64,000 nt of DNA from Clostridia bacterium (GTDB lineage: Bacteria > Bacillota > Clostridia > Oscillospirales > CAG-272): contig JAFQEG010000003.1 in assembly GCA_017399145.1 (NCBI GenBank), positions 50,553 to 114,552 of the forward strand. The letters are read 5' to 3'. Shown here one piece after another: positions 1-64,000 of the stretch. Position 1 is the stretch's first letter, and every line of letters starts with the position of its first letter. The notes beneath the pieces are model-generated. The model saw nothing but the letters and a program-made list of their open reading frames with translations. It had not been told where the DNA came from and searched no databases. Position numbers and translations under genes: made by a program.

Positions 1-1489
1 CTACTTCCTTGTCGTTTGCTTCTATTTCCTTGGCAAAACGACTAAATAGATTGTCTATACTAGTATCATTTGCAAGTAGCTTTCCTTGACAAAGTCCAAG
101 ATAGTCACCCTCTTTTATGTCCATTCCGTCAAAATCGGAATTACGGGCTGCATAAGTAATTTGCATTGTAACAACTGACTCTGTAGCACCCTTCATTGCT
201 TCCTCGTTTTCGCTTGGTGCAAGGTCAAGGTCAAAGGCTAGCATAGCATTTATGCCCTGTGGAATTGTTTTTGTTGGTATTACAATTATATTCTTGTCGC
301 TTAATTCCTTAACCTGATTAGCAGACAAAATAATATTTTTGTTATTTGGAAGAATAATTATATTCTTTGCATCAATTTCCTTAACTGCGTTATGAATATC
401 ATCGGTTGACGGATTCATTGTCTGCCCACCAGATACGATTTTATCAACACCTAATTCGGTGAAAATTGTCTGCATTCCCTCACCGCTTGCAATAGCAACA
501 AAGCCGTAATCCTTTAGTGCAACCTCAGGGGCTTCAACAATTTTGCTTGTGTGCTGAGATTTCATATTCTCAACCTTTACGGTTTCGTAAATACCCCATT
601 TAAGTGCCTCGCCTAACACCTGATGAGGGTCGTTTGTGTGCACGTGTACCTTTACAATCTCGCCATCATCTAGCATGACTAGGCTATCACCCATTGTTGC
701 AAGATAGCTTTTTAAAGGGGACGTGTCCCTATTAGGGTCATTTTTTGTAATTATAAATTCAGTGCAAAAGGCAAAGGCAATATCCTCTGTTTCAAAGGCG
801 GTAAAGTCAGCCTTTTCCTTTTGTGTGTAGTCCTCTTGTATTTCGTATTCTAAATCCTCGCCATTGCTTAATGCATTTTCCATAGCCCTTAAAACTAATA
901 GCCAGCCCATACCACCTGCATCAACCACACCTGCCTTTTTTAGCACAGGGTTTTCGTCAATAGTATGAGATAGTGCATCCTCTGCTGAGGATATAGCACA
1001 GCCTAAAACGTATTCAAAGCTATTGTTTTCTTGTGAGGCTTCCATTGCCCTTTCAGCACATTTTCTCGCAACTGTAAGAATTGTACCCTCGGCAGGTGAT
1101 TCTATTGCCTTATAAGCAGATTCAACACCTGTTTTTAGTGCGTTTGCAAGAGTTATGCCATCGCAGGTTTCGCTATTTTTCAAGGCACTAGCAATACCAC
1201 GGAATAAAAGGCTTAATATAACACCAGAGTTTCCTCTTGCGCCTCTTAGCATAGCACGTGCTGTCCTTTCAGCAACAGAATTTATGCTTGTATCACTAGA
1301 ATTAGCAAGCTCCCTTGCCGCATTGCCAATAGTCATTGACATATTAGACCCTGTGTCACCGTCTGGCACTGGAAAAACGTTTAATTCGTTAATTTCCTCT
1401 TCCTTTACATGAAGAAGCTGTGCTGCGCTTATAACAAGCTTACGATATTCGCATCCATCTATTGCGTTATGTTGCTTTAAATCCACCAT
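1..1489 (-). CDS. DAK2 domain-containing protein (YloV family), C-terminal end cut by window edge
   Basis: Own minus-strand translation from ATG 1487-1489 (AAGGAG 5 nt upstream): MVDLKQHNAIDGCEYRKL...VFPVPDGDTGSNMSMT...RGARGNSGVILS. Open to base 1; missing from the ORF track only because no stop lies in the window. Adjacent to degV. Confidence 0.85.
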   Translation of the reverse strand, partial: MVDLKQHNAIDGCEYRKLVISAAQLLHVKEEEINELNVFPVPDGDTGSNMSMTIGNAARELANSSDTSINSVAERTARAMLRGARGNSGVILSLLFRGIASALKNSETCDGITLANALKTGVESAYKAIESPAEGTILTVARKCAERAMEASQENNSFEYVLGCAISSAEDALSHTIDENPVLKKAGVVDAGGMGWLLVLRAMENALSNGEDLEYEIQEDYTQKEKADFTAFETEDIAFAFCTEFIITKNDPNRDTSPLKSYLATMGDSLVMLDDGEIVKVHVHTNDPHQVLGEALKWGIYETVKVENMKSQHTSKIVEAPEVALKDYGFVAIASGEGMQTIFTELGVDKIVSGGQTMNPSTDDIHNAVKEIDAKNIIILPNNKNIILSANQVKELSDKNIIVIPTKTIPQGINAMLAFDLDLAPSENEEAMKGATESVVTMQITYAARNSDFDGMDIKEGDYLGLCQGKLLANDTSIDNLFSRFAKEIEANDKEV

Positions 1490-1499
1490 ATTTTCTCCT

Positions 1500-2387
1500 T
1501 TAATCAATACGTTCCTTGCCCATAAAGAATAGTGCAACTGTACCAGGTCCTGAGTGTGAACCGATTGTAGTGCCTATGTTATTCATTAAAACCTTGCCCT
1601 TTAGGTTAGGGAATTTTTCTTCAACTAATGCCTTTACTTGACTTGCACACTCATAAGCATCTGAATGGGAAATGTAGCATCTACCACTATAATTATTCCC
1701 GTCGTCTGCGTTTTCTTCCATTTTCTTAACAATTTGCTTAATAGCGTTTGCTTGACCTCTAATTTTCTCTCTTGGAATTAGCTTTCCATTTAGGTCAACG
1801 TTTAATAGTGGACAAATTTTTAAAACTGTGCCAAACCATCCCGCTACCTTAGAAACTCTACCACCCTTTACGTAAAAGGTTAAGTCCGTTGAGAAAAACC
1901 AGTGATGTACTCTTTTTCTGTTGTTAATTGCCCACTCATAAAGTGCGTCAATATCCATTCCGCTGTCACGTCTGTCTGCTAACTCGTCGGTTAGAAGTCC
2001 CATGCCAGAGGACGCACCTAAGGAATCAACAACTAAAATCCTTCTGTCAGGATACTCCTCTTTCAATTCCTCAACTGCAATTTTTGCAGAGGTCATAGCC
2101 CCAGATAGTCCTGAGGAAAGCATCAAGTGAAGAATGTCCTTACCCTCGTCTAAATAGGGTCTAAAGAACTCCTTTATATCGTCTACGTTAGGCTGAGAGG
2201 TTTTTGTATCTGCCCCATCCTTCATAAGCTGATAAAATTTGTCATAGCTAAGGGCTTTGCCCATATCGTCTTTATTTTCTTTTCCATCGATGAAGAATGA
2301 AAACCTTAAAAAGTCAATGCTTCTTGATTTCAAATGCTCAGGACTTACGTCACAGGTTGAGCATGTTGTAATTACATAATTTGCCAT
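1500..2387 (-). CDS. DegV family protein (fatty-acid binding)
   Basis: ORF 1500..2471. ATG at 2385-2387 (MANYVITTCSTCDV) preferred over the upstream GTG. DegV-like length and GSHSGPG motif near the C-terminus. Confidence 0.8.
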   Translation of the reverse strand: MANYVITTCSTCDVSPEHLKSRSIDFLRFSFFIDGKENKDDMGKALSYDKFYQLMKDGADTKTSQPNVDDIKEFFRPYLDEGKDILHLMLSSGLSGAMTSAKIAVEELKEEYPDRRILVVDSLGASSGMGLLTDELADRRDSGMDIDALYEWAINNRKRVHHWFFSTDLTFYVKGGRVSKVAGWFGTVLKICPLLNVDLNGKLIPREKIRGQANAIKQIVKKMEENADDGNNYSGRCYISHSDAYECASQVKALVEEKFPNLKGKVLMNNIGTTIGSHSGPGTVALFFMGKERID

Positions 2388-2558
2388 TTTGCCTTTACCT
2401 TTCTTTTTTAGGGTTGCGTTGGTGCTTTCACTAACACTAGCATCATAACAATTCTTTACCAAAAAGTCCACCTACTATTTAACTTTTCTTCTCTCTTAAA
2501 AAAAATAAGCGAGTAGAGTTAAAAAAAGGCACTCTACGAATCGTAGAATGCCTTGTAT

Positions 2559-3245
2559 TTATTGGTCTTGTCCCTGATTTTCGTCAACCTTATCCTTCTT
2601 TTTAGACTTGATTGATTTTATCCAGCTTGGGTTATCCTTTTTACTAATTGTAACAGTTATCTTTATTCCAAACACTAAAAAAACAATAATCTGAAGTGGT
2701 ATACCTATCAAGAAAACCATCCAAAGTCCGTTACCGTAGCCTAAAACCGAGGCAACTGCAAAGAATACGGTTGCAAGCAAGGACCAGCCTAAAACCGAGG
2801 TATATATCAATACACCCTTGCCCTTAAACCATACAGATGCAAGTACAATTGCTACAATTGCGCACACAGGCACGGCATAAATGAAGATTTGCCAATGATA
2901 TATGTTAATAAATGCAAGTAGCACGTAAATAAGAGTCGCAAGTGCAAATATGCCAACAAGTGCAGTTACTAAAATAATTCCTTTAATACGACTTTTCGGC
3001 TTTGTTTCTACCTTTTTGTCCTGTTCCTTATGCTCTGTCAAGATATAATCAACAGTAACACCAAAAAGCTCACTCATTTGAAGAAGCACGTACGCATCAG
3101 GCACCGCATCTCCTCTTTCCCATTTAGAGATTGCCTTGTCTGAATAGTTTAGCTTTTGACCTAGCTCAAACTGTGTTAAATGATTTATAGTGCGTAAATA
3201 GTATATATTTTGTGCAACAACCTGTTTAAAATCCTTTGTATCCAC
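2559..3245 (-). CDS. XRE-family helix-turn-helix protein with C-terminal multi-pass membrane domain
   Basis: N-terminus LTQFELGQKLNYSDKAISKWERGDAVPD is a typical HTH_3 motif. The C-terminal half is hydrophobic (about 4 predicted helices). GTG start with AAGGAGG upstream. Confidence 0.75.
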   Translation of the reverse strand: MDTKDFKQVVAQNIYYLRTINHLTQFELGQKLNYSDKAISKWERGDAVPDAYVLLQMSELFGVTVDYILTEHKEQDKKVETKPKSRIKGIILVTALVGIFALATLIYVLLAFINIYHWQIFIYAVPVCAIVAIVLASVWFKGKGVLIYTSVLGWSLLATVFFAVASVLGYGNGLWMVFLIGIPLQIIVFLVFGIKITVTISKKDNPSWIKSIKSKKKDKVDENQGQDQ

Positions 3246-3395
3246 AGATAAACAACCTCCTTTTTTATTTTCTTTATTTTAACATAATATAGTTGATTAG
3301 TCAAGGAAATTCAAGTAAATTTTGTGTGAAAATTAAATGCACTATGCTAATTTTCTCTCATTCTGTCGAGAAAAGCCACATAGTGCAATTTTTTG

Positions 3396-4532
3396 TTAAA
3401 AGCTTAAAATTTCAGTTAAGATATAGTTACTTACAAAAAAGCCCTTTGGTGTAAAGCTATACGCACCATTCTTGCAGGACACATACCCTTGGGCAACAAA
3501 CTCCTCAAGTCTAGGATATTCGCAAAGCAAATTTTTACCAAATAGCCCTTTAAATTCCTCACAGCTTACTCCATCGCTAAGACGCATTCGTAACATAACG
3601 TATTCGTCAATTTTGCTAAGGGAGTATCTGTTTTCTTCCTCAAATTGCTTCTTGGGTGCTATGCCATTTTGTATTGAATCTACATATTCCTGTACACTTG
3701 GATTGTAGCTATATCGCTTACCATTAAAAAATGAATGGGCGCTAGGTCCTAGGGCTACGTACTCGTTGCTTAGCCAATATTTCATATTATGACGTGACCG
3801 TCTTCCCTCTTTTGAAAAATTGCTAATCTCGTATTGAGAGTAACCATTCTTTTCAAGTGTGTCGACTAAATCAAGGTATGTTTCATATTCCTCATCCTCG
3901 TTTGGTAAGACTAGTATATCCTTAATTTTACCAAATTGAGTGTTTTCCTCAATCTTCAAGCAGTATGCAGAAATATGCTCAGGCTTGTAGCTTATCGCCT
4001 TTTTAAGAGTCCTTAAAAAGTCTTCCTTTGTTTGATTTGGCAAGCTATACATAAGGTCAAGGCTTATGTTATCAAAGCCATTTTTTCTTGCTAGATAGTA
4101 GCTAGCTTCAAAATCCTTCAAGCTATGTATTCTGCCTAGCATGAAAAGTAACTTGTCGTCTGTGCTTTGCAAGCCTATGCTTAGCCTATTTACACCGATT
4201 TTTTTATAGGAATGTAGCTTTTCCTCAGTTAGTGTACCAGGGTTGATTTCTATTGAAAATTCCGCACCCTGTGTTAGCTTTAGGTGCTTTTTTATTGCCA
4301 ATCCTAGCCTTTCAATAAGCAAAGGGTCAAGAATTGAGGGGGTACCACCACCGATATAAACAGTGTCGAATTCACAATCCTTGTAGCAATCTGCTTCCAT
4401 TTCGATATGAGTGCATAGTGCGTTTATATAGTCCTCCTTTGCCTTGTCGGTTGCAGAAAAGGAATAAAAATCACAATAATTACACTTTTGTTGACAAAAT
4501 GGAATGTGAATATATAAGCCGAGAGTCCTCAT
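3396..4532 (-). CDS. hemW: Radical SAM heme chaperone HemW (HemN-like, oxygen-independent coproporphyrinogen oxidase family)
   Basis: [17 protein letters not shown] radical-SAM CxxxCxxC motif, 378 aa, directly downstream of lepA with a 4-nt overlap, the usual lepA-hemW arrangement. Confidence 0.85.
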
Positions 4533-6373
4533 TTGTCGCTATCGTCAAGCTTAAGCACTGCCATAAATGCCTCAGGTGTAACCTCAACCGAGCCGAGACG
4601 ACGCATCTTCTTTTTACCCTCTTTTTGCTTTTCTAGAAGCTTTTTCTTTCTTGTAATATCACCACCGTAGCACTTAGCAAGCACGTCCTTACGAAGTGCC
4701 CTTACGGTTTCTCTTGCTATTACCTTAGAGCCAATTGCAGCTTGAATTGGGATTTCAAATAGCTGACGGGAAATATTGTCCTTTAGCTTCTCTGCTATTC
4801 TTCTAGCACGTGCGTACGCCTTTTCTGAATGTACGATAAAGGTAAGTGCGTCAACCACCTCGCCATTAAGCAAGAAGTCAAGCTTAACAAGATTGCTAGG
4901 CTCGTAGCCTGCAAGCTCATAATCAAGAGATGCATAGCCCTTACTTCTGCTCTTTAGTGCGTCAAAGAAGTCATAAACTATTTCGTTAAGTGGCATTGTA
5001 TAGTAAAGCTCAACTCTTTGAGAATCAAGATATTTCATATCCTTAAAAATACCACGTCTATCCTGACAAAGGTCCATAATTCCACCTACGTACTCGGTTG
5101 GTGTAATTATGCTTGACTTTACAGTTGGCTCGTATGCCGTTGCAATAGAGTCTGGGCTTGGATAGTTAGATGGGTTATCTACAAATACAGTTTCGCCATT
5201 TGTTTTTTCAATCTTGTAAATAACACTAGGTGCAGTTGTAATTAGGTCAAGATTAAACTCTCTTTCAAGTCTTTCTTGAATAATTTCCATATGCAAAAGT
5301 CCAAGGAAGCCACATCTAAAGCCAAAGCCAAGCGCAATTGATGTTTCTGGCTCGAAGGATAGTGCTGCATCATTAAGCTTTAGCTTGTCAAGTGCGTCAC
5401 GAAGGTCGTTGTACTTAGCGCCATCAGCTGGGTATATACCAGAAAACACCATAGGGAGTGCTTCCTTAAAGCCCTTAAGTGGCTCGTTTGTTGGGTTTTC
5501 ATCATGAGTTACGGTATCACCTACTCTTGTTTCGCTAACTGTCTTAATACTAGCTGTGATATAGCCAACCTCACCTGCAGAAATAGAGTCCGCTTTTTCA
5601 AGTCCAAATGCACTTAGGTGACCTACCTCGACAACGTCGTATTTTGCGCCAGTGCTCATAAGACGGATTTTGTCACCTGCCTTAAGGGTGCCGTCCATTA
5701 CTCTTACGTAAACAACAACACCTAAATATGCATTGTAATGTGAGTCAAATATCAAGCACTTAAGAGGTGCAGATTCATCGCCCTTAGGGCAAGGAATCTT
5801 TTCAACGATTGCATCAAGGACCTGGTCAATATTTAAGCCTACCTTAGCAGAAACTGCAGGGCAATCCTCGGCAACAATGCCGATTACGTCCTCAATTTCA
5901 TTTCTTGCCCTGTCAACGTCGGCTGAAGGTAAATCAATTTTGTTAATTACAGGCACTATCTCTAGGTCGCAATCAACTGCAAGATACGCATTAGCTAGAG
6001 TTTGCGCCTCAATGCCCTGTGTTGAGTCAACTACTAAAAGTGCGCCCTCACAAGCATTGAGTGAGCGAGAAACCTCATAGTTAAAGTCAACGTGGCCGGG
6101 GGTGTCGATAAGGTTTAAAACGTAATCCTGTCCGTCCTTGTGTTTATAGTTTATTCTTACAGCCCTTGCCTTGATTGTAATACCTCTTTCTCTTTCAAGG
6201 TCCATATTATCAAGGAGTTGCTCTTCCATTTCACGCTTGCTAACTGCGTTAGAATATTCAAGTATTCTGTCTGCAAGGGTTGACTTTCCGTGGTCAATAT
6301 GAGCAATTATGGAAAAATTTCTAATATATTTTTGCTTTTCGTTCACTTTTTTAAGTCCTTTCGAAAAATTCAT
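4529..6373 (-). CDS. lepA: Translation elongation factor 4 (LepA)
   Basis: [28 protein letters not shown] and NKID GTPase motifs, plus a LepA-type C-terminus. The start is uncertain (ATG 6373, GTG a few codons later, or track start 6406). Confidence 0.9.
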
Positions 6374-6424
6374 AGATATTTTATCACAAATAATAATTAT
6401 ATACAAGTATTTTTTTCAAACAAA

Positions 6425-6452
6425 ATAAAAAAGGGTATTTCTACCCTTTTTA
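6425..6452 (-). terminator. Intrinsic terminator after the DUF975 gene
   Basis: Stem AAGGGTA/TACCCTT with loop TTTC, flanked by A- and T-runs, immediately after the stop at 6453-6455. Confidence 0.6.
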
Positions 6453-7094
6453 TTAATCCTTTGTTGACCTAACAGGTTGTTCATCAGGTGTAACGAACTC
6501 TGCAAAATCTCCATCTACAAGTGTTTTATAGAAGGTAGCCTCTGATGCTTGAATGTATGGTGTAATCCAAAAATATCCAATGCCAAAGGTTAACATACCA
6601 ACTATATGCCAGCCAATAAATGAGAAATAAAGCTTGAATAATCTCCACTTATTGCCCTTCATCAATCTTGCACTCTCGCCCATTGCCTCTGTAACAGAAT
6701 ACTCTGGGTGGTCTGCTCTTATGTAGAAGGTCATTGAAAGCATAAGCTGAATAATTATACCTGGGATTATAAAGAAAAAATAACCTAATGAAACGGCAAG
6801 GCTAATCAAAATGCTAGTACCAACAGAATTTATAAAATCCTTTTCAAAGCCACTGAAAAGTGTGCCTGCAACGTCTGTATGTTGTTTTCTTGCTAGTAAT
6901 AAAAAACAACTATAAAAGCCAAAGGTCAAGGGACCTGTCAACAATATACTAAGCATACCCATCGAAAAGCCTGCAACGGCACCATTAACTAAGCTAAACA
7001 ATACATACGCAAGTAATCCCTTCATCCACTCGGTTGCAAAAATGCTACCACCTAGGGATTCTCTTGCTAACGCTCTAATTTCTTTACTTTTCAT
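6453..7094 (-). CDS. DUF975-family integral membrane protein
   Basis: MKSKEIRALARESLGG N-terminus followed by several hydrophobic segments, typical of DUF975. ATG 7092-7094 is preceded by AAGGAGG. Confidence 0.7.
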   Translation of the reverse strand: MKSKEIRALARESLGGSIFATEWMKGLLAYVLFSLVNGAVAGFSMGMLSILLTGPLTFGFYSCFLLLARKQHTDVAGTLFSGFEKDFINSVGTSILISLAVSLGYFFFIIPGIIIQLMLSMTFYIRADHPEYSVTEAMGESARLMKGNKWRLFKLYFSFIGWHIVGMLTFGIGYFWITPYIQASEATFYKTLVDGDFAEFVTPDEQPVRSTKD

Positions 7095-7240
7095 AAAAGT
7101 CCTCCTTAACAAAAGTCAAAGCAAAGTAATTTTGCTCGTATATATTATATTATGTTTTTCGTCCTTTGTCAACAATTACAAGCATTTTTCTGTTGACTTT
7201 TAAATTGAATTGTTGTAGAATACTGAGGAGGTGATGCAAA

Positions 7241-7897
7241 ATGAAAATTACAGGTGCAATTTTTGATATGGACGGCACATTGCTTAACTCAATGGATTAT
7301 TGGGGCAAGGTTGCAACAGAGTTTTTGACAAAAAACGGCTATGATGCTACAAATGATGACAACAGACGCTTTTTAGAGCAAGGCATGCGTGAGTTTTACG
7401 CCTACGCAACCACTACCTTGGGTATGACAAAAAGCTACGATGAGGTCCACGACGAAATATACAATTTGATAAGAGAAAAGTATGAAACGGTGGTAAAGCC
7501 TAAGGACGGTGCTATTGAAATGCTTGATGCCCTACTTGAAAAGGGTGTTAAAATGTGTCTTGCAACTGCAACCGACAAAGAAACAGTTGAAATAGTTTTA
7601 AAGCGCCTCGGTATGGAAAAGTATTTTTCTAAGATATTCACAGTTAAAGAGGTAGGAATTGGCAAATCTCAGCCTAAGATTTATCAGCTTGCCCTTGAAT
7701 ATTTAGGCACTCCTAAAGATAGCACCTACGTTTTTGAGGATGCTTACTATGCTATTAACACAGCGCACTCAAATGGCTTTTTAGTAGTTGGCATTTATGA
7801 CAAAAACGTATTCGTGTCAAAGGAAGAAATCAAAAAGCTATGCGATTATTACATAGACGAAAATGACCGATACAATATTGATTTTTTACTAAAATAG
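7241..7897 (+). CDS. HAD-superfamily hydrolase (subfamily IA, beta-phosphoglucomutase-like)
   Basis: FDMDGTLLNS motif I, a later TA(T)xx and a ...EDA motif; GAGGAGG RBS. Confidence 0.75.
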   Translation: MKITGAIFDMDGTLLNSMDYWGKVATEFLTKNGYDATNDDNRRFLEQGMREFYAYATTTLGMTKSYDEVHDEIYNLIREKYETVVKPKDGAIEMLDALLEKGVKMCLATATDKETVEIVLKRLGMEKYFSKIFTVKEVGIGKSQPKIYQLALEYLGTPKDSTYVFEDAYYAINTAHSNGFLVVGIYDKNVFVSKEEIKKLCDYYIDENDRYNIDFLLK

Positions 7898-7900
7898 AGC

Positions 7901-7930
7901 AAAAATGCAGACACAGTGTCTGCATTTTTT
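7901..7930. terminator. Bidirectional intrinsic terminator between convergent genes
   Basis: AAAAATGCAGAC-acagt-GTCTGCATTTTTT; A-run and T-run on either side; lies between the stops at 7897 (+) and 7929 (-). Confidence 0.7.
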
Positions 7931-8642
7931 ATATTTCAATAATTTTGTAGGGGTTTTCCTTAGCCTCACACATAGCGCTAAGAGTAATATATGGTATCTC
8001 ATCAATTATACTGCTTTTACCACTATGATAATGTCCTTGAATTACCATTTTTACCTTGCCCGAAGCCTTGATAATTTTTCTTATCTCCGTTGCGTTTTTA
8101 ATAATGTGGTTTTCGTCGGTGTTGGGGTCAAGATTTTCGTGGACTAGCACTATTACAGGGCTTGTAGCCTTATATAATTGATTTTTAAGATATTCAACTT
8201 GAAATGGTGGTAAATTAGAGTCGGTCCACTCAACTCCTGCCTCGTCAAAGCATCTATAATCAAAGCGATAGTTTGCATCAAGAATTATAAAGCTTATCCC
8301 TTGATACTCTACTGTATAGGGTGGTGTCTTTAATCCTAATTCTCTTTCGATTTCTTCTCTTGTAAGCATAAGATAATCGTGATTGCCAGGCACGGAATAA
8401 AATGGTAAGTTATAGGACTTTATAAGTGAAAGCATTTTTTCAAAATAGCCCTTTATGTCCTCTTTTGTGTCCCCTTTTACGTGGTCCGTCATATCTCCTA
8501 AGCAAAAGCAAAGGTCAACATTTTCTTTCTTGAAAATCTCTAAGGCGTCCCTTGTCCTTTCGTATGCAAGTGAAGGATTTCTTATCCCGCCGATTGTTTC
8601 ACAGTTACAATAGTGTGTATCTGAAAAAAGCCCTATTTTCAT
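7929..8642 (-). CDS. Metallophosphoesterase (calcineurin-like)
   Basis: MKIGLFSDTH..., GDMTD and GNHD motifs. ATG 8640-8642 with GAGGAAAG RBS. Confidence 0.8.
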   Translation of the reverse strand: MKIGLFSDTHYCNCETIGGIRNPSLAYERTRDALEIFKKENVDLCFCLGDMTDHVKGDTKEDIKGYFEKMLSLIKSYNLPFYSVPGNHDYLMLTREEIERELGLKTPPYTVEYQGISFIILDANYRFDYRCFDEAGVEWTDSNLPPFQVEYLKNQLYKATSPVIVLVHENLDPNTDENHIIKNATEIRKIIKASGKVKMVIQGHYHSGKSSIIDEIPYITLSAMCEAKENPYKIIEI

Positions 8643-8779
8643 ATCTTTCCTCAATGATTTTTTTCTTTTATTCTAGCATACAAAAAAGTTTATGTCAATT
8701 AAGTTTTTTATATTGACAAAATATTTATGTTGTGCTAAACTATTACCATTATTTTAGCAGTTTTTCGGAGGAATTTATT

Positions 8780-9388
8780 ATGAGTAATTTAAACGTTGTT
8801 TGCTTGGACCTTGAGGGTGTTTTAGTGCCTGAAATTTGGATTGCCTTTGCCGAGGCTTCTGGTATTCCTGAATTAAAGCGCACCACAAGAGATGAGCCTG
8901 ATTATAACAAGCTAATGGCTTTTAGACTTAATATTTTAAAGGAGCATGGACTTGGTCTTAAGGAAATTCAAGAAACAATTGCAAAAATTGAGCCTATGAA
9001 GGGTGCTAAGGAATTTCTTGACGAGCTTCGCTCACTTACACAGGTTATTATCGTTAGTGATACCTTTACACAATTTGCAGCACCTCTTATGAAAAAGCTT
9101 GGTATGCCTACTATCTTCTGCAACACACTTGAGGTTGCTGAAAATGGCGAGATTACAGGCTTTAGAATGAGATGTGAAAAGTCAAAGCTTACAACGGTTA
9201 AGGCTTTGCAAGATGCCGGCTTTGATACAATTGCTGCAGGCGATAGCTACAACGACCTTGGTATGATTTTAAATAGCAAGGCAGGCTTCCTCTTTAAGAG
9301 TACAGACAAGATTAAGTCTGATTATCCTCAGCTAGAGGCTTTCGAGGAATACGACGAGCTTCTTAATGCAATAAAGAAAGCACTATAA
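8780..9388 (+). CDS. thrH: HAD-family phosphoserine phosphatase / homoserine phosphotransferase-like (ThrH type)
   Basis: VVCLDLEGVLVPEIWIAFAE...GDSYND pattern and about 200 aa length match the ThrH family. ATG at 8780 with GGAGG 8 nt upstream. Confidence 0.65.
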   Translation: MSNLNVVCLDLEGVLVPEIWIAFAEASGIPELKRTTRDEPDYNKLMAFRLNILKEHGLGLKEIQETIAKIEPMKGAKEFLDELRSLTQVIIVSDTFTQFAAPLMKKLGMPTIFCNTLEVAENGEITGFRMRCEKSKLTTVKALQDAGFDTIAAGDSYNDLGMILNSKAGFLFKSTDKIKSDYPQLEAFEEYDELLNAIKKAL

Positions 9389-9391
9389 TTT

Positions 9392-9422
9392 AAAACGAGC
9401 AGATTTTCATCTGCTCGTTTTT
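9392..9422. terminator. Bidirectional intrinsic terminator
   Basis: ACGAGCAGAT-tttc-ATCTGCTCGT flanked by AAAA/TTTT, between the stops at 9388 (+) and 9425 (-). Confidence 0.75.
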
Positions 9423-9424
9423 GC

Positions 9425-10696
9425 TTATTGAACTATGGTATTTATTGATTTTGGTGGGAGAGTGTATGATTTTTCACCAATTGTGATAATCTTTTCAAAG
9501 CTATATGGGTTAAATACAAAGGCCACAACTTGACCATTTGGATTTTTAAAAATTGCACAGCTTGATGCAAATTCACCCTTTGCCTCAACGTATTTCGCAC
9601 CACGCTTTACAAAGTGTGAAAAATGCTTCATTAGGTAAAACTCCGGTGTGTAGGTCTTTTTATTGTTATTGACTGTCACGAGGGAGTTTTGCACCCATCC
9701 CCAAGTGCTAGGTTGTTTTTCCACAAGTGCAAGATTCCAATATACGTAGGCAGTAGCACCAAAGTAGAAATAATTTTGCATCAATTCTGCTATGTACATC
9801 ATATGCGCCCAAGAGTTGTTGCCGTCGCCACATTCGGACTCAGATTGAATGATTTCAAGCTGTGGGTAGTCCTGCTTAGTTTGTGCAAGTGCGTACTTGC
9901 CTGCCCATTGATAGCCTACGGATTTTATGTATTTTCTTGCTTTCTCGTCTTGCATTGCATAGCCTAAATAGTCGCAGTATCTTGTATAAAGGGCTCTGTA
10001 GTCGGTTTCCGGTCCGTTGATTGTGCCAAACATTATATCAACGCCTGTGCCCTCAAGCATAGGACCAAGATAGCCACCGATAAAGTCGGCAAGCTGAGCA
10101 CCTGTCCACACACAGGAGGGGAAAACTTGATTGCTGCAAGGCTCGTTTTGAGGTGCTATTTGCACTAGTGGAACACCGTTTTTGCGATACTCCTCAACGT
10201 ATTTTTTGAAATATAGTGCATATGCCTGTAAATTTTCCTTTGTCCTGTTGAACACGCCATTACTATAGGCATTGTGAGTTTTTAACCAAGTAGGAGGGCA
10301 CCAAGGAGATGCAAACATTTGCATATCATCTTTTCTCTTTACACCCTCTTTAATTAATGGTAGTAAAAGCTTCTCATCTCTTTCAATAGAGAAATTCTTC
10401 ATTTCATAGTCGCCGTCTGTGTCGTTGTATGAATAGTAGCTTGTTGCAAAGTCGCTTGAGCCAATCGGAGTACGGCAGAAATTGAAATTACAATTCTCTT
10501 CCAAAAAGAGCTGGTCAAGCACTTCTCTTTTGTCCTCTTCTGTCAATTCATTAAGTGCAAGCGCACTAAGCTCACTAAAGCAACAACCAAAGCCACGTAT
10601 AGCTTGCTTTTCCTCACCAAGGGTGATTACTGTGCCCTTCTTATCCGTTTCCTTGCCCTGTTGCCAATAATTTTTCTCGGTAGTTGAAATAATCAT
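9425..10696 (-). CDS. Glycoside hydrolase family 30 (glucosylceramidase-like)
   Basis: GFGCCFSE, SPWCPPTWLK, QNEP (acid/base Glu) and QSESEC (nucleophile region) motifs in GH30 order. Confidence 0.8.
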   Translation of the reverse strand: MIISTTEKNYWQQGKETDKKGTVITLGEEKQAIRGFGCCFSELSALALNELTEEDKREVLDQLFLEENCNFNFCRTPIGSSDFATSYYSYNDTDGDYEMKNFSIERDEKLLLPLIKEGVKRKDDMQMFASPWCPPTWLKTHNAYSNGVFNRTKENLQAYALYFKKYVEEYRKNGVPLVQIAPQNEPCSNQVFPSCVWTGAQLADFIGGYLGPMLEGTGVDIMFGTINGPETDYRALYTRYCDYLGYAMQDEKARKYIKSVGYQWAGKYALAQTKQDYPQLEIIQSESECGDGNNSWAHMMYIAELMQNYFYFGATAYVYWNLALVEKQPSTWGWVQNSLVTVNNNKKTYTPEFYLMKHFSHFVKRGAKYVEAKGEFASSCAIFKNPNGQVVAFVFNPYSFEKIITIGEKSYTLPPKSINTIVQ

Positions 10697-10809
10697 TTGA
10701 AACCTCGTTAAAGCTTTAATATTTTCTTAATTATTTTACCATACTATGACTAAAATTTCAAGATAGAAAACACCTGTATAATTATTTTTTAAAAAAACTT
10801 AAAAACATC

Positions 10810-10838
10810 TTGATTTTTAAAAAAAGATATGATATAAT
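10810..10838 (+). promoter_or_regulatory. Sigma-A type promoter for tRNA-Ser
   Basis: TTGATT (10810-10815), 17-nt spacer, TATAAT (10833-10838), about 22 nt before the tRNA 5' end. Confidence 0.6.
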
Positions 10839-10860
10839 GCACAAGTACAATTGAATATTT

Positions 10861-10951
10861 GGAGAATTCGCCTAGTTGGTCGAGGGCGCACGATTGGAAA
10901 TCGTGTAACCGGTAACACGGTTCCAGAGTTCGAATCTCTGATTCTCCGCCA
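10861..10951 (+). tRNA. tRNA-Ser (anticodon GGA), CCA encoded
   Basis: Hand-folded cloverleaf: acceptor GGAGAAT/ATTCTCC, anticodon stem CACGA/TCGTG with loop TTGGAAA, long variable arm, T-arm CAGAG-TTCGAAT-CTCTG, discriminator G plus CCA. Confidence 0.9.
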
Positions 10952-10953
10952 AC

Positions 10954-10985
10954 AAAAAAGACAGGTCTTGTGCCTGCCTTTTTTG
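10954..10985 (+). terminator. Intrinsic terminator after tRNA-Ser
   Basis: AAAAAAGACAGG-tcttgtg-CCTGCCTTTTTT (6-bp stem with one mismatch, extended by A/T pairs, then a T-run). Confidence 0.55.
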
Positions 10986-11205
10986 TTGGCTATGAATCAT
11001 CGTTCGAACTTCTGCTCGTGGCTTTGCCACGAATAGAGTTCACAAGTGCGACGAAAGACGGTGGTAGGGGTTCCCCAACACGAAGAGTGAGTTTTGGGGG
11101 TTCTCGTGGGCTTGCAAGCAAAAGTCTCGGCGCAACTCATTTCCACAAGGGAATGTATCTCTGATTACAATAATTGGCTCATTTTAAATCATCACTCGCC
11201 TTTTT

Positions 11206-12216
11206 CTATAATACTTTGTACTTTTCAAGTCCGTATTCTTTATAGGTTTTATAATATTGCTCTAAGAATAATTCGGGTTGCTTTACAAAATCCTCCCCGT
11301 TTGCCAAGGATACAATTTCATATGCCTTTTCAACAGCTTGCTTGCACTTATCAATGTCATTTAGTTTAAAATAACAACCTGCTATTTGCAAATAGCAGCA
11401 CATATGATTTGTTTGGACTCCATTAAATAGATATGCTTCGGGACATATTTTGTCTGTTAGCATAAATCTTTCGATTACATCCTTGCCTTCTATAAATGAT
11501 TTTAAAGCATTTTTGTAATCGCCTGTTTCAAAGTATCCTTCGCCCTCCATTATGCAAGATAAGAAAAGCTCTTGGTATTCGATAATTTTCCAGTCCTTCG
11601 CTTCTTTAAGCCTATCCTCTCCCTTCAAGGAATAAGAGGAAACACGCATTTTATCGTTTAACAAATACGGATACATATATGGCAAGGTATCTATTATTTT
11701 TTTTGCATCATTATATCTGTTTTGCATTAAATACAGTGAGGCTAAGTCTGCTTTGGCACTACAAACACAGAAAATATCAGTAGCTTCTGCAATTATTTTG
11801 TGTGCCAAAGAAATTGCCTTATCTGCGTATTCAGTTTTTCCATATGTGCGTATATGGCACTCGTACAGAGAAAGAAGCTCTCGTAAAATCAAATCATTGT
11901 TGGGATAATCGTTTAATGCGTTTAAAAGTATTGCCTCGCATTTTTCAATATTGTTCCAAAAATATTTTTTTGAACTTGTAATAATATCATTTACCTTTTG
12001 AGCAGTTTTGGTTTTATCATATCCCATCAAAATGTCGATACTAACATCAAAAATATTTGCTAATATCGGAATAGCAGTAATATCAGGATAGGCAGTTTCT
12101 GTTTCCCACCTCGATATTGTTTGTGGTGTCACATTTAGCTTTTCTGCAAGCTGTTCTTGTGTCATATTATCACGCTTGCGTAACTCTTTAATTTTTGCAC
12201 CTATACAAATAGTCAT
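11206..12216 (-). CDS. XRE-family HTH transcriptional regulator with C-terminal TPR-like repeat domain (RNPP-like architecture)
   Basis: N-terminus IKELRKRDNMTQEQLAEKLNVTPQTISRWETETAYPD (HTH_3). About 270 aa of helical-repeat sequence with TPR-like signatures (NRYNDAKKIIDTL, GDYKNALKSFIEG, LNDIDKCKQAVEKAYEI). AAGGAGG RBS. Confidence 0.8.
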   Translation of the reverse strand: MTICIGAKIKELRKRDNMTQEQLAEKLNVTPQTISRWETETAYPDITAIPILANIFDVSIDILMGYDKTKTAQKVNDIITSSKKYFWNNIEKCEAILLNALNDYPNNDLILRELLSLYECHIRTYGKTEYADKAISLAHKIIAEATDIFCVCSAKADLASLYLMQNRYNDAKKIIDTLPYMYPYLLNDKMRVSSYSLKGEDRLKEAKDWKIIEYQELFLSCIMEGEGYFETGDYKNALKSFIEGKDVIERFMLTDKICPEAYLFNGVQTNHMCCYLQIAGCYFKLNDIDKCKQAVEKAYEIVSLANGEDFVKQPELFLEQYYKTYKEYGLEKYKVL

Positions 12217-12282
12217 AAAATATTCCTCCTTGTTCTAAACGACAGGAGCGAAGCGAACCGGTTCTCTCGCTTTGTCAACTTA

Positions 12283-12311
12283 ATTATATCATACCATATA
12301 TTACATAACAA
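12283..12311 (-). promoter_or_regulatory. Promoter of the XRE-TPR regulator gene (extended -10)
   Basis: Minus strand reads TTGTTA (12306-12311), 17 nt, then TGATATAAT (-10 at 12283-12288). The predicted transcript starts at the imperfect hairpin 12241-12276 (core palindrome GAACCGGTTC). Confidence 0.5.
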
Positions 12312-12340
12312 TGGCATATTTGTTGAAAAAAATAAATTTT

Positions 12341-12369
12341 AAGTTGAATTTTGAAATTTCAAGTTGAAT
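12341..12369. repeat. Direct repeat AAGTTGAAT x2 with 20-bp phasing (candidate operator)
   Basis: Exact 9-mers at 12341-12349 and 12361-12369 with similar T-rich flanks, in the divergent region between the regulator gene and the 108-aa ORF. Confidence 0.5.
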
Positions 12370-12410
12370 ATTTTAGTTCGATTTTCATCTCACTTGCTCC
12401 GCCAAATAAG

Positions 12411-12453
12411 AACCGCAATTCTGATACAAAGGGATTGCGGTTTTTGCTTTTTT
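12411..12453 (+). terminator. Terminator-like hairpin with no upstream plus-strand gene (leader attenuator or sRNA 3' end)
   Basis: AACCGCAAT-(14 nt)-ATTGCGGTT followed by TTTGCTTTTTT. It overlaps the -35 region of an extended -10 promoter (TGATATAAT, 12455-12463) for the next ORF. Confidence 0.5.
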
Positions 12454-12486
12454 GTGATATAATGATTTTAGAAAGGTGGTGGTCGT

Positions 12487-12813
12487 ATGTTTCCTTTTGA
12501 AAGTATTGCAAAACTCTTCTCGTTTAATTTTGATGAGAAATACTGTATTGAGATAGAGTTCTCGATTAAAGGATACCCTAAGTATCAATTTTGTTGGATG
12601 GGCAAAATGCCTGATAAAGAAAACACAGAAAAAGAATTATATTGGTATGGGCTAACTTCCGATGGTTCTGAAGCATACGATTACGATAATTTTCAGGATT
12701 TTTACTCGGCGCCTATCTTTGATGGAAAATCCATCAAAGAAATTTGGGATAAGGTTGACTTGTTATCCATAGATGGTTGCGACCCAAAGGAACGACTTGC
12801 TGTGTATCTTTAA
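12487..12813 (+). CDS. Hypothetical small cytoplasmic protein (108 aa)
   Basis: ORF with a good RBS (AAAGGTGGTGG 5 nt before the ATG); no signal peptide; no family recognised. Confidence 0.6.
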   Translation: MFPFESIAKLFSFNFDEKYCIEIEFSIKGYPKYQFCWMGKMPDKENTEKELYWYGLTSDGSEAYDYDNFQDFYSAPIFDGKSIKEIWDKVDLLSIDGCDPKERLAVYL

Positions 12814-12987
12814 CCATTATTATGTATTTGACAATTGCTAAACATATCGCTTTTATTCCCAATGGGGGCTTTTATAAAAACGCGATTGCTAATCGCTAGG
12901 TGACAAACGCAACCTATAGTTTGTTGTAAAAGACTTTCACTTGTAGTAAAATTTGATTGTAAAATACTTTTGAAAAGGGAGTACCAA

Positions 12988-13848
12988 ATGAAAAAAACAG
13001 TATTAATTTTGTTGGTTATTGTGTTTGTTTTTTCATTCACATCGTGTTATCCTGGAGACAACAATCCAGAAGAGATCGAAGCAATGTTTAATTCGTTCAA
13101 TCACTCAGATGATTATGTCCTTTTAACTCACTTTCAACTAATAGTAAAGGGTGAACATTATAATCGTTCCGAAATTAAGTACAATGAAAAGGAAACTAAT
13201 ATCATTTTCCTAGATGAAAATGGATTTTATTCATATACCTTTAACAAGTCTAACCTATTCGTCGAATTCTTATATACAACATATGATGACTTTGTAGTGA
13301 CAAAATTAGGCGAAGCTACCTTGCCTGAAAAAATAATAAATGGTTATTACGGCGATAATTGCTTTTGGTTTAGAATGGACGATCCATCTACTGACGAATT
13401 CAAACAAATTCATTATCGTTGGAACACCTTAAATAAAACAGGTAGTATTGTCGAAAGCGTTGATGATAATTATGAATATTCAGCAAATAATAACAGGGTA
13501 AATAATTATACCTTTAATTATCAAAACAAGCTGTTTGACAAGGTTTTAGAAATTGTTGATAACGACACAAGGATTAAAAAAACAATTGACAAGTCCATTT
13601 TGAAAAGCTTTGAAGAAGGAAAAAGAATTAGTGAATCTAATTCAAGCACAATTTTTTCTCCAGAGCAGGTGTACGTAATTGATGATGATATTTACTTTGT
13701 TTCAGGGCTTGGAGTAGGTGTTCTTAGCGAGCCACACTATTACTACATTGTAAAATGGAATTTTAATACAGAGGAATGTACATTCATAACTTCGATTTAC
13801 TTCGATTATTTTCAAGAATGGGTAGATGATTTTATAATATTAAAATAA
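12988..13848 (+). CDS. Hypothetical lipoprotein
   Basis: MKKTVLILLVIVFVFSFTSC gives a signal peptide with lipobox F-T-S-C. AAGGGAG RBS 6 nt before ATG 12988. N/Y/D-rich mature part with no recognised domain. Confidence 0.75.
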   Translation: MKKTVLILLVIVFVFSFTSCYPGDNNPEEIEAMFNSFNHSDDYVLLTHFQLIVKGEHYNRSEIKYNEKETNIIFLDENGFYSYTFNKSNLFVEFLYTTYDDFVVTKLGEATLPEKIINGYYGDNCFWFRMDDPSTDEFKQIHYRWNTLNKTGSIVESVDDNYEYSANNNRVNNYTFNYQNKLFDKVLEIVDNDTRIKKTIDKSILKSFEEGKRISESNSSTIFSPEQVYVIDDDIYFVSGLGVGVLSEPHYYYIVKWNFNTEECTFITSIYFDYFQEWVDDFIILK

Positions 13849-13900
13849 TTAAAATATTTTAAAGAGACAAGGGCCATCTCCCCTATCTCTGTTTTAGTTA

Positions 13901-13940
13901 AAAAGCCATAGTCAAGGCAATGCTTGACTATGGCTTTTAT
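13901..13940. terminator. Bidirectional intrinsic terminator
   Basis: AAGCCATAGTCAAG-gcaatg-CTTGACTATGGCTT (14-bp stem) with flanking A/T runs, between the stops at 13848 (+) and 13943 (-). Confidence 0.8.
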
Positions 13941-13942
13941 TT

Positions 13943-14338
13943 CTATAAATCTATTGTATACAAGCAATCTTTTTCCATGTTGGCAAGAAATGCGGATAGA
14001 GATATATCGTTTATACTTATGCTTTTTTCATTTTTTACTTTTCTGCCTGCCCATGCAAGTGCTATGTAGATATGCTTTACAGCCTTTGTATTTTTCAATT
14101 CATTTATAAGTGATGCAAGCTCCTGAATTTCCGTTGCATTTTCGTCATGCTTCCCCGTTGGAAAATCGCAATCGCACTGCCGATTGGTCATACTGTAATC
14201 TCCCAAATCGTTCACAATGCACATCTTAACGTTGTGCTTCGTACCTATAGCAAGCTTATATTTTGATTTTTCTAAAGCCTTGCTATAATCTTCAAAGCTT
14301 ACAGTCTCATCTGTTGCGCCATATAAAATGTAACACAT
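13943..14338 (-). CDS. Hypothetical protein (131 aa)
   Basis: AAGGAG RBS 8 nt before ATG 14336-14338. Begins MCYILYG and contains CDCDFPTGKHD. No family recognised. Confidence 0.6.
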   Translation of the reverse strand: MCYILYGATDETVSFEDYSKALEKSKYKLAIGTKHNVKMCIVNDLGDYSMTNRQCDCDFPTGKHDENATEIQELASLINELKNTKAVKHIYIALAWAGRKVKNEKSISINDISLSAFLANMEKDCLYTIDL

Positions 14339-14456
14339 AAAATTATCTCCTTATTTTACGCTTTTGATTAATTAAATTATAACATAATATACAAAGCATT
14401 TCAACACTTGATTTTCTCCTGCTTCTATGTTAAAATTCCTTTATGGGGGTGATATT

Positions 14457-15437
14457 ATGTGTACTCGAAAATGTGCTAAGTGTGGTTCTTCACTTGATGA
14501 AAACTTTTATCTTTGTAGGGATTGCTACCAAGATGAGCCACTCAAGTATATTCGTTTTTTGGTTTACAATATCGACGAGGATTATTCAAGAGTTTATGAC
14601 TATGTAAGCACGGATATCTACTACAACATTCTTGAGCATATCTGTGGGAATTTTGTTGTTTTGGCAAAAGATACTCTTCCCTATTTTATGCCTTGTGACA
14701 TTGAGCTTTTGCCTCTTACGGATTTCGAGGAGAGCAAGCTGATACAAAGAGCTTATACAAGAGGTTATCCTAAATCATATCTACTCAACAAATACAACGA
14801 AATTTCCACCATTTACATAGATTTAAATGGAAAGCACTATATTTCCAAAACGCCATATAGTAATTATGACACGAAGGATATTAATGAGGATTGGTTTTTG
14901 AAGCCTAGTCCTAGATATTGCCTAGATTGTGATGCACCGACAAAATCAGACGAATATTATATTTGCACTAACTGCTATTACAATTTTGATTCCCATGATT
15001 TTGATTTATACTACAAGTACAATATGAAATCTAACACCTTTACAAGGCTATGCGCAGAATTTGAGGGCAGATACACCTGTATTGACGGTCACCGAGTAAA
15101 AAGTCGTGGTGAGGAATTTTTAGACAATTATTTTTTCATAAATGATATCAAGCATTCCTACGAGCCAAAATTGAAGATTAAAAACGACCTTGGAGAAATG
15201 GTTGACATAACACCCGATTTTTGCATTTACAAGGAAGACGAGTTAGTTTATCTTGAATATTGGGGTGTAACCAACAATCCAAAATACGAACGCGACAAGA
15301 AATTGAAAATGTCTGCCTATAAAAAGCTTGGTGTTACTCTTATTAACATATACAGCACAGGTCCTTCTTTAACCGAGGAATTTATCAAGACACTATTATC
15401 AACATACGAAAAGGGTAAAATAAACTTCGAGGAATAA
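14457..15437 (+). CDS. Double zinc-ribbon protein with C-terminal restriction-endonuclease-like (PD-(D/E)xK-type) domain
   Basis: ATG 14457 with GGGGGTG RBS. Two CxxC-x10/11-CxxC-Y motifs (CAKCGSSLDENFYLCRDCY; CLDCDAPTKSDEYYICTNCY). The C-terminus reads KSRGEEFLDNYF..YEP..DITPDFCIY..LVYLEYWGV..DKKLK..YKKLGVTLINIY. Confidence 0.7.
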   Translation: MCTRKCAKCGSSLDENFYLCRDCYQDEPLKYIRFLVYNIDEDYSRVYDYVSTDIYYNILEHICGNFVVLAKDTLPYFMPCDIELLPLTDFEESKLIQRAYTRGYPKSYLLNKYNEISTIYIDLNGKHYISKTPYSNYDTKDINEDWFLKPSPRYCLDCDAPTKSDEYYICTNCYYNFDSHDFDLYYKYNMKSNTFTRLCAEFEGRYTCIDGHRVKSRGEEFLDNYFFINDIKHSYEPKLKIKNDLGEMVDITPDFCIYKEDELVYLEYWGVTNNPKYERDKKLKMSAYKKLGVTLINIYSTGPSLTEEFIKTLLSTYEKGKINFEE

Positions 15438-15438
15438 T

Positions 15439-16122
15439 ATGAGCTACAACAAAATTATTGATGGTATGGGCTTAGGCTATGGGTCTAAGTATCAGCTTTT
15501 AAGAATGTTAGGCTGGCACAGAAATGATTTTAACAAAAGGATTTTAGACTCTGTTGGCCTTTTGGGGAATATAAATTGGATTGATTTCGGCTACAATGGG
15601 TCTCAAGACAAGGAGCTTTTAAACTTCGATTTCATTCCTGAAATAAGCGAGGTATGGAAGCAATTTTGGGTATGTGGCAATACAGGCATTAACTGGGACG
15701 CAGTTGGAATCTTAGACGATGGCACGTACATTTTAGTTGAAGCTAAGGCGCACATTGACGAGGCAAGAAGCTATCCTTCTGGTAGCTGTAGATCGCAAGA
15801 AAAGAACAATTTACGAATAAAGGCATTTTTGGAAAAATACAATATTGATACAACCGTTGAAGCTATATGTAATGGTCATTATCAACTAGCTAACCGTTTA
15901 GTTGCATTAGATTTTCTAATCAGTCGGGGCTACAAGGCTAAGCTTGTTTACGTGCTTTTTGAAAATGGCTATGAGCTTAACACTCCATACAACAAATCCG
16001 CAACGAGAGATGAATGGCTAAGAGAATTTGACAATACTCTTTCAAAATTAGGATTTAATGATAATAAGGTAAGTGACCTTATCAATCTATGCATTATAAA
16101 TTGTAATATCAAAGAGACCTGA
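15439..16122 (+). CDS. PD-(D/E)xK nuclease-fold-like hypothetical protein
   Basis: Starts 1 nt after the preceding stop. Core motif WDAVGILDDGTYILVEAKAH (D...E-x-K). No other domain recognised. Confidence 0.65.
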   Translation: MSYNKIIDGMGLGYGSKYQLLRMLGWHRNDFNKRILDSVGLLGNINWIDFGYNGSQDKELLNFDFIPEISEVWKQFWVCGNTGINWDAVGILDDGTYILVEAKAHIDEARSYPSGSCRSQEKNNLRIKAFLEKYNIDTTVEAICNGHYQLANRLVALDFLISRGYKAKLVYVLFENGYELNTPYNKSATRDEWLREFDNTLSKLGFNDNKVSDLINLCIINCNIKET

Positions 16123-16135
16123 TGGTCTCTTTTTT
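16113..16135 (+). terminator. Intrinsic terminator of the two-gene cassette
   Basis: AGAGACC-tgat-GGTCTCT followed by TTTTT. The TGA stop (16120-16122) sits in the loop. Confidence 0.75.
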
Positions 16136-16155
16136 ATCTTTGTAGTGTCCAAATA

Positions 16156-16184
16156 TTGACATTATATTTTAAATATAGTATAAT
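16156..16184 (+). promoter_or_regulatory. Consensus sigma-A promoter of the uxaBAC operon
   Basis: TTGACA (16156-16161), 17 nt, TATAAT (16179-16184), 40 nt before the uxaB ATG. Confidence 0.7.
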
Positions 16185-16223
16185 TGGCTTATTCAAGAGA
16201 CTATTTTTAAGAGGAGATAAAAG

Positions 16224-17498
16224 ATGAAAAGACCTATTAAGATAATACAGTTTGGAGAGGGTGGCTTTCTCCGTGGATTTGTAGATTGGATGCTACAAAT
16301 TGTCAATGAAAATACAGATTTTAATGGTGGAGTTTGTGTTGTACAGCCTATCAAAAATGGGCTTTGCGACGTTTTGGCTAGTCAAGATTACGTTTATACT
16401 CACGTATGCAGAGGTGTTGAGGGTGTTGACGTAAAGAAAATTGACGTTATATCTCGTTGCGTAAAGCCTTACGACGATTTTGAGGACTACTTAAGTCTAG
16501 CAGAAATTAAAGAGGCTCGCTTTATTGTATCTAACACCACCGAGGCAGGTATTTGCGTTGACAAAAACGACAAGCTAAATAATACTCCTGCAAATAGCTT
16601 TCCCGGTAAGCTTACACAAATGCTACATAAAAGATACGAATTGGGTCTTGGTGGCTTTGTATTTCTTCCCTGTGAATTGATTGATAAAAATGGCACTCAG
16701 CTAAAGAAATGTATTCTTGAATATTGTAAGCTTTGGAATCTTTCCTCTGGCTTTGCTAATTGGATTGAGAATGAAAACATTTTCTGCAATACATTAGTTG
16801 ATCGTATAAATACAGGCTATCCTAAGGATGAAAAAATAGACGTTGGCTTTGAGGACAAAATGCTTAACACCTCTGAGTACTTCCACCTATGGGTTGTCGA
16901 TGGCTATGACGGATTATTCAAGGAAATTCCATTTGACAAGTGTGGTCTTAACGTAATTGTTACAAACGAGCTTGAAAGATATCGTACAAGAAAGGTGCGT
17001 ATCCTAAACGGCTCTCACACCTGTATGATTCCGTATGCTCTTTTACGTGGTGTTGAGTCGGTTGGCGAATGCCTTGCTGACCCTGTGATTTCTAAGCATC
17101 TTTACGATTGTCAAGAGGAAATTATCGCATCCCTTGATATGGACGAGGAAGAAAAGCGTGACTATGCAAAATCTGTAATTACAAGATTTTCTAACCCTTA
17201 CATTCGTCATCTTTGTCAGTCTATTGCACTAAACTCTGTAAGTAAGTTTAAGGTAAGAGTTTTGCCTTCGATTCTCGAATATGAAAAGAAATTTGGCAAG
17301 GCACCCTCTACTCTTCTATTCTCCTTTGCTAAGCTAATTGAGTTTTATAAAAAAGGTACTCCAAATGATGGTGTGACAGAAACAGAAAAGCTACAAAGGG
17401 GCACTGTTAAGGAAATTCTATCCGATGAAACACTTTGGGGTCAAGATTTATCGAGATTTGCCTGTGAGGTAGAAAAATATGCAAATTCATCCAAATGA
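16224..17498 (+). CDS. uxaB: Tagaturonate reductase (altronate oxidoreductase), mannitol dehydrogenase family
   Basis: N-terminus IIQFGEGGFLRGFVDWM is typical of UxaB. First gene of a uxaB-uxaA-uxaC cluster. Confidence 0.85.
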   Translation: MKRPIKIIQFGEGGFLRGFVDWMLQIVNENTDFNGGVCVVQPIKNGLCDVLASQDYVYTHVCRGVEGVDVKKIDVISRCVKPYDDFEDYLSLAEIKEARFIVSNTTEAGICVDKNDKLNNTPANSFPGKLTQMLHKRYELGLGGFVFLPCELIDKNGTQLKKCILEYCKLWNLSSGFANWIENENIFCNTLVDRINTGYPKDEKIDVGFEDKMLNTSEYFHLWVVDGYDGLFKEIPFDKCGLNVIVTNELERYRTRKVRILNGSHTCMIPYALLRGVESVGECLADPVISKHLYDCQEEIIASLDMDEEEKRDYAKSVITRFSNPYIRHLCQSIALNSVSKFKVRVLPSILEYEKKFGKAPSTLLFSFAKLIEFYKKGTPNDGVTETEKLQRGTVKEILSDETLWGQDLSRFACEVEKYANSSK

Positions 17499-18855
17499 TA
17501 ACGTAGAAATACGTGAAAATGGACACAAGTATGCCCTTTCAAAAATCAACAAGGGTCAAGACGTTATAAAATACGGCTTTCCTATTGGTGTGGCTACCTG
17601 TGATATTGAAATTGGTGAGCACGTGCACACTCACAACGTAAAAACTAAGCTTTCTGGCAATCTTGAATATACATATAATTACAAGGATTACGGAATTAAG
17701 CCTGCTAAGAGTGACTTGTACTTTGAGGGCTACGTGCGTGAAAATGGCGATGTTGGTATTCGTAACGAGGTTTGGATTGTTAACACAGTTGGTTGTGTAA
17801 ACAAGATAGCCGAGGCTCTTGCTAAAAAAACAGGGGCTAAGTGCTTTACTCACCCTTATGGCTGCTCACAATTAGGCGACGACCATTCCCTTACACAAAA
17901 GATACTTTGTGCAATGATTAAGCATCCTAACGCAGGTGGTGTTTTAGTCCTTGGCTTAGGCTGTGAAAACAACAATATTAACGAGCTCAAAAAGGTGCTT
18001 GGTCCATATAACGAAAAGCGAGTTAAGTTTTTAAACACTCAAGACGTTGAAGACGAGCTTAAGGTTGGCGAAAATCTTATTTCAGAGCTATTCGAATATG
18101 CAAAGAGCTTTAAGCGAAAGAGGGTACATATTTCAAAGCTTAAAATCGGCTTAAAATGTGGTGGTAGTGATGGCTTAAGTGGTATTTCTGCCAATCCTTT
18201 GGTTGGTAGAATTTGTGACCGACTTGTTTCCTTTGGTGGTAGCTGTGTTTTAACAGAGGTGCCTGAAATGTTTGGTGCTGAGCATTTGCTTATGGAAAGA
18301 TGCGTAAGCAAGGATATTTTTGATAAGGCAGTTTTGTTAATTAACAATTTTAAGGACTACTTTACAAGACACAATCAGGTTATTTACGAAAACCCCTCTC
18401 CTGGAAACAAAGAGGGTGGCATTACTACCCTTGAGGAAAAGTCCTTAGGTTGTGTACAAAAGGGTGGTCTTTCCCCTGTGGTTGACGTGCTTGATTATGG
18501 TGATACAATTACAAAAAACGGTCTTTCTCTACTAAATGGTCCTGGAAACGACATTGTCGCAATTACTAATTTAATGGCGAGTGGTGCGGTTATGATATTA
18601 TTTACAACAGGTAGAGGCACTCCTTTGGGTGGTGCTGTGCCTACTGTAAAGATTTCTACAAACTCTACTCTTGCTAAGAAAAAAGCTAATTGGATTGACT
18701 TTGACGCATCCGTTGTCCTAGATAAAATGACAATGGACCAGGGTGCCGATAGCCTACTTTCCTATTTAATTGAGGTTGCAGGTGGTAAGCAGACTAAAAA
18801 CGAGGAAAACGGCTTTTCCGAGATTGCTATTTTCAAGGATGGCGTTACACTTTAA
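17479..18855 (+). CDS. uxaA: Altronate dehydratase
   Basis: SAF-type N-terminus (IHPNDNVEI...G..IKYG.PIG.A...I..GEHVHTHN) followed by a UxaA/GarD C-terminal domain. Overlaps the uxaB end by 20 nt. Confidence 0.85.
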   Translation: MQIHPNDNVEIRENGHKYALSKINKGQDVIKYGFPIGVATCDIEIGEHVHTHNVKTKLSGNLEYTYNYKDYGIKPAKSDLYFEGYVRENGDVGIRNEVWIVNTVGCVNKIAEALAKKTGAKCFTHPYGCSQLGDDHSLTQKILCAMIKHPNAGGVLVLGLGCENNNINELKKVLGPYNEKRVKFLNTQDVEDELKVGENLISELFEYAKSFKRKRVHISKLKIGLKCGGSDGLSGISANPLVGRICDRLVSFGGSCVLTEVPEMFGAEHLLMERCVSKDIFDKAVLLINNFKDYFTRHNQVIYENPSPGNKEGGITTLEEKSLGCVQKGGLSPVVDVLDYGDTITKNGLSLLNGPGNDIVAITNLMASGAVMILFTTGRGTPLGGAVPTVKISTNSTLAKKKANWIDFDASVVLDKMTMDQGADSLLSYLIEVAGGKQTKNEENGFSEIAIFKDGVTL

Positions 18856-18882
18856 TTTTGAATATTAAGCGAGGAATAAAAA

Positions 18883-20271
18883 ATGAGCTATATTAAGGAT
18901 GATTTTTTACTAGAAAATGAAAGTGCAAGAAACTTGTACTTTGGATATGCTAAAGAAATGCCAATTTTTGACTATCACTGTCATTTGTCAGAGTATCAAA
19001 TTTTGGAAAATAAGCCATTTAACGACATTTTCGAAATTTGGCTTGCAGGCGACCACTACAAGTGGCGTTTAATGAGAAACTACGGTGTAAACGAGGAATA
19101 CATTACAGGTAGCAAGTCAAACAAGGAAAAGTTTATTGCTTACTGCACAACCCTTGGCACTGCCTTTGGTAATCCACTTTATCACTGGTCACAGGTTGAA
19201 TTAAAGGAATATTTCGGTTGTGAGCTTGAAATCAACGCAAGGAATGCCGAGGCTATTTGGGACCAATGCAACGAATATATAAAGAGCAATTCTATAACCC
19301 CAGCATCACTTATTAAGGACTCAAACGTTACTCATTTGTTTACTACTAATGAGGTGTTTGATAAGCTTGAGGTTTTCAAGGAGCTTGAAAAGAAGAATTA
19401 CGGCTTCTCTGTTAAGCCTGCATTTAGGGCTGACAAGATAATGAATATTGATGCAAGTGCTTATCTTGAATTTATCGGCAAGCTTGAGGCACTTACACTT
19501 CCACTTAAGTCTATTGACGACCTTGAAAAGGCGCTTGAAATGAGACTTCAAGCTTTTATCGAGGTTGGTGCTAAGGCTAGCGATATTGCCCTTGAATGTG
19601 TATATACAATTCCTGAAAAGGAAGAGGCTAACAAGGTGTTTGTAAGCGTGCTTGCAGGTAACAAGCCTAGCGAGGAAGAAGCTGAATGCTTTAAGGGCTA
19701 TTTGACATATTATTTAATGAAGCTTTATGGCAAGTACAATATTGCAACTGAGCTACATATAGGTGCTATGCGTAATAACAACTCAGTTATGCTTAGTAAG
19801 CTAGGACTTGACACAGGCTATGATTCTATTTCAGACAAAAATAGCATTTCTAAGCTTTCAAGACTTCTTGACAGACTAAACAACGAGGGCTATATGCCTA
19901 AGCTAATTTTGTTCAATCTTAACCCTAAGATGAATACTGAGATTATGTCACTTATGGGTTGCTTCCAGGATGATAGTGCTAAGGGCAAGGTGCAATTTGG
20001 ACCTGCTTGGTGGTTCCTTGATAATAAGGTTGGTATGGAAAACCACCTAAAGGACCTTTGTGCAACCGGTCATATTGGTGCCTTTGTTGGTATGCTAACC
20101 GATAGCCGTTCCTTCCTTTCCTATCCTCGTCATCACTACTTCCGTAGAATTTTATGTAACTATCTTGGCACACTTATGGAAAATGGTGAAATGACCCGTA
20201 GCAGAGACCTGGTAGGCTCCGTTGTTAAGGATATTTGCTATAATAATTCTATTGCTTATTTTGGTATGTAA
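18883..20271 (+). CDS. uxaC: Glucuronate (uronate) isomerase
   Basis: FLLENESARNLYFGYAKEMPIFDYHCHL N-terminus and 462 aa length are typical of UxaC. Confidence 0.9.
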   Translation: MSYIKDDFLLENESARNLYFGYAKEMPIFDYHCHLSEYQILENKPFNDIFEIWLAGDHYKWRLMRNYGVNEEYITGSKSNKEKFIAYCTTLGTAFGNPLYHWSQVELKEYFGCELEINARNAEAIWDQCNEYIKSNSITPASLIKDSNVTHLFTTNEVFDKLEVFKELEKKNYGFSVKPAFRADKIMNIDASAYLEFIGKLEALTLPLKSIDDLEKALEMRLQAFIEVGAKASDIALECVYTIPEKEEANKVFVSVLAGNKPSEEEAECFKGYLTYYLMKLYGKYNIATELHIGAMRNNNSVMLSKLGLDTGYDSISDKNSISKLSRLLDRLNNEGYMPKLILFNLNPKMNTEIMSLMGCFQDDSAKGKVQFGPAWWFLDNKVGMENHLKDLCATGHIGAFVGMLTDSRSFLSYPRHHYFRRILCNYLGTLMENGEMTRSRDLVGSVVKDICYNNSIAYFGM

Positions 20272-20338
20272 ATAAAAATCACAATAATTTTTCATCTAAG
20301 GTATTGTTTTTTCAAATTCTTTGGATATAATTAATTAA

Positions 20339-20409
20339 GGGCGAGCGAGCATATTGTTGGGCAACGCTATTTTTAGCGACCTCTTGTGTTACGACCTCGC
20401 CTTTTTTTT
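20339..20409 (+). terminator. Branched hairpin plus T8 tract downstream of uxaC (complex terminator or small-RNA 3' end)
   Basis: GGCGAG (20340-20345) pairs with CTCGCC (20396-20401) around a 50-nt insert carrying small inner hairpins (GTTG-gg-CAAC; CGCT-attttt-AGCG), followed by eight T (20402-20409). Confidence 0.5.
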
Positions 20410-20471
20410 ATGCTTGAATTACTTTTTTTAATTTCTTGACATTTATTTTTTTTATTTTTTAATTTTACAAA

Positions 20472-20509
20472 TAGAAACGCTAAGCCATTTTAACGGCTTA
20501 GCGTTTCTA
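20472..20509. terminator. Bidirectional intrinsic terminator (perfect 15-bp stem)
   Basis: TAGAAACGCTAAGCC-attttaac-GGCTTAGCGTTTCTA. T-rich on the plus side and A-rich upstream. Serves the convergent hydrolase gene (stop 20551). Confidence 0.8.
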
Positions 20510-20550
20510 TTTATCTATGTGTGTTTTTAGTTTTCTAAATAAAAAGACTG

Positions 20551-21564
20551 TTACCTCTTTTTTTGAATTTCTTGCCATGCCTCGTTTGGATAAAAGCTAT
20601 GGCCCCCATTGCAAATTATATGAGTGCACTTGTCGATTGCGTTTTGGGTGTCGTATATTTTTTTAATTCTTGCAAATTCTCTTTTAGCACCGTCGATTGG
20701 GAACCATCTGTCCTCTGTGCCACTTACTACAATTAGTCTTTTGGGCACTATTAAAACTGCTAAATCGCCCATATCAAAGTGCTTTGCCATATTAGGCACG
20801 TAGTTACAGGCACAATGGCTTTTTTCAGTAATTGAGTCGTAAAGGCTACATAGTGCAACACCGGGGACATAGGTATCAAATCGGTCATCAAGACAGGCTA
20901 CGTAGTAGGTTGCTGTGCCACCGCCAGACATACCTACTAAAACTGAATTTTCCATTGTTACAATATCGCTATATTTCTCTAGTATGCTATCAACGACCCT
21001 TTTAACATCGTGTACTCTTTCGCCAACAAGGGTACGCCCTATCATAATAGCAGTTAGTGCTGGGTGTAGGCAATTTGTTCCCCCTGTTTTTAGGTCACCA
21101 CCATTTTCGCCAAAGCCTCTTTGCTCAATTGCTAAGGCGATATAGCCACGTGATGTGGCTTGTATGCAGAAGTCAATGCCTTCATTTTGAAGATAAACCT
21201 CGTCATAAGGGAACTTTTCAATTCCTAAGCCTAGATGCGCGCCACTTACGTGTCCCTGTAAGCAAACACAAAGTGGTAGCCTTTCTCCGTTATAATTCTT
21301 AGGAAATAAAAGGTGACAGCTTGCATAATAGTTCTCTTCTGTTTTTATGGCTAAGCAAAGGTGCTTTTGTCCCTTTAGCAATTCTTCCTTTAATATTTTT
21401 ATATCTATATCTGTTGGTACAATTTCGTTTATGCCCAAAAGCTGAATTAGCTTTTCCTTACATTTTTCCCTGTGGGCAGAAAAATCTGATTCAAGGTCCC
21501 AGCGCATGCTTGGAATTATATTTTTGATTATTTTTTTATGTACTTCATTTGGTAGAAAATTCAT
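20551..21564 (-). CDS. Alpha/beta hydrolase (putative carbohydrate esterase)
   Basis: Nucleophile elbow GMSGGG, a later D and a GGHSF block give a Ser-Asp-His order. The exact family was not determined. Confidence 0.65.
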   Translation of the reverse strand: MNFLPNEVHKKIIKNIIPSMRWDLESDFSAHREKCKEKLIQLLGINEIVPTDIDIKILKEELLKGQKHLCLAIKTEENYYASCHLLFPKNYNGERLPLCVCLQGHVSGAHLGLGIEKFPYDEVYLQNEGIDFCIQATSRGYIALAIEQRGFGENGGDLKTGGTNCLHPALTAIMIGRTLVGERVHDVKRVVDSILEKYSDIVTMENSVLVGMSGGGTATYYVACLDDRFDTYVPGVALCSLYDSITEKSHCACNYVPNMAKHFDMGDLAVLIVPKRLIVVSGTEDRWFPIDGAKREFARIKKIYDTQNAIDKCTHIICNGGHSFYPNEAWQEIQKKR

Positions 21565-21635
21565 AGCCTTACCTCTTTATCTGTTGCTAGCTTTATTATA
21601 ACATTATATAAGATTAATGTAAACATTTTTTTAAG

Positions 21636-21664
21636 AAAAAACGACTTCAGCTGAAGTCGTTTTT
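21636..21664. terminator. Intrinsic terminator after the HAD-like gene
   Basis: Perfect palindrome ACGACTTCAG/CTGAAGTCGT flanked by AAAAA and TTTT, overlapping the stop at 21663-21665. Confidence 0.75.
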
Positions 21665-22136
21665 ATCCATTTAAAATTTGTATTGCTAGGTCAACGTGTC
21701 TTGGGGTCAAGCCGTTATTCATTGAGGTTTTTACATAATTTAAGGTTAGATTACAGCCGTCGTAATCGAATTGGCAGTCGTCAAGAATTACGAATTTTGA
21801 AACCTTATGGGTGTCAAGATAATGAAGTATGCCCTCGCCTCGACTCATATATATGCCATTGTATCTATTTTCGGTTTTGTCAAGGATTCTTAATCCCTGT
21901 CTTTTCATTTTTCTGTCAAGGTAGTCGCCAATTTCGTTTTGCTCATATTTTTTGGTAGGGTCGGCAATCCAGTCCTCCTTCCAAGTGGAAACCAAAACTA
22001 TTTTAGCGCCTGTTTTATCTACTATTTCCTTTAGTCTTTTTACCTTGTCGTCATCTATTCCTAACATACCATTTATTTGGCTTGTTGACTTGTTGCAATT
22101 TAAAACTCCGTCTATGTCTAAGAAGATTATTTTCAT
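21663..22136 (-). CDS. Small HAD-like phosphatase-fold protein
   Basis: MKIIFLDIDGVLN (DxDGV motif I) and ...VLVSTW. ATG 22134-22136 with AGGAGG RBS. Resembles stand-alone HAD domains seen in RNA-repair-type proteins. Confidence 0.65.
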   Translation of the reverse strand: MKIIFLDIDGVLNCNKSTSQINGMLGIDDDKVKRLKEIVDKTGAKIVLVSTWKEDWIADPTKKYEQNEIGDYLDRKMKRQGLRILDKTENRYNGIYMSRGEGILHYLDTHKVSKFVILDDCQFDYDGCNLTLNYVKTSMNNGLTPRHVDLAIQILNG

Positions 22137-22390
22137 TTTATCGCCTCCTATCATTAATTATAACAGGCTTAATGCACCATTTTTGGTACATTGGTTTTGA
22201 TTTTTTCGGGAGTATTTGCCCTAGTGGGGTGCGGTGGGGATGGGGTGACCGAGCTATCGGTGTTGCATATGTGGGGTGAGCGTAGCCACAGTTTCGCTTG
22301 GCAGTGAGGAGGCGTTAGTTGGACTGTAAATGCAGTTGGAGTGGCTGTGTGGGTGCAGTTGTGTTGGACTGATAGCAACGGCGTGTATGC

Positions 22391-22418
22391 AAAAAGGAGT
22401 GCGTTTGCACTCCTTTTG
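22391..22418. terminator. Bidirectional intrinsic terminator after the CofE-like gene
   Basis: AAAAGGAGTGC-gttt-GCACTCCTTTT, 3 nt below the stop at 22421. Confidence 0.8.
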
Positions 22419-22420
22419 AA

Positions 22421-23614
22421 TTATTCAGTTGTGTAGTTATCGAAATAGCCTTGGATATATACGATAGGTGTGCCCTTGTCACCTGAGCCAGAGGTTAGGT
22501 CGCAGAGTGAACCGATTAGGTCAGTAAGTCTTCTTGGGGTTGTGCCCTCAGATGCCATTTGACCAACTAGGTTGTCGTCCTTTTCCTTAATCTTGCTCTT
22601 GATTGCTTCCTTAAGTGCATCGCCTGAAAGGTCTGCAAATTCATTATCAGCTACGTATTTAATCTTAATTTCGTTTGGTGTGCCCTCAAGTCCATTTGTG
22701 TATGCAGGGGATACGATTGGGTCAGCAAGCTCCCAAATCTTACCTACTGGGTCCTTGAATGCGCCGTCACCATATACCATAACCTCAACTATCTTGCCTG
22801 TCTTTTCCAAAAGGCTCTTTTGAATAGCCTCAACAAGCTTTTGGCAATCACGTGGGAATAGCTTAACCTTATCCTCGGTTGCCTTGTTTGATCCTAGCAA
22901 GCCGTACTGCTCGTTGTAGCCACTGCCATCAACTGAGGAATTAAGAATTTCATCAAGACCACAAACGATTTCTGCGCCAGCATTCTTCAAAAGACGCTTT
23001 GTACGGAAGCGAGTGTGAATGTCACAGTTAAGAACGTTCTTTGTATATGCAAGAATTGCACGTGGGTCATTAGCAAAGATAATCTCTACGTCTGCACCAC
23101 TTTCTCTAATAAGCTGTTCATAATATTCAACGTAGTCAACACCGGTAAATCTATGCTTTTCATAGCCAAAAAGCTCACGATAGGTCTTAAGGTCCAAAAC
23201 GTCCTTGTAAGGGTCAATTCCCTTTTCGTCAAGCATATCAAGGCTAATTAGATGGTTACCAACCTCGTCAGATGGATAAGAAAGCATCAAAACAATTTTC
23301 TTTGCTCCCTTTGCAATACCACGTAGGCAGATTGCAAAACGATTACGGCTAAGAATTGGGAAAATAACACCTACTGTTTCTCCACCTAGCTTTGCTTTAA
23401 CGTCCTTTGCAATTTGGTCAACTGTTGCGTAGTTACCCTGTGCTCTTGCAACAATAGCCTCTGTCATTGCAACAACGTCACGATTGCGTACCTTGAAGCC
23501 ATCATCTGCGCTTGCCTCAAGAACTGTGTTGGTAACGATTTCAATAAGATTGTCACCCTCACGGATAATGGGAGCTCTTAGACCTCTTGATACTGTACCG
23601 ACCATACGACTCAT
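22421..23614 (-). CDS. Coenzyme F420:L-glutamate ligase-like (CofE-family) protein
   Basis: MSRMVGTVSRGLRAPIIREGDNL..., RNRDVVAMTEAIVARAQGN and a second similar half resemble the CofE fold. Start moved to ATG 23612-23614 (AAAGGAGTG RBS). Confidence 0.55.
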   Translation of the reverse strand: MSRMVGTVSRGLRAPIIREGDNLIEIVTNTVLEASADDGFKVRNRDVVAMTEAIVARAQGNYATVDQIAKDVKAKLGGETVGVIFPILSRNRFAICLRGIAKGAKKIVLMLSYPSDEVGNHLISLDMLDEKGIDPYKDVLDLKTYRELFGYEKHRFTGVDYVEYYEQLIRESGADVEIIFANDPRAILAYTKNVLNCDIHTRFRTKRLLKNAGAEIVCGLDEILNSSVDGSGYNEQYGLLGSNKATEDKVKLFPRDCQKLVEAIQKSLLEKTGKIVEVMVYGDGAFKDPVGKIWELADPIVSPAYTNGLEGTPNEIKIKYVADNEFADLSGDALKEAIKSKIKEKDDNLVGQMASEGTTPRRLTDLIGSLCDLTSGSGDKGTPIVYIQGYFDNYTTE

Positions 23615-23801
23615 AATATTATACACTCCTTTTTTTGCTGTCCGATATGCCATTTTTAAGGTTTTTTCGGGCAAAAGCTTTTTTAACACAATAAGTATAG
23701 CAAAAAAATGCTTAAATGTAAAGAAAAATTTTTTAATATTTTTAATTTTTTATAATATGACTATACTTATAGCTTTAATTTAGACATTTTTGTTTTATTT
23801 G

Positions 23802-24665
23802 CTAAAAATTTTTCATAAGCTCCTCTATTCGTCTTGCACTCTTAGCAAGCTCAATTACGCCTTCCATTACGTTATCCTTGCTATAAGCATTTAAATATTG
23901 GTCTGCCTCAAGGGTAAGCTCACCTTGATAGCCTATTTCCTTTAGCGCCCTTGCGATTTCGACAAAGTCGATATTCATCGAAAATGGAATTTGGTGACTG
24001 TCGTGAAGCCTATCATTGTCGTGAATATGTAGCGCTTGCAATCTGTTGCCTAGCTCCCTTATCATATAAGGTGCACCATCGCCCGACCCTTGCATTTCTG
24101 CGTGACCAAGGTCAAGACATGCAACTAGGTATGGGTCATTTACAATATCAATATGCTCCTTGAAGCTTTTTGCAGTTGAGCACGCGGCAAAGCAACTTTG
24201 AGTTGCGCCGTTTTCCCAGTTCCACATATTTTCAGTAGCAATTTTTACACCACATTCCTTTGCAAAGGGTAAAAGATCTAGGTACATTTCTGCATTTTTC
24301 TCAGCTGAGCTATTGTTATCCGGGTGAACTATACAAATTTTACCACCAGCCTCGGCTGTACACTCAATTGCTCTTTTTTGTAGGTCCAATATTGCCTTTA
24401 CTCTTACAGGAAATGGTGCGTGTGATTGATTACACTCGATGCCACAGCTTTGTCCTATCTGCTTTAGCTTACGTGCAAAGGCAAGATATTCTCTGCCTGC
24501 AAGTGGGTGGTTGCTTTCTACAAGAGTGTAGGTTGACCAATCTATTCTTCCCATTTCAAACATAGAAAAGTCCCAACAATCAAAGCCTGCCTTAGCAAGC
24601 ATTTCTATTGCCTTTTCTTCACCTACGTGCTTTGATAAGCTACATATTTCGGTTGATATTTTCAT
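23802..24665 (-). CDS. Sugar phosphate isomerase/epimerase (xylose isomerase-like TIM barrel)
   Basis: 287 aa with ...IVHP..., ENM and LDLGH..., HIHDN motifs, typical of the AP endonuclease 2 / xylose isomerase-like barrel family. Confidence 0.75.
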   Translation of the reverse strand: MKISTEICSLSKHVGEEKAIEMLAKAGFDCWDFSMFEMGRIDWSTYTLVESNHPLAGREYLAFARKLKQIGQSCGIECNQSHAPFPVRVKAILDLQKRAIECTAEAGGKICIVHPDNNSSAEKNAEMYLDLLPFAKECGVKIATENMWNWENGATQSCFAACSTAKSFKEHIDIVNDPYLVACLDLGHAEMQGSGDGAPYMIRELGNRLQALHIHDNDRLHDSHQIPFSMNIDFVEIARALKEIGYQGELTLEADQYLNAYSKDNVMEGVIELAKSARRIEELMKNF

Positions 24666-24761
24666 TGTGCCTCTCCTTTGTGCCTTTATGCTTTTATTCT
24701 ATCACATTTAGTGTATCGTTTCAACAATATTTCGTATTTTTCCTTATATTTTATTATTTGA

Positions 24762-24790
24762 TTGACAAGGAATTGTTTTTGTGCTATTAT
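24762..24790 (+). promoter_or_regulatory. Promoter of the asnC-aminotransferase pair
   Basis: TTGACA (24762-24767), 17 nt, TGcTATTAT (extended -10, 24785-24790). Confidence 0.6.
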
Positions 24791-24831
24791 TAAAATAACT
24801 TTTTAGCAAGCTAAAGTAAAGGAGAATTAAA

Positions 24832-25317
24832 ATGGATAAGATTTTACAATTACTTGAAGAGGATGCAACTCTTACAGCTGAACAGCTTTCTACTATGCTT
24901 TCGAAAGAGGTTGGCGAAATTAAAAATGCTATCGAAAAGTATGAAAAGGATGGGGTTATTCTTGGATATAAGACTCTTATCGACTGGGATAAAACCGACC
25001 GTGAATACGTAAGTGCCATTATCGAGGTTAAGGTTATGCCTCAAAGAGATAGAGGCTTTGATAGAATTGCTGAAAAGATTTATAATCATCCTGAGGTTAA
25101 GTCCCTCTATCTTATGTCCTCTGGCGGCTTTGACCTAGCTTTGATTATTGAGGGTAAGACAATGAAGGAGGTAGCTTATTTTGTTGCACAAAAGCTTGCT
25201 CCTATTGAATCTGTAACTGCTACTGCTACTCACTTTGTATTGAGAAAATACAAGGACAAGGGCGTTATTTACGGCGGTTGCGACGAGGTTGACGGAAGAG
25301 GTAACATTATTATATGA
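24832..25317 (+). CDS. Lrp/AsnC-family transcriptional regulator
   Basis: N-terminal winged HTH (ILQLLEEDATLTAEQLSTMLS) plus a RAM-type C-terminal domain. 4-nt overlap with the next gene. Confidence 0.85.
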   Translation: MDKILQLLEEDATLTAEQLSTMLSKEVGEIKNAIEKYEKDGVILGYKTLIDWDKTDREYVSAIIEVKVMPQRDRGFDRIAEKIYNHPEVKSLYLMSSGGFDLALIIEGKTMKEVAYFVAQKLAPIESVTATATHFVLRKYKDKGVIYGGCDEVDGRGNIII

Positions 25318-26486
25318 TAGACTATCAAAGGATGCTGTCCTCTAAGGTACAGGACATTAAGCCATCTGGTATTAGAAAGTTTTTTGATATGCTTTCTGAG
25401 ATGGAAAATGTCGTAGGCCTTACAGTTGGTCAGCCAGATTTTATAACTCCTTGGCACATTCGTGAGGCTGCTATTGAGAGTCTTGAGCAGGGTAAAACCT
25501 ACTATACCTCAAATGCCGGTACTAACGAATTGCGCTTTGAGATTTCAAGGTATATGAAGAGAAAATTCAACCTTGATTATTCTCCTAAAGACCAAATTGT
25601 AGTAACTGTTGGTGGTAGTGAGGCAATAGATGCAACTATGCGTGCTATTCTTGAGCCTGGCGATGAGGTTATTTTGCCTCTACCCTCCTTTGTTTGCTAC
25701 GGTCCTATTGCTGAAATGATTGGCGCAACCGTTGTGCCGATTGAAACTAAGCTTGAAAATAAATTTAAGCTAACACCTGATGAATTAAAGAAGGCTATTA
25801 CACCAAAAACAAAGCTTCTTATTCTACCATTCCCTAACAACCCTACCGGTGCTATTCTTACGAGGGAAGAGCTAGAGGGCATAGCTGAGGTTATTCGTGA
25901 CACTAACATTGCTATTCTTTCCGATGAAATTTACGCTGAGCTTACCTATGGTAAAAGACACGTATCTATTGCTGAAATTGACGGCATGAAGGAAAGGACA
26001 ATCATTGCAAGTGGCTTTTCTAAGGCTTATGCTATGACCGGCTGGCGACTTGGCTATATTTGTGGTCCTGCGCCTGTGGTAAAGGAAATTTTAAAGATAC
26101 ATCAATATGCTATTATGTGCGCACCTACTGCTTCTCAATTTGCAGCAGTTGAGGCTATGAAAAATGGTGATGATGACGTTGAAATGATGAGGGCTGAATA
26201 CAACCGTAGACGTGTATTTATGCTTGAAGGGTTAAGAAGAATTGGTATTGAGTGCTTTGAGCCCGAGGGTGCATTCTACCTATACCCGTATATTGCTCCA
26301 TTCGGCTTATCTAGTGAGGAATTTGCTGAGAGGCTTTTAAACGAGCATAGCTGTGCTATCGTGCCCGGTACTGCCTTTGGTGACTGTGGCGAGGGCTTTG
26401 CTAGAATTTCTTATGCTTATTCCGTTAAGCACCTAGGTCAAGCACTTGAAAGAATGGAAGCCTTTGTTAAAAAGCTTAAAAAGTAA
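25314..26486 (+). CDS. Class I/II pyridoxal-phosphate aminotransferase (aspartate aminotransferase-like)
   Basis: GQPDF, NPTGA and SGFSKAYAMTGWRLGY (PLP-lysine region) motifs. Confidence 0.85.
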   Translation: MIDYQRMLSSKVQDIKPSGIRKFFDMLSEMENVVGLTVGQPDFITPWHIREAAIESLEQGKTYYTSNAGTNELRFEISRYMKRKFNLDYSPKDQIVVTVGGSEAIDATMRAILEPGDEVILPLPSFVCYGPIAEMIGATVVPIETKLENKFKLTPDELKKAITPKTKLLILPFPNNPTGAILTREELEGIAEVIRDTNIAILSDEIYAELTYGKRHVSIAEIDGMKERTIIASGFSKAYAMTGWRLGYICGPAPVVKEILKIHQYAIMCAPTASQFAAVEAMKNGDDDVEMMRAEYNRRRVFMLEGLRRIGIECFEPEGAFYLYPYIAPFGLSSEEFAERLLNEHSCAIVPGTAFGDCGEGFARISYAYSVKHLGQALERMEAFVKKLKK

Positions 26487-26514
26487 AAAATGCGACACAG
26501 TGTCGCATTTTTTT
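26485..26514 (+). terminator. Intrinsic terminator after the aminotransferase gene
   Basis: AAAAAATGCGACAC-a-GTGTCGCATTTTTTT. Confidence 0.75.
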
Positions 26515-26536
26515 ACCTTGTTGTGATTTGTCGAAT

Positions 26537-26566
26537 AGAAAAGCCTCAATTGAATTGAGGCTTTTT
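26537..26566 (-). terminator. Intrinsic terminator after tadA
   Basis: AAGCCTCAAT-tga-ATTGAGGCTT, with a T-rich tract when read on the minus strand. Confidence 0.7.
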
Positions 26567-26567
26567 G

Positions 26568-27011
26568 TTATCTTTTTTGCTTGAAGAAGCTTGTCAAAAG
26601 ACTCGCACATTCCTCGGCTAAAATACCAGAGGTGATTTGTGGCTTATAGAGTGGGTAGTCGCAAAGGTTAATCATTGTGCCGAAGGCGCCTGCCTTGTGG
26701 TCGGGTGCACCATAAACTACTCTTTCTATCCTTGAATTGACAATCGCACCTGCGCACATCGGACAGGGCTCAAGGGTAACATACATTGTACAGCCTACAA
26801 GTCGCCATCCACCTAGCCTTTTACAAGCCTTGTCGATTGCCTTGATTTCTGCATGATACAGTGCGTTTTTACCGTATTCCCTTGTGTTATAGGCTTTAGA
26901 TACAATTTCCTCGCCACGCACGATAATGGCACCCACAGGCACCTCATCTCTTCTTTGTGCCTTTTTTGCCTCGTTTATGGCAAGCTTCATATAATCAATG
27001 TCGGTTTTCAT
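26568..27011 (-). CDS. tadA: tRNA-specific adenosine deaminase
   Basis: HAEIKAI and PCPMCAGA zinc-binding deaminase motifs; 147 aa. Confidence 0.9.
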   Translation of the reverse strand: MKTDIDYMKLAINEAKKAQRRDEVPVGAIIVRGEEIVSKAYNTREYGKNALYHAEIKAIDKACKRLGGWRLVGCTMYVTLEPCPMCAGAIVNSRIERVVYGAPDHKAGAFGTMINLCDYPLYKPQITSGILAEECASLLTSFFKQKR

Positions 27012-27013
27012 AA

Positions 27014-29002
27014 TTAAATATCCGCAAGATTCATATACTTGTAGCCGTTTTCTGCGATAAAGTCCTTTCTGCCTTGAATGTCGTCACCCAAAAGGGTTTC
27101 AAACATAACCTTGGTTTCCTCCTCGTCGGTAGGCATAACCTGAATTAAGCGACGGCTTTCTGGATTCATTGTAGTTTCCCACATCATTTCCTTATCGTTT
27201 TCACCGAGACCCTTTGAACGTTGGACTGTGTATTTTTCATTTCCAAGCTTTTCTAGGATTTCTGCCTTTTCACCCTCATTGTAAGCAAAATAAATCTTGT
27301 CCTTTGAGGTGGTGATTTCGTATAGTGGTGACTCTGCAATAAATACTCTACCCTCTTTAATAAGGGTTGGCAATAGACGATAAAACATTGTCAAGATAAG
27401 TGTTCTTATCTGGAAGCCGTCCTCGTCGGCATCAGTACAGATAATAATTCTGCGCCACTTTAGATTGTTCATATCAAAGGTAGCCATATTATCCTTACTC
27501 TTGACTCCCTTGACCTCAACACCACAGCCGATAACCTTTAGAAGGTCAACTATAATGTCACTCTTAAAGATTTTGTCATAGGTACTCTTTAGGCAGTTAA
27601 GGGTTTTACCTCTTACAGGGATTAACGCTTGAATGTTAGGGTCACGTCCACCCTTACAGGACGAAAGCGCTGAGTCTCCCTCTACTATGTAGAGCTCTCT
27701 TACCTCTGGGTCCTTGGATCGGCAGGGTACAAATTTTTCAACTCTATTAGTAAAATCGTTAGATACGCTTAGCTTGTTTTTAAGGTCAAGACGTGTGTCC
27801 TCTGCCTTCCTTCTAGCCCTCATATTTGTAAGGACTTGGTTGGCAAATGCTTCTGCGTCTGCCCTATTTTCTAGGAAGTAAATTTCAAGCTTTTCCTTCA
27901 TAAAGTCACAGAGTGAATCCTCTATAAACTTATTGGTAATTGATTTTTTAGTTTGGTTCTCGTAGGATGTTTCTGTTGAAAAGCTATTGATAACTAAAAC
28001 TAGACAGTCCTCAATATCCTCGAAGGTGATGCTTTCATTTTTTGCGTACTTGTTGTTGTCCTTTAGGTACTTGTCCATAACAGCCTTGAAGGAACGCTTT
28101 ACAGCCTTGTCTGGTGAGCCACCATGCTCAAGATGGCTTGAGTTGTGGTAATACTCTAAAAGTGCGTTTTTATTTGATACGCAAAATGCAATCTCTGCCT
28201 TTAGCTTATATTCCTTTTTATCTTGACGGTCCTTACCCTTTGTGCTCATAGACCACAAAACAGGCTCGGTCAAGGAAACATTATTTGTAATTTCGCTAAT
28301 ATAGTCAGAAATACCATTTTTGTATAGGTACTCTGTCTTTTCAAAGCTACCTGATGGGTTTTGGAATTTTAAAATAAGCTTTAAGCCTGCATTTACAATT
28401 GCTTGCTTATGAAGTACGTTTAAAAAATACTCCTTTGAAATGTTTGTATCGGTAAACACCTCAAGGTCAGGACGCCATCTTGTAAGTGTGCCTGTACGCT
28501 TGTCCTTGCCCTCAAGCTCAGTTGTCTTTAGCTTAGACACAGGGTTACCCTTTTCAAAGTGAATTTCGTACATTACATCTCCCTTGTAGGAATAAACGTC
28601 CATAAATTCAGATGAATATTGAGTAGCACAAGCGCCAAGTCCATTAAGACCTAGCGAATACTGGTATGCACTTTTCTCACTGTTGTTGTCGTATTTACCA
28701 CCTGCGTAAAGTTCACAATAAACAAGCTCCCAGTTATACTTGCCCTCTTTTTTATTGAAGTCTAGGGGTACGCCTCTGCCTCGGTCATCAACCTCTATGA
28801 CTCTGTCCTTATATACTGTTACTACGATTTCCTTTCCGTAGCCCTCACGTGCCTCGTCGATTGAGTTGGAAAGAATTTCAAAGAAAGAATGCTCACAGCC
28901 CTCAAGACCGTCTGAGCCGAATATAACACCTGGTCTTTTTCTTACACGGTCAGGACCCTTTAATGAGGATATACTTTGATCTGAATATTCCTTAGATGCC
29001 AT
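27014..29002 (-). CDS. Type IIA DNA topoisomerase subunit B (ParE/GyrB-like)
   Basis: GHKL ATPase motifs (ILSNSIDEA, GLNGLGA) and Toprim motifs (VEGDSA, PVRGK, DADEDGFQI). Start moved to MASKEY (ATG 29000-29002, GGGGGAG RBS). Confidence 0.85.
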   Translation of the reverse strand: MASKEYSDQSISSLKGPDRVRKRPGVIFGSDGLEGCEHSFFEILSNSIDEAREGYGKEIVVTVYKDRVIEVDDRGRGVPLDFNKKEGKYNWELVYCELYAGGKYDNNSEKSAYQYSLGLNGLGACATQYSSEFMDVYSYKGDVMYEIHFEKGNPVSKLKTTELEGKDKRTGTLTRWRPDLEVFTDTNISKEYFLNVLHKQAIVNAGLKLILKFQNPSGSFEKTEYLYKNGISDYISEITNNVSLTEPVLWSMSTKGKDRQDKKEYKLKAEIAFCVSNKNALLEYYHNSSHLEHGGSPDKAVKRSFKAVMDKYLKDNNKYAKNESITFEDIEDCLVLVINSFSTETSYENQTKKSITNKFIEDSLCDFMKEKLEIYFLENRADAEAFANQVLTNMRARRKAEDTRLDLKNKLSVSNDFTNRVEKFVPCRSKDPEVRELYIVEGDSALSSCKGGRDPNIQALIPVRGKTLNCLKSTYDKIFKSDIIVDLLKVIGCGVEVKGVKSKDNMATFDMNNLKWRRIIICTDADEDGFQIRTLILTMFYRLLPTLIKEGRVFIAESPLYEITTSKDKIYFAYNEGEKAEILEKLGNEKYTVQRSKGLGENDKEMMWETTMNPESRRLIQVMPTDEEETKVMFETLLGDDIQGRKDFIAENGYKYMNLADI

Positions 29003-29181
29003 TTTTCTCCCCCTTTTTTTCGGTAAAATTTCACTATTTATTATATTGTAACATAAAATATTTTCTTTTGCAAGGGTCAATTTTTCTGTAAGGGTCAATT
29101 TTAGTACAGTACTTTGTTGACAAATTCTTAAAAAAAGCTTATAATATATTTATATGGTTTTTATTTTTTGAAAGGATTACT

Positions 29182-29640
29182 ATGGCTAAGTTAATTGAGC
29201 TTTTTAAAAGGTACAAGGAAATTATCCTTTATCTTATAATTGGTGGGCTTACTACTGTTATAAACATAGTTGTCTACTGGGTGTGTGCAACTCCATTAGC
29301 AATTGGCACGGTTGCTTCAAATATAATTGCTTGGGTTGTTAGTGTTTTGTTTGCTTACTTTACTAACAAAATATTTGTTTTTGAAAGCAAAAGCTTTGCG
29401 CCCTCTGTGTTTTTCAAGGAATTGTTTCTTTTTGTTTTAGCACGTGTTGGCACTGGTGCCCTTGATACTGGAGTTATGTATTTATTTGTTGACGTGCTTT
29501 GCTTAAATGATTATGAAATGTGGATAAAGATTGGGTCAAACGTTTTGGTAATCGTTTTGAATTACGTTTTATCAAAGCTTATCGTTTTTAGAAAGAAAAG
29601 ACAAGCCACCGGTGGCAAAAATAACAAGGGCACTAATTAA
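29182..29640 (+). CDS. GtrA-family membrane protein
   Basis: 152 aa with four hydrophobic helices; the LIIGGLTTVINIVVYW N-terminus is typical of GtrA-like proteins. Confidence 0.75.
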   Translation: MAKLIELFKRYKEIILYLIIGGLTTVINIVVYWVCATPLAIGTVASNIIAWVVSVLFAYFTNKIFVFESKSFAPSVFFKELFLFVLARVGTGALDTGVMYLFVDVLCLNDYEMWIKIGSNVLVIVLNYVLSKLIVFRKKRQATGGKNNKGTN

Positions 29641-29669
29641 GAGTGCCTTTTGTTAGAAAGGGGACTATT

Positions 29670-30518
29670 TTGACAATAAAGGATTTTTTTAAAAGCCACA
29701 ATATTGAGGCTTACTCTTTAATCCCTCTTGCAAGATGCAAGATTTTGCGTGATTATTTGCTTACAAAAAATGGTCTTGACAAGGACTGCTATGCTATTAT
29801 GATGCTATTTCCATACAGAAGCGAGATAATGCTAAAAAACCTTACTGTATATGCATCGGTCAAGGACTATCACGGGTATATTGAAGCCTTTTCTAAGGAG
29901 CTAGAGGGCTTTTTAAAGGACAAGCACCCCAGCGGGGTGTTTAAGGTGTTTTCCGACCACTCCCCTATTGACGAGGTCCATGCCTGTTGTGTTTCGGGCT
30001 TAGGCTTTATTGGTGACAATGGGCTTTTGATTACTGAAAAATATTCCTCCTTTGTTTTCCTAGGCGAATGTATTACTAATGTTTCACCTAGTGAGTTAGG
30101 CTTAGAGGTAGCACCCGAAATTGAAGTAAGGGGCTGTTTACATTGTGGAAAGTGCAAAAATGCCTGTCCCTGTGGTTGCATTGGTGAGGATTTAGATAAA
30201 AAGAAGGAATGCTTGTCTGCTATCACTCAAAAAAAGGGTGCTTTGACAAATGAGGAAATTTCTCTAATAGTAGAAAATGGCTCGATTTGGGGCTGTGATG
30301 CTTGTCAAAACGTGTGCCCTTATACTAGGAATGCATCCTATACACCTATTGAATATTTTAAAAAAGACGTAATAGAGTGTCTAGATTTAGAAGCTCTTGA
30401 AAAAATGACGTCTGAGGAATTTTCCTCTCGTCCCTTCGCTTGGCGAGGAATGGATACTATAAGAAGAAACGTACTGATATACGAAGAAAAGATGAAAGGA
30501 CACAGAGGCGATGATTAA
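29670..30518 (+). CDS. Epoxyqueuosine reductase-like 4Fe-4S protein (QueG/DUF1730-like)
   Basis: CLHCGKCKNACPCGC and WGCDACQNVCPY ferredoxin-type cluster motifs. TTG start at 29670 (RBS AAAGGGG) preferred over the track GTG at 29643, which lies inside a hairpin. Start is uncertain. Confidence 0.6.
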   Translation: MTIKDFFKSHNIEAYSLIPLARCKILRDYLLTKNGLDKDCYAIMMLFPYRSEIMLKNLTVYASVKDYHGYIEAFSKELEGFLKDKHPSGVFKVFSDHSPIDEVHACCVSGLGFIGDNGLLITEKYSSFVFLGECITNVSPSELGLEVAPEIEVRGCLHCGKCKNACPCGCIGEDLDKKKECLSAITQKKGALTNEEISLIVENGSIWGCDACQNVCPYTRNASYTPIEYFKKDVIECLDLEALEKMTSEEFSSRPFAWRGMDTIRRNVLIYEEKMKGHRGDD

Positions 30519-33500
30519 ATTTTTATATGGTGATTCAGGAAGTGGAAAAAGCACTTACATAATTGATGAAATTATGAAGGATTGTCGAAATGGCAAGAGT
30601 GCGATTTTAATTGTACCTGAGCAACAGGGTGTAATTGCTGAGGAATCCTTAGCTAAGTACAGATATGTGGACGAGCCTAACCGTGACACTACCTTTGCAC
30701 AGCTACACTACGAGGTTCTTAACTTTACTCGTCTTGCTAACAGAGTTTTTCGTGACTATGGTGGATTAAAATACAATTACGTTACTAAGAGTGCCAAAAA
30801 CCTTATTATGTATCGTGCAATCTGCGAATGTCGTGGTATGCTTTCCGATTGTAAAATTGAGCCGGGTCACGAAAAAAACTACGTTGGTATTTTCACTCAG
30901 GCTATTGCCGAGCTTAAGGCTTATGCTACCTCATTTCAGGATTTTGAAAATTTGATTGAAAAGCTTGCTACTGACGACGATAAAGCAAGTAAGCAATTAA
31001 GAAATAAGCTCAACAATATTTACGTTATTTGGTCTGCTTATGAAAGAATACTAAATGAAAGCTATACAAGTGATGAAGCTGATGAAGGCACCTCTTTGAA
31101 AAGGCTTAACGACCCCTTAGATGATGCTATGCATCTTTACAACACTCTTAAAGGTCTTCGTTTAAATGGCAAAAGCTTTTTTAAGGGTAAAAACGTTTAC
31201 ATTGACTCCTTTTATAGCTTCACAAAAAGTCAATTAAATATTATTGAGGAAATTGTTTTAGGTGCAGATAATGTAACCATTTCCTTTGACTGCCCTATAA
31301 ACACCCCTCAAGGTGCTACACAGTATGCTAAAATCACGGATAGCCACGAGAAAATTAAAAGCATTTGTGGAAGGGCTGGTGTGCCCAAGGTAAAGGTTTT
31401 CGACAAGGATTTGACCCATAAGGAAAGCCCCGACCTTTTGCACCTATACAAAAACATTTGGAATTTAGATGCATCGTTGCCTAAAATAAAACACAATGGT
31501 AGCGTAAAGCTTGCAAGGCTTGGTGATGAGTTTGAGGAGTGTGAATTTATCGCTTCACAAATTAGAGAGAAAATTGAGTCGGGCTGTCATTATTCCGACA
31601 TTGCCATAATTGGTCGAAACGTGTCATCTTATCGTGGAATTTTAGACTTTACTCTTGAAAAGTATAACATTCCTCACTTCTTCTCTGCGCCTACCGACTT
31701 AATGAGTAAGCCTGTTATAAAAATGATTTTTTCTGCCCTTAGTGCAATAACAAGCTACAAGCAGGACGATATTATGTCTTACATAAAATGTGGATACGTT
31801 GGGCTTGAGCCTGATATTGAGGCCGAGCTTGAGGCTTACGTTTATCGTTGGGGCTTGCAGGGCAAAAAGTGTTGGGATGCTGATACTCGTGACGACTACT
31901 GGTGTGCTAATCCCGATGGATACGAGATGGAATTTAGCAAAGAACAAAGTGATAGGCTGGAGAAAATAATTGAGGCGCGAAACACCATTACAAATAAGCT
32001 TTCCCCTCTTAAAAAAGTATTTGAGAAAAAGTCAAATATAAGAGAATGCGCTGAGGCTATATTTGAGTTTTTGAATAAGCACGATGTATACAATAAGCTT
32101 GAGGACGAAAAGAGTAAAAGCAAAAGACAGGATGCACTAGAAATTGTACAGGTTTGGAAGTCTCTTTTGTCTGCTCTTGATACGCTAGTTGACGTTTGTG
32201 GTAAAGCAATTGTTAATCCACTTACCTTTGCTACTCTTTTACAGTATGCGTTCATTGATGCTGATATTGGCACTATTCCTACGGCTGTCGATACTGTTTT
32301 GATTGCCGATGCTTCAACTGTACGTACAAGTCCTCGCCGTCACGTGTTTATGCTTGGTGTAAACGAAAGCGTATTCCCTGCTAACGTTACTGATAATTCA
32401 TTCTTTAACGATAATGAAAAGGAAGTACTTGAGAGTCACGATATTTTCCTTGCAGAAAAGCTTGATACTCGTGTTGATGATGAATTTATGTTCTTTAGAC
32501 AGGGTATTGCTATTGCTAAGGAAACACTTACCGTTTCTTGTATAAGTGTTAGTATATCTGGAGATAAAAGGTCACCTAGCATTGGTTATTCAAGAATAGG
32601 AGAGCTTTTTGAGGGAATCAAGGAATTTACCTCATCCGATTTTGACATTCTTTCGAAAATTTTTACAAGGCAAAATGCAAGAGAGCTTGTTGGTCAAACA
32701 AAGGGTGAGCTTCAAACGGCTATATGTACTGACCTTAAGATTAAGGAAAGAGTTACAGGCTTTTCTAATAGAACGCTTTCTGTTTCCGAGAAAGCCACAA
32801 AAAAGCTTCTCAAAAAAGGTAAGCTTATGCTTACTCAAACTGCTATTGAGAAATTTCAAGGCTGTCATTTGAGCTATTACTGTGATAAGGTATTAAGGAT
32901 TCGTTCAAATAAAAAATTCTTGTTTGGGTCCTTGCAGGTAGGTGATATGTTCCACTCTATCTTTGAGGATGTGCTTACTAAGCTAAAGGATATTGGTAAG
33001 AAAAAGGTAGCCGACATGGCTACTGATGAAATTGATGCTTTGGTTCAAGACTTAACCAACGACTACATTAGTAAAATATGTAGTGGCACGAAAATGACTC
33101 AACGTCTCAACCATCTATTTGAGAGAATGAGGGCTAATTTGCTAGTAATAGTTAATCATTTGGTTGAGGAGTTTTTACACTCGGATTTTGAGGCTAAATA
33201 CTTTGAGCTTTCCTTTGACGGTAATGGAAATGACTCCCCGCTTCCTATTAAGAATCTTACGTTGAGCGATGGTACTCCTATTATTCTTCATGGTATTGCC
33301 GACAGAGTTGACATTTATAGGAATAATGACACTACATACGTGCGAATTATAGACTATAAGACAGGTAAAAAAGAGTTTGAAATGTCAAAATTCGAAAACG
33401 GCACTCAGCTTCAGCTATTTATTTACTTGTTTGCACTTTGGAAGCTTGAGGACTGTAATTTTAAGAAAGCTCTTCTTGAGAAAACTGACAAAATTTCGCC

Positions 33501-33870
33501 TGCTGGTGCTTACTATTTACCTTTAAGCGTTGGTAAGGTTACTAAAAAGAAGGATTTACCCTCCAATTCCGACGATGAAGAAAAATTTGATTTTATCAGT
33601 GAGGTTATGCCAAGTGGACTTATTCTTAATAATAGTGAAATTCGTTTAGCGCAAGACTCAAGTCCTGAAAAGAAATTTTCACCTGTAGGTGATAAATCCT
33701 ACATTAGTGAGGACGATTTTGAGCAAATGTTTAACAATATGAAGGATATAGTTTTATCTATCGGCACAACTATGATGAGTGGTGACGCTTCCGTTTGCGA
33801 AAAGGGTGGTGCCTTTTCCGCTTGTGAATATTGCGAAATGAAGCCATTTTGCAGAAGGGGGACAAAATGA
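30511..33870 (+). CDS. addB: Helicase-nuclease AddAB subunit B
   Basis: N-terminal GDSGSGKST Walker A, a C-terminal RecB-type nuclease region (GIADRVD..IIDYKTG) and Fe-S cysteines (CEKGG..CEYCEMKPFC). Followed by addA. Confidence 0.9.
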   Translation: MIKFLYGDSGSGKSTYIIDEIMKDCRNGKSAILIVPEQQGVIAEESLAKYRYVDEPNRDTTFAQLHYEVLNFTRLANRVFRDYGGLKYNYVTKSAKNLIMYRAICECRGMLSDCKIEPGHEKNYVGIFTQAIAELKAYATSFQDFENLIEKLATDDDKASKQLRNKLNNIYVIWSAYERILNESYTSDEADEGTSLKRLNDPLDDAMHLYNTLKGLRLNGKSFFKGKNVYIDSFYSFTKSQLNIIEEIVLGADNVTISFDCPINTPQGATQYAKITDSHEKIKSICGRAGVPKVKVFDKDLTHKESPDLLHLYKNIWNLDASLPKIKHNGSVKLARLGDEFEECEFIASQIREKIESGCHYSDIAIIGRNVSSYRGILDFTLEKYNIPHFFSAPTDLMSKPVIKMIFSALSAITSYKQDDIMSYIKCGYVGLEPDIEAELEAYVYRWGLQGKKCWDADTRDDYWCANPDGYEMEFSKEQSDRLEKIIEARNTITNKLSPLKKVFEKKSNIRECAEAIFEFLNKHDVYNKLEDEKSKSKRQDALEIVQVWKSLLSALDTLVDVCGKAIVNPLTFATLLQYAFIDADIGTIPTAVDTVLIADASTVRTSPRRHVFMLGVNESVFPANVTDNSFFNDNEKEVLESHDIFLAEKLDTRVDDEFMFFRQGIAIAKETLTVSCISVSISGDKRSPSIGYSRIGELFEGIKEFTSSDFDILSKIFTRQNARELVGQTKGELQTAICTDLKIKERVTGFSNRTLSVSEKATKKLLKKGKLMLTQTAIEKFQGCHLSYYCDKVLRIRSNKKFLFGSLQVGDMFHSIFEDVLTKLKDIGKKKVADMATDEIDALVQDLTNDYISKICSGTKMTQRLNHLFERMRANLLVIVNHLVEEFLHSDFEAKYFELSFDGNGNDSPLPIKNLTLSDGTPIILHGIADRVDIYRNNDTTYVRIIDYKTGKKEFEMSKFENGTQLQLFIYLFALWKLEDCNFKKALLEKTDKISPAGAYYLPLSVGKVTKKKDLPSNSDDEEKFDFISEVMPSGLILNNSEIRLAQDSSPEKKFSPVGDKSYISEDDFEQMFNNMKDIVLSIGTTMMSGDASVCEKGGAFSACEYCEMKPFCRRGTK

Positions 33871-36800
33871 GTAAGACTATTGATGAAGTAAGAATCGAAG
33901 AAAAGAAGGAAGAACTTACGCTTACTAAGGCACAAGAGTTGGCGCTTAGTCATAAGGGCTCGGATTTGCTAATTTCTGCCGGTGCCGGTAGTGGTAAAAC
34001 TATGATTCTTACCAAAAAGATTGCACAGGATATTGCCAACGGTGCAGATATTGCAAATATGCTCATTGTTACCTTTACTAAGGAGGCTGCAAACAAGCTT
34101 AAGGGTGATATTCGAGAAAAGCTTGCCAAGGAATTAGAAGAAAATCCTGAAAATACAAAGCTAAAGGACCAAATGCTAAAAATAAGCACTGCTGATATTT
34201 CTACAATTGATAGCTTTTGCTATAAGCTAGTAAAGTCTAATTTTGACAAAATTAAGCTTGAAAGCGGTGCACAGCTTGATAGCAATTTCCGTATAGGTGA
34301 GGCTGGGGAATTAAAGGTTATAGAATATGAGGCACTTGATGAGGTCCTTGATGAATTCTACGAGGCAGAGGAAACAGATAAGGATTTCTTGCTTGTTTCC
34401 GACTGCTACTCTAGTCTTTCTAATGAAAACGTTTTAAAGGATAATCTTTTAGAGCTATACAATTCTCTTATCAATACAAAAAATTCCTTAGAAACTATTA
34501 AGGCAACCGTTGAGTTTGAGGGTGATTTTATGGACTCACCCTATGGTGCACCTTTAAAAAGAGTTTTACAGGATGCTGTTGATTATTTTAAGCACGCCCT
34601 TGAAATTTCCAAGATAATAGTTGATGATAACGATAAGGCATACAAAAAGTATGGTGCCTCCGTATATTCCGACATTGACTTTATAAACAGGCTTGAAAAG
34701 GGTATGGAAAATCCAAAATACTCTACCCTGTGTGAGATTTTTAGCACATATTCCTCAGTTGGTATTGGGAGAAACTCCTTGCCTGCTGAGGTTGACGGTG
34801 CTCACTTAAAGTATTGTCGTGATGGGCTTATGAATTTTGTCTTGGGTAAGGAAAAGAATGTCAATGGAATAAGACCATTATTCTTCTCCTCCAATAATGA
34901 GGATGCAATTTTCTCTATTAAGCAGAATGCTAAAATGTCAAACGCAATATACAAGGTATTAAAGCGATTTGATATGCGTTACGAGGAAAAGAAGGCACAA
35001 TACTCTGTTTGTAGCTTCAATGACGTTAGTAGATACGCGTTGAGGTTGCTTTACGAAGAGGACGGAGTTACCCCTTCTCCTCTTGCCGATGAATTAAAAG
35101 AGAAATATTCCTATATTTACGTTGATGAGTATCAGGATACTAACTCTGTACAGGATAGAATTTTCTCTGCCTTTTCAAATAACAACAGATTTCTTGTTGG
35201 TGATATTAAGCAAAGTATTTACAATTTTAGAGCTGCGGAGCCTGAAATATTTACTGGCTACAGAGAAAGCTTTGTTGACAAGGAGCTTCCTTGCGATGAC
35301 GAAAAGCAAGGCAGGTCATTGTTTATGTCTGAAAACTTTAGGTGCAATCCTGAGGTAATCGACTTTACTAATCTAGTTACAAATTATCTTTTCACAAACT
35401 CTTATGGCATTCCCTACGTTAGTAAGGATGCGCTAAAATTTGCTAAAACAAAAAATCTTAGCACCATTGACCAGCCTGCCGAGGTATATTTGTTTGAAAA
35501 GAAATCTAAGCCTAATGAAGGTAAAAGCAAAAACTATGACCTTGAGCTTGAGGAATATAATGCTAGCGAGACTGCACAAGCGGATTTTGTTGCAAGAGAG
35601 ATTAAAAGAATTTTTGATTCAAAGGACTTACCCTTTGCTGATAAGCCAAGAGAAATAAAAAAGAGTGATTTTGCTATTTTGTTACGCTCGGCAAAGGATG
35701 AAAAGGCACAAAAATACGTTGATGCTTTAGCTAAATATGGAATTGGGTCTGAGTTAAAGGTAAATTCCGTGTTTTATGAAAAGCCTCATATTTTGCTCGC
35801 TATTTCTATCTTAAACGTTATTGATAATCCATACAAGGACATTTTCTTAGCCGGTGCTATGAGGTCACAAATATTCGACTTCTCTCTTGAAGAGCTTATT
35901 GAAATTAGGTCCAGCTGTAAAAGTAAAGGTGCTTCTCTATATTCTGTTGTCAAGGATTATAATGGCAACAAGGACATTGTCAAAAAAATTAAGGATATGA
36001 TTAATACCCTTGACGACATAAGACGAAAAATTAGAAAAGAAGGTGCTCATAACGTAGTAGCTTACGTTTTAAATGATATGGGTCTTTTATCTCTTTGTAA
36101 CAAGGATGAAAGGCAGGATTTGCTAAAGCTTTATAACATTGCTCGTATTTACGAGGGTAGCTCATTTAAAGGACTTTTCAAATTTTTAAGGTATGTTGAG
36201 AGCAATATGTCTGGTCAAATAAGAGATACAATTGTAGGCGATGAGGACGATAATGTTAAGATTATGACATTCCATGCTGCAAAGGGACTTGAGTTTGAGT
36301 ATTGCTTCGTTTGTAATCTTGAGGATAGAATCGAATATGCTATTCAAAAGCCTGACATTTTCTTTGACAGAGTACTTGGTGTTGCAGGATACGTTGGCAA
36401 GGATAACGGACTTGTTAAGTACAACTCTTTACCTAGAAAGTGTGTGGACCTAGCTACCTCTCGTGCAACCCTTGAGGAAGAGATTCGTATGCTTTACGTT
36501 GCACTTACTCGTGCACGTACAAAGCTTTATGTTACTGCTTCAATTTCTAAGCCCGAGGAAAAGGTCGAGGAATATCGCAATGCTATTCAGTCGCCTCACA
36601 ACGTATATAATACTACAACTCGAATCAATTTAATTCTTGGTGCACTAAAGGAAAGCAAGCCCTTTTATCAAATTTATTATGAGGATAAAAAGCTACCACC
36701 AAAGAAGGATATTGAACGCGATGGTGACGATGGTAAGCTTAAATTAACTGCTGATGAGTATCTAGAAATTCTTAAAAAGCGATTTGATTTTAAGTATTCG

Positions 36801-37505
36801 CAAGAGCACTTAACTACTCTACCGTCCAAGCTAAGCATTTCGAATTTGTATCCTAATGTTTTAGATGGTACAGAAAACGAAACCCTTGATGTAGATAAAT
36901 CCTTAGATACTACACCTAAGTTTTTGCTAAAGAAGGAAACCACCTCTGCAACAGATAGAGGTACTGCTACTCACGTTTTCTTGCAATTCTGTAAATTCGA
37001 TAGGCTTAAGGACCAAGGTGTTGATAATGAGCTTGATATTCTTATTAAAGATGGCTTTATTCCTGAGGAATACAGAGGTCTAATCGACAAAAGTCGTGTT
37101 CAATTTTTCACTAAGCATTGGCTATTTAATGATATGCTAAATGCAAAAGAGGGTGAGATTTGGCGTGAGTTTAGATTTAACGTTATGCTAAGCGCACATG
37201 ACCTATCAATCGACCCTAATATACAGAAGGAAAAGGTGCTTGTACAGGGTGTAATTGACTGTGTATTTAAGAAGGGTGAGGATTACATTCTTGTTGACTA
37301 CAAAACCGATAATGCAACCGTAGATGAAATAGTTGGTAAATATACTTCTCAGCTTAATTATTATGCTAGGGCTTGTAAAAAGCTATTTGGTAAGCCTGTT
37401 AAGGAGGCTTATATTTACTCTATTAAAAATTGCTCTGTTGGTAGGGTGCCCTTAACTGACGTTGATGATGGTGAATACAATCCACCTGTACGTCCAACGA
37501 AATAA
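33867..37505 (+). CDS. addA: Helicase-nuclease AddAB subunit A
   Basis: UvrD-type motifs (ISAGAGSGKT, VDEYQDTN, TFHAAKGLEF, LYVALTRAR) and a C-terminal nuclease (VQGVIDCVF..LVDYKTD). ATGA overlap with the addB stop. Confidence 0.9.
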   Translation: MSKTIDEVRIEEKKEELTLTKAQELALSHKGSDLLISAGAGSGKTMILTKKIAQDIANGADIANMLIVTFTKEAANKLKGDIREKLAKELEENPENTKLKDQMLKISTADISTIDSFCYKLVKSNFDKIKLESGAQLDSNFRIGEAGELKVIEYEALDEVLDEFYEAEETDKDFLLVSDCYSSLSNENVLKDNLLELYNSLINTKNSLETIKATVEFEGDFMDSPYGAPLKRVLQDAVDYFKHALEISKIIVDDNDKAYKKYGASVYSDIDFINRLEKGMENPKYSTLCEIFSTYSSVGIGRNSLPAEVDGAHLKYCRDGLMNFVLGKEKNVNGIRPLFFSSNNEDAIFSIKQNAKMSNAIYKVLKRFDMRYEEKKAQYSVCSFNDVSRYALRLLYEEDGVTPSPLADELKEKYSYIYVDEYQDTNSVQDRIFSAFSNNNRFLVGDIKQSIYNFRAAEPEIFTGYRESFVDKELPCDDEKQGRSLFMSENFRCNPEVIDFTNLVTNYLFTNSYGIPYVSKDALKFAKTKNLSTIDQPAEVYLFEKKSKPNEGKSKNYDLELEEYNASETAQADFVAREIKRIFDSKDLPFADKPREIKKSDFAILLRSAKDEKAQKYVDALAKYGIGSELKVNSVFYEKPHILLAISILNVIDNPYKDIFLAGAMRSQIFDFSLEELIEIRSSCKSKGASLYSVVKDYNGNKDIVKKIKDMINTLDDIRRKIRKEGAHNVVAYVLNDMGLLSLCNKDERQDLLKLYNIARIYEGSSFKGLFKFLRYVESNMSGQIRDTIVGDEDDNVKIMTFHAAKGLEFEYCFVCNLEDRIEYAIQKPDIFFDRVLGVAGYVGKDNGLVKYNSLPRKCVDLATSRATLEEEIRMLYVALTRARTKLYVTASISKPEEKVEEYRNAIQSPHNVYNTTTRINLILGALKESKPFYQIYYEDKKLPPKKDIERDGDDGKLKLTADEYLEILKKRFDFKYSQEHLTTLPSKLSISNLYPNVLDGTENETLDVDKSLDTTPKFLLKKETTSATDRGTATHVFLQFCKFDRLKDQGVDNELDILIKDGFIPEEYRGLIDKSRVQFFTKHWLFNDMLNAKEGEIWREFRFNVMLSAHDLSIDPNIQKEKVLVQGVIDCVFKKGEDYILVDYKTDNATVDEIVGKYTSQLNYYARACKKLFGKPVKEAYIYSIKNCSVGRVPLTDVDDGEYNPPVRPTK

Positions 37506-37541
37506 CAAAAAAATCTGTCGCGATTGCGACAGATTTTTTTT
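37506..37541. terminator. Bidirectional intrinsic terminator
   Basis: AAATCTGTCGC-gatt-GCGACAGATTT flanked by A7 and T8, between addA (+) and the phosphoglucomutase gene (-). Confidence 0.85.
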
Positions 37542-37543
37542 AT

Positions 37544-39214
37544 TTATGCGTTTATGATTGAGTTGATTACCTCTTGACGGGCTGAAAGCACCTTTTGCGC
37601 CTCCTCCTTGTTTTCGCCCATTACGGAGTAGTAAACCTTGATTTTTGGCTCGGTGCCTGATGGACGAATTGCAATCCATGAGGAGTCTTCGAATACAAAT
37701 TTTAAAACGTCCGCCTTTGGTAGGTCGTCAATGCCTACGGTATAGTCGTTAACCTGTGCTATGCCGTCCATTAGGGACTTGCCCTTCTCTCTCATTTCCT
37801 TCATAATTGACTTGATTTTTTCGATACCATCGATGCCCTTTAGGGTATAAGAATCAAGCTTATCAAGGAAATAGCCGTACTTATTATAGATTTCCTCCAT
37901 TACGTCAACTAGGGTCTTGCCTTGATTTTTGTAGTAGGATGCCATTTCACAAATAAGCATTGAGGCAACAACTGCGTCCTTGTCTCTTGCGTGATTACCT
38001 ACTAGGTAGCCGTAGCTTTCCTCATAACCGATAACAAATTCACCATTTCCGTATTTGTCGAATTGGTTCATCTTATCACCGATAAACTTAAAGCCTGTTA
38101 GTGTTTCGATAACCTTTAAGCCGTTTTGCTTTGCAATAATCGCGCCTAGCTCACTAGTTACTATTGTCTTAATTACAGTTGACTTTTCGTTAAGTGAAGC
38201 TTTATTCATCTTAATGCAGTAGTCAACAAGAAGTGCGCCTACCTGATTGCCTGTGAATAGCTTCATTCCGTCCTTTGTATTTACGGCAATGCCTACACGG
38301 TCACAGTCTGGGTCTGTGCCAAGAATTAGGTCTGCATTTAACTCTTGACAAAGCTTAATGCCTAGGCTAAGTGCCTCTGCGTTTTCTGGGTTTGGAGAGT
38401 TTACAGTTGGGAAGTTGCCGTCCTTTACTTCTTGCTCCTTAACGATGGTTACATTGTAGCCAAGGTCGGAAAGCACACGTCTTACAGGCTTGTTACCTGT
38501 GCCGTGAAGTGGGGTGTAAACGATTTTTGCACTCTTTTCGCCGATGTCGTGGGCTTGCTTTTTAACGTTTGCGATAAAGCTTTCATAAACAGCCTCAGGC
38601 ACGTCCTTCAAAAGTCCACTATCTCTTGCGTCCTTTTCGCATGCAACCTTAATTGTAGAAAGGTCTGTGATTGCGTTTACATATGAAATTATTGCGTTTG
38701 CATCCTCGATTAAAACCTGACAGCCTGCCTCGTCATATACCTTGTAGCCATTATATCCCTTTGGGTTATGGCTAGCAGTTACAACGATACCACCAACGCA
38801 ACCAAGCTCTCTTACTGTAAAGGAAAGGGTTGGGGTTGGCATAAGCTCACTATAAAGATATGTAGGTATATTATTTTGAGCCATTACAAGGGCTGCCTCA
38901 AGTGCGAATTCATCTGAGTTGTTACGAGAGTCGTAGCCAATTGCAACACCTCTTTTTACGTCCTTACCATACTTATCTAAAAGATAGCTTGCAAAGCCCT
39001 GTGTTGCCTTTCTTATGATGTACTTATTCATACGGTTTGTACCAGCACCCATAACACCGCGAAGTCCACCTGTACCAAATTCAAGGTCGGTATAGAAGCG
39101 GTCCTCTATTTCCTTTTCGGTAAGGGGTGCGTTTAATTCGTCTCTTGTTTCCTTGTCAAAATACTCGCTTGTCTTCCATAGATTGTAGCTGTCAACGATT
39201 TTCTTAGATAACAT
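37544..39214 (-). CDS. Phospho-sugar mutase (phosphoglucomutase/phosphomannomutase family)
   Basis: TASHNPKGYNGYK active-site serine loop and GTDPDCDR metal loop; 556 aa. Confidence 0.9.
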   Translation of the reverse strand: MLSKKIVDSYNLWKTSEYFDKETRDELNAPLTEKEIEDRFYTDLEFGTGGLRGVMGAGTNRMNKYIIRKATQGFASYLLDKYGKDVKRGVAIGYDSRNNSDEFALEAALVMAQNNIPTYLYSELMPTPTLSFTVRELGCVGGIVVTASHNPKGYNGYKVYDEAGCQVLIEDANAIISYVNAITDLSTIKVACEKDARDSGLLKDVPEAVYESFIANVKKQAHDIGEKSAKIVYTPLHGTGNKPVRRVLSDLGYNVTIVKEQEVKDGNFPTVNSPNPENAEALSLGIKLCQELNADLILGTDPDCDRVGIAVNTKDGMKLFTGNQVGALLVDYCIKMNKASLNEKSTVIKTIVTSELGAIIAKQNGLKVIETLTGFKFIGDKMNQFDKYGNGEFVIGYEESYGYLVGNHARDKDAVVASMLICEMASYYKNQGKTLVDVMEEIYNKYGYFLDKLDSYTLKGIDGIEKIKSIMKEMREKGKSLMDGIAQVNDYTVGIDDLPKADVLKFVFEDSSWIAIRPSGTEPKIKVYYSVMGENKEEAQKVLSARQEVINSIINA

Positions 39215-39274
39215 ATTTATTACTCTCCTTAGTTTGAATCAATATATTATATTAGTGTCCTTTGAAAAAATGAC

Positions 39275-41194
39275 TTATTCGCCCTTAGTATAAGCTAAAA
39301 GTCCGCCTGCCTTAAGAATGTCAATTTGTCTCTTGGTATATGAGCAAGCAAGCTTATATTCCTTGCCGTTTGCTTTTAGTGTAATTTCGCCCTTTTCCAT
39401 ACCCTCAAATACGTTTTCAAGGGTTAGCTTGTCATCTTGGCTAAGTGACTCGTAATCCTCTGGATTTGTAAAGGTAAGTGGCAAAATACCTGCATTGATT
39501 AGGTTTGCTGCGTGGATTCTTGCAAAGCTCTTGGCAATTACTGCCTTTACACCTAGGTATAGTGGAACAAGGGCTGCATGCTCTCTTGATGAGCCTTGAC
39601 CATAGTTTGAGCCACCTACAATTATGCTTTGCTTTGCCTCAAGTGCTCTTTGTGCAAAGGTTTCGTCGCATACTGCAAAGCAGAATTTAGATAGGAATGG
39701 AATGTTTGAGCGATATGGCAAAATCTTAGCGCCTGCTGGCATAATATGGTCTGTTGTGATATTATCGCCAACCTTTAGGGTAAGATTTGCATTGATTTCA
39801 TTTTCAAGTGGGTATGTGGTTGGGAATGGCTTAATATTTGGACCTCTTAAAATTGGTAGGTCCTTTGCCTCCTCCTCGCTAGCCGGCAATACTACTGCAC
39901 TATCATCAATCTTAAACGCATCAGGCATCTCGATTTCGATATAGTCACCGAGGGTTCTTGGATCGGTGATATAGCCTGTTAGGGCTGAAGCAACAGCAAC
40001 CTCAGGAGATACTAGGTAAACCTGTGCGTCCTTTGTACCACTTCTGCCCTCGAAGTTACGGTTGAAGGTACGAAGAGATACGCCTGCTGAGTTAGGAGAG
40101 AAGCCCATACCTATGCATGGTCCACAAGCACATTCAAGCACACGTGCGCCTGAGGCTAGAATATCTGAAAGTGCACCACAGTCTGCAAGCATGGAAAGAA
40201 CCTGCTTTGAGCCTGGTGACACTGACAAGCTTACGCTATCGTCAATCTTTTTGCCCTTAAGCATTGCGGCAACCTTAAGCATATCACGAAGTGAAGAATT
40301 TGTGCATGAGCCGATACATACCTGGTCAACCTTGATGCCCTTTAATTCCTCTGCACTCTTTATGTTATCTGGGCTATGAGGACAGGCTAAAAGTGGCTTA
40401 AGCTCGGATAGGTTGATGTCGATTATTCTGTCATATACAGCATCAGGGTCGCTTTCAAGAGGTACATATACGTCGCCTCTTCCCTGTGCCTCTAAGAATT
40501 CTCTTGTAATTTCATCAGATGGGAAAATTGATGTGGTTGCGCCTAGCTCGGTGCCCATATTGGTAATTGTTGCTCTTTCTGGTACGCTAAGGGTTTTAAT
40601 GCCCTCTCCACCCCATTCAATAATAGCACCAACGCCACCCTTTACGGATAGAATGCGAAGAATTTCAAGGCTAACGTCCTTTGCACTTACCCATGGTCTT
40701 AGCTTACCTGTTAGGTTTACCTTGAACATTTTTGGCATTGTGATGTAATATGCACCACCACCCATAGCAACAGCAACGTCAAGACCACCTGCGCCCATTG
40801 CAAGCATACCGATACCACCAGCTGTTGGTGTATGGCTATCTGAACCGATAAGAGTCATTCCTGGTACGCCGAAGCGCTCTAGGTGTACTTGGTGACAAAT
40901 GCCGTTGCCTGGTCTTGAAAATCTTAAGCCGAATTTCTTTGCAACTGATTGAATATATCTGTGGTCATCTGCATTTTCAAAGCCTGATTGAAGTGTGTTA
41001 TGGTCGATATAGGCAACGGAAAGCTTTGTGCGTACTCTTGGAATGCCGATTGCTTCAAATTCCAAGTATGCCATTGTGCCTGTTGCGTCTTGAGTTAAGG
41101 TTTGGTCGATTCTTAACGCGATTTCCTCGCCTACCTTCATTTCGCCTGAAATAAGATGATTTTTAATGATTTTTTGTGCTATTGTAAGTCCCAT
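39275..41194 (-). CDS. Aconitate hydratase
   Basis: IGSDSHT, CIGSCTN and CGPCIG cluster-ligand motifs and a swivel domain (GGSNYGQGSSREHAA). Confidence 0.9.
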   Translation of the reverse strand: MGLTIAQKIIKNHLISGEMKVGEEIALRIDQTLTQDATGTMAYLEFEAIGIPRVRTKLSVAYIDHNTLQSGFENADDHRYIQSVAKKFGLRFSRPGNGICHQVHLERFGVPGMTLIGSDSHTPTAGGIGMLAMGAGGLDVAVAMGGGAYYITMPKMFKVNLTGKLRPWVSAKDVSLEILRILSVKGGVGAIIEWGGEGIKTLSVPERATITNMGTELGATTSIFPSDEITREFLEAQGRGDVYVPLESDPDAVYDRIIDINLSELKPLLACPHSPDNIKSAEELKGIKVDQVCIGSCTNSSLRDMLKVAAMLKGKKIDDSVSLSVSPGSKQVLSMLADCGALSDILASGARVLECACGPCIGMGFSPNSAGVSLRTFNRNFEGRSGTKDAQVYLVSPEVAVASALTGYITDPRTLGDYIEIEMPDAFKIDDSAVVLPASEEEAKDLPILRGPNIKPFPTTYPLENEINANLTLKVGDNITTDHIMPAGAKILPYRSNIPFLSKFCFAVCDETFAQRALEAKQSIIVGGSNYGQGSSREHAALVPLYLGVKAVIAKSFARIHAANLINAGILPLTFTNPEDYESLSQDDKLTLENVFEGMEKGEITLKANGKEYKLACSYTKRQIDILKAGGLLAYTKGE

Positions 41195-41248
41195 TTTTTG
41201 CCTCCGATAATGTTTTGCTTTATCCTTCTAAAGCGATAAAGCATTTAT

Positions 41249-41277
41249 ATTATACTAAATATAATATGTCGTGTCAA
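41249..41277 (-). promoter_or_regulatory. Consensus sigma-A promoter of the aconitase gene
   Basis: Minus strand reads TTGACA (41272-41277), 17 nt, TATAAT (41249-41254). The leader contains the hairpin GCTTTATC...GATAAAGC. Confidence 0.65.
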
Positions 41278-41313
41278 TATTTTTTTAAGTAAGCGGTAAA
41301 ATTACCGCCTACT

Positions 41314-43560
41314 TTATTTTGTAATTGTTACACCGAATGCCTTTGCAAGTGCCTCTAGCGTTTGCTTTTGCTCCTCTGTTGTTTCAGCATTGTTATAGGT
41401 GTTATTGATTGCGTTTGTAATTTGAGTAACGTCTCTTTCTGTTAAGCTTTCCTGTACGTGGAATGGGTCCTCGTTCTCTTCATCCTCCGTTGCGTGCTGA
41501 AGCATTTCAGATGCAATTTGAGAATTTGTAACAGTATCAACAAAGTCCTGTGCACTCATTGCAGTACGGCTTTCTTCTCTTGTGCCTACCTGGAATACAT
41601 TTTCGGCACCCTTGTTTGTTACTGCGCTACTTATTGCGTTGATAACTGTTTCAGTCTTTAGAAGCTCCTCTTCCTTTTCCTCCTCACTTTCAAATTCATA
41701 ACCGTCGAAGGTATTAAGCATTGAGTCAACTACCTGACCGATTGTATCAGCAGATTTATAAGGAATACCCATTGAAATAAGGTTTTCTCTGTTTACAAGC
41801 TCCTTAATTGATTCAGCATCGTCTGTCATCATCGATTCAAGCACTGAGTGAAGCATTTCCTGCTTTGCACCCTCTGTGCCTAGACTTTGAAGTGACAATA
41901 CAAGCTTCATAAGTGTTTGACGAGATTGAAGCATTTGAGAAAGGTCTGCGTCCTCAGCTGTTGCGTTATCGATAAATTGCTTATCGATAATACCAAGCTC
42001 GTCACAGCTTTCAGAGTGTAGGAATGCGTAGAATAAAAGCTTATAGCTTCTGCCAACAATGATACTATCACGTGCGTATTCCATGCTCTGTCCAAGAGAT
42101 TCAAGGTCTGCGTTTACAACAAGGTCTTGTACGTTTTCTCTTCCCTCAATACTGCTCATAAATTCCATAATTTCAGTAATTACGTTTTTAACTATTGCAC
42201 CCTCTTTTTCTAAGCCCTCTAGGTTATATTTTGTGGCATCAAATTCCTCAGGCTGAATGCTTGTGCCGTTTATGTCGTTGTAAATACGGCATACGTAATT
42301 GTTTAATGCGTTAGAAATATATGGTATTGAGTTTCTTGTTCTTTCATTTGTATATAGCTCGGTTAAAACTCCACTAAGAAGCTTATCATTCATTACTAGG
42401 GACATAAAGTCCTTTTCTTCCTTCTTAAGCTCATCAAGGACTCCGTTTTCGATTGCGTGTCCTGCTATATTAGTAATTGTTTGAAGGTCGTTTCTTAGCT
42501 CATTTGAATCTGTTTCGGAAAGTATTTCTAAAACTCTTTTTACTGTTGGGTCAAAGCTATCGCCTAACGAAGGAATTGCAAAGCCTGCTACCTCTCCGTT
42601 TTCGTGAAGCTCGCCTGAGGCAAAGGATACTGCCTTAGCAAGAAGAAGTGGTAAAAACTCAGAGTTTTTTAATGATGCGTTAATTTCGTTAAGCGCATCT
42701 ATTTGCTCGTCTGTATACTCAAGCGGGGATTTGATTAATGGCGCTGATAGGCTATATAATTCAAGTGCACCGATAGTTTCCCTTTCAAGAGAAAGCTCAA
42801 CTCCGTCAACGTAGGTTGTGGTAAGTGAATTGAAGAATGCCTTTCCACCTAAGTTATATATTGTTTTTGCAAGGGCACCATCTCTTATGCCATAAACATA
42901 TTTCATAGCCGTTGTTTCGCGAATATCGATTGGCTGTTGCGTTTCGCCCTCTTCGTATTCTATGGTTTCCTCTATAACCTGAGTATCCTGTGCAGTTATA
43001 TCGCTATAAGCATCTATTACTGTTGTTGCGTAATTCAAATATCCCACAAGTGGTATTAGGAAAACAACAAATACGACAAGGTATCTCAAGGCACCAACTG
43101 CGCCACCTGTAAGCTTTGATACAAGTCCCTTTGCCTTTGGTAGAAGAAGCCATTCTACAATAAAGCGTGGAATTTTAAGAACAGCACCTACTGCAATATA
43201 AACAAAAATGAAAACTAGTGGTGTCAATAAAATTGCTGGAATAGCTACAACTAGGTTGACAAGGTCTTGTGCGTTTTCATTACCTACTATATATTCCTGT
43301 GCCATTGTCAAATATTTTAGAACGTTTTCTGACCCTAGCTGTTGTTTTAATGATTCTATTAAGGAATTAACAACCTCCGGTGTGCCTGTTAAAGACATTG
43401 AAGCTGTTGTTATTGCAACTGATAATCCTGTGCTGATCAAGGTAAATAAAACGTCTAAGCCTGATTTTGCTACGCCCTTAAAAAAGCCTCTTACAAAGCC
43501 TAGTAGTGCAATTACTCCACAGACTATTGTTACAATTAAGGTTATGTTTTCCGGTGTCAT
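41314..43560 (-). CDS. CvpA-family N-terminal membrane domain fused to a large uncharacterised acidic domain
   Basis: IVCGVIALLGFVRGFFKGVAKSGLDVLF resembles the CvpA signature. Several N-terminal TM helices are followed by about 550 aa with no recognised domain. Confidence 0.65.
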   Translation of the reverse strand: MTPENITLIVTIVCGVIALLGFVRGFFKGVAKSGLDVLFTLISTGLSVAITTASMSLTGTPEVVNSLIESLKQQLGSENVLKYLTMAQEYIVGNENAQDLVNLVVAIPAILLTPLVFIFVYIAVGAVLKIPRFIVEWLLLPKAKGLVSKLTGGAVGALRYLVVFVVFLIPLVGYLNYATTVIDAYSDITAQDTQVIEETIEYEEGETQQPIDIRETTAMKYVYGIRDGALAKTIYNLGGKAFFNSLTTTYVDGVELSLERETIGALELYSLSAPLIKSPLEYTDEQIDALNEINASLKNSEFLPLLLAKAVSFASGELHENGEVAGFAIPSLGDSFDPTVKRVLEILSETDSNELRNDLQTITNIAGHAIENGVLDELKKEEKDFMSLVMNDKLLSGVLTELYTNERTRNSIPYISNALNNYVCRIYNDINGTSIQPEEFDATKYNLEGLEKEGAIVKNVITEIMEFMSSIEGRENVQDLVVNADLESLGQSMEYARDSIIVGRSYKLLFYAFLHSESCDELGIIDKQFIDNATAEDADLSQMLQSRQTLMKLVLSLQSLGTEGAKQEMLHSVLESMMTDDAESIKELVNRENLISMGIPYKSADTIGQVVDSMLNTFDGYEFESEEEKEEELLKTETVINAISSAVTNKGAENVFQVGTREESRTAMSAQDFVDTVTNSQIASEMLQHATEDEENEDPFHVQESLTERDVTQITNAINNTYNNAETTEEQKQTLEALAKAFGVTITK

Positions 43561-43762
43561 AAGCTCTCCTTTCGTATACTCTCTGTATGTTTTGATTTTT
43601 CGTTAAATAAGCTATACACTTATATAATATCACACTCGCGTATAAATTGCAATATTATAATAAATTTTTGGGGGATTTTTCAACTTTTTCAAATACCTTG
43701 CATAATTGTTGCAATACGACAAATAATAAAAGGGCAACGAAAAGTTAAAAAAGGAGATTTTT

Positions 43763-44302
43763 ATGAAGGCTACGGGTATTGTACGTAGAATTGACGATTT
43801 AGGAAGGGTTGTTATACCTAAGGAAATAAGAAGGACTATGAGAATTCGCGAGGGAGACCCCTTGGAAATCTTTACTGACAGAGATGGTGAGGTTATTTTT
43901 AAAAAGTATTCGCCTATTGGTGAGTTAGCTTCATTTGCCTCTCAGTATGTAGATACGCTTAATAAGATTTGCTCAATGTCGGTGGTTGTTACCGATAGAG
44001 ATACTGTTATTGCTTGTGCCGGTGTTTCTAAAAAGGAATATAGTGACAAAAAGCTAACACAGGAATTTGAATCCCTTATGGAAAAAAGAGGGCTTTATAT
44101 TCATCAAGAGGGTAATCCTATTTCTATTTGTGATGGTGCCTCCTCTTTTGTGAAATATGCTATGCCGATAGTTTCCGAGGGTGATATTATAGGCTGTATT
44201 GCTTGTGTTTCTACCGATTTAGGTGGGACTGACCCTCATAGCACAGAGGCTAAGCTTATTCAAACTGCCTCTACCTTTCTTGGACGACAATTCGAGGGCT
44301 AA
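43763..44302 (+). CDS. spoVT: Stage V sporulation protein T (AbrB-family regulator)
   Basis: MKATGIVRRIDDLGRVVIPKEIRRTMRIREGDPLEIF is the SpoVT/AbrB swapped-hairpin N-terminus; GAF-like C-terminal half; 179 aa. Confidence 0.9.
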   Translation: MKATGIVRRIDDLGRVVIPKEIRRTMRIREGDPLEIFTDRDGEVIFKKYSPIGELASFASQYVDTLNKICSMSVVVTDRDTVIACAGVSKKEYSDKKLTQEFESLMEKRGLYIHQEGNPISICDGASSFVKYAMPIVSEGDIIGCIACVSTDLGGTDPHSTEAKLIQTASTFLGRQFEG

Positions 44303-44347
44303 AAAACATCGCAGAGTGAATTTTAGACACTCTGCGATATTTTTTTA
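44302..44347. terminator. Bidirectional intrinsic terminator
   Basis: ATCGCAGAGTG-aattttaga-CACTCTGCGAT with flanking A6 and T7. Confidence 0.8.
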
Positions 44348-44364
44348 TTGATTTTAGGATTTTT

Positions 44365-44931
44365 TTATGATAGACTTAAGTAGTTAAGTAGACCTTGATA
44401 TATTCCTCTTGCGAAAAGCTGAGGATTGTTACTCATTTGGTATGCGTCCTGTGGGTTGGTTATAAACCCTAGCTCCACTAAAACTGCAGGCATTGTGGTC
44501 TTTTTTAAAACATAGAGGCCCGGTCTTAGCTTTATTCCTCTATTTTTAAGACCTGTTATTTCTGTTACTGACGTGAGTATATCCTGCGCTAGCCTTGAGG
44601 CACGTGAGGGTCGGCTGTAAACTAGCACCTCCGTGCCGTTTGCACTACTATCAACAGATGCGTTTGCGTGAATGCTTATAAAATAGTCTGCCCCCCAGCT
44701 ATTTGCATCATCTACTCTTACACGAAGACTTGAGGAATTTGATGTACCTAGTTGAGTTTGTCTTGTGGGTCGAGAGAGTCTTACCTCAAAGTTACCATTT
44801 TGACGTAAAAGCTCTGCTAAACGCACACCTACCTCGTAGGTTATGTCCTGCTCTCTTAGTCCGTTTCCCTCTGCACCTGTGTTGGGTGGATTTGGATTAT
44901 GTCCTTGGTCTATGTATATTTTAATAGCCAT
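44365..44931 (-). CDS. N-acetylmuramoyl-L-alanine amidase (Amidase_3 family)
   Basis: IDQGHNP...GAEG..E and FISIHANA motifs; 188 aa. Confidence 0.8.
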   Translation of the reverse strand: MAIKIYIDQGHNPNPPNTGAEGNGLREQDITYEVGVRLAELLRQNGNFEVRLSRPTRQTQLGTSNSSSLRVRVDDANSWGADYFISIHANASVDSSANGTEVLVYSRPSRASRLAQDILTSVTEITGLKNRGIKLRPGLYVLKKTTMPAVLVELGFITNPQDAYQMSNNPQLFARGIYQGLLNYLSLS

Positions 44932-45012
44932 ATTATTCCCCCTTATTTTGCTTACTAACTATGTTATGCAAGTATACGTGGGGTTGTTAATACTACTTTA
45001 ATGAGGTAAAAA

Positions 45013-45810
45013 ATGAAGGAATTCAAAAGCATTGAGCATTTGCTTAGCCGTACAAGGAAGGCGGTTGAGGAATATGATATGATTGCAAACGGTGATAGAA
45101 TTGCTGTTGGTGTATCTGGTGGTAAGGACTCCCTTGCTCTTTTGTGCGCCTTAGTTAAGCTAAAAAGAGTTTTAGGACTTGATTATACTGTTGTTGCAAT
45201 TACTATTGATATGGGCCTTGAGGGTGCAGATTTTTCAAAAATCAAGGAGCTTTGTAACGAGCTTGAGATTGAATACCATATCATAAAAACTGATATTTAC
45301 GAGATTATTTTTAATGTGCGAAAGGAAAAGAGTCCTTGCTCTCTTTGTGCAAGAATGAGACGTGGTGCCCTTCACGATGCAACGAAGGAATTAAATTGCA
45401 ACAAGCTCGCATTAGGTCATCATTATGACGACGTTGTGGAAACATTTATGCTCAATCTTTTCTTTGAGGGTAGAATCGGTTGCTTCCGTCCTGTTACATA
45501 TCTTTCGAGAAAGAATTTAACTATGATTCGTCCTTTAATCTACACACAGGAAAAGGATATTAAGGTGTTTGCACACAACGAATGCTTACCTGTTACCAAG
45601 GCACTATGCCCAGCTGACGGAAATACTGAAAGAGCAAAAATGAAGGATTATCTTGCTATTTTTGAGCATGAGCACAGAGGACTTTATCATAGAATTCTAG
45701 GCGCAATTCAAAGGTCGGGCCTTGATGGCTTTCACGAGGATTTACTTGATAACAAGGAAAAGCAAAGAAGAAAGCAAGAAAGGCAAAAAAAGGAAGAAAA
45801 TGACGACTAA
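45013..45810 (+). CDS. PP-loop ATPase, tRNA 2-thiocytidine synthase TtcA-like
   Basis: SGGKDS PP-loop, CSLCARMRRG and LALGHHYDD motifs. Confidence 0.75.
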   Translation: MKEFKSIEHLLSRTRKAVEEYDMIANGDRIAVGVSGGKDSLALLCALVKLKRVLGLDYTVVAITIDMGLEGADFSKIKELCNELEIEYHIIKTDIYEIIFNVRKEKSPCSLCARMRRGALHDATKELNCNKLALGHHYDDVVETFMLNLFFEGRIGCFRPVTYLSRKNLTMIRPLIYTQEKDIKVFAHNECLPVTKALCPADGNTERAKMKDYLAIFEHEHRGLYHRILGAIQRSGLDGFHEDLLDNKEKQRRKQERQKKEENDD

Positions 45811-45833
45811 GTGTCTAATTTTTAGTTAGAAAA

Positions 45834-45867
45834 TAAAAAAATCACCGATTGAACCGGTGATTTTTTA
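45834..45867. terminator. Bidirectional intrinsic terminator
   Basis: AAAAAAATCACCG-attgaac-CGGTGATTTTTT, between the stops at 45810 (+) and 45869 (-). Confidence 0.75.
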
Positions 45868-45868
45868 T

Positions 45869-48247
45869 TTAGTCTTTCTTTTTCTTCTCTGCCTTAACGG
45901 CTGCAATCATCACAGTTTCGGACATGGAATCATCCTTTTCCTCTGCCTTTTCCTGTGGTGCACTTGGTGAGTTATTCCAATATAGCTTTCTACGCTTTTT
46001 AGTGATTACTATGTAGTAAACTGCAAAGCCTATGATACCTACTAGAATAATTCCACAGATTATATAGATTGTACCATCAAAGGAGCCAGAATCAACCTTT
46101 AGTCCTTCCCAATAGCCGTTTAGGTCTTGGGTTGTAATGCTTGCACCTACGGTTGTATCAAGGTCCTTAAAGGCATAGGAATTAAACATACTACCTAGTG
46201 AATTTTCAAATTCCTCATAGTAAATAACGGAATAGTCGCCGTCCTCAAAGTATTCGATTATTGGGTTGCCATTTTCGTCAAGCTCTATAATTGGATCGCC
46301 GTTTTCGTCAAGGACATACTCATCATTTTCGTCAAGCACGTATACGTAATCGCAATAACCCATATAGATTTGATAATCAAGGTTATCCTTTACGTGAGTG
46401 TATGGTGAGGAATAATAAATATATTCTGCGTTTGCAACGGCAGCCTCCTCACTTAGCATAAAGTTGATGTATGCAAGGGCAAGCTCCTTATTTTGAGAGC
46501 TTGTAGGAATACACATTGCATCTGCAAATATGTTAGTTTCAAACACTCCCTGACTATTTTTAGGATAGAAGAAGCCTAAATTCTCGTTATTCTCTGCCAT
46601 AGCAAGACAGTCGCCTGCATAGTAGGCTGCAAGGGCTGCCTCTCCACTTTCCATCTTGTTATAGATTTCGTCCATAACGTAGCTTTGTACATATGGCTTT
46701 TGCTTTTGTAAAAGCTCGTATGCCCTTTGCCATTGGTCGGTGCTTGCCGTGTTCACGTTAAAGCCTAGGTGATACATTGCTGTACCGAAGGCATCTCTTG
46801 GATTATTGAATTGAAGAATTTGGCCCTTGTATCTTTCCATATACTCTTGGTCGTATAGGATTTCCCAGCCCATTTCTCCATTTTCAATTTTTTCAAGATC
46901 CTCTGGGGATATTTTTTCTGTGTTATAAACAATTCCTACTACACCATAGGTGTACATAGCACCATACAATTCAAGCTCGCCATTTTCGTTTGGATACACA
47001 AACATATCCTTAAATTGTGAGTTGAGATATTGTAGGTTTGGAATTGCCTCGGTTATAGTATCAACCTTACCCAGCGACTGAATCAAGCCCTCTTTATGCA
47101 GTTTTTCTAGCATATAGTCAGATGGAACGATTATATCGTATCCACCTGCGCCACTCTTTAGCTTTGCATAGAGGTCCTCGTTACTAGCAAAGGTCGTATA
47201 GTTTACCTGCACGTCGATTTTTTCGCCTGTTTTTTCATAATGCAGGTTTTCGTAATACAGCTCAAATTCCTTATTGGTGTTATAGCTACCTTGTCCACCA
47301 TCGGAGATATACTCTCCCCAGTTATAAACGTTTAGCTTTACTGTTTTTGTGCCTGCTGACATTGCAAGTACAATTATTGTTACGATACCAATAATTCCAA
47401 AAACTGAACCGATAGATACCTTAGCGATTGTTTTTGCTTTCTTTGACATTTCCTTTCTATTTTTGTCTGACATAAGATTGGAAATGAGTAGCAATACAAG
47501 AATTGAAACAAATATCAAGGTTGAAAGCGCATACATATCTGGAGTTACACGCTTCTTTGTCATTGAGTAAATTCTTATAGGCAAGGTTTCAAAGCCACTT
47601 CCTGTGGTGAAATAGCTTATTACGAAGTCATCAAGGGACAATGTAAATGCCATAATGAAGCCTGCAATTATACCTGGCATAATAGCTGGCAATTCAACCT
47701 TAAAGAAGGATTGAAGTGGTGTACAGCCTAGGTCCTGTGCTGCCTTAGGTAAATTCCTATCCATTTCCTTGAATTTAGGTAATACAAGAAGAATAACATA
47801 AGGCAAATTGAAGGTAATGTGTGCGATTAACACTGTGCCGAAGCCGAGGCTTGAGCTTGTCCCTACGATTGTGCCCACGAAAACAAACAAAAGCATCATT
47901 GAAATACCTGTTACGATTTCAGGGTTAATCATTGGGATTTGTGTTACTGACATTGTGGCATTTTTGATATACTTGTTTTGCATTTTTGATATACCATATG
48001 CAGCAGCTGTACCAACTAGGGTGGCTATTACTGATGATAAAATTGCTAAAACAAGTGTGTTTTTAAGTGCGTTTAGAGTTGCACTGTCTGTAAATAGCTC
48101 CTTGTACCATTGAAATGAAAAGCCCTTTAATACGCTTGTACTATCCGTTGAGTTGAAGGAGTACATAATGAGGACAAGTATTGGTAGGTACAAAAAGATA
48201 AATACCAAAACGGTGTAGATATTACATGCAATATTCTTTTTGTTCAT
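45869..48247 (-). CDS. Fused spermidine/putrescine ABC permease (PotC-like) and periplasmic-type binding protein (PotD-like) with extra C-terminal TM anchor
   Basis: N-terminal 6-TM permease with an EAA loop (KAAQDLGCTPLQSFFKVELP). After a TM linker comes a PotD-like domain (LNVYNWGEYISDG...YDIIVPSDYM). The C-terminus carries the hydrophobic helix IYIICGIILVGIIGFAVYYIV and a charged tail. Confidence 0.8.
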   Translation of the reverse strand: MNKKNIACNIYTVLVFIFLYLPILVLIMYSFNSTDSTSVLKGFSFQWYKELFTDSATLNALKNTLVLAILSSVIATLVGTAAAYGISKMQNKYIKNATMSVTQIPMINPEIVTGISMMLLFVFVGTIVGTSSSLGFGTVLIAHITFNLPYVILLVLPKFKEMDRNLPKAAQDLGCTPLQSFFKVELPAIMPGIIAGFIMAFTLSLDDFVISYFTTGSGFETLPIRIYSMTKKRVTPDMYALSTLIFVSILVLLLISNLMSDKNRKEMSKKAKTIAKVSIGSVFGIIGIVTIIVLAMSAGTKTVKLNVYNWGEYISDGGQGSYNTNKEFELYYENLHYEKTGEKIDVQVNYTTFASNEDLYAKLKSGAGGYDIIVPSDYMLEKLHKEGLIQSLGKVDTITEAIPNLQYLNSQFKDMFVYPNENGELELYGAMYTYGVVGIVYNTEKISPEDLEKIENGEMGWEILYDQEYMERYKGQILQFNNPRDAFGTAMYHLGFNVNTASTDQWQRAYELLQKQKPYVQSYVMDEIYNKMESGEAALAAYYAGDCLAMAENNENLGFFYPKNSQGVFETNIFADAMCIPTSSQNKELALAYINFMLSEEAAVANAEYIYYSSPYTHVKDNLDYQIYMGYCDYVYVLDENDEYVLDENGDPIIELDENGNPIIEYFEDGDYSVIYYEEFENSLGSMFNSYAFKDLDTTVGASITTQDLNGYWEGLKVDSGSFDGTIYIICGIILVGIIGFAVYYIVITKKRRKLYWNNSPSAPQEKAEEKDDSMSETVMIAAVKAEKKKKD

Positions 48248-49074
48248 ACTATTACTCCTCCGTCTTCGTCAGAGTATTTATTCATTATCGCCATGCTGAT
48301 GACAATAAGAATCATAAGTACAAAGGACATTGCTGCACCTAAGTTATAATTATAGGCAGTTTGGAATTGTCTTTCAATGGTGTCACCTATTAGGTCAAAG
48401 TTACCTCCACCTAGCTTTTGTGAAATGTAGAAGGTACTGATTGATGGCACGAATACCATTGTAATTCCTGAGATAATTCCTGACTTGCTAAGTGGCAAAA
48501 CTATTCTTGTCATAACCTGAAATTGGTTACAGCCAAGGTCAGATGCAGCTACAAGTAGTCTGTTGTCAAGCTTTGACATTACAGAGTGCAAGGGAATTAT
48601 CATATATGGTAAAAAGTTATACACCATACCCAAAATTACGGCAAACGGAGTGTTTATCATATGGATTGGTTGCATATTTAGGGATTCTAGAATGGTGTTT
48701 ATTATGCCTGTATCCTCAAGAAGTGCCATCCACGAATAGGTTCTTATAAGGAAGTTTAGCCATTGTGGAAGGGTAACAAGCATAATGAGAATTTTCTGTG
48801 CTTTAGGGCTTGTTTTTGATATAAAATAAGCCACAGGGTACGCAATTATCAAGCAAATTACTGTTGCTAGGAAGGCAAAGCATAGTGACCTTAAAAACAC
48901 CTCAAGATAGCTTGGTTGAGCAAGCGATGTGATGTTTTCAAGGGTGAACCTTCCTTCCTTGTCGGTAAAAGCGTAATACATTACAAAAATCAAGGGGGCA
49001 ATTATGAATAGCACAGACCACACAATGTGTGGGTACGCCGCCGCTTGCTTTAAGATATTACTCTTCTTATTCAT
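48244..49074 (-). CDS. potB: Spermidine/putrescine ABC transporter permease (PotB-like)
   Basis: 6-TM permease with an EAA loop ([20 protein letters not shown]). 4-nt overlap with the downstream gene. Confidence 0.85.
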
Positions 49075-50251
49075 CTTCCTCGTTTTCCTCCTCGTTGGTG
49101 TCGGAAAGACGCTCTAGCTCGTCACTAAAGGAAGAATAGTCTCCAAACATATTGGAGAACTCAGATTTTTTCATAATGTGTATTGCATCTGGCTCTATGT
49201 AAATGCCTATTTTTTCGTTGGGAGCAACGTAGTCGGTGGATTGAATCATCCACTTAAAGTTGTCGATATCAACGATAATTTCATAGTGAACGCCCTTGAA
49301 GGTAACGGATGTAACCATACCAACAAGCATACCCTTTTCAACGGGCACTACATCCACGTCCTCAGGTCTAATTACAACGTCAACAGGCTCGTTTTTGTTA
49401 AAGCCCTTATCAAGACATTCAAATTCGTGACCTGAAAATTTAGCTTTATAATCATCAAGCATAACACCGTCAATAATGTTACTTTCGCCGATAAAGTCTG
49501 CAACAAACGCGTTTTCAGGCTCATTATAGATATCGGTTGGGGTGCCTATTTGCTGAATTTTTCCGTTTGCCATAACGACAACGGTATCAGACATAGAAAG
49601 GGCTTCCTCTTGGTCGTGAGTAACGTAAATGAAGGTAATGCCTGTTTTTCTCTGCATATTTTTAAGCTCATTCTGCATATCCTTGCGAAGCTTTAGGTCT
49701 AGGGCTGCAAGGGGCTCGTCGAGCAAAAGCACCTTTGGCTTATTTATCAAGGCTCTTGCAATAGCAACACGCTGTTGTTGACCACCTGACAAGAGGTTAA
49801 CGTCTCTCTTTTCAAAGCCTCTTAGGTTTACCATAGCGAGCATTTCCTCTACTCGCTCATAAATTTCTTCTTCAGATAATTTTTTCAATCGAAGAGCGAA
49901 AGCAATGTTTTCATAAACATTGAGATGCGGAAATAACGCATACTTTTGGAATACAGTATTAACGTGGCGCTTGTTTGCTGGTACGTCATTGATTTTGACG
50001 TTTTCAAAAAGCACGTCACCTGTATCCGGTGTAACGAAGCCTGCAATTATATTAAGGGTGGTAGATTTACCACAGCCTGATGGTCCAAGTAGAGTCATAA
50101 ACTCCTTTTCCTTAACGACAAGATTGATATGGTCCAAAACCACTTCACCATCGAAGGATTTTGCAACATCAATTAATTCTACGATTTTCTTGTGTTCATT
50201 TTGCAAACCGTTTGTTACGCCCTTTGGCTCAAGGATCTTTTCTTCGTTCAT
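49067..50251 (-). CDS. potA: Spermidine/putrescine ABC transporter ATP-binding protein (PotA-like)
   Basis: GPSGCGKST Walker [16 protein letters not shown] signature, LLLDEP Walker B, TOBE-like C-terminus and an acidic tail. Confidence 0.9.
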
Positions 50252-50389
50252 TTTTCTCCCCGTTCTTTCACAGATTCGATCTACCTTGACAAAAATCTTC
50301 TTTAATCATCAAAAATAGTAAATCAATTGAATTATAACAGATTATATTAAAATGTGCAATAGTTACGGGGAATATTTTTTTAACATTTT

Positions 50390-50953
50390 TTATAATGTGA
50401 GGCAGAGCTCAACTAATAGAAGTATGGAAATAAACAAAAGTGAAACGTTGCTTGAGAAAACTAGTTGAAGATAAATTGACACAAGCCACATTAAAAATAT
50501 GGCAAAAACAGACACTCCTCGGCTTATTTTCTCTGCTTTATCCTCGCTAACAATTAACATAAGTAGGCTTTTTAGTGCTCCACCGCCATCTAGTATTGAC
50601 ACGGGATATAAATTCATTAGTGCTAATGATAAATTGCAGGTTATGAAGAAATCCACGTTTGGTATAATGTTAATGAATGGCAAGACGATAATTGTTGCAA
50701 GAGCATTAAAGATTATACCCCCTAGACAGATTAAAAGCTCTCTTCCGTAGCCTATTTGTGAGCAATCATAGCTAAGGCTTAAATGGAAGGCTCCCACCCT
50801 GAATTTTCTCATTTTTGCCCCAAGGAGTGTCGCAAATAGTAGGTGTCCTAGCTCGTGTATTCCATAGCAAAGTATTAAAACAAATGGATGTGGAGAGGTT
50901 GATAAGCTAAGCATTGTGATAACAAGGGCAAGAGTGCCCATTTTTTCACTCAT
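50390..50953 (-). CDS. Site-2 protease family (M50) membrane metalloprotease, short form
   Basis: HELGH zinc motif and NLYPVSILDGG (NxxPxxxLDG) in hydrophobic context. ATG 50951-50953 overlaps the upstream stop (ATGAGTGA). Confidence 0.7.
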   Translation of the reverse strand: MSEKMGTLALVITMLSLSTSPHPFVLILCYGIHELGHLLFATLLGAKMRKFRVGAFHLSLSYDCSQIGYGRELLICLGGIIFNALATIIVLPFINIIPNVDFFITCNLSLALMNLYPVSILDGGGALKSLLMLIVSEDKAEKISRGVSVFAIFLMWLVSIYLQLVFSSNVSLLFISILLLVELCLTL

Positions 50954-51188
50954 TTGTATACTTGTCCTCATTTTCTATTTGGTCAAAGTCTAGTATATCA
51001 TAAAAGGGTGTCTCTTCAAAAACATAGACTAGGTCCTCTGTATTCTCTTTTGGTGCTTGGTCTGGTTGTCTTGACACATACATAACTAAAAATATGCCAC
51101 ATAAAGCTCCTATAAGTGTAATTAAGCTTATGGTCCTTTCTATTCTCTTCGATATACTTGATTTTTCTTTTTTAATTTCGATTTTCAT
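50946..51188 (-). CDS. Small single-pass membrane protein, unknown function
   Basis: GGAAGGTG RBS 6 nt before ATG 51186-51188. One TM helix (ISLITLIGALCGIFLVMYV). Translationally coupled to the M50 gene. Confidence 0.5.
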   Translation of the reverse strand: MKIEIKKEKSSISKRIERTISLITLIGALCGIFLVMYVSRQPDQAPKENTEDLVYVFEETPFYDILDFDQIENEDKYTNE

Positions 51189-51287
51189 ATTTGTCACCTT
51201 CCAATTAGTTCTCTTTTTATTTATATTGATTTTTGGAATTTTCTATGATAAAATAACTAGTGGATTATTTTATTAGAGAGGTTTTAT

Positions 51288-52523
51288 ATGACAAACAAGC
51301 CCTTAGCTGACCTTCTTCGTCCCACCAGCTTTGATGAGATTGCAGGACAAGAGCACCTTATTTCCGAAAAGGGTGTTATTAGAAGGCTTATAAATGGTGG
51401 TAGAATTTCGAATATGATTTTCTTTGGTCCTCCCGGAACCGGAAAAACCACTATTGCAAACATTATTGCACAAAGCTCGGGTATGGAGCTTTATAAATTG
51501 AATGCAACTACTGCTTCCTTGTCTGACGTAAAGGCGGTCATTGGCGAGTCCTCCTCCGTCTTTTCTACAAAGGGTATTCTTTTGTATCTTGACGAGATTC
51601 AGTATTTTAATAAAAAGCAACAGCAATCATTACTTGAATATATTGAGGATGGTCGTGTTACTCTTATTGCATCTACTACTGAAAATCCTTATTTTTACAT
51701 TTATGATGCTTTGATTTCACGTTGCTCCGTCTTTGAATTCAAGCCTGTTAGTGCTAAGGCAATTGTGCCTGTTTTGCGCCGTTGCATAAAAAAATTAAAC
51801 GAGCAAACAAATTCTACTAAGAGTGCAAGTGATGATGCCCTTGAGTTTTTGGCATCCTGTGCCCATGGCGACGTAAGACACGCAATGACTCTTTTTGAGG
51901 GCGCTTACTATGCTTGTGACGATGAAATTACAATTGATATTGCAAAGGAATTTATTCCTTCTGTTTCTTGCGGAATGTTTGACAAGGATAGCGACGTACA
52001 TTACAATCTATTGTCTGCACTTCAAAAATCCATAAGAGGGTCTGACCCTGATGCTGCAGTTTTTTATCTTGCTAAGCTACTTGAGGGTGGCGATATAATT
52101 TCACCTATTAGAAGGCTTCAGGTTATTGCAAGTGAGGATATCGGTCTTGCTTATCCTCAGGCGGCACAGATTACTTATGCACTTTGCGAGAGTGCAAAGG
52201 CGTTAGGATTGCCTGAGGCTCGCATCCCTTTGGCTAATTGCGCTATTATGCTTGCAACTGCACCTAAGTCAAATTCAGCCTATGAGGCAATTGCTAAGGC
52301 GAGTCAAGATATTAAGATGGGTAAGGGTGACGTTGTGCCTAAGCATCTTGTAGCACCACTCTTCAAGGGTTATCTTTATCCCCATTCATATCCAAATCAT
52401 TATGTTGAACAGCAATACCTACCTGATGATTTGAAAAATGCAAAATACTATGAGTTTGGCAACAATAAGACCGAGCAAGCTGCAAAAGCATATTGGGACA
52501 CAATTAAGGGAAAGAAAAAATAA
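51288..52523 (+). CDS. rarA: Replication-associated recombination protein A (AAA+ ATPase RarA/MgsA)
   Basis: LADLLRPTSFDEIAGQEHL, GPPGTGKTT and LYLDEIQYFNK, plus a MgsA C-terminal domain (LSALQKSIRGSDPDAA..YLAKLLEGGD). Confidence 0.9.
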   Translation: MTNKPLADLLRPTSFDEIAGQEHLISEKGVIRRLINGGRISNMIFFGPPGTGKTTIANIIAQSSGMELYKLNATTASLSDVKAVIGESSSVFSTKGILLYLDEIQYFNKKQQQSLLEYIEDGRVTLIASTTENPYFYIYDALISRCSVFEFKPVSAKAIVPVLRRCIKKLNEQTNSTKSASDDALEFLASCAHGDVRHAMTLFEGAYYACDDEITIDIAKEFIPSVSCGMFDKDSDVHYNLLSALQKSIRGSDPDAAVFYLAKLLEGGDIISPIRRLQVIASEDIGLAYPQAAQITYALCESAKALGLPEARIPLANCAIMLATAPKSNSAYEAIAKASQDIKMGKGDVVPKHLVAPLFKGYLYPHSYPNHYVEQQYLPDDLKNAKYYEFGNNKTEQAAKAYWDTIKGKKK

Positions 52524-52525
52524 TT

Positions 52526-52561
52526 AAAAAGTGCGTGAGAGTTAAATTTCACGCATTTTTA
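52526..52561 (+). terminator. Intrinsic terminator after rarA
   Basis: TGCGTGA-(10 nt)-TCACGCA followed by TTTTT. Confidence 0.65.
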
Positions 52562-52682
52562 GTTGGTTTTATATACTATATATGTTCAATTGTTCATTTG
52601 ATTATTTTTGCATATTAAGTAAAAGGTATGATTTTTCAGGGGTATTGTGCCGATTTTGGCGCTTTGGAACTGGTTTTGCCGG

Positions 52683-52711
52683 TTGACTTTGTAATTATTT
52701 AATGATAAAAT
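52683..52711 (+). promoter_or_regulatory. Promoter of the 107-aa ORF
   Basis: TTGACT (52683-52688), 17 nt, TAAAAT (52706-52711). Confidence 0.5.
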
Positions 52712-52739
52712 AAAGTTAGTTTAAAAAAGGAGCTTTTTT

Positions 52740-53063
52740 ATGATTGGAAAAACAGTTAAGGTTATAATCGACAGACCTCTTGGGACTTATCATCCCAACC
52801 ATAAAAATATTTTTTACGAGGTTAATTACGGATATATCGAGGGTATAATCGCACCTGACGGTGAGGGTCAGGATTGCTACGTTTTAGGAGTTGACGTTCC
52901 GATTGAAGAGTTTGAAGGACAGGTAATTGCAATTATTCATCGCATTGATGACATTGAGGACAAATGGGTTGTTGCCCCTTTGGGTGTTACCTTTACAAAA
53001 GAAGAAATTTTAGAAAAGGTTAATTTCCAAGAGAAATTTTTTAAAACAGAGATAGAAATGTGA
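52740..53063 (+). CDS. Small inorganic-pyrophosphatase-like protein (truncated family I fold)
   Basis: YEVNYGYIEGIIAPDGEGQDCYVLG parallels the PPase block Y-P-x-NYG-x-IP-x-T...DGDP-x-D-x-L-V, but the protein is only 107 aa and the acidic motif is degenerate. Confidence 0.5.
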   Translation: MIGKTVKVIIDRPLGTYHPNHKNIFYEVNYGYIEGIIAPDGEGQDCYVLGVDVPIEEFEGQVIAIIHRIDDIEDKWVVAPLGVTFTKEEILEKVNFQEKFFKTEIEM

Positions 53064-53094
53064 AAAAGATGCGTAGATTTTTCTACGCATCTTT

Positions 53095-54057
53095 TTATGC
53101 AGTTATAAGTCTTATAAAATCGTCGTTTAACATATTTTCAAGAGATTCATTATTGTATGGGATTAATTCTGTTATCTGTTCCCAGTGTGAAGAATTAGGT
53201 TGAGAAGCATTAAAGCAAAATACATCAAAATATAAATAGCTTTCGTCTTGAGCCTTGATTACTACTAACCGTTTTGAATAATCAACAAAATACTTTACCT
53301 CAACAACCTCTTCAATATTTTCAATGCCCTTGTCCTTTAATTTAATTGCAGTGCAGTAACACTGTATACGCATAAAATGAATTGACTTTCTATAAAATAT
53401 ATTAGAGAGAAAAACAAAGAAAAGCATTGCAATAAACAAAAGAATTTCTATTATAGAAAATATTACAAAAATCTTTGTATCTCTTTCAGTAAAATCTACA
53501 ATATCTCTTTCTCCTGTTAAAACGACACAAACGATTATATTTACAAACATCAAAACAATTAAGGATACAACACAAATAATTGCATTTTTTCGTCTTTTAT
53601 TATTCGAGTTGACTTTTTTCATTAGGTTACCACATTCCTTTTGTGGTTTGATTCTAGAAAAAATGTAAACATAGATCTTATAGGAGTTTTCTAGTGCCGA
53701 TATATCTATTGTTTTTCCATTATTCAAATGCAATCGAATCAAATAATTATCACGTGTCACGAAGTTAATCTCGGAATACTCAATGCTTAAACGACCGTAA
53801 AATGCAATATAGCCTGTTATTTTTGTATCATCAAGCTCTAGCTTTGAAAACATTGTTAAGCAGATCAATACAGCAAAGCTACCTACAAACAAAAAGAAAA
53901 GAATTGCCATTATTGAAAACATACCACTTGCTATATTATTAGAAGAAAAAGCACCATTACACCAAAAGCAACTGCCAATACCAAGTCCAACACAAGCCAA
54001 AAGTAAAGCTATACCAAATATAATATGTACAGGCGATTTTATGAATTTCCCTTTCAT
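53095..54057 (-). CDS. Hypothetical membrane protein (320 aa, about 4 TM with soluble inserts)
   Basis: Strong AGGAGG RBS 7 nt before ATG 54055-54057. Two pairs of hydrophobic helices are separated by a soluble segment. AT-rich; no family recognised. Confidence 0.65.
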   Translation of the reverse strand: MKGKFIKSPVHIIFGIALLLACVGLGIGSCFWCNGAFSSNNIASGMFSIMAILFFLFVGSFAVLICLTMFSKLELDDTKITGYIAFYGRLSIEYSEINFVTRDNYLIRLHLNNGKTIDISALENSYKIYVYIFSRIKPQKECGNLMKKVNSNNKRRKNAIICVVSLIVLMFVNIIVCVVLTGERDIVDFTERDTKIFVIFSIIEILLFIAMLFFVFLSNIFYRKSIHFMRIQCYCTAIKLKDKGIENIEEVVEVKYFVDYSKRLVVIKAQDESYLYFDVFCFNASQPNSSHWEQITELIPYNNESLENMLNDDFIRLITA

Positions 54058-54166
54058 ACATATCCCTCCTTTTTTAATATTTTAACACACAAACAAGCTT
54101 AAATCAACACACGGTAATATTTTAGTCTAGAAAAACAGCCTCAGCAAAATGCTGAGGTTCCTTTAA

Positions 54167-54628
54167 TTATATAATTCCTTCGTTCTCTTTTCGCAATTGC
54201 TTTTGAAGAGCTATTTTTTCGTTATTAATTCTGCTTTTAACGTTTTTTCCGTATTTAAGTTTAAATGCAATTATACCGATAATGTAGGTCGCAAATGTAA
54301 CAGATAGAGAAACGGCGATTTTTATCCAAATATTGAAAAATATTAGCATTGGAAACAACACGGGAATCGACCACTGAGTAGCTATGCCAATACAATTAAA
54401 GAGTTGCTTTGTTTCCATTTTGTTTAGCGTACCGTTATTAAAGTTGGTTGATTCAACAGAATCATTTGAACACATCATCCCTACCTGAACAAAAAGCACG
54501 GCAATAACAACTAAAACCTCTATCATTTCAGTGCCAAGCACAATGTACTCCGGAAATATAAATCCAAAAATGATTGTAGAAATAATGCTTATAGCATAAA
54601 GCATACATATCAAATAACGCCTTTTCAT
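54167..54628 (-). CDS. Hypothetical membrane protein (153 aa, about 4 TM)
   Basis: AGAGGTG RBS and its own consensus promoter; hydrophobic helices throughout; no family recognised. Confidence 0.65.
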   Translation of the reverse strand: MKRRYLICMLYAISIISTIIFGFIFPEYIVLGTEMIEVLVVIAVLFVQVGMMCSNDSVESTNFNNGTLNKMETKQLFNCIGIATQWSIPVLFPMLIFFNIWIKIAVSLSVTFATYIIGIIAFKLKYGKNVKSRINNEKIALQKQLRKENEGII

Positions 54629-54648
54629 AAAATCACCTCTTTAATTAT

Positions 54649-54677
54649 ATTTTATCATATAGGTATTCTAGTGTCAA
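54649..54677 (-). promoter_or_regulatory. Promoter of the 153-aa membrane protein gene
   Basis: Minus strand reads TTGACA (54672-54677), 17 nt, TAAAAT (54649-54654). Confidence 0.6.
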
Positions 54678-54708
54678 CAAAAAAAGGCTCCTCAGAGCCT
54701 TTTTTTTA
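54678..54708. terminator. Bidirectional intrinsic terminator; probable end of the arg operon transcript
   Basis: AAAAAAAGGCTC-ctca-GAGCCTTTTTTTT. It is the first terminator found downstream of argF on the minus strand. Confidence 0.75.
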
Positions 54709-54760
54709 TTTTGTTATAATATTGCTAATATTATCGAAATATGTCGAGAATTCGTCTATA

Positions 54761-54786
54761 AGGAACAACGACGGATTATGACGACT
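54761..54786. repeat. Copy 1 of a perfect 26-bp direct repeat
   Basis: AGGAACAACGACGGATTATGACGACT, identical to 55004-55029. Confidence 0.9.
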
Positions 54787-55003
54787 TTTTCGGCTTTAGA
54801 GGCTATGAATTTCAAGGCGCACCGCAGATTTAGGGCAAAGACGTACCTTTGTACTTCGAGGTCTAAATCGAGGAGCAACACAGAATTTTGACGCTTACAG
54901 ACTGCCATTTGTTGAGCACTTTCGGCTTTAGAGTCTAAATAAAGCCTAGGCGTACCACAGTAGACAGACAAAGGCAATCTTGCGATTGTCGAGGTTGGCT
55001 ACG

Positions 55004-55029
55004 AGGAACAACGACGGATTATGACGACT
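55004..55029. repeat. Copy 2 of a perfect 26-bp direct repeat (overlaps the argF stop codon)
   Basis: AGGAACAACGACGGATTATGACGACT. The last 2 nt belong to the argF stop-codon complement (55028-55030). Confidence 0.9.
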
Positions 55030-56011
55030 ATAAAGTTGAAAGCATTACGGCTTTGATAGTGTGCATTCTATTCTCCGCCTCGGCAAAGACGATTGATTGC
55101 GAGGACTCGAATACCTCGTCGGTTACTTCCATTTCAGTTCTGCCGAATTTTTCGCCCATTTCCTTGCCTACGGTTGTTTTCATATCGTGGAAGGCTGGTA
55201 GGCAATGCATAAACACTGCGTTTTTGTCTGCCTTCTCCATAAGGGCTTTATTTACTTGATATGGAGATAGATCTTCAATTCTTTCCTTCCATACCTCGGT
55301 TGGCTCACCCATAGAAACCCATACGTCGGTATAAATTACATTTGCGTTTTTAACTGCTACGTTTGGATTTTCCTCAAAGGAAAGGGTTGCGCCTGTTTCC
55401 TTTGCAATTTCTTGACACTTTTCAATCAAGGCTTGGTCGGGGAAATATTTCTTAGGTGCGCAAGCAACGAAGTCAAGACCCATTTTTGCACAGCCTACCA
55501 TTAGTGAATTGCCCATATTATATCTTGCATCGCCCATATAAACTAGCTTGATGCCCTTTAGCTTGCCGAAATGCTCCTTGATTGTTAGGAAGTCGGCAAG
55601 AATTTGTGTTGGGTGAAATTCGTTTGTAAGACCATTCCAAACAGGCACCTTTGAATACTTTGCAAGCTCCTCAACAATTTCTTGTCCGTAGCCACGATAT
55701 TCAATTCCGTCGTAGATTGATGAAAGGACTCTTGCAGTATCTCTAATACTTTCCTTTTTGCCGATTTGTGAGCCTGTTGGGTCAAGGTAGGTAACTCCCA
55801 TACCTAAATCGTAACCGGCAACCTCAAAGCTACAACGTGTACGTGTGCTTGTTTTTTCAAATATAAGAGCTATATTTTTGCCTTGAAGTGTATTATGTGC
55901 AATACCATTTTTCTTTTTAGCCTTTAGCTCGCTAGCAAGGTCGATAAGGCCTCCTATTTCCTCTGGGGTAAAGTCTAAAAGCTTTAAAAAATCTCTTCCC
56001 TTTAAATTCAT
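55028..56011 (-). CDS. argF: Ornithine carbamoyltransferase
   Basis: STRTR, HPTQ, DVWVSMG and HCLPAFH motifs. Confidence 0.9.
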
Positions 56012-56031
56012 TTTTTGCTCCTTGAATGGGT

Positions 56032-57201
56032 TTAAATATTTTCTCTTGCGACCTCTTTAATAATCTCAACAGCCTTTTTTAGTTGGTCCATTGGAATATT
56101 AAGTGGTGGCAAAAGCCTTAATTTATTCTTTGCTTTAATTGGAAGTATGCCCTTTTCCATACATTTTGATAGAATTACGGACACGTCCCCCTCTGTTTCG
56201 ATGCCTATCATAAGACCTAAGCCACTTACAGACTTAATGCCTTTTGAATTTCTTAGGCTATTAAAGATATACTCTGACCTTTCTAAAACACCGTTTAAAA
56301 GGTCCTTGTCAATTCTTTCTATGATTGAAATAGCACCTGCACAAGCAACGGGGTTGCCACCGAAGGTTGAACCGTGAAGTGATGGCTTAAGAGTATTTTC
56401 TGTTTTATCAAACATTAGACAAGCACCTATTGGGAGTCCTCCACCTAAGCCCTTTGCAGTTGTTATTACGTCCGGGGTAATTCCATATTGCTGATATGCG
56501 TACAAGGTACCGCACCTGCCGTTGCCTGTTTGTACCTCATCAATAACCAAAAGATTATTATATTTTTGACACAAATCAGACACTCCCTTGACAAAATCAG
56601 GGTTTAGTGCAACAACTCCACCCTCGCCCTGTACTAATTCCATTATAATAGCACAACACTTATTTTCAGAAAACGTTTTCTCTACGCTTTCAAGGTTATT
56701 AGCCTCTGCGTAAACAAAGCCATCTGTTAGCGGGTTGAAGTATTTATGGAATACGTCTTGGCCTGTGGCTGATAAGGTTGTAATTGTTCTTCCGTGGAAG
56801 CTATTTTTAAGAGTAACTACGTTAAAATATTCGTCCCCCTTATTTTCGCTTGCCCATAGTCTTGCAACCTTAATTGCACACTCGTTTGCCTCGGCACCTG
56901 AGTTGCCGAAGAAAACCTTTTTAGCACCTGTTTTTTCGCATAGCAATCGTGCTAGACGAGCACAGGGCTCTGTATAGTACAAATTAGACGTGTGCTGATA
57001 TTTATTTAATTGATTAGTTACAGCATTTATCCACACAGGGTCGCACATACCGAAGGTATTTACTGCAATACCTGTTGATAAATCAATATATTCCTTGCCC
57101 TCGCTATCATACACAAGCGAGCCGTTTCCCCTTGTGATTTCCAAGTCAAAACGACCATAGGTATTAGCGACAAAGCTTTTATCTAAGTCCTTAGTCTTCA
57201 T
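56032..57201 (-). CDS. argD: Acetylornithine aminotransferase
   Basis: Class III aminotransferase motifs ([24 protein letters not shown]) within the arg operon. Confidence 0.9.
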
Positions 57202-58087
57202 CTTCCTGTGCCATATCCTTAACTACCATGGTGCCTGCACCCTCGTTTGTAAGCATTTCTATAAGAAGCTCGTGAGGTACACGACCATCAAGAATAACAA
57301 CCTTTTTAACTCCCTTGTGAATTGCCTCGATACAGCATTCAACCTTAGGAATCATACCTCCACTAATAACACCTGTGTTAAAAAGCTCCTCAGCGCCCTT
57401 TATGTCAATACAGGATATTAAGGAATTCTTGTCGTCCTTATCTCTTAAAATGCCCTCGATATCGGTCATTGTAAAGAGTCTTTCTGCTTGCAAGCCTCCT
57501 GCAATATAAGCGGCAGCTGTGTCTGCGTTTATGTTATAAACGTTGCCCTTGTCGTCACATGCAATTGTTGATACAACAGGAATATAGCCCTTTTTAAGCA
57601 GGTCGTTTATCGGGGTAACGTCAACCTCGGTAATTTTACCCACATAGCCTAGGCGTGAGTCCTTCATTTCTGCCTTAATCATTTGTGCGTCAAGTCCAGA
57701 AATACCGATTGCTCTAGCACCCTTTAAGCCAAGCATATTTACAAGGGTTTTATTTATTTTGCCAGCCAAAACCATTTGTACAACGTCAGCAGTTTCCTTA
57801 TCAGTTACTCTTAGTCCGTTTACAAATTCGCTTTGCTTTCCAATTTTTTTAAGGGTATCTGTGATTTCAGGTCCACCACCATGTACTAAAACAACCTTAA
57901 CACCGATTAGGGAAAGAAGAACAATGTCCTCCATTACCTGCTCCTTTAGTTGCTCGTTAATCATTGCGTTTCCACCGTATTTGATAACGATAAGCTTGTT
58001 ATAATACTTCTTAATGTAAGGCAATGCCTGTGTTAAAACCTGTGCTCTTTGAGCATTGGTTATCTCAATTGGTAGCTTGTTTTCCAT
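57191..58087 (-). CDS. argB: Acetylglutamate kinase
   Basis: VIKYGGNAM, VLVHGGGP and NINADTAA motifs. Confidence 0.9.
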   Translation of the reverse strand: MENKLPIEITNAQRAQVLTQALPYIKKYYNKLIVIKYGGNAMINEQLKEQVMEDIVLLSLIGVKVVLVHGGGPEITDTLKKIGKQSEFVNGLRVTDKETADVVQMVLAGKINKTLVNMLGLKGARAIGISGLDAQMIKAEMKDSRLGYVGKITEVDVTPINDLLKKGYIPVVSTIACDDKGNVYNINADTAAAYIAGGLQAERLFTMTDIEGILRDKDDKNSLISCIDIKGAEELFNTGVISGGMIPKVECCIEAIHKGVKKVVILDGRVPHELLIEMLTNEGAGTMVVKDMAQEDED

Positions 58088-59301
58088 TATGTTCTATAAT
58101 CTCCGTTTATTTTTACATAATCATAGGTTAGGTCGCATCCCCAAGCAGTTGCTTGTCCGTTTCCGTCCCCTAGCTTTACCTTAATTGTAATTTCGTTTTC
58201 TAGTAGAATTTCCTTTGCAATTTCCTCTGAGAAATCAACTCCAGCACCATTTTCACAAACTGAAATTTCGCCCTTAGATGACTCAAAGGAAACGAATACC
58301 TTATTTACGTCAACGGATGCACCACTGTAACCGATTGCACAAAGGATACGTCCCCAGTTAGCATCTGCGCCAAACATTGCAGCCTTAACAAGTGATGAGC
58401 AAATAATACTCTTTGCAATTATCTTTGCGTTTTGCTCGTCCTGTGCGCCACTTACCTTACATTCAATAAGCTTTGTTGCGCCCTCTCCGTCGCCTGCAAT
58501 CTTTTGGCAAAGATTTACTGTTATAGTATTAAGAGCCTTCATGAATATATCAAAATCTTCACCCTGTGTGGTTATTTCCTTGTTTCCTGCTTGTCCGTTT
58601 GCTAATACTGTTACCATATCGTTAGTTGATGTATCTCCATCAACGGACACCATATTGAAGGTGCTCGAAACGTCGGTTGAAAGTGCAAGCTGAAGCATTT
58701 CAGCACTGATTTTACAGTCAGTTGTAATGAAAACAAGCATTGTTGCCATATTAGGATGAATCATTCCTGAACCCTTTGCAATACCACCGATACGGCACTC
58801 AACTCCGCCGATTTCAAAGCTAAGTGCGATTTCCTTTAGCCTTGTGTCGGTAGTCATAATTCCCTCGGCTGCAGACCCGCTTGCATCTGGCGAAAGTCCT
58901 TCTACAAGGGCTGGGATTCCGTTTTTAATAGGTGTAATATCAAGAGGCTGACCGATAACACCGGTTGAAGCAACAACTACGTCCTTTTTATCTATTTTAA
59001 GCTCGCTTGCTAGTAGGTCGCACATTTTTTCAGCTATTTCAATGCCATTTGCATTACAGGTATTTGCATTACCACTATTACAAATAACTGCCTGTGCATA
59101 ACCGTCGCTTATGTTGTTTTTAGTTACTGTTAGAGGTGCACCCTTAACCTTATTTGTTGTATATACAGCAGCACAGGTAGCACGAGTAGGCGTATATATA
59201 AGTGCTAGGTCCTTTTTTTCTTTGTTCTTGCGAATACCACAATGTATGCCTGATGCTACAAATCCTTGTGCAGCACAAACGCCACCATTAATTAATTTCA
59301 T
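58087..59301 (-). CDS. argJ: Bifunctional glutamate N-acetyltransferase / amino-acid acetyltransferase
   Basis: GGVCAAQGF...GIRK, ATML (autoprocessing site MATMLVFITTD) and a C-terminal YVKINGDYRT. Start moved to ATG 59299-59301 (AAGGAG RBS). Confidence 0.9.
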   Translation of the reverse strand: MKLINGGVCAAQGFVASGIHCGIRKNKEKKDLALIYTPTRATCAAVYTTNKVKGAPLTVTKNNISDGYAQAVICNSGNANTCNANGIEIAEKMCDLLASELKIDKKDVVVASTGVIGQPLDITPIKNGIPALVEGLSPDASGSAAEGIMTTDTRLKEIALSFEIGGVECRIGGIAKGSGMIHPNMATMLVFITTDCKISAEMLQLALSTDVSSTFNMVSVDGDTSTNDMVTVLANGQAGNKEITTQGEDFDIFMKALNTITVNLCQKIAGDGEGATKLIECKVSGAQDEQNAKIIAKSIICSSLVKAAMFGADANWGRILCAIGYSGASVDVNKVFVSFESSKGEISVCENGAGVDFSEEIAKEILLENEITIKVKLGDGNGQATAWGCDLTYDYVKINGDYRT

Positions 59302-59311
59302 TATCTTCTCC

Positions 59312-60238
59312 TTAGATTTCAAGAGTTTTAGTCTTATCGGTGCCTAAAACTATATTTAAGCACTCAACTGCGGCACCTGAGGCACCCTTACCTAAATTGT
59401 CGTATCTTGCAACAAGGATAATTCTTTCCTCGTTTCCGTAAACCTCTATTTGCATAGAGTCCTTACCTGAAAGATTGCCTGCTGACAAAAATCCTGACTC
59501 GTCCCCTGCTTCTACATAAGAAACGATTGGACCCTTGTAGGTATTTTTATATATTTCCTTAATTTCCTCAATTGAGCCATAATTTAATTGGGATTTGAAA
59601 AGAGGGATTGTAACCTCCATACCAGAATAAAAATCTGCTACAATTGGAGAAAATACAGGTGCATTTTTAATTCCTGTAATCTTTGCCATTTCAGGCAAGT
59701 GCTTGTGGGATTGAGTTAAGCCATACTGTCTTGGGAAGTCGTAAAGCTCCGGCTTGTCCTGCTCGTATTCGGCAATCATTTTCTTTCCACCACCACTATA
59801 GCCTGTTATTGAATGGGCAGATAGTAGTGCGTTTTTAGGAAGTATTCCCGCCTTTACAAGAGGATAAACAAGGGCGACAAAGCCACTTGCATGACAGCCT
59901 GGGACTGCAATTCTTTTACTATTTTTTATTTTGTCCTCAAAGGACTTATCAAGCTCAGGAAAACCGTATGCCCAGCCCTCGTTGGTCCTGTGGGCAGTTG
60001 AGGTGTCTATTACGACAACATCGGGATTGTCAATCATTGCAACAGATTCCTTAGCTGCTTGGTCTGGCAAGCAAAGAAAGGCTATGTCAACTGAATTTAG
60101 GATTTCCTTTTTTGCAACTGGGTCTTTTCTTAATTCCTCGGGAATTAAAACGATTTCAACATCGTCTCTGTTTGATAATCTTTCCTCAATTCTAAGACCC
60201 GTTGTACCTGCCTTACCGTCTATAAATACCTTTTTCAT
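59312..60238 (-). CDS. argC: N-acetyl-gamma-glutamyl-phosphate reductase (short type)
   Basis: DGKAGTTGL Rossmann N-terminus and catalytic PGCHASG; 308 aa. Confidence 0.85.
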   Translation of the reverse strand: MKKVFIDGKAGTTGLRIEERLSNRDDVEIVLIPEELRKDPVAKKEILNSVDIAFLCLPDQAAKESVAMIDNPDVVVIDTSTAHRTNEGWAYGFPELDKSFEDKIKNSKRIAVPGCHASGFVALVYPLVKAGILPKNALLSAHSITGYSGGGKKMIAEYEQDKPELYDFPRQYGLTQSHKHLPEMAKITGIKNAPVFSPIVADFYSGMEVTIPLFKSQLNYGSIEEIKEIYKNTYKGPIVSYVEAGDESGFLSAGNLSGKDSMQIEVYGNEERIILVARYDNLGKGASGAAVECLNIVLGTDKTKTLEI

Positions 60239-61608
60239 TTTAAAAACTCCGCTACGTAATCTAGTTGCTCCTTTACGGACGCGTATCCTGTTGAGCCCTT
60301 TGAAATTCTCTTTGCAACACAGCTTTCAAGTGAAATTTCCTCGTACAAGTCATTTTCAAACATATCTGAGTGAGACTTATACTCTTCAAGGGTCATTTTG
60401 TCAAGGGTGATGTCCTTTTTAATGCACTCGCCAACTATTGTGCCTACGATTTTGTAAGCTGACCTAAAGGGCATACCCTTTTTGGTAAGATAGTCAGCGA
60501 GGTCGGTTGCATTGATAAAGCCCCTTCCTGCTGCGTTGTACATATTTTCTTTAATTGGCTTCATTGTCTTAATCATAGGAATAAATACTTGAATGCACTT
60601 AATAACTGTTTCGGTTGCATCAAAGATAGCTTCCTTGTCCTCTTGCATATCTTTGTTATATGCAAGTGGAATACCCTTAAGCATTGTAAGGGTTGCCATA
60701 AGGTCGCCATATACACGGCCTGTTTTTCCTCTTACAAGCTCTGCCATATCAGGGTTTTTCTTTTGTGGCATTATAGATGAGCCTGTTGTATAGGAATCAT
60801 CAAGCTCAACAAATTTAAATTCCCAGCTTGACCAAAGAATAATTTCCTCAGAAAAGCGAGAAAGATGCATCATAATCGTTGCAAAGGCACTTTCTAATTC
60901 GATGCAATAGTCTCTGTCTGAAACACCATCAATAGAGTTCATACAAACACCATCAAAGCCAAGATTCTTAGCTACCATATCACGATTTGTCGGATAGGTT
61001 GTGCCAGCTAGTGCGCATGAGCCAAGTGGTGAGTAGTTCATTCTCTTGGTTGCATCCTCAAGCCTTGTAACGTCACGAATTAGCATCATAGCATAGGCTA
61101 AAAGGTGGTGTGCAAAAGTGATTGGTTGTGCTCTCTGCAAGTGAGTATAGCCGGGCATAATTGCGTCTTGATTTTTTTCCGCTTGCTCCTTTATTGCACT
61201 GATAAGCTCCTTTAGTAAGGAAATTATGTCGCTTACCTGGTCACGCATATAAAGGCGAAGGTCAAGGGCAACCTGATCGTTTCTGCTTCTTGCAGTGTGA
61301 AGCTTTTTACCATAATCGCCAATTCTTTTTGTAAGCTCTGCCTCAATAAACATGTGGATATCCTCTGCGTTTTCGTCAAAGGAAAGTGCACCACTGTTAA
61401 GGTCCTCAAGAATTGAGCTCAAGCCCTCGGCAATCTTTTCATATTCAATTTTAGAAATGATACCACAGGTACATAGCATAAGTGCGTGCTCAAGTGAGCC
61501 ACGAATGTCCTGCTTATACATTTTTTTATCGAAATGGATTGATGAATTGAAATCGTCTGCTTGCTTATCAAGAGCCTTTTCAAATCTTCCTGCCCACATT
61601 TTTTCCAT
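60235..61608 (-). CDS. argH: Argininosuccinate lyase
   Basis: GRF...S..FD, TGSSIMPQKKNPD signature. Confidence 0.9.
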   Translation of the reverse strand: MEKMWAGRFEKALDKQADDFNSSIHFDKKMYKQDIRGSLEHALMLCTCGIISKIEYEKIAEGLSSILEDLNSGALSFDENAEDIHMFIEAELTKRIGDYGKKLHTARSRNDQVALDLRLYMRDQVSDIISLLKELISAIKEQAEKNQDAIMPGYTHLQRAQPITFAHHLLAYAMMLIRDVTRLEDATKRMNYSPLGSCALAGTTYPTNRDMVAKNLGFDGVCMNSIDGVSDRDYCIELESAFATIMMHLSRFSEEIILWSSWEFKFVELDDSYTTGSSIMPQKKNPDMAELVRGKTGRVYGDLMATLTMLKGIPLAYNKDMQEDKEAIFDATETVIKCIQVFIPMIKTMKPIKENMYNAAGRGFINATDLADYLTKKGMPFRSAYKIVGTIVGECIKKDITLDKMTLEEYKSHSDMFENDLYEEISLESCVAKRISKGSTGYASVKEQLDYVAEFLK

Positions 61609-61684
61609 AACTAATACCTTTCAAGCCTTCTATAATAAAGCCATATTGCGATGAGGAAAAATTCCCCATCGCAAGCTTGGTTTT

Positions 61685-62911
61685 TTATTTCTTATTTTTT
61701 GCGTTTACTTGTGCCTGTACCTTAATTGGCAAGCCGAATAGGTTAATAAAGCCTGCACTATCAGCTTGGTTGTAAACGTTGTCCTCACCGAAGGTAGCGA
61801 TTTCCTCGGAGTAAAGTGAATAGTCACTCCATACGCCTGCCTTAATAATATTGCCCTTATAAAGCTTTAGTCTTACCTTACCTGTAACGTTTTCTTGTGT
61901 CTTGTCAACGAATGCAGAAAGAGCCTCACGAAGTGGTGTAAACCATTGTCCGTTATATACAAGCTCAGCAAAGGTGATTGAAAGCTTTTGTTTTTCGTGC
62001 ATTGTCATCTTATCAAGACAAATTGTTTCAAGGTAGCTGTGTGCTGAATAAAGGATTGCTCCACCTGGGGTTTCATAAACACCACGGCACTTCATACCTA
62101 CAAGACGGTTTTCAACAATGTCAAGTAAGCCGATACCATTTGCGCCACCAAGCTCGTTAAGCTTTAGAATGATGTTTTTAGCGCTCATCTTTTCGCCGTT
62201 GATTGCAACTGGAATACCCTTTACAAAGTCAAGCTCAACATAGGTTGGTACGTCTGGTGCCTTAATTGGGGAAACACCCATTTCAAGGAAGCCCTCTTTG
62301 TCGTAAAGTGGCTCGTTGCCTGCGTCCTCAAGGTCAAGACCCTCGTGGCTAAGGTGCCATAGGTTTTTGTCCTTTGAGTAGTTTGTTTCTCTGTTTATTT
62401 TAAGAGGTACGTTGTGTGCCTCTGCGTATTCGATTTCCTCTTCACGAGATTTGATTGTCCACTCTCTCCAAGGTGCGATAATTGGCATATCTGGTGCGAA
62501 TGCCTTAATTGTAAGCTCAAAACGTACCTGGTCGTTGCCCTTACCTGTACAGCCGTGGCAGATTGCATCAGCACCCTCTTTTAGTGCGATTTCTGCAATT
62601 CTCTTTGCGATAACTGGACGTGCAAATGAGGTACCTAACATATATTCCTCATATAGTGCGCCTGCCTTTACTGTTGGGATTACGTAGTCATCAACGAATT
62701 CCTCTGTTAAATCCTCAATGTAGCACTTTGATGCGCCTGTCTTGATTGCCTTTTCCTCAAGGCCCTCAAGCTCGTCTGCTTGTCCTACATTACCAGAAAC
62801 TGCGATAACCTCACAGTTGTTGTAGTTTTCCTTCAACCATGGAATGATGATTGATGTGTCAAGTCCTCCTGAGTATGCAAGAACTACCTTCTTAATATTT
62901 TTCTTATCCAT
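61685..62911 (-). CDS. argG: Argininosuccinate synthase
   Basis: [13 protein letters not shown]-loop-type motif and [13 protein letters not shown]. Confidence 0.9.
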
Positions 62912-62927
62912 TTTGTTTTTCCTCCGA

Positions 62928-63108
62928 TGAAATATTATTCATTTTAACGAATTGTATTATATATCTATATTATGCGTTTGTCAAGTCTTTTTTTAATATT
63001 TTTTCATTTATTTATAAATATAGGTAGATTTGCTGAATATTCAAGCTGATTTTGTGAATATTTTTTGCATATTGGTTAATAATTATTCATTTTAGGTGTA
63101 TTTATTCA
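62928..63108. promoter_or_regulatory. Cluster of ARG-box-like TGAAT/ATTCA half-sites (candidate ArgR/AhrC operators)
   Basis: TGAAATATTATTCA (62928-62941, 13/14 to TGAAT-WWWW-ATTCA) lies in the leader. TTAATAATTATTCA is at 63076-63089. Further TGAATATTCA, GTGAATATTT and TTATTCAC half-sites lie between 63034 and 63108. Confidence 0.45.
62956..62984 (-). promoter_or_regulatory. Consensus sigma-A promoter of the arg operon
   Basis: Minus strand reads TTGACA (62979-62984), 17 nt, TATAAT (62956-62961). Confidence 0.65.
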
Positions 63109-63112
63109 CAAA

Positions 63113-63142
63113 AGAAAGGAAGCTGTCAAATTGACAACTTCC
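63113..63142 (-). terminator. Intrinsic terminator after araA
   Basis: GGAAGcTGTCAA-a-TTGACAaCTTCC imperfect palindrome, followed on the minus strand by TTTCTTTTGTG. Confidence 0.65.
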
Positions 63143-63155
63143 TTCATTTATATTA

Positions 63156-64000
63156 TTACTTAAGCTTTGCGATTAGGTCAAGTGTGTTAAGCTCCTGTTG
63201 AAGCTTGTAAAGGTCGGTGTTTTCGTCGATTACAACAAGCTCGGTATCAGTTAGCTTAGCGAATAGCTTAACGTCCTCAACTGTAAGTGCAGTTGAAACA
63301 ACTGTGTGGTGTGCACCACCTGCGTAAATCCAAGCGGCTGCACCTGTTTGGTGGTTTGGCTTTAGCTTCCACATGATTCTTGCAACTGGAAGCTTAGGCA
63401 TTGGCTTTGGTTGCTTTACAAGCTCAATGCTTGCACAAATTAGTCTAAAGCGATTGCCCATATCAATCATACATACAGCAACACCGTCGCCCTCAACACC
63501 ATCAAATACAAGTCTTGCAGGTGGCTCCTTACCACCGATGCCAAGGTGATGTACCTCGATTTTTGGTTGAGTTGATGCAAAGTCTGGTGAAACCTCAAGC
63601 ATGTGTGAGCCAAGTACTACCTCGTCGCCTCTTGTAAAGTCGTAGGTGTAGTCCTCCATAAAGCCTGTTGATCCAACTCTTCCCTTTGCCATTTCACAGA
63701 AGATTGCGTTGAGTGCAGCTGTTTTGTAGTCGCCCTCTGCACCGAAGCCGATGCCCTTAGCCATCATTCTTTGAGTTGCAAGTCCTGGAAGCTGACGCAT
63801 ACCGTGAAGATCCTGGAAGGTATCTGTGTAAGCACCGAAATTGCCCTCTGTTAAGAATTTGTCAAGAGCGATTTCGTACTTTGCTTGCTCCTTAACTGCA
63901 TCAAGGTTGTCTGTATTCATTATGTAAAGCTTTTTATACTCTTCGATTTTGTCATTTAATTCCTTATCGGTAACTTGATTTACAAGTGCAACAAGGTCAC
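63156..64000 (-). CDS. araA: L-arabinose isomerase, C-terminal part (N-terminus beyond window edge)
   Basis: ...GFGAEGDYKTAAL..., FMEDYTY, ...WIYAGGAHHTVVS... match the AraA C-terminal half. The frame stays open to base 64000, beyond the first Met given in the track. Confidence 0.8.
   Translation of the reverse strand, partial: DLVALVNQVTDKELNDKIEEYKKLYIMNTDNLDAVKEQAKYEIALDKFLTEGNFGAYTDTFQDLHGMRQLPGLATQRMMAKGIGFGAEGDYKTAALNAIFCEMAKGRVGSTGFMEDYTYDFTRGDEVVLGSHMLEVSPDFASTQPKIEVHHLGIGGKEPPARLVFDGVEGDGVAVCMIDMGNRFRLICASIELVKQPKPMPKLPVARIMWKLKPNHQTGAAAWIYAGGAHHTVVSTALTVEDVKLFAKLTDTELVVIDENTDLYKLQQELNTLDLIAKLK

Follow-up and report, generated by a model that had tools for sequence, protein, structure and literature searches.

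Several described nucleases bear on the two-gene locus analyzed here. In T7 endonuclease I and archaeal Bax1 (DUF790), the motifs S-x-x-E, Y-E, P-D-F and h-E-x-x-G follow one another in an order, and on a helix/strand arrangement, that is also found in the first gene of the locus. In the R2 retrotransposon, a Cys-rich zinc element lies just before the PD-(D/E)xK nuclease domain. RecB/Cas4-type nucleases (ACE1, Exo5 and AdnAB domains) have the order D ... E-x-K ... (Y)Q, the last element on a helix, as does the second gene. In addition, three PADLOC candidates, PDC-S69, PDC-S68 and HEAT_CxxC_PD-DEXK, have a nuclease domain of roughly 120 aa in common with the first gene. According to the source preprint, PADLOC PDC sets are candidates by guilt-by-embedding, drawn from genes that lie inside BREX, DISARM or type I R-M systems. 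Our literature searches on PDC-S69 and HEAT_CxxC_PD-DEXK found no mention of them.

The locus lies in a 64,000-nucleotide stretch of a gut Clostridia bacterium contig (JAFQEG010000003.1), hereafter the window. Gene 1 (14457..15437, + strand; 326 aa) encodes zinc ribbons and a predicted nuclease domain, and gene 2 (15439..16122, + strand; 227 aa) encodes a stand-alone predicted PD-(D/E)xK nuclease of an unannotated family. The original prediction had described two coupled genes, and the ORFs are as it described them: the gene 1 stop (TAA, 15435-15437) is followed after 1 nt by the gene 2 ATG at 15439, the two genes being translationally coupled, and the gene 2 SD (GAGGAA) is located within the 3′ end of gene 1. 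Judged from sequence features, the pair is one transcription unit, with a single promoter-like site and a single terminator. The promoter-like site (14408..14436, + strand; TTGATT-17-TAAAAT with an extended TG), a pattern match from a consensus scan, is positioned just 5′ of the SD and ATG 14457, and an alternative gene 1 ATG at 14427 falls within it. The intrinsic terminator (16111..16135, + strand) consists of a 9-bp stem (16111-16132), a 4-nt loop that holds the gene 2 TGA (16120-16122), as had been noted, and a T-run. It is followed by a uxa-type operon of sugar-acid enzymes with a perfect 12/12 promoter at 16156-16184 (consensus scan). The mechanical ORF of gene 1 extends from 14427 to 15437 (336 aa), and gene 1 residue numbers below follow this 336-aa numbering. 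However, the true start is most likely ATG 14457 rather than 14427, because an SD (GGGGGTG) is present at about 14445-14451 and the Met at the corresponding position is the first residue of two homologues (P0121 and P0123).

Two features of the proposed setting were less secure. Position 14339, which had been given as the start of the feature, is merely the end of a divergent upstream gene. The description of an AT-rich accessory stretch is weakly true: GC content is 0.31-0.38 (0.31-0.35 over positions 11200-14600 and 0.34-0.38 over genes 1 and 2) compared to 0.35-0.44 in the flanks. A tRNA-Ser(gga) is located at 10861-10951, 3.5 kb upstream of the pair. As had been stated, no methyltransferase, helicase or ATPase adjoins the pair in Pfam, NCBIfam and PADLOC-type profile searches, and no significant match to a methyltransferase family was obtained for any of the four genes upstream; the adjacent cognate methyltransferase of a type II R-M system is thus missing at this locus. 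Both genes are under purifying selection, with dN/dS of 0.12 for gene 1 (against its L001 orthologue) and 0.14 for gene 2, and their dS (about 0.9-1.4) is similar to that of flanking genes.

Both CxxC-x10/11-CxxC-Y zinc ribbons proposed for gene 1 were found. Ribbon 1 (14472..14525, + strand; C16-x2-C19-x10-C30-x2-C33-Y34) has a weak match to DZR_2 (E=0.0014) and is kept in P0121 and P0123. Ribbon 2 (14919..14975, + strand; C165-x2-C168-x11-C180-x2-C183-Y184) is directly 5′ of the nuclease domain; alignment A2 shows no variation at its C165, C168 or C180, and the 45-sequence family alignment very little at C165. The C-terminal domain (15072..15434, + strand) contains S226-x-x-E229, Y245-E246, P263-D264-F265, E277-Y-W279-G280 and K294. 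In the AF2 model (pLDDT 84-97 over residues about 225-336), its elements follow an alpha-beta-beta-beta-beta-alpha-beta order, which includes the alpha-beta-beta-beta-alpha-beta core of the PD-(D/E)xK fold. Foldseek matched the domain to Bax1, the R2 restriction-like endonuclease domain, AF1548 and cap-snatching endonucleases (probability 0.98-1.0 for all, including R2; E 1.3e-3 to 1e-2), and RecU was also among its closest structural or profile relatives, together with Bax1 and T7 endonuclease I. The family profile aligned motif by motif with Bax1 (E=0.011) and T7 endonuclease I (E=0.16), and the proposed SxxE / YE / PDF / hE-x-W-G order corresponded to both residue for residue. Since sequence E-values are weak (0.011-0.19), we regard this as fold-level kinship and not as family membership; DUF790 itself was weakly matched by 4 of the 45 family members.

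Gene 1 also differs from these enzymes. The canonical (D/E)-x-K lysine, present in T7 endonuclease I and Bax1, is absent: the position of T7 endonuclease I K67 is occupied by W279, and the family consensus reads IEHWG. Across the 45-sequence alignment, the four acidic positions (E229, E246, D264 and E277) show little or no variation, and K294, which belongs to the helix that follows, has a conservation of at least 90%. Unlike T7 endonuclease I and Bax1, gene 1 has zinc ribbons fused upstream and no XPB helicase partner; unlike R2, it has no reverse transcriptase, occurs in an entirely different organism and context, and is only 14-16% identical in sequence. Several labels were rejected for gene 1. 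Its top PDB sequence match, a Gloeobacter phycobilisome linker (E=4e-8, summed over three repeats of about 1.5 each), involves the low-confidence middle region and was judged compositional or spurious. The label "glycerol kinase" on relatives of the domain looks like misannotation and was not adopted, and the label "phage antirepressor YoqD-like" rests solely on an N-terminal ANT domain, which gene 1 does not have. GenBank phage genomes yielded a single weak match to the gene 1 domain.

The original prediction also held that the locus fits no named defense system. This does not apply to the gene 1 domain, which is covered by the PADLOC candidate models (PDC-S69, 1.6e-17; PDC-S68, 1.8e-9; HEAT_CxxC_PD-DEXK, 3.7e-6), but is true of gene 2, which matched none. 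Similarity to PDC-S69 is confined to part of the profile: gene 1 covers positions 166-269 of 289, whereas bona fide members cover 2-287. True PDC-S69 proteins are either 288-aa ANT/KilAC fusions or 224 aa long, with whole-profile E-values of about 1e-104 or 1e-75. The PDC-S68 profiles are about 1200 aa, with the common domain at their C-terminus, and in HEAT_CxxC_PD-DEXK, as in gene 1, a CxxC element precedes the nuclease.

Gene 2 is predicted to be a PD-(D/E)xK-type nuclease. Its WDAVG...LVEAKAH core is present as originally described, and conservation of this core and of the gene 1 C-terminal block among homologues is far beyond chance. The predicted catalytic core (15694..15762, + strand; W86-D87 ... 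E101-A102-K103-A-H105 ... E108), with D87, E101 and K103, is unchanged in 51 of 52 loci, and the one deviating locus has a truncated ORF. In the AF2 model (pLDDT 91.5), D87 is immediately before strand 88-91 and E101/K103 are at the end of strand 97-103; alignment and model together place the D...(D/E)-x-K triad on adjacent beta strands. A second motif (15880..15897, + strand; Y148-Q149-L-A-N152-R153), invariant or nearly so across the 52 loci, is within modeled helix 148-162 and presumably resembles the QxxxY motif of RecB/Cas4-type nucleases by position. The overall signature WD...EAK[H/N]xxE...YQxxNR...W shows little or no variation in 51-52 loci from many bacterial phyla (Bacillota, Bacteroidota, Chloroflexota, Pseudomonadota and others) and one archaeon, and an N-terminal GYGSxYQLLRxLGxHR helix pair is distinctive to gene 2.

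Relationships of gene 2 to known families are distant. RecB/Cas4-type nucleases and restriction enzymes such as BstEII dominated the top of its Foldseek lists, which also included OkrAI, NucS, Exo5 and AdnAB; each match was individually insignificant (best E=0.016, TM <0.3, BstEII at the top). Cas4 and RecB have a four-Cys Fe-S cluster and a QxxxY motif, whereas gene 2 has YQxxNR instead, and no Cys column was invariant or nearly so in its 56-sequence alignment. Gene 2 also has no helicase or Argonaute partner, unlike RecB/Cas4-type nucleases. All 56 members were scanned against Pfam, NCBIfam, PADLOC and PHROGs, and none matched at E-values up to 1. The only PDB sequence matches, for the single protein and for the family profile, were to RPRD1 and were considered spurious. 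At least 125 homologue clusters were detected, and a pattern-limited scan of 185,579 species genomes recovered 51 loci with a very patchy distribution. No gene 2 relative was found in GenBank phage genomes, and a pattern-limited scan of 2.9 million viral contigs detected one in two contigs.

The original prediction proposed one conserved two-gene module and stated that homologues not syntenic with each other would speak against it. None of 56 metagenomic gene-1-family loci had a gene 2 relative within 3 kb, and no gene 1 relative was found near gene 2 at about 45 loci outside the clade of the window. Among the 52 non-redundant gene-2-family loci, a gene-1-family ORF was present only in the window and its own clade (L001/L014), and gene 1 homologues with 44% (P0123) and 33% (P0124) identity had no gene 2 neighbor. 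The two-gene cassette reading therefore fails outside the immediate clade by the prediction's own synteny test. In addition, profile-profile comparison with hhalign showed no relationship between the two families. The pair is restricted to close Clostridia relatives, where it always occupies the identical chromosomal site; in this clade it is stable and vertically inherited beside the sugar-acid operon, with no visible mobility. The finding that each gene occurs alone in many other microbes suggests two separate accessory (possibly anti-phage) nucleases rather than a new system of two genes. More generally, two tightly coupled nuclease genes need not be a system, and a check of co-occurrence is required.

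Contexts of gene 2 relatives are mixed: some are defense-like and others are plainly housekeeping, so that homologues are not uniformly located in defense islands as had been proposed. In one case (L050), the relative lies inside a type I R-M locus that also contains two GmrSD-like genes; such neighbors, and the solitary occurrence of the gene seen among relatives, would be in keeping with a type IV (modification-dependent) restriction enzyme. Another relative is beside YhcG and HsdS (L056), one is coupled to a WYL regulator (L010), one is two genes downstream of a WYL-like gene (L018), and one belongs to a plasmid island that also carries WYL, DUF3320 and PD-(D/E)xK genes. Relatives were also observed after Fic or HepT and, in two phage contigs, between tail-chaperone genes and downstream tail genes. 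On the other hand, many directly follow rpoD, a dnaE-like gene, surE, biotin carboxylase or an FtsX permease, and in six Dehalococcoidia species they keep a syntenic position, flanked by genes for a TPP enzyme and an aminotransferase. The 149 flanking genes belonged to 147 different Pfam families, with defense families occurring 2-3 times each, and all-against-all BLAST and Pfam analysis of these genes found no conserved neighbor. The dnaE-like gene (L018, L021) was dropped as a recurrent partner because the proteins of the two loci are only 25% identical over their N-terminal 300 residues and the positions of the genes differ.

We give about an even chance to the interpretation that the locus is a small accessory operon of two evolutionarily independent, probably autonomous, metal-dependent PD-(D/E)xK nucleases, not a two-component system, that likely degrade foreign DNA. 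Because the families are patchy, often occur in mobile or defense-type contexts and lack a cognate methyltransferase, degradation of foreign DNA is their most likely role. In gene 1, the zinc ribbons would bind nucleic acid and would be mounted on a T7-endonuclease-I/Bax1-like catalytic domain, in which K294 may supply positive charge in place of the canonical lysine. Gene 2 would be a compact single-domain metal-dependent nuclease with the order D87 / E101-x-K103 / Y148-Q149. Both proteins would degrade phage or plasmid DNA, and self-DNA would be spared through selectivity for DNA structure or DNA modification. A defense role for the two genes is plausible but unproven, and given their tight translational coupling they could work together in this lineage. 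Housekeeping neighbors, the diversity of flanking Pfam families, vertical inheritance, insignificant structure matches of gene 2 and the missing canonical Lys of gene 1 were counted against this interpretation.

Somewhat unlikely, in our assessment, is that these proteins are housekeeping or accessory nucleases of DNA repair or recombination, one structure-specific (as T7 endonuclease I, Bax1 and RecU) and the other end-processing (as RecB/Cas4). By structure and by profile, gene 1 is indeed closest to junction or repair nucleases, weak matches of gene 2 include NucS, Exo5 and AdnAB, many gene 2 relatives reside in housekeeping neighborhoods (with synteny in Dehalococcoidia), and umuD/umuC-type genes are near some loci. 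However, the patchiness of the gene 2 family (51 loci in the pattern-limited scan of 185,579 species genomes), the lack of a conserved repair partner among its neighbors and the occurrence of relatives within R-M loci, on plasmids and in phage contigs argue against such a role. A clade-specific two-nuclease system, recently assembled from autonomous parts, in which, for instance, gene 2 would process foreign or structured DNA after its recognition or nicking by the zinc-ribbon protein, is unlikely. Although spacing between stop and start is 1-4 nt in 4 of 4 clade members, the two ORFs overlap in L065, a promoter and terminator are common to both genes, and purifying selection has kept both over dS of about 0.9-1.4, each family exists overwhelmingly without the other, and the upstream neighbor of gene 2 varies freely (WYL, Fic, HepT, HsdS, a housekeeping gene or nothing). 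Equally doubtful is a broader proposal, that gene 2 founds an undescribed, phylum-spanning family of compact single-gene defense nucleases (insertable, found in R-M loci, WYL-regulated and phage-carried) that recruited gene 1 as a partner in this clade, giving a new two-nuclease immunity module. If gene 2 relatives are stand-alone defense nucleases, they would add one more compact single-gene system and provide a name and function for a conserved family that is blank in current databases.

We consider it quite unlikely that gene 2, with or without gene 1, represents a homing-type endonuclease of the selfish, free-standing kind or the remnant of a mobile element that has landed next to conserved genes. 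No introns, inteins or flanking repeats accompany these genes, each recovered locus has one family member, and the pattern-limited scan of 2.9 million viral contigs turned up a relative in just 2, even though lone nuclease genes border on or extend into the ends of conserved genes such as rpoD, the dnaE-like gene and surE, one relative is between conserved phage tail genes, and several loci adjoin tRNA genes. In addition, the catalytic set stays unchanged even between very distantly related members, and within clades orthologues are inherited stably and vertically, unlike rapidly decaying homing endonuclease genes. We consider it highly improbable that either gene is an orphan type II restriction endonuclease whose methyltransferase is elsewhere in the genome: such enzymes are rarely still about 30% identical, with an unchanged set of motifs, between phyla, and there is no methyltransferase in the operon or flanks here or in most relatives. 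Evidence pointing the other way includes the restriction-endonuclease fold predicted for both proteins, as the original prediction had it, with conserved catalytic residues, and the best, albeit insignificant, structural match of gene 2 to BstEII, with OkrAI also listed.

As gene 1 shows, the nuclease domain of the PDC-S69 and PDC-S68 candidates is a portable module, a property that is useful for designing tests of these candidates. An association with UvrD-family helicases, which had been suggested earlier, was observed in relatives with the domain fused to or beside such helicases and at the C-terminus of the PDC-S68 profile. The same domain was detected behind zinc ribbons and also behind ANT/KilAC, HEAT, UDG and UvrD-helicase domains.

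The two genes were originally proposed as a candidate orphan defence cassette, and their anatomy in the window agrees closely with that description. Gene 1 (zinc-ribbon protein with a C-terminal nuclease domain; 14427-15437, 336 aa) ends in TAA at 15435-15437, and the co-directional gene 2 (predicted PD-(D/E)xK nuclease; 15439-16122, 227 aa) starts one base on, with its Shine-Dalgarno sequence, GAGGAA, inside the 3′ end of gene 1. A promoter-like site (14408-14436) precedes the pair, the gene 2 TGA lies in the loop of a terminator-like hairpin (16111-16132) with a T-run behind it, and the downstream sugar-acid operon begins with a separate, perfect 12/12 promoter (16156-16184); the pair is thus its own transcription unit. 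ATG 14457 is most likely the true start of gene 1, since GGGGGTG precedes it and homologues start there, whereas ATG 14427 falls inside the promoter-like element. The stop/start coupling, the terminator, the two zinc ribbons (CxxC-x10/11-CxxC-Y) and the two motif blocks quoted originally were all present. The stretch, described as AT-rich and accessory, is AT-rich only slightly. A tRNA-Ser(gga) gene lies 3.5 kb upstream (10861-10951).

In Pfam and NCBIfam, gene 1 gave only weak zinc-ribbon matches. Its C-terminal 110 residues matched three PADLOC models of phage-defence candidates: PDC-S69 (1.6e-17), PDC-S68 (1.8e-9) and HEAT_CxxC_PD-DEXK (3.7e-6). A word-indexed search of 5.8 billion proteins found only four full-length homologues; an exhaustive profile search returned 3,919 cluster representatives at E ≤1e-3 (765 at ≤1e-10), which have the second zinc ribbon and the C-terminal domain in common. 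In a 45-sequence alignment (numbering of the 336-aa ORF), D220, G221, V224, S226, E229, Y245, E246, E277, Y287 and Y298 were invariant, and H222, D233, H243, D264, F265, G280 and K294 were at least 90% conserved. The family profile matched Bax1 (E=0.011) and T7 endonuclease I (E=0.16) with S-x-x-E, Y-E, P-D-F and h-E-x-x-G lined up; W279 takes the place of the catalytic K67 of T7 endonuclease I. The AF2 model is poor over the N-terminal two thirds, and residues ~225-336 show the classic helix/strand order at pLDDT 84-97. Foldseek probabilities were 0.99-1.0 to Bax1, R2 restriction-like endonuclease, AF1548 and bunyavirus/arenavirus cap-snatching endonucleases. The confident model and these matches support the predicted restriction-endonuclease fold, with a non-canonical E-x-W replacing E-x-K.

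Gene 2 had no match in Pfam, NCBIfam, PADLOC, PHROGs or PDB sequences, whether the single protein or the family was searched. Its homologues form at least 125 clusters of ~225-250 aa, almost all without a name. A genome-wide scan yielded 52 loci in Clostridia, Bacilli, Tenericutes, Bacteroidota, Cloacimonadota, Chloroflexota, Ignavibacteria, Gemmatimonadota, Verrucomicrobiota, Alphaproteobacteria and one Thermoplasmata archaeon, with W86-D87, E101-A102-K103, E108, Y148-Q149, N152-R153 and W193 invariant or nearly so. In the confident AF2 model (pLDDT 91.5, pTM 0.89), D87 opens strand 88-91, E101-A-K103 closes strand 97-103 and Y148-Q149 starts helix 148-162. Foldseek gave no significant match; PD-(D/E)xK nucleases dominated the best-ranked PDB and viral hits, none individually significant (BstEII, ACE1 of the Cas4 family, NucS, Exo5, AdnAB, DdmDE, SduA, Bax1, McrC and OkrAI). 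We read gene 2 as a new, divergent family of this superfamily, for which its motifs are strong evidence. Its motif order resembles that of RecB/Cas4, but it lacks their Fe-S cysteines.

Within the window's clade, the pair always lies just upstream of a mannitol-dehydrogenase/altronate-dehydratase/UxaC operon; the relatives that carry it there are a Clostridia MAG from roe-deer rectum (82% and 72% amino-acid identity) and two more contigs, L065 and L081. Low dN/dS (0.12 for gene 1, 0.14 for gene 2) and dS (0.86 and 1.37) similar to that of flanking genes (0.72-1.15) indicate that both genes are functional and have passed down vertically along with the locus. The gene call for the gene 1 orthologue in L065 (4991-6037) gives 348 aa and runs 37 nt into gene 2 (6001-6660), perhaps because a stop codon was lost or because the gene was called differently. 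The idea of a module with co-occurring homologues did not hold beyond this clade: gene 1 homologues of 44% and 33% identity had no gene 2 neighbour, 0 of 56 metagenomic loci had a gene-2-family ORF within 3 kb of a gene-1-family gene, none of ~45 gene 2 loci outside the clade had a gene-1-family ORF, and no profile-level relationship between the families was found. The two genes are therefore not a system, except possibly within their own clade, and what was proposed as a module is a juxtaposition specific to this lineage.

The upstream neighbour of gene 2 relatives varies freely: none, a WYL/Rrf2 regulator overlapping the start, Fic, HepT, HsdS, rpoD, a dnaE-like gene, surE, biotin carboxylase or an FtsX permease. 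In Flavobacterium sp. RSSB_23 (L050, 4310-16167), the type I R-M order HsdM, HsdS, HsdR has three genes embedded between HsdS and HsdR, first a distant relative of gene 2 and then a pair of GmrSD-like type IV restriction genes; in another Flavobacterium the relative follows YhcG and HsdS. An Azospirillum plasmid island, adjoining a replication gene and IS66 elements, carries one with DUF3320, WYL and PD-(D/E)xK genes. Relatives of 37-41% identity on two related small siphovirus-like IMG/VR contigs (L069, 2763-3440; L070, 2229-2918) lie directly 3′ of tail-assembly-chaperone genes, a slot where phage accessory genes or free-standing endonucleases typically sit. Several Bacillota loci adjoin tRNA genes. 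In contrast to these settings, six Dehalococcoidia species share one syntenic position for the gene, flanked by genes for a TPP enzyme and for an aminotransferase. The 149 flanking genes fell into 147 different Pfam families (GmrSD_N 3; Methylase_S, PDDEXK_4 and WYL 2 each). The family is thus a dispersed solo gene whose neighbourhood is defence-flavoured, not defence-exclusive.

Unusually short DnaE-like PHP-polymerase ORFs (685-710 aa) occur within two genes of gene 2 relatives at L018 (9283-11415) and L021 (5962-8019); the two loci belong to different phyla and the ORFs are only 25% identical across their first 300 residues, which makes coincidence probable. At L007, a tandem array of three copies (1458-1832; period 118 bp, 96-100% identity) abuts and runs into the 3′ end of tRNA-Leu(cag) (1813-1899, minus strand). 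A solo relative follows a few hundred bp downstream of the array, whose copies may be left over from repeated integration at the tRNA. The WYL-coupled relative of L010 sits in a long co-directional run of genes (1471-16687) mostly without Pfam domains, including DUF3990, DUF2130 and DUF2779 genes, which may be an uncharted defence island.

The gene 1-type domain recurs in other architectures. Fused to ANT/KilAC it is a true 288-aa PDC-S69 (E ~1e-104), and fusions to HEAT and UDG domains were also observed. On plasmids it is fused to or adjoins UvrD-family helicases: within the helicase protein in Polaromonas (L079, 4391-7617), and in a 296-aa protein directly 3′ of the helicase in Methylotuvimicrobium (L080, 2445-6330). 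Both arrangements suggest helicase-nuclease modules with kinship to PDC-S68. In L079 a topoisomerase-type C4 zinc-finger protein precedes the helicase/nuclease protein. Genes lying inside BREX, DISARM or type I R-M loci gave rise to the PDC models of PADLOC, and no tests of these candidates are reported in the source preprint. Several 220-330-aa relatives are labelled "glycerol kinase" by NCBI/UniRef; among five (P0277, P0278, P0284, P0296 and P0362), none had an FGGY kinase domain, four had no precomputed Pfam domain and P0296 had only ANT (PF03374), so the label looks like propagated misannotation.

Genes 1 and 2 most likely encode two autonomous metal-dependent DNases. Gene 1 would be a zinc-ribbon-tethered nuclease that may be structure-selective, since its closest analogues cleave branched or structured DNA, and K294 may compensate for the absent E-x-K lysine. 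Gene 2 would be a compact nuclease with RecB/Cas4-like motif order, in which the conserved helix pair at the N-terminus, GYGSxYQLLRxLGxHR, probably helps to bind the substrate. As first described, no methyltransferase, ATPase or antitoxin adjoins the pair, so self-DNA would have to be spared by substrate selectivity or regulation.

Defence is our best single guess for both nucleases, and three rivals are live. A repair or recombination role would suit the branched-DNA analogues of gene 1, but the relatives of gene 2 inside R-M loci speak against it. A clade-specific two-nuclease system accords with the conserved pair and its single transcription unit, and is confined to that clade by the solo occurrence of both families elsewhere. 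Selfish nuclease genes would suit the phage and tRNA-adjacent loci, but vertical inheritance in the window's clade speaks against them. The enzyme superfamily to which both proteins add new members is very well known. The original view that the pair fits no named system stands for gene 2, whose family is without annotation in the four profile libraries searched and is mechanistically unsurprising, but not fully for gene 1, since PADLOC already has candidate models of its catalytic domain.

The surrounding block is otherwise syntenic with L001, a related Clostridia MAG locus, except for two variable slots. A 131-aa gene divergent from gene 1 (13943-14338, minus strand) and a 108-aa ORF (12354-12929) have no detectable match there, and an 80-aa HTH_3 (Xre-type) gene (L001 7278-7520) occupies the slot of the former. 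A 336-aa HTH_3 + TPR regulator (11206-12216, minus strand) adjoins tRNA-Ser(gga) and matches PADLOC RmrA and the NCBIfam spr1629 repressor/antitoxin family via its N-terminal HTH. In L001 the tRNA is on the opposite side of this regulator gene, pointing to local rearrangement.
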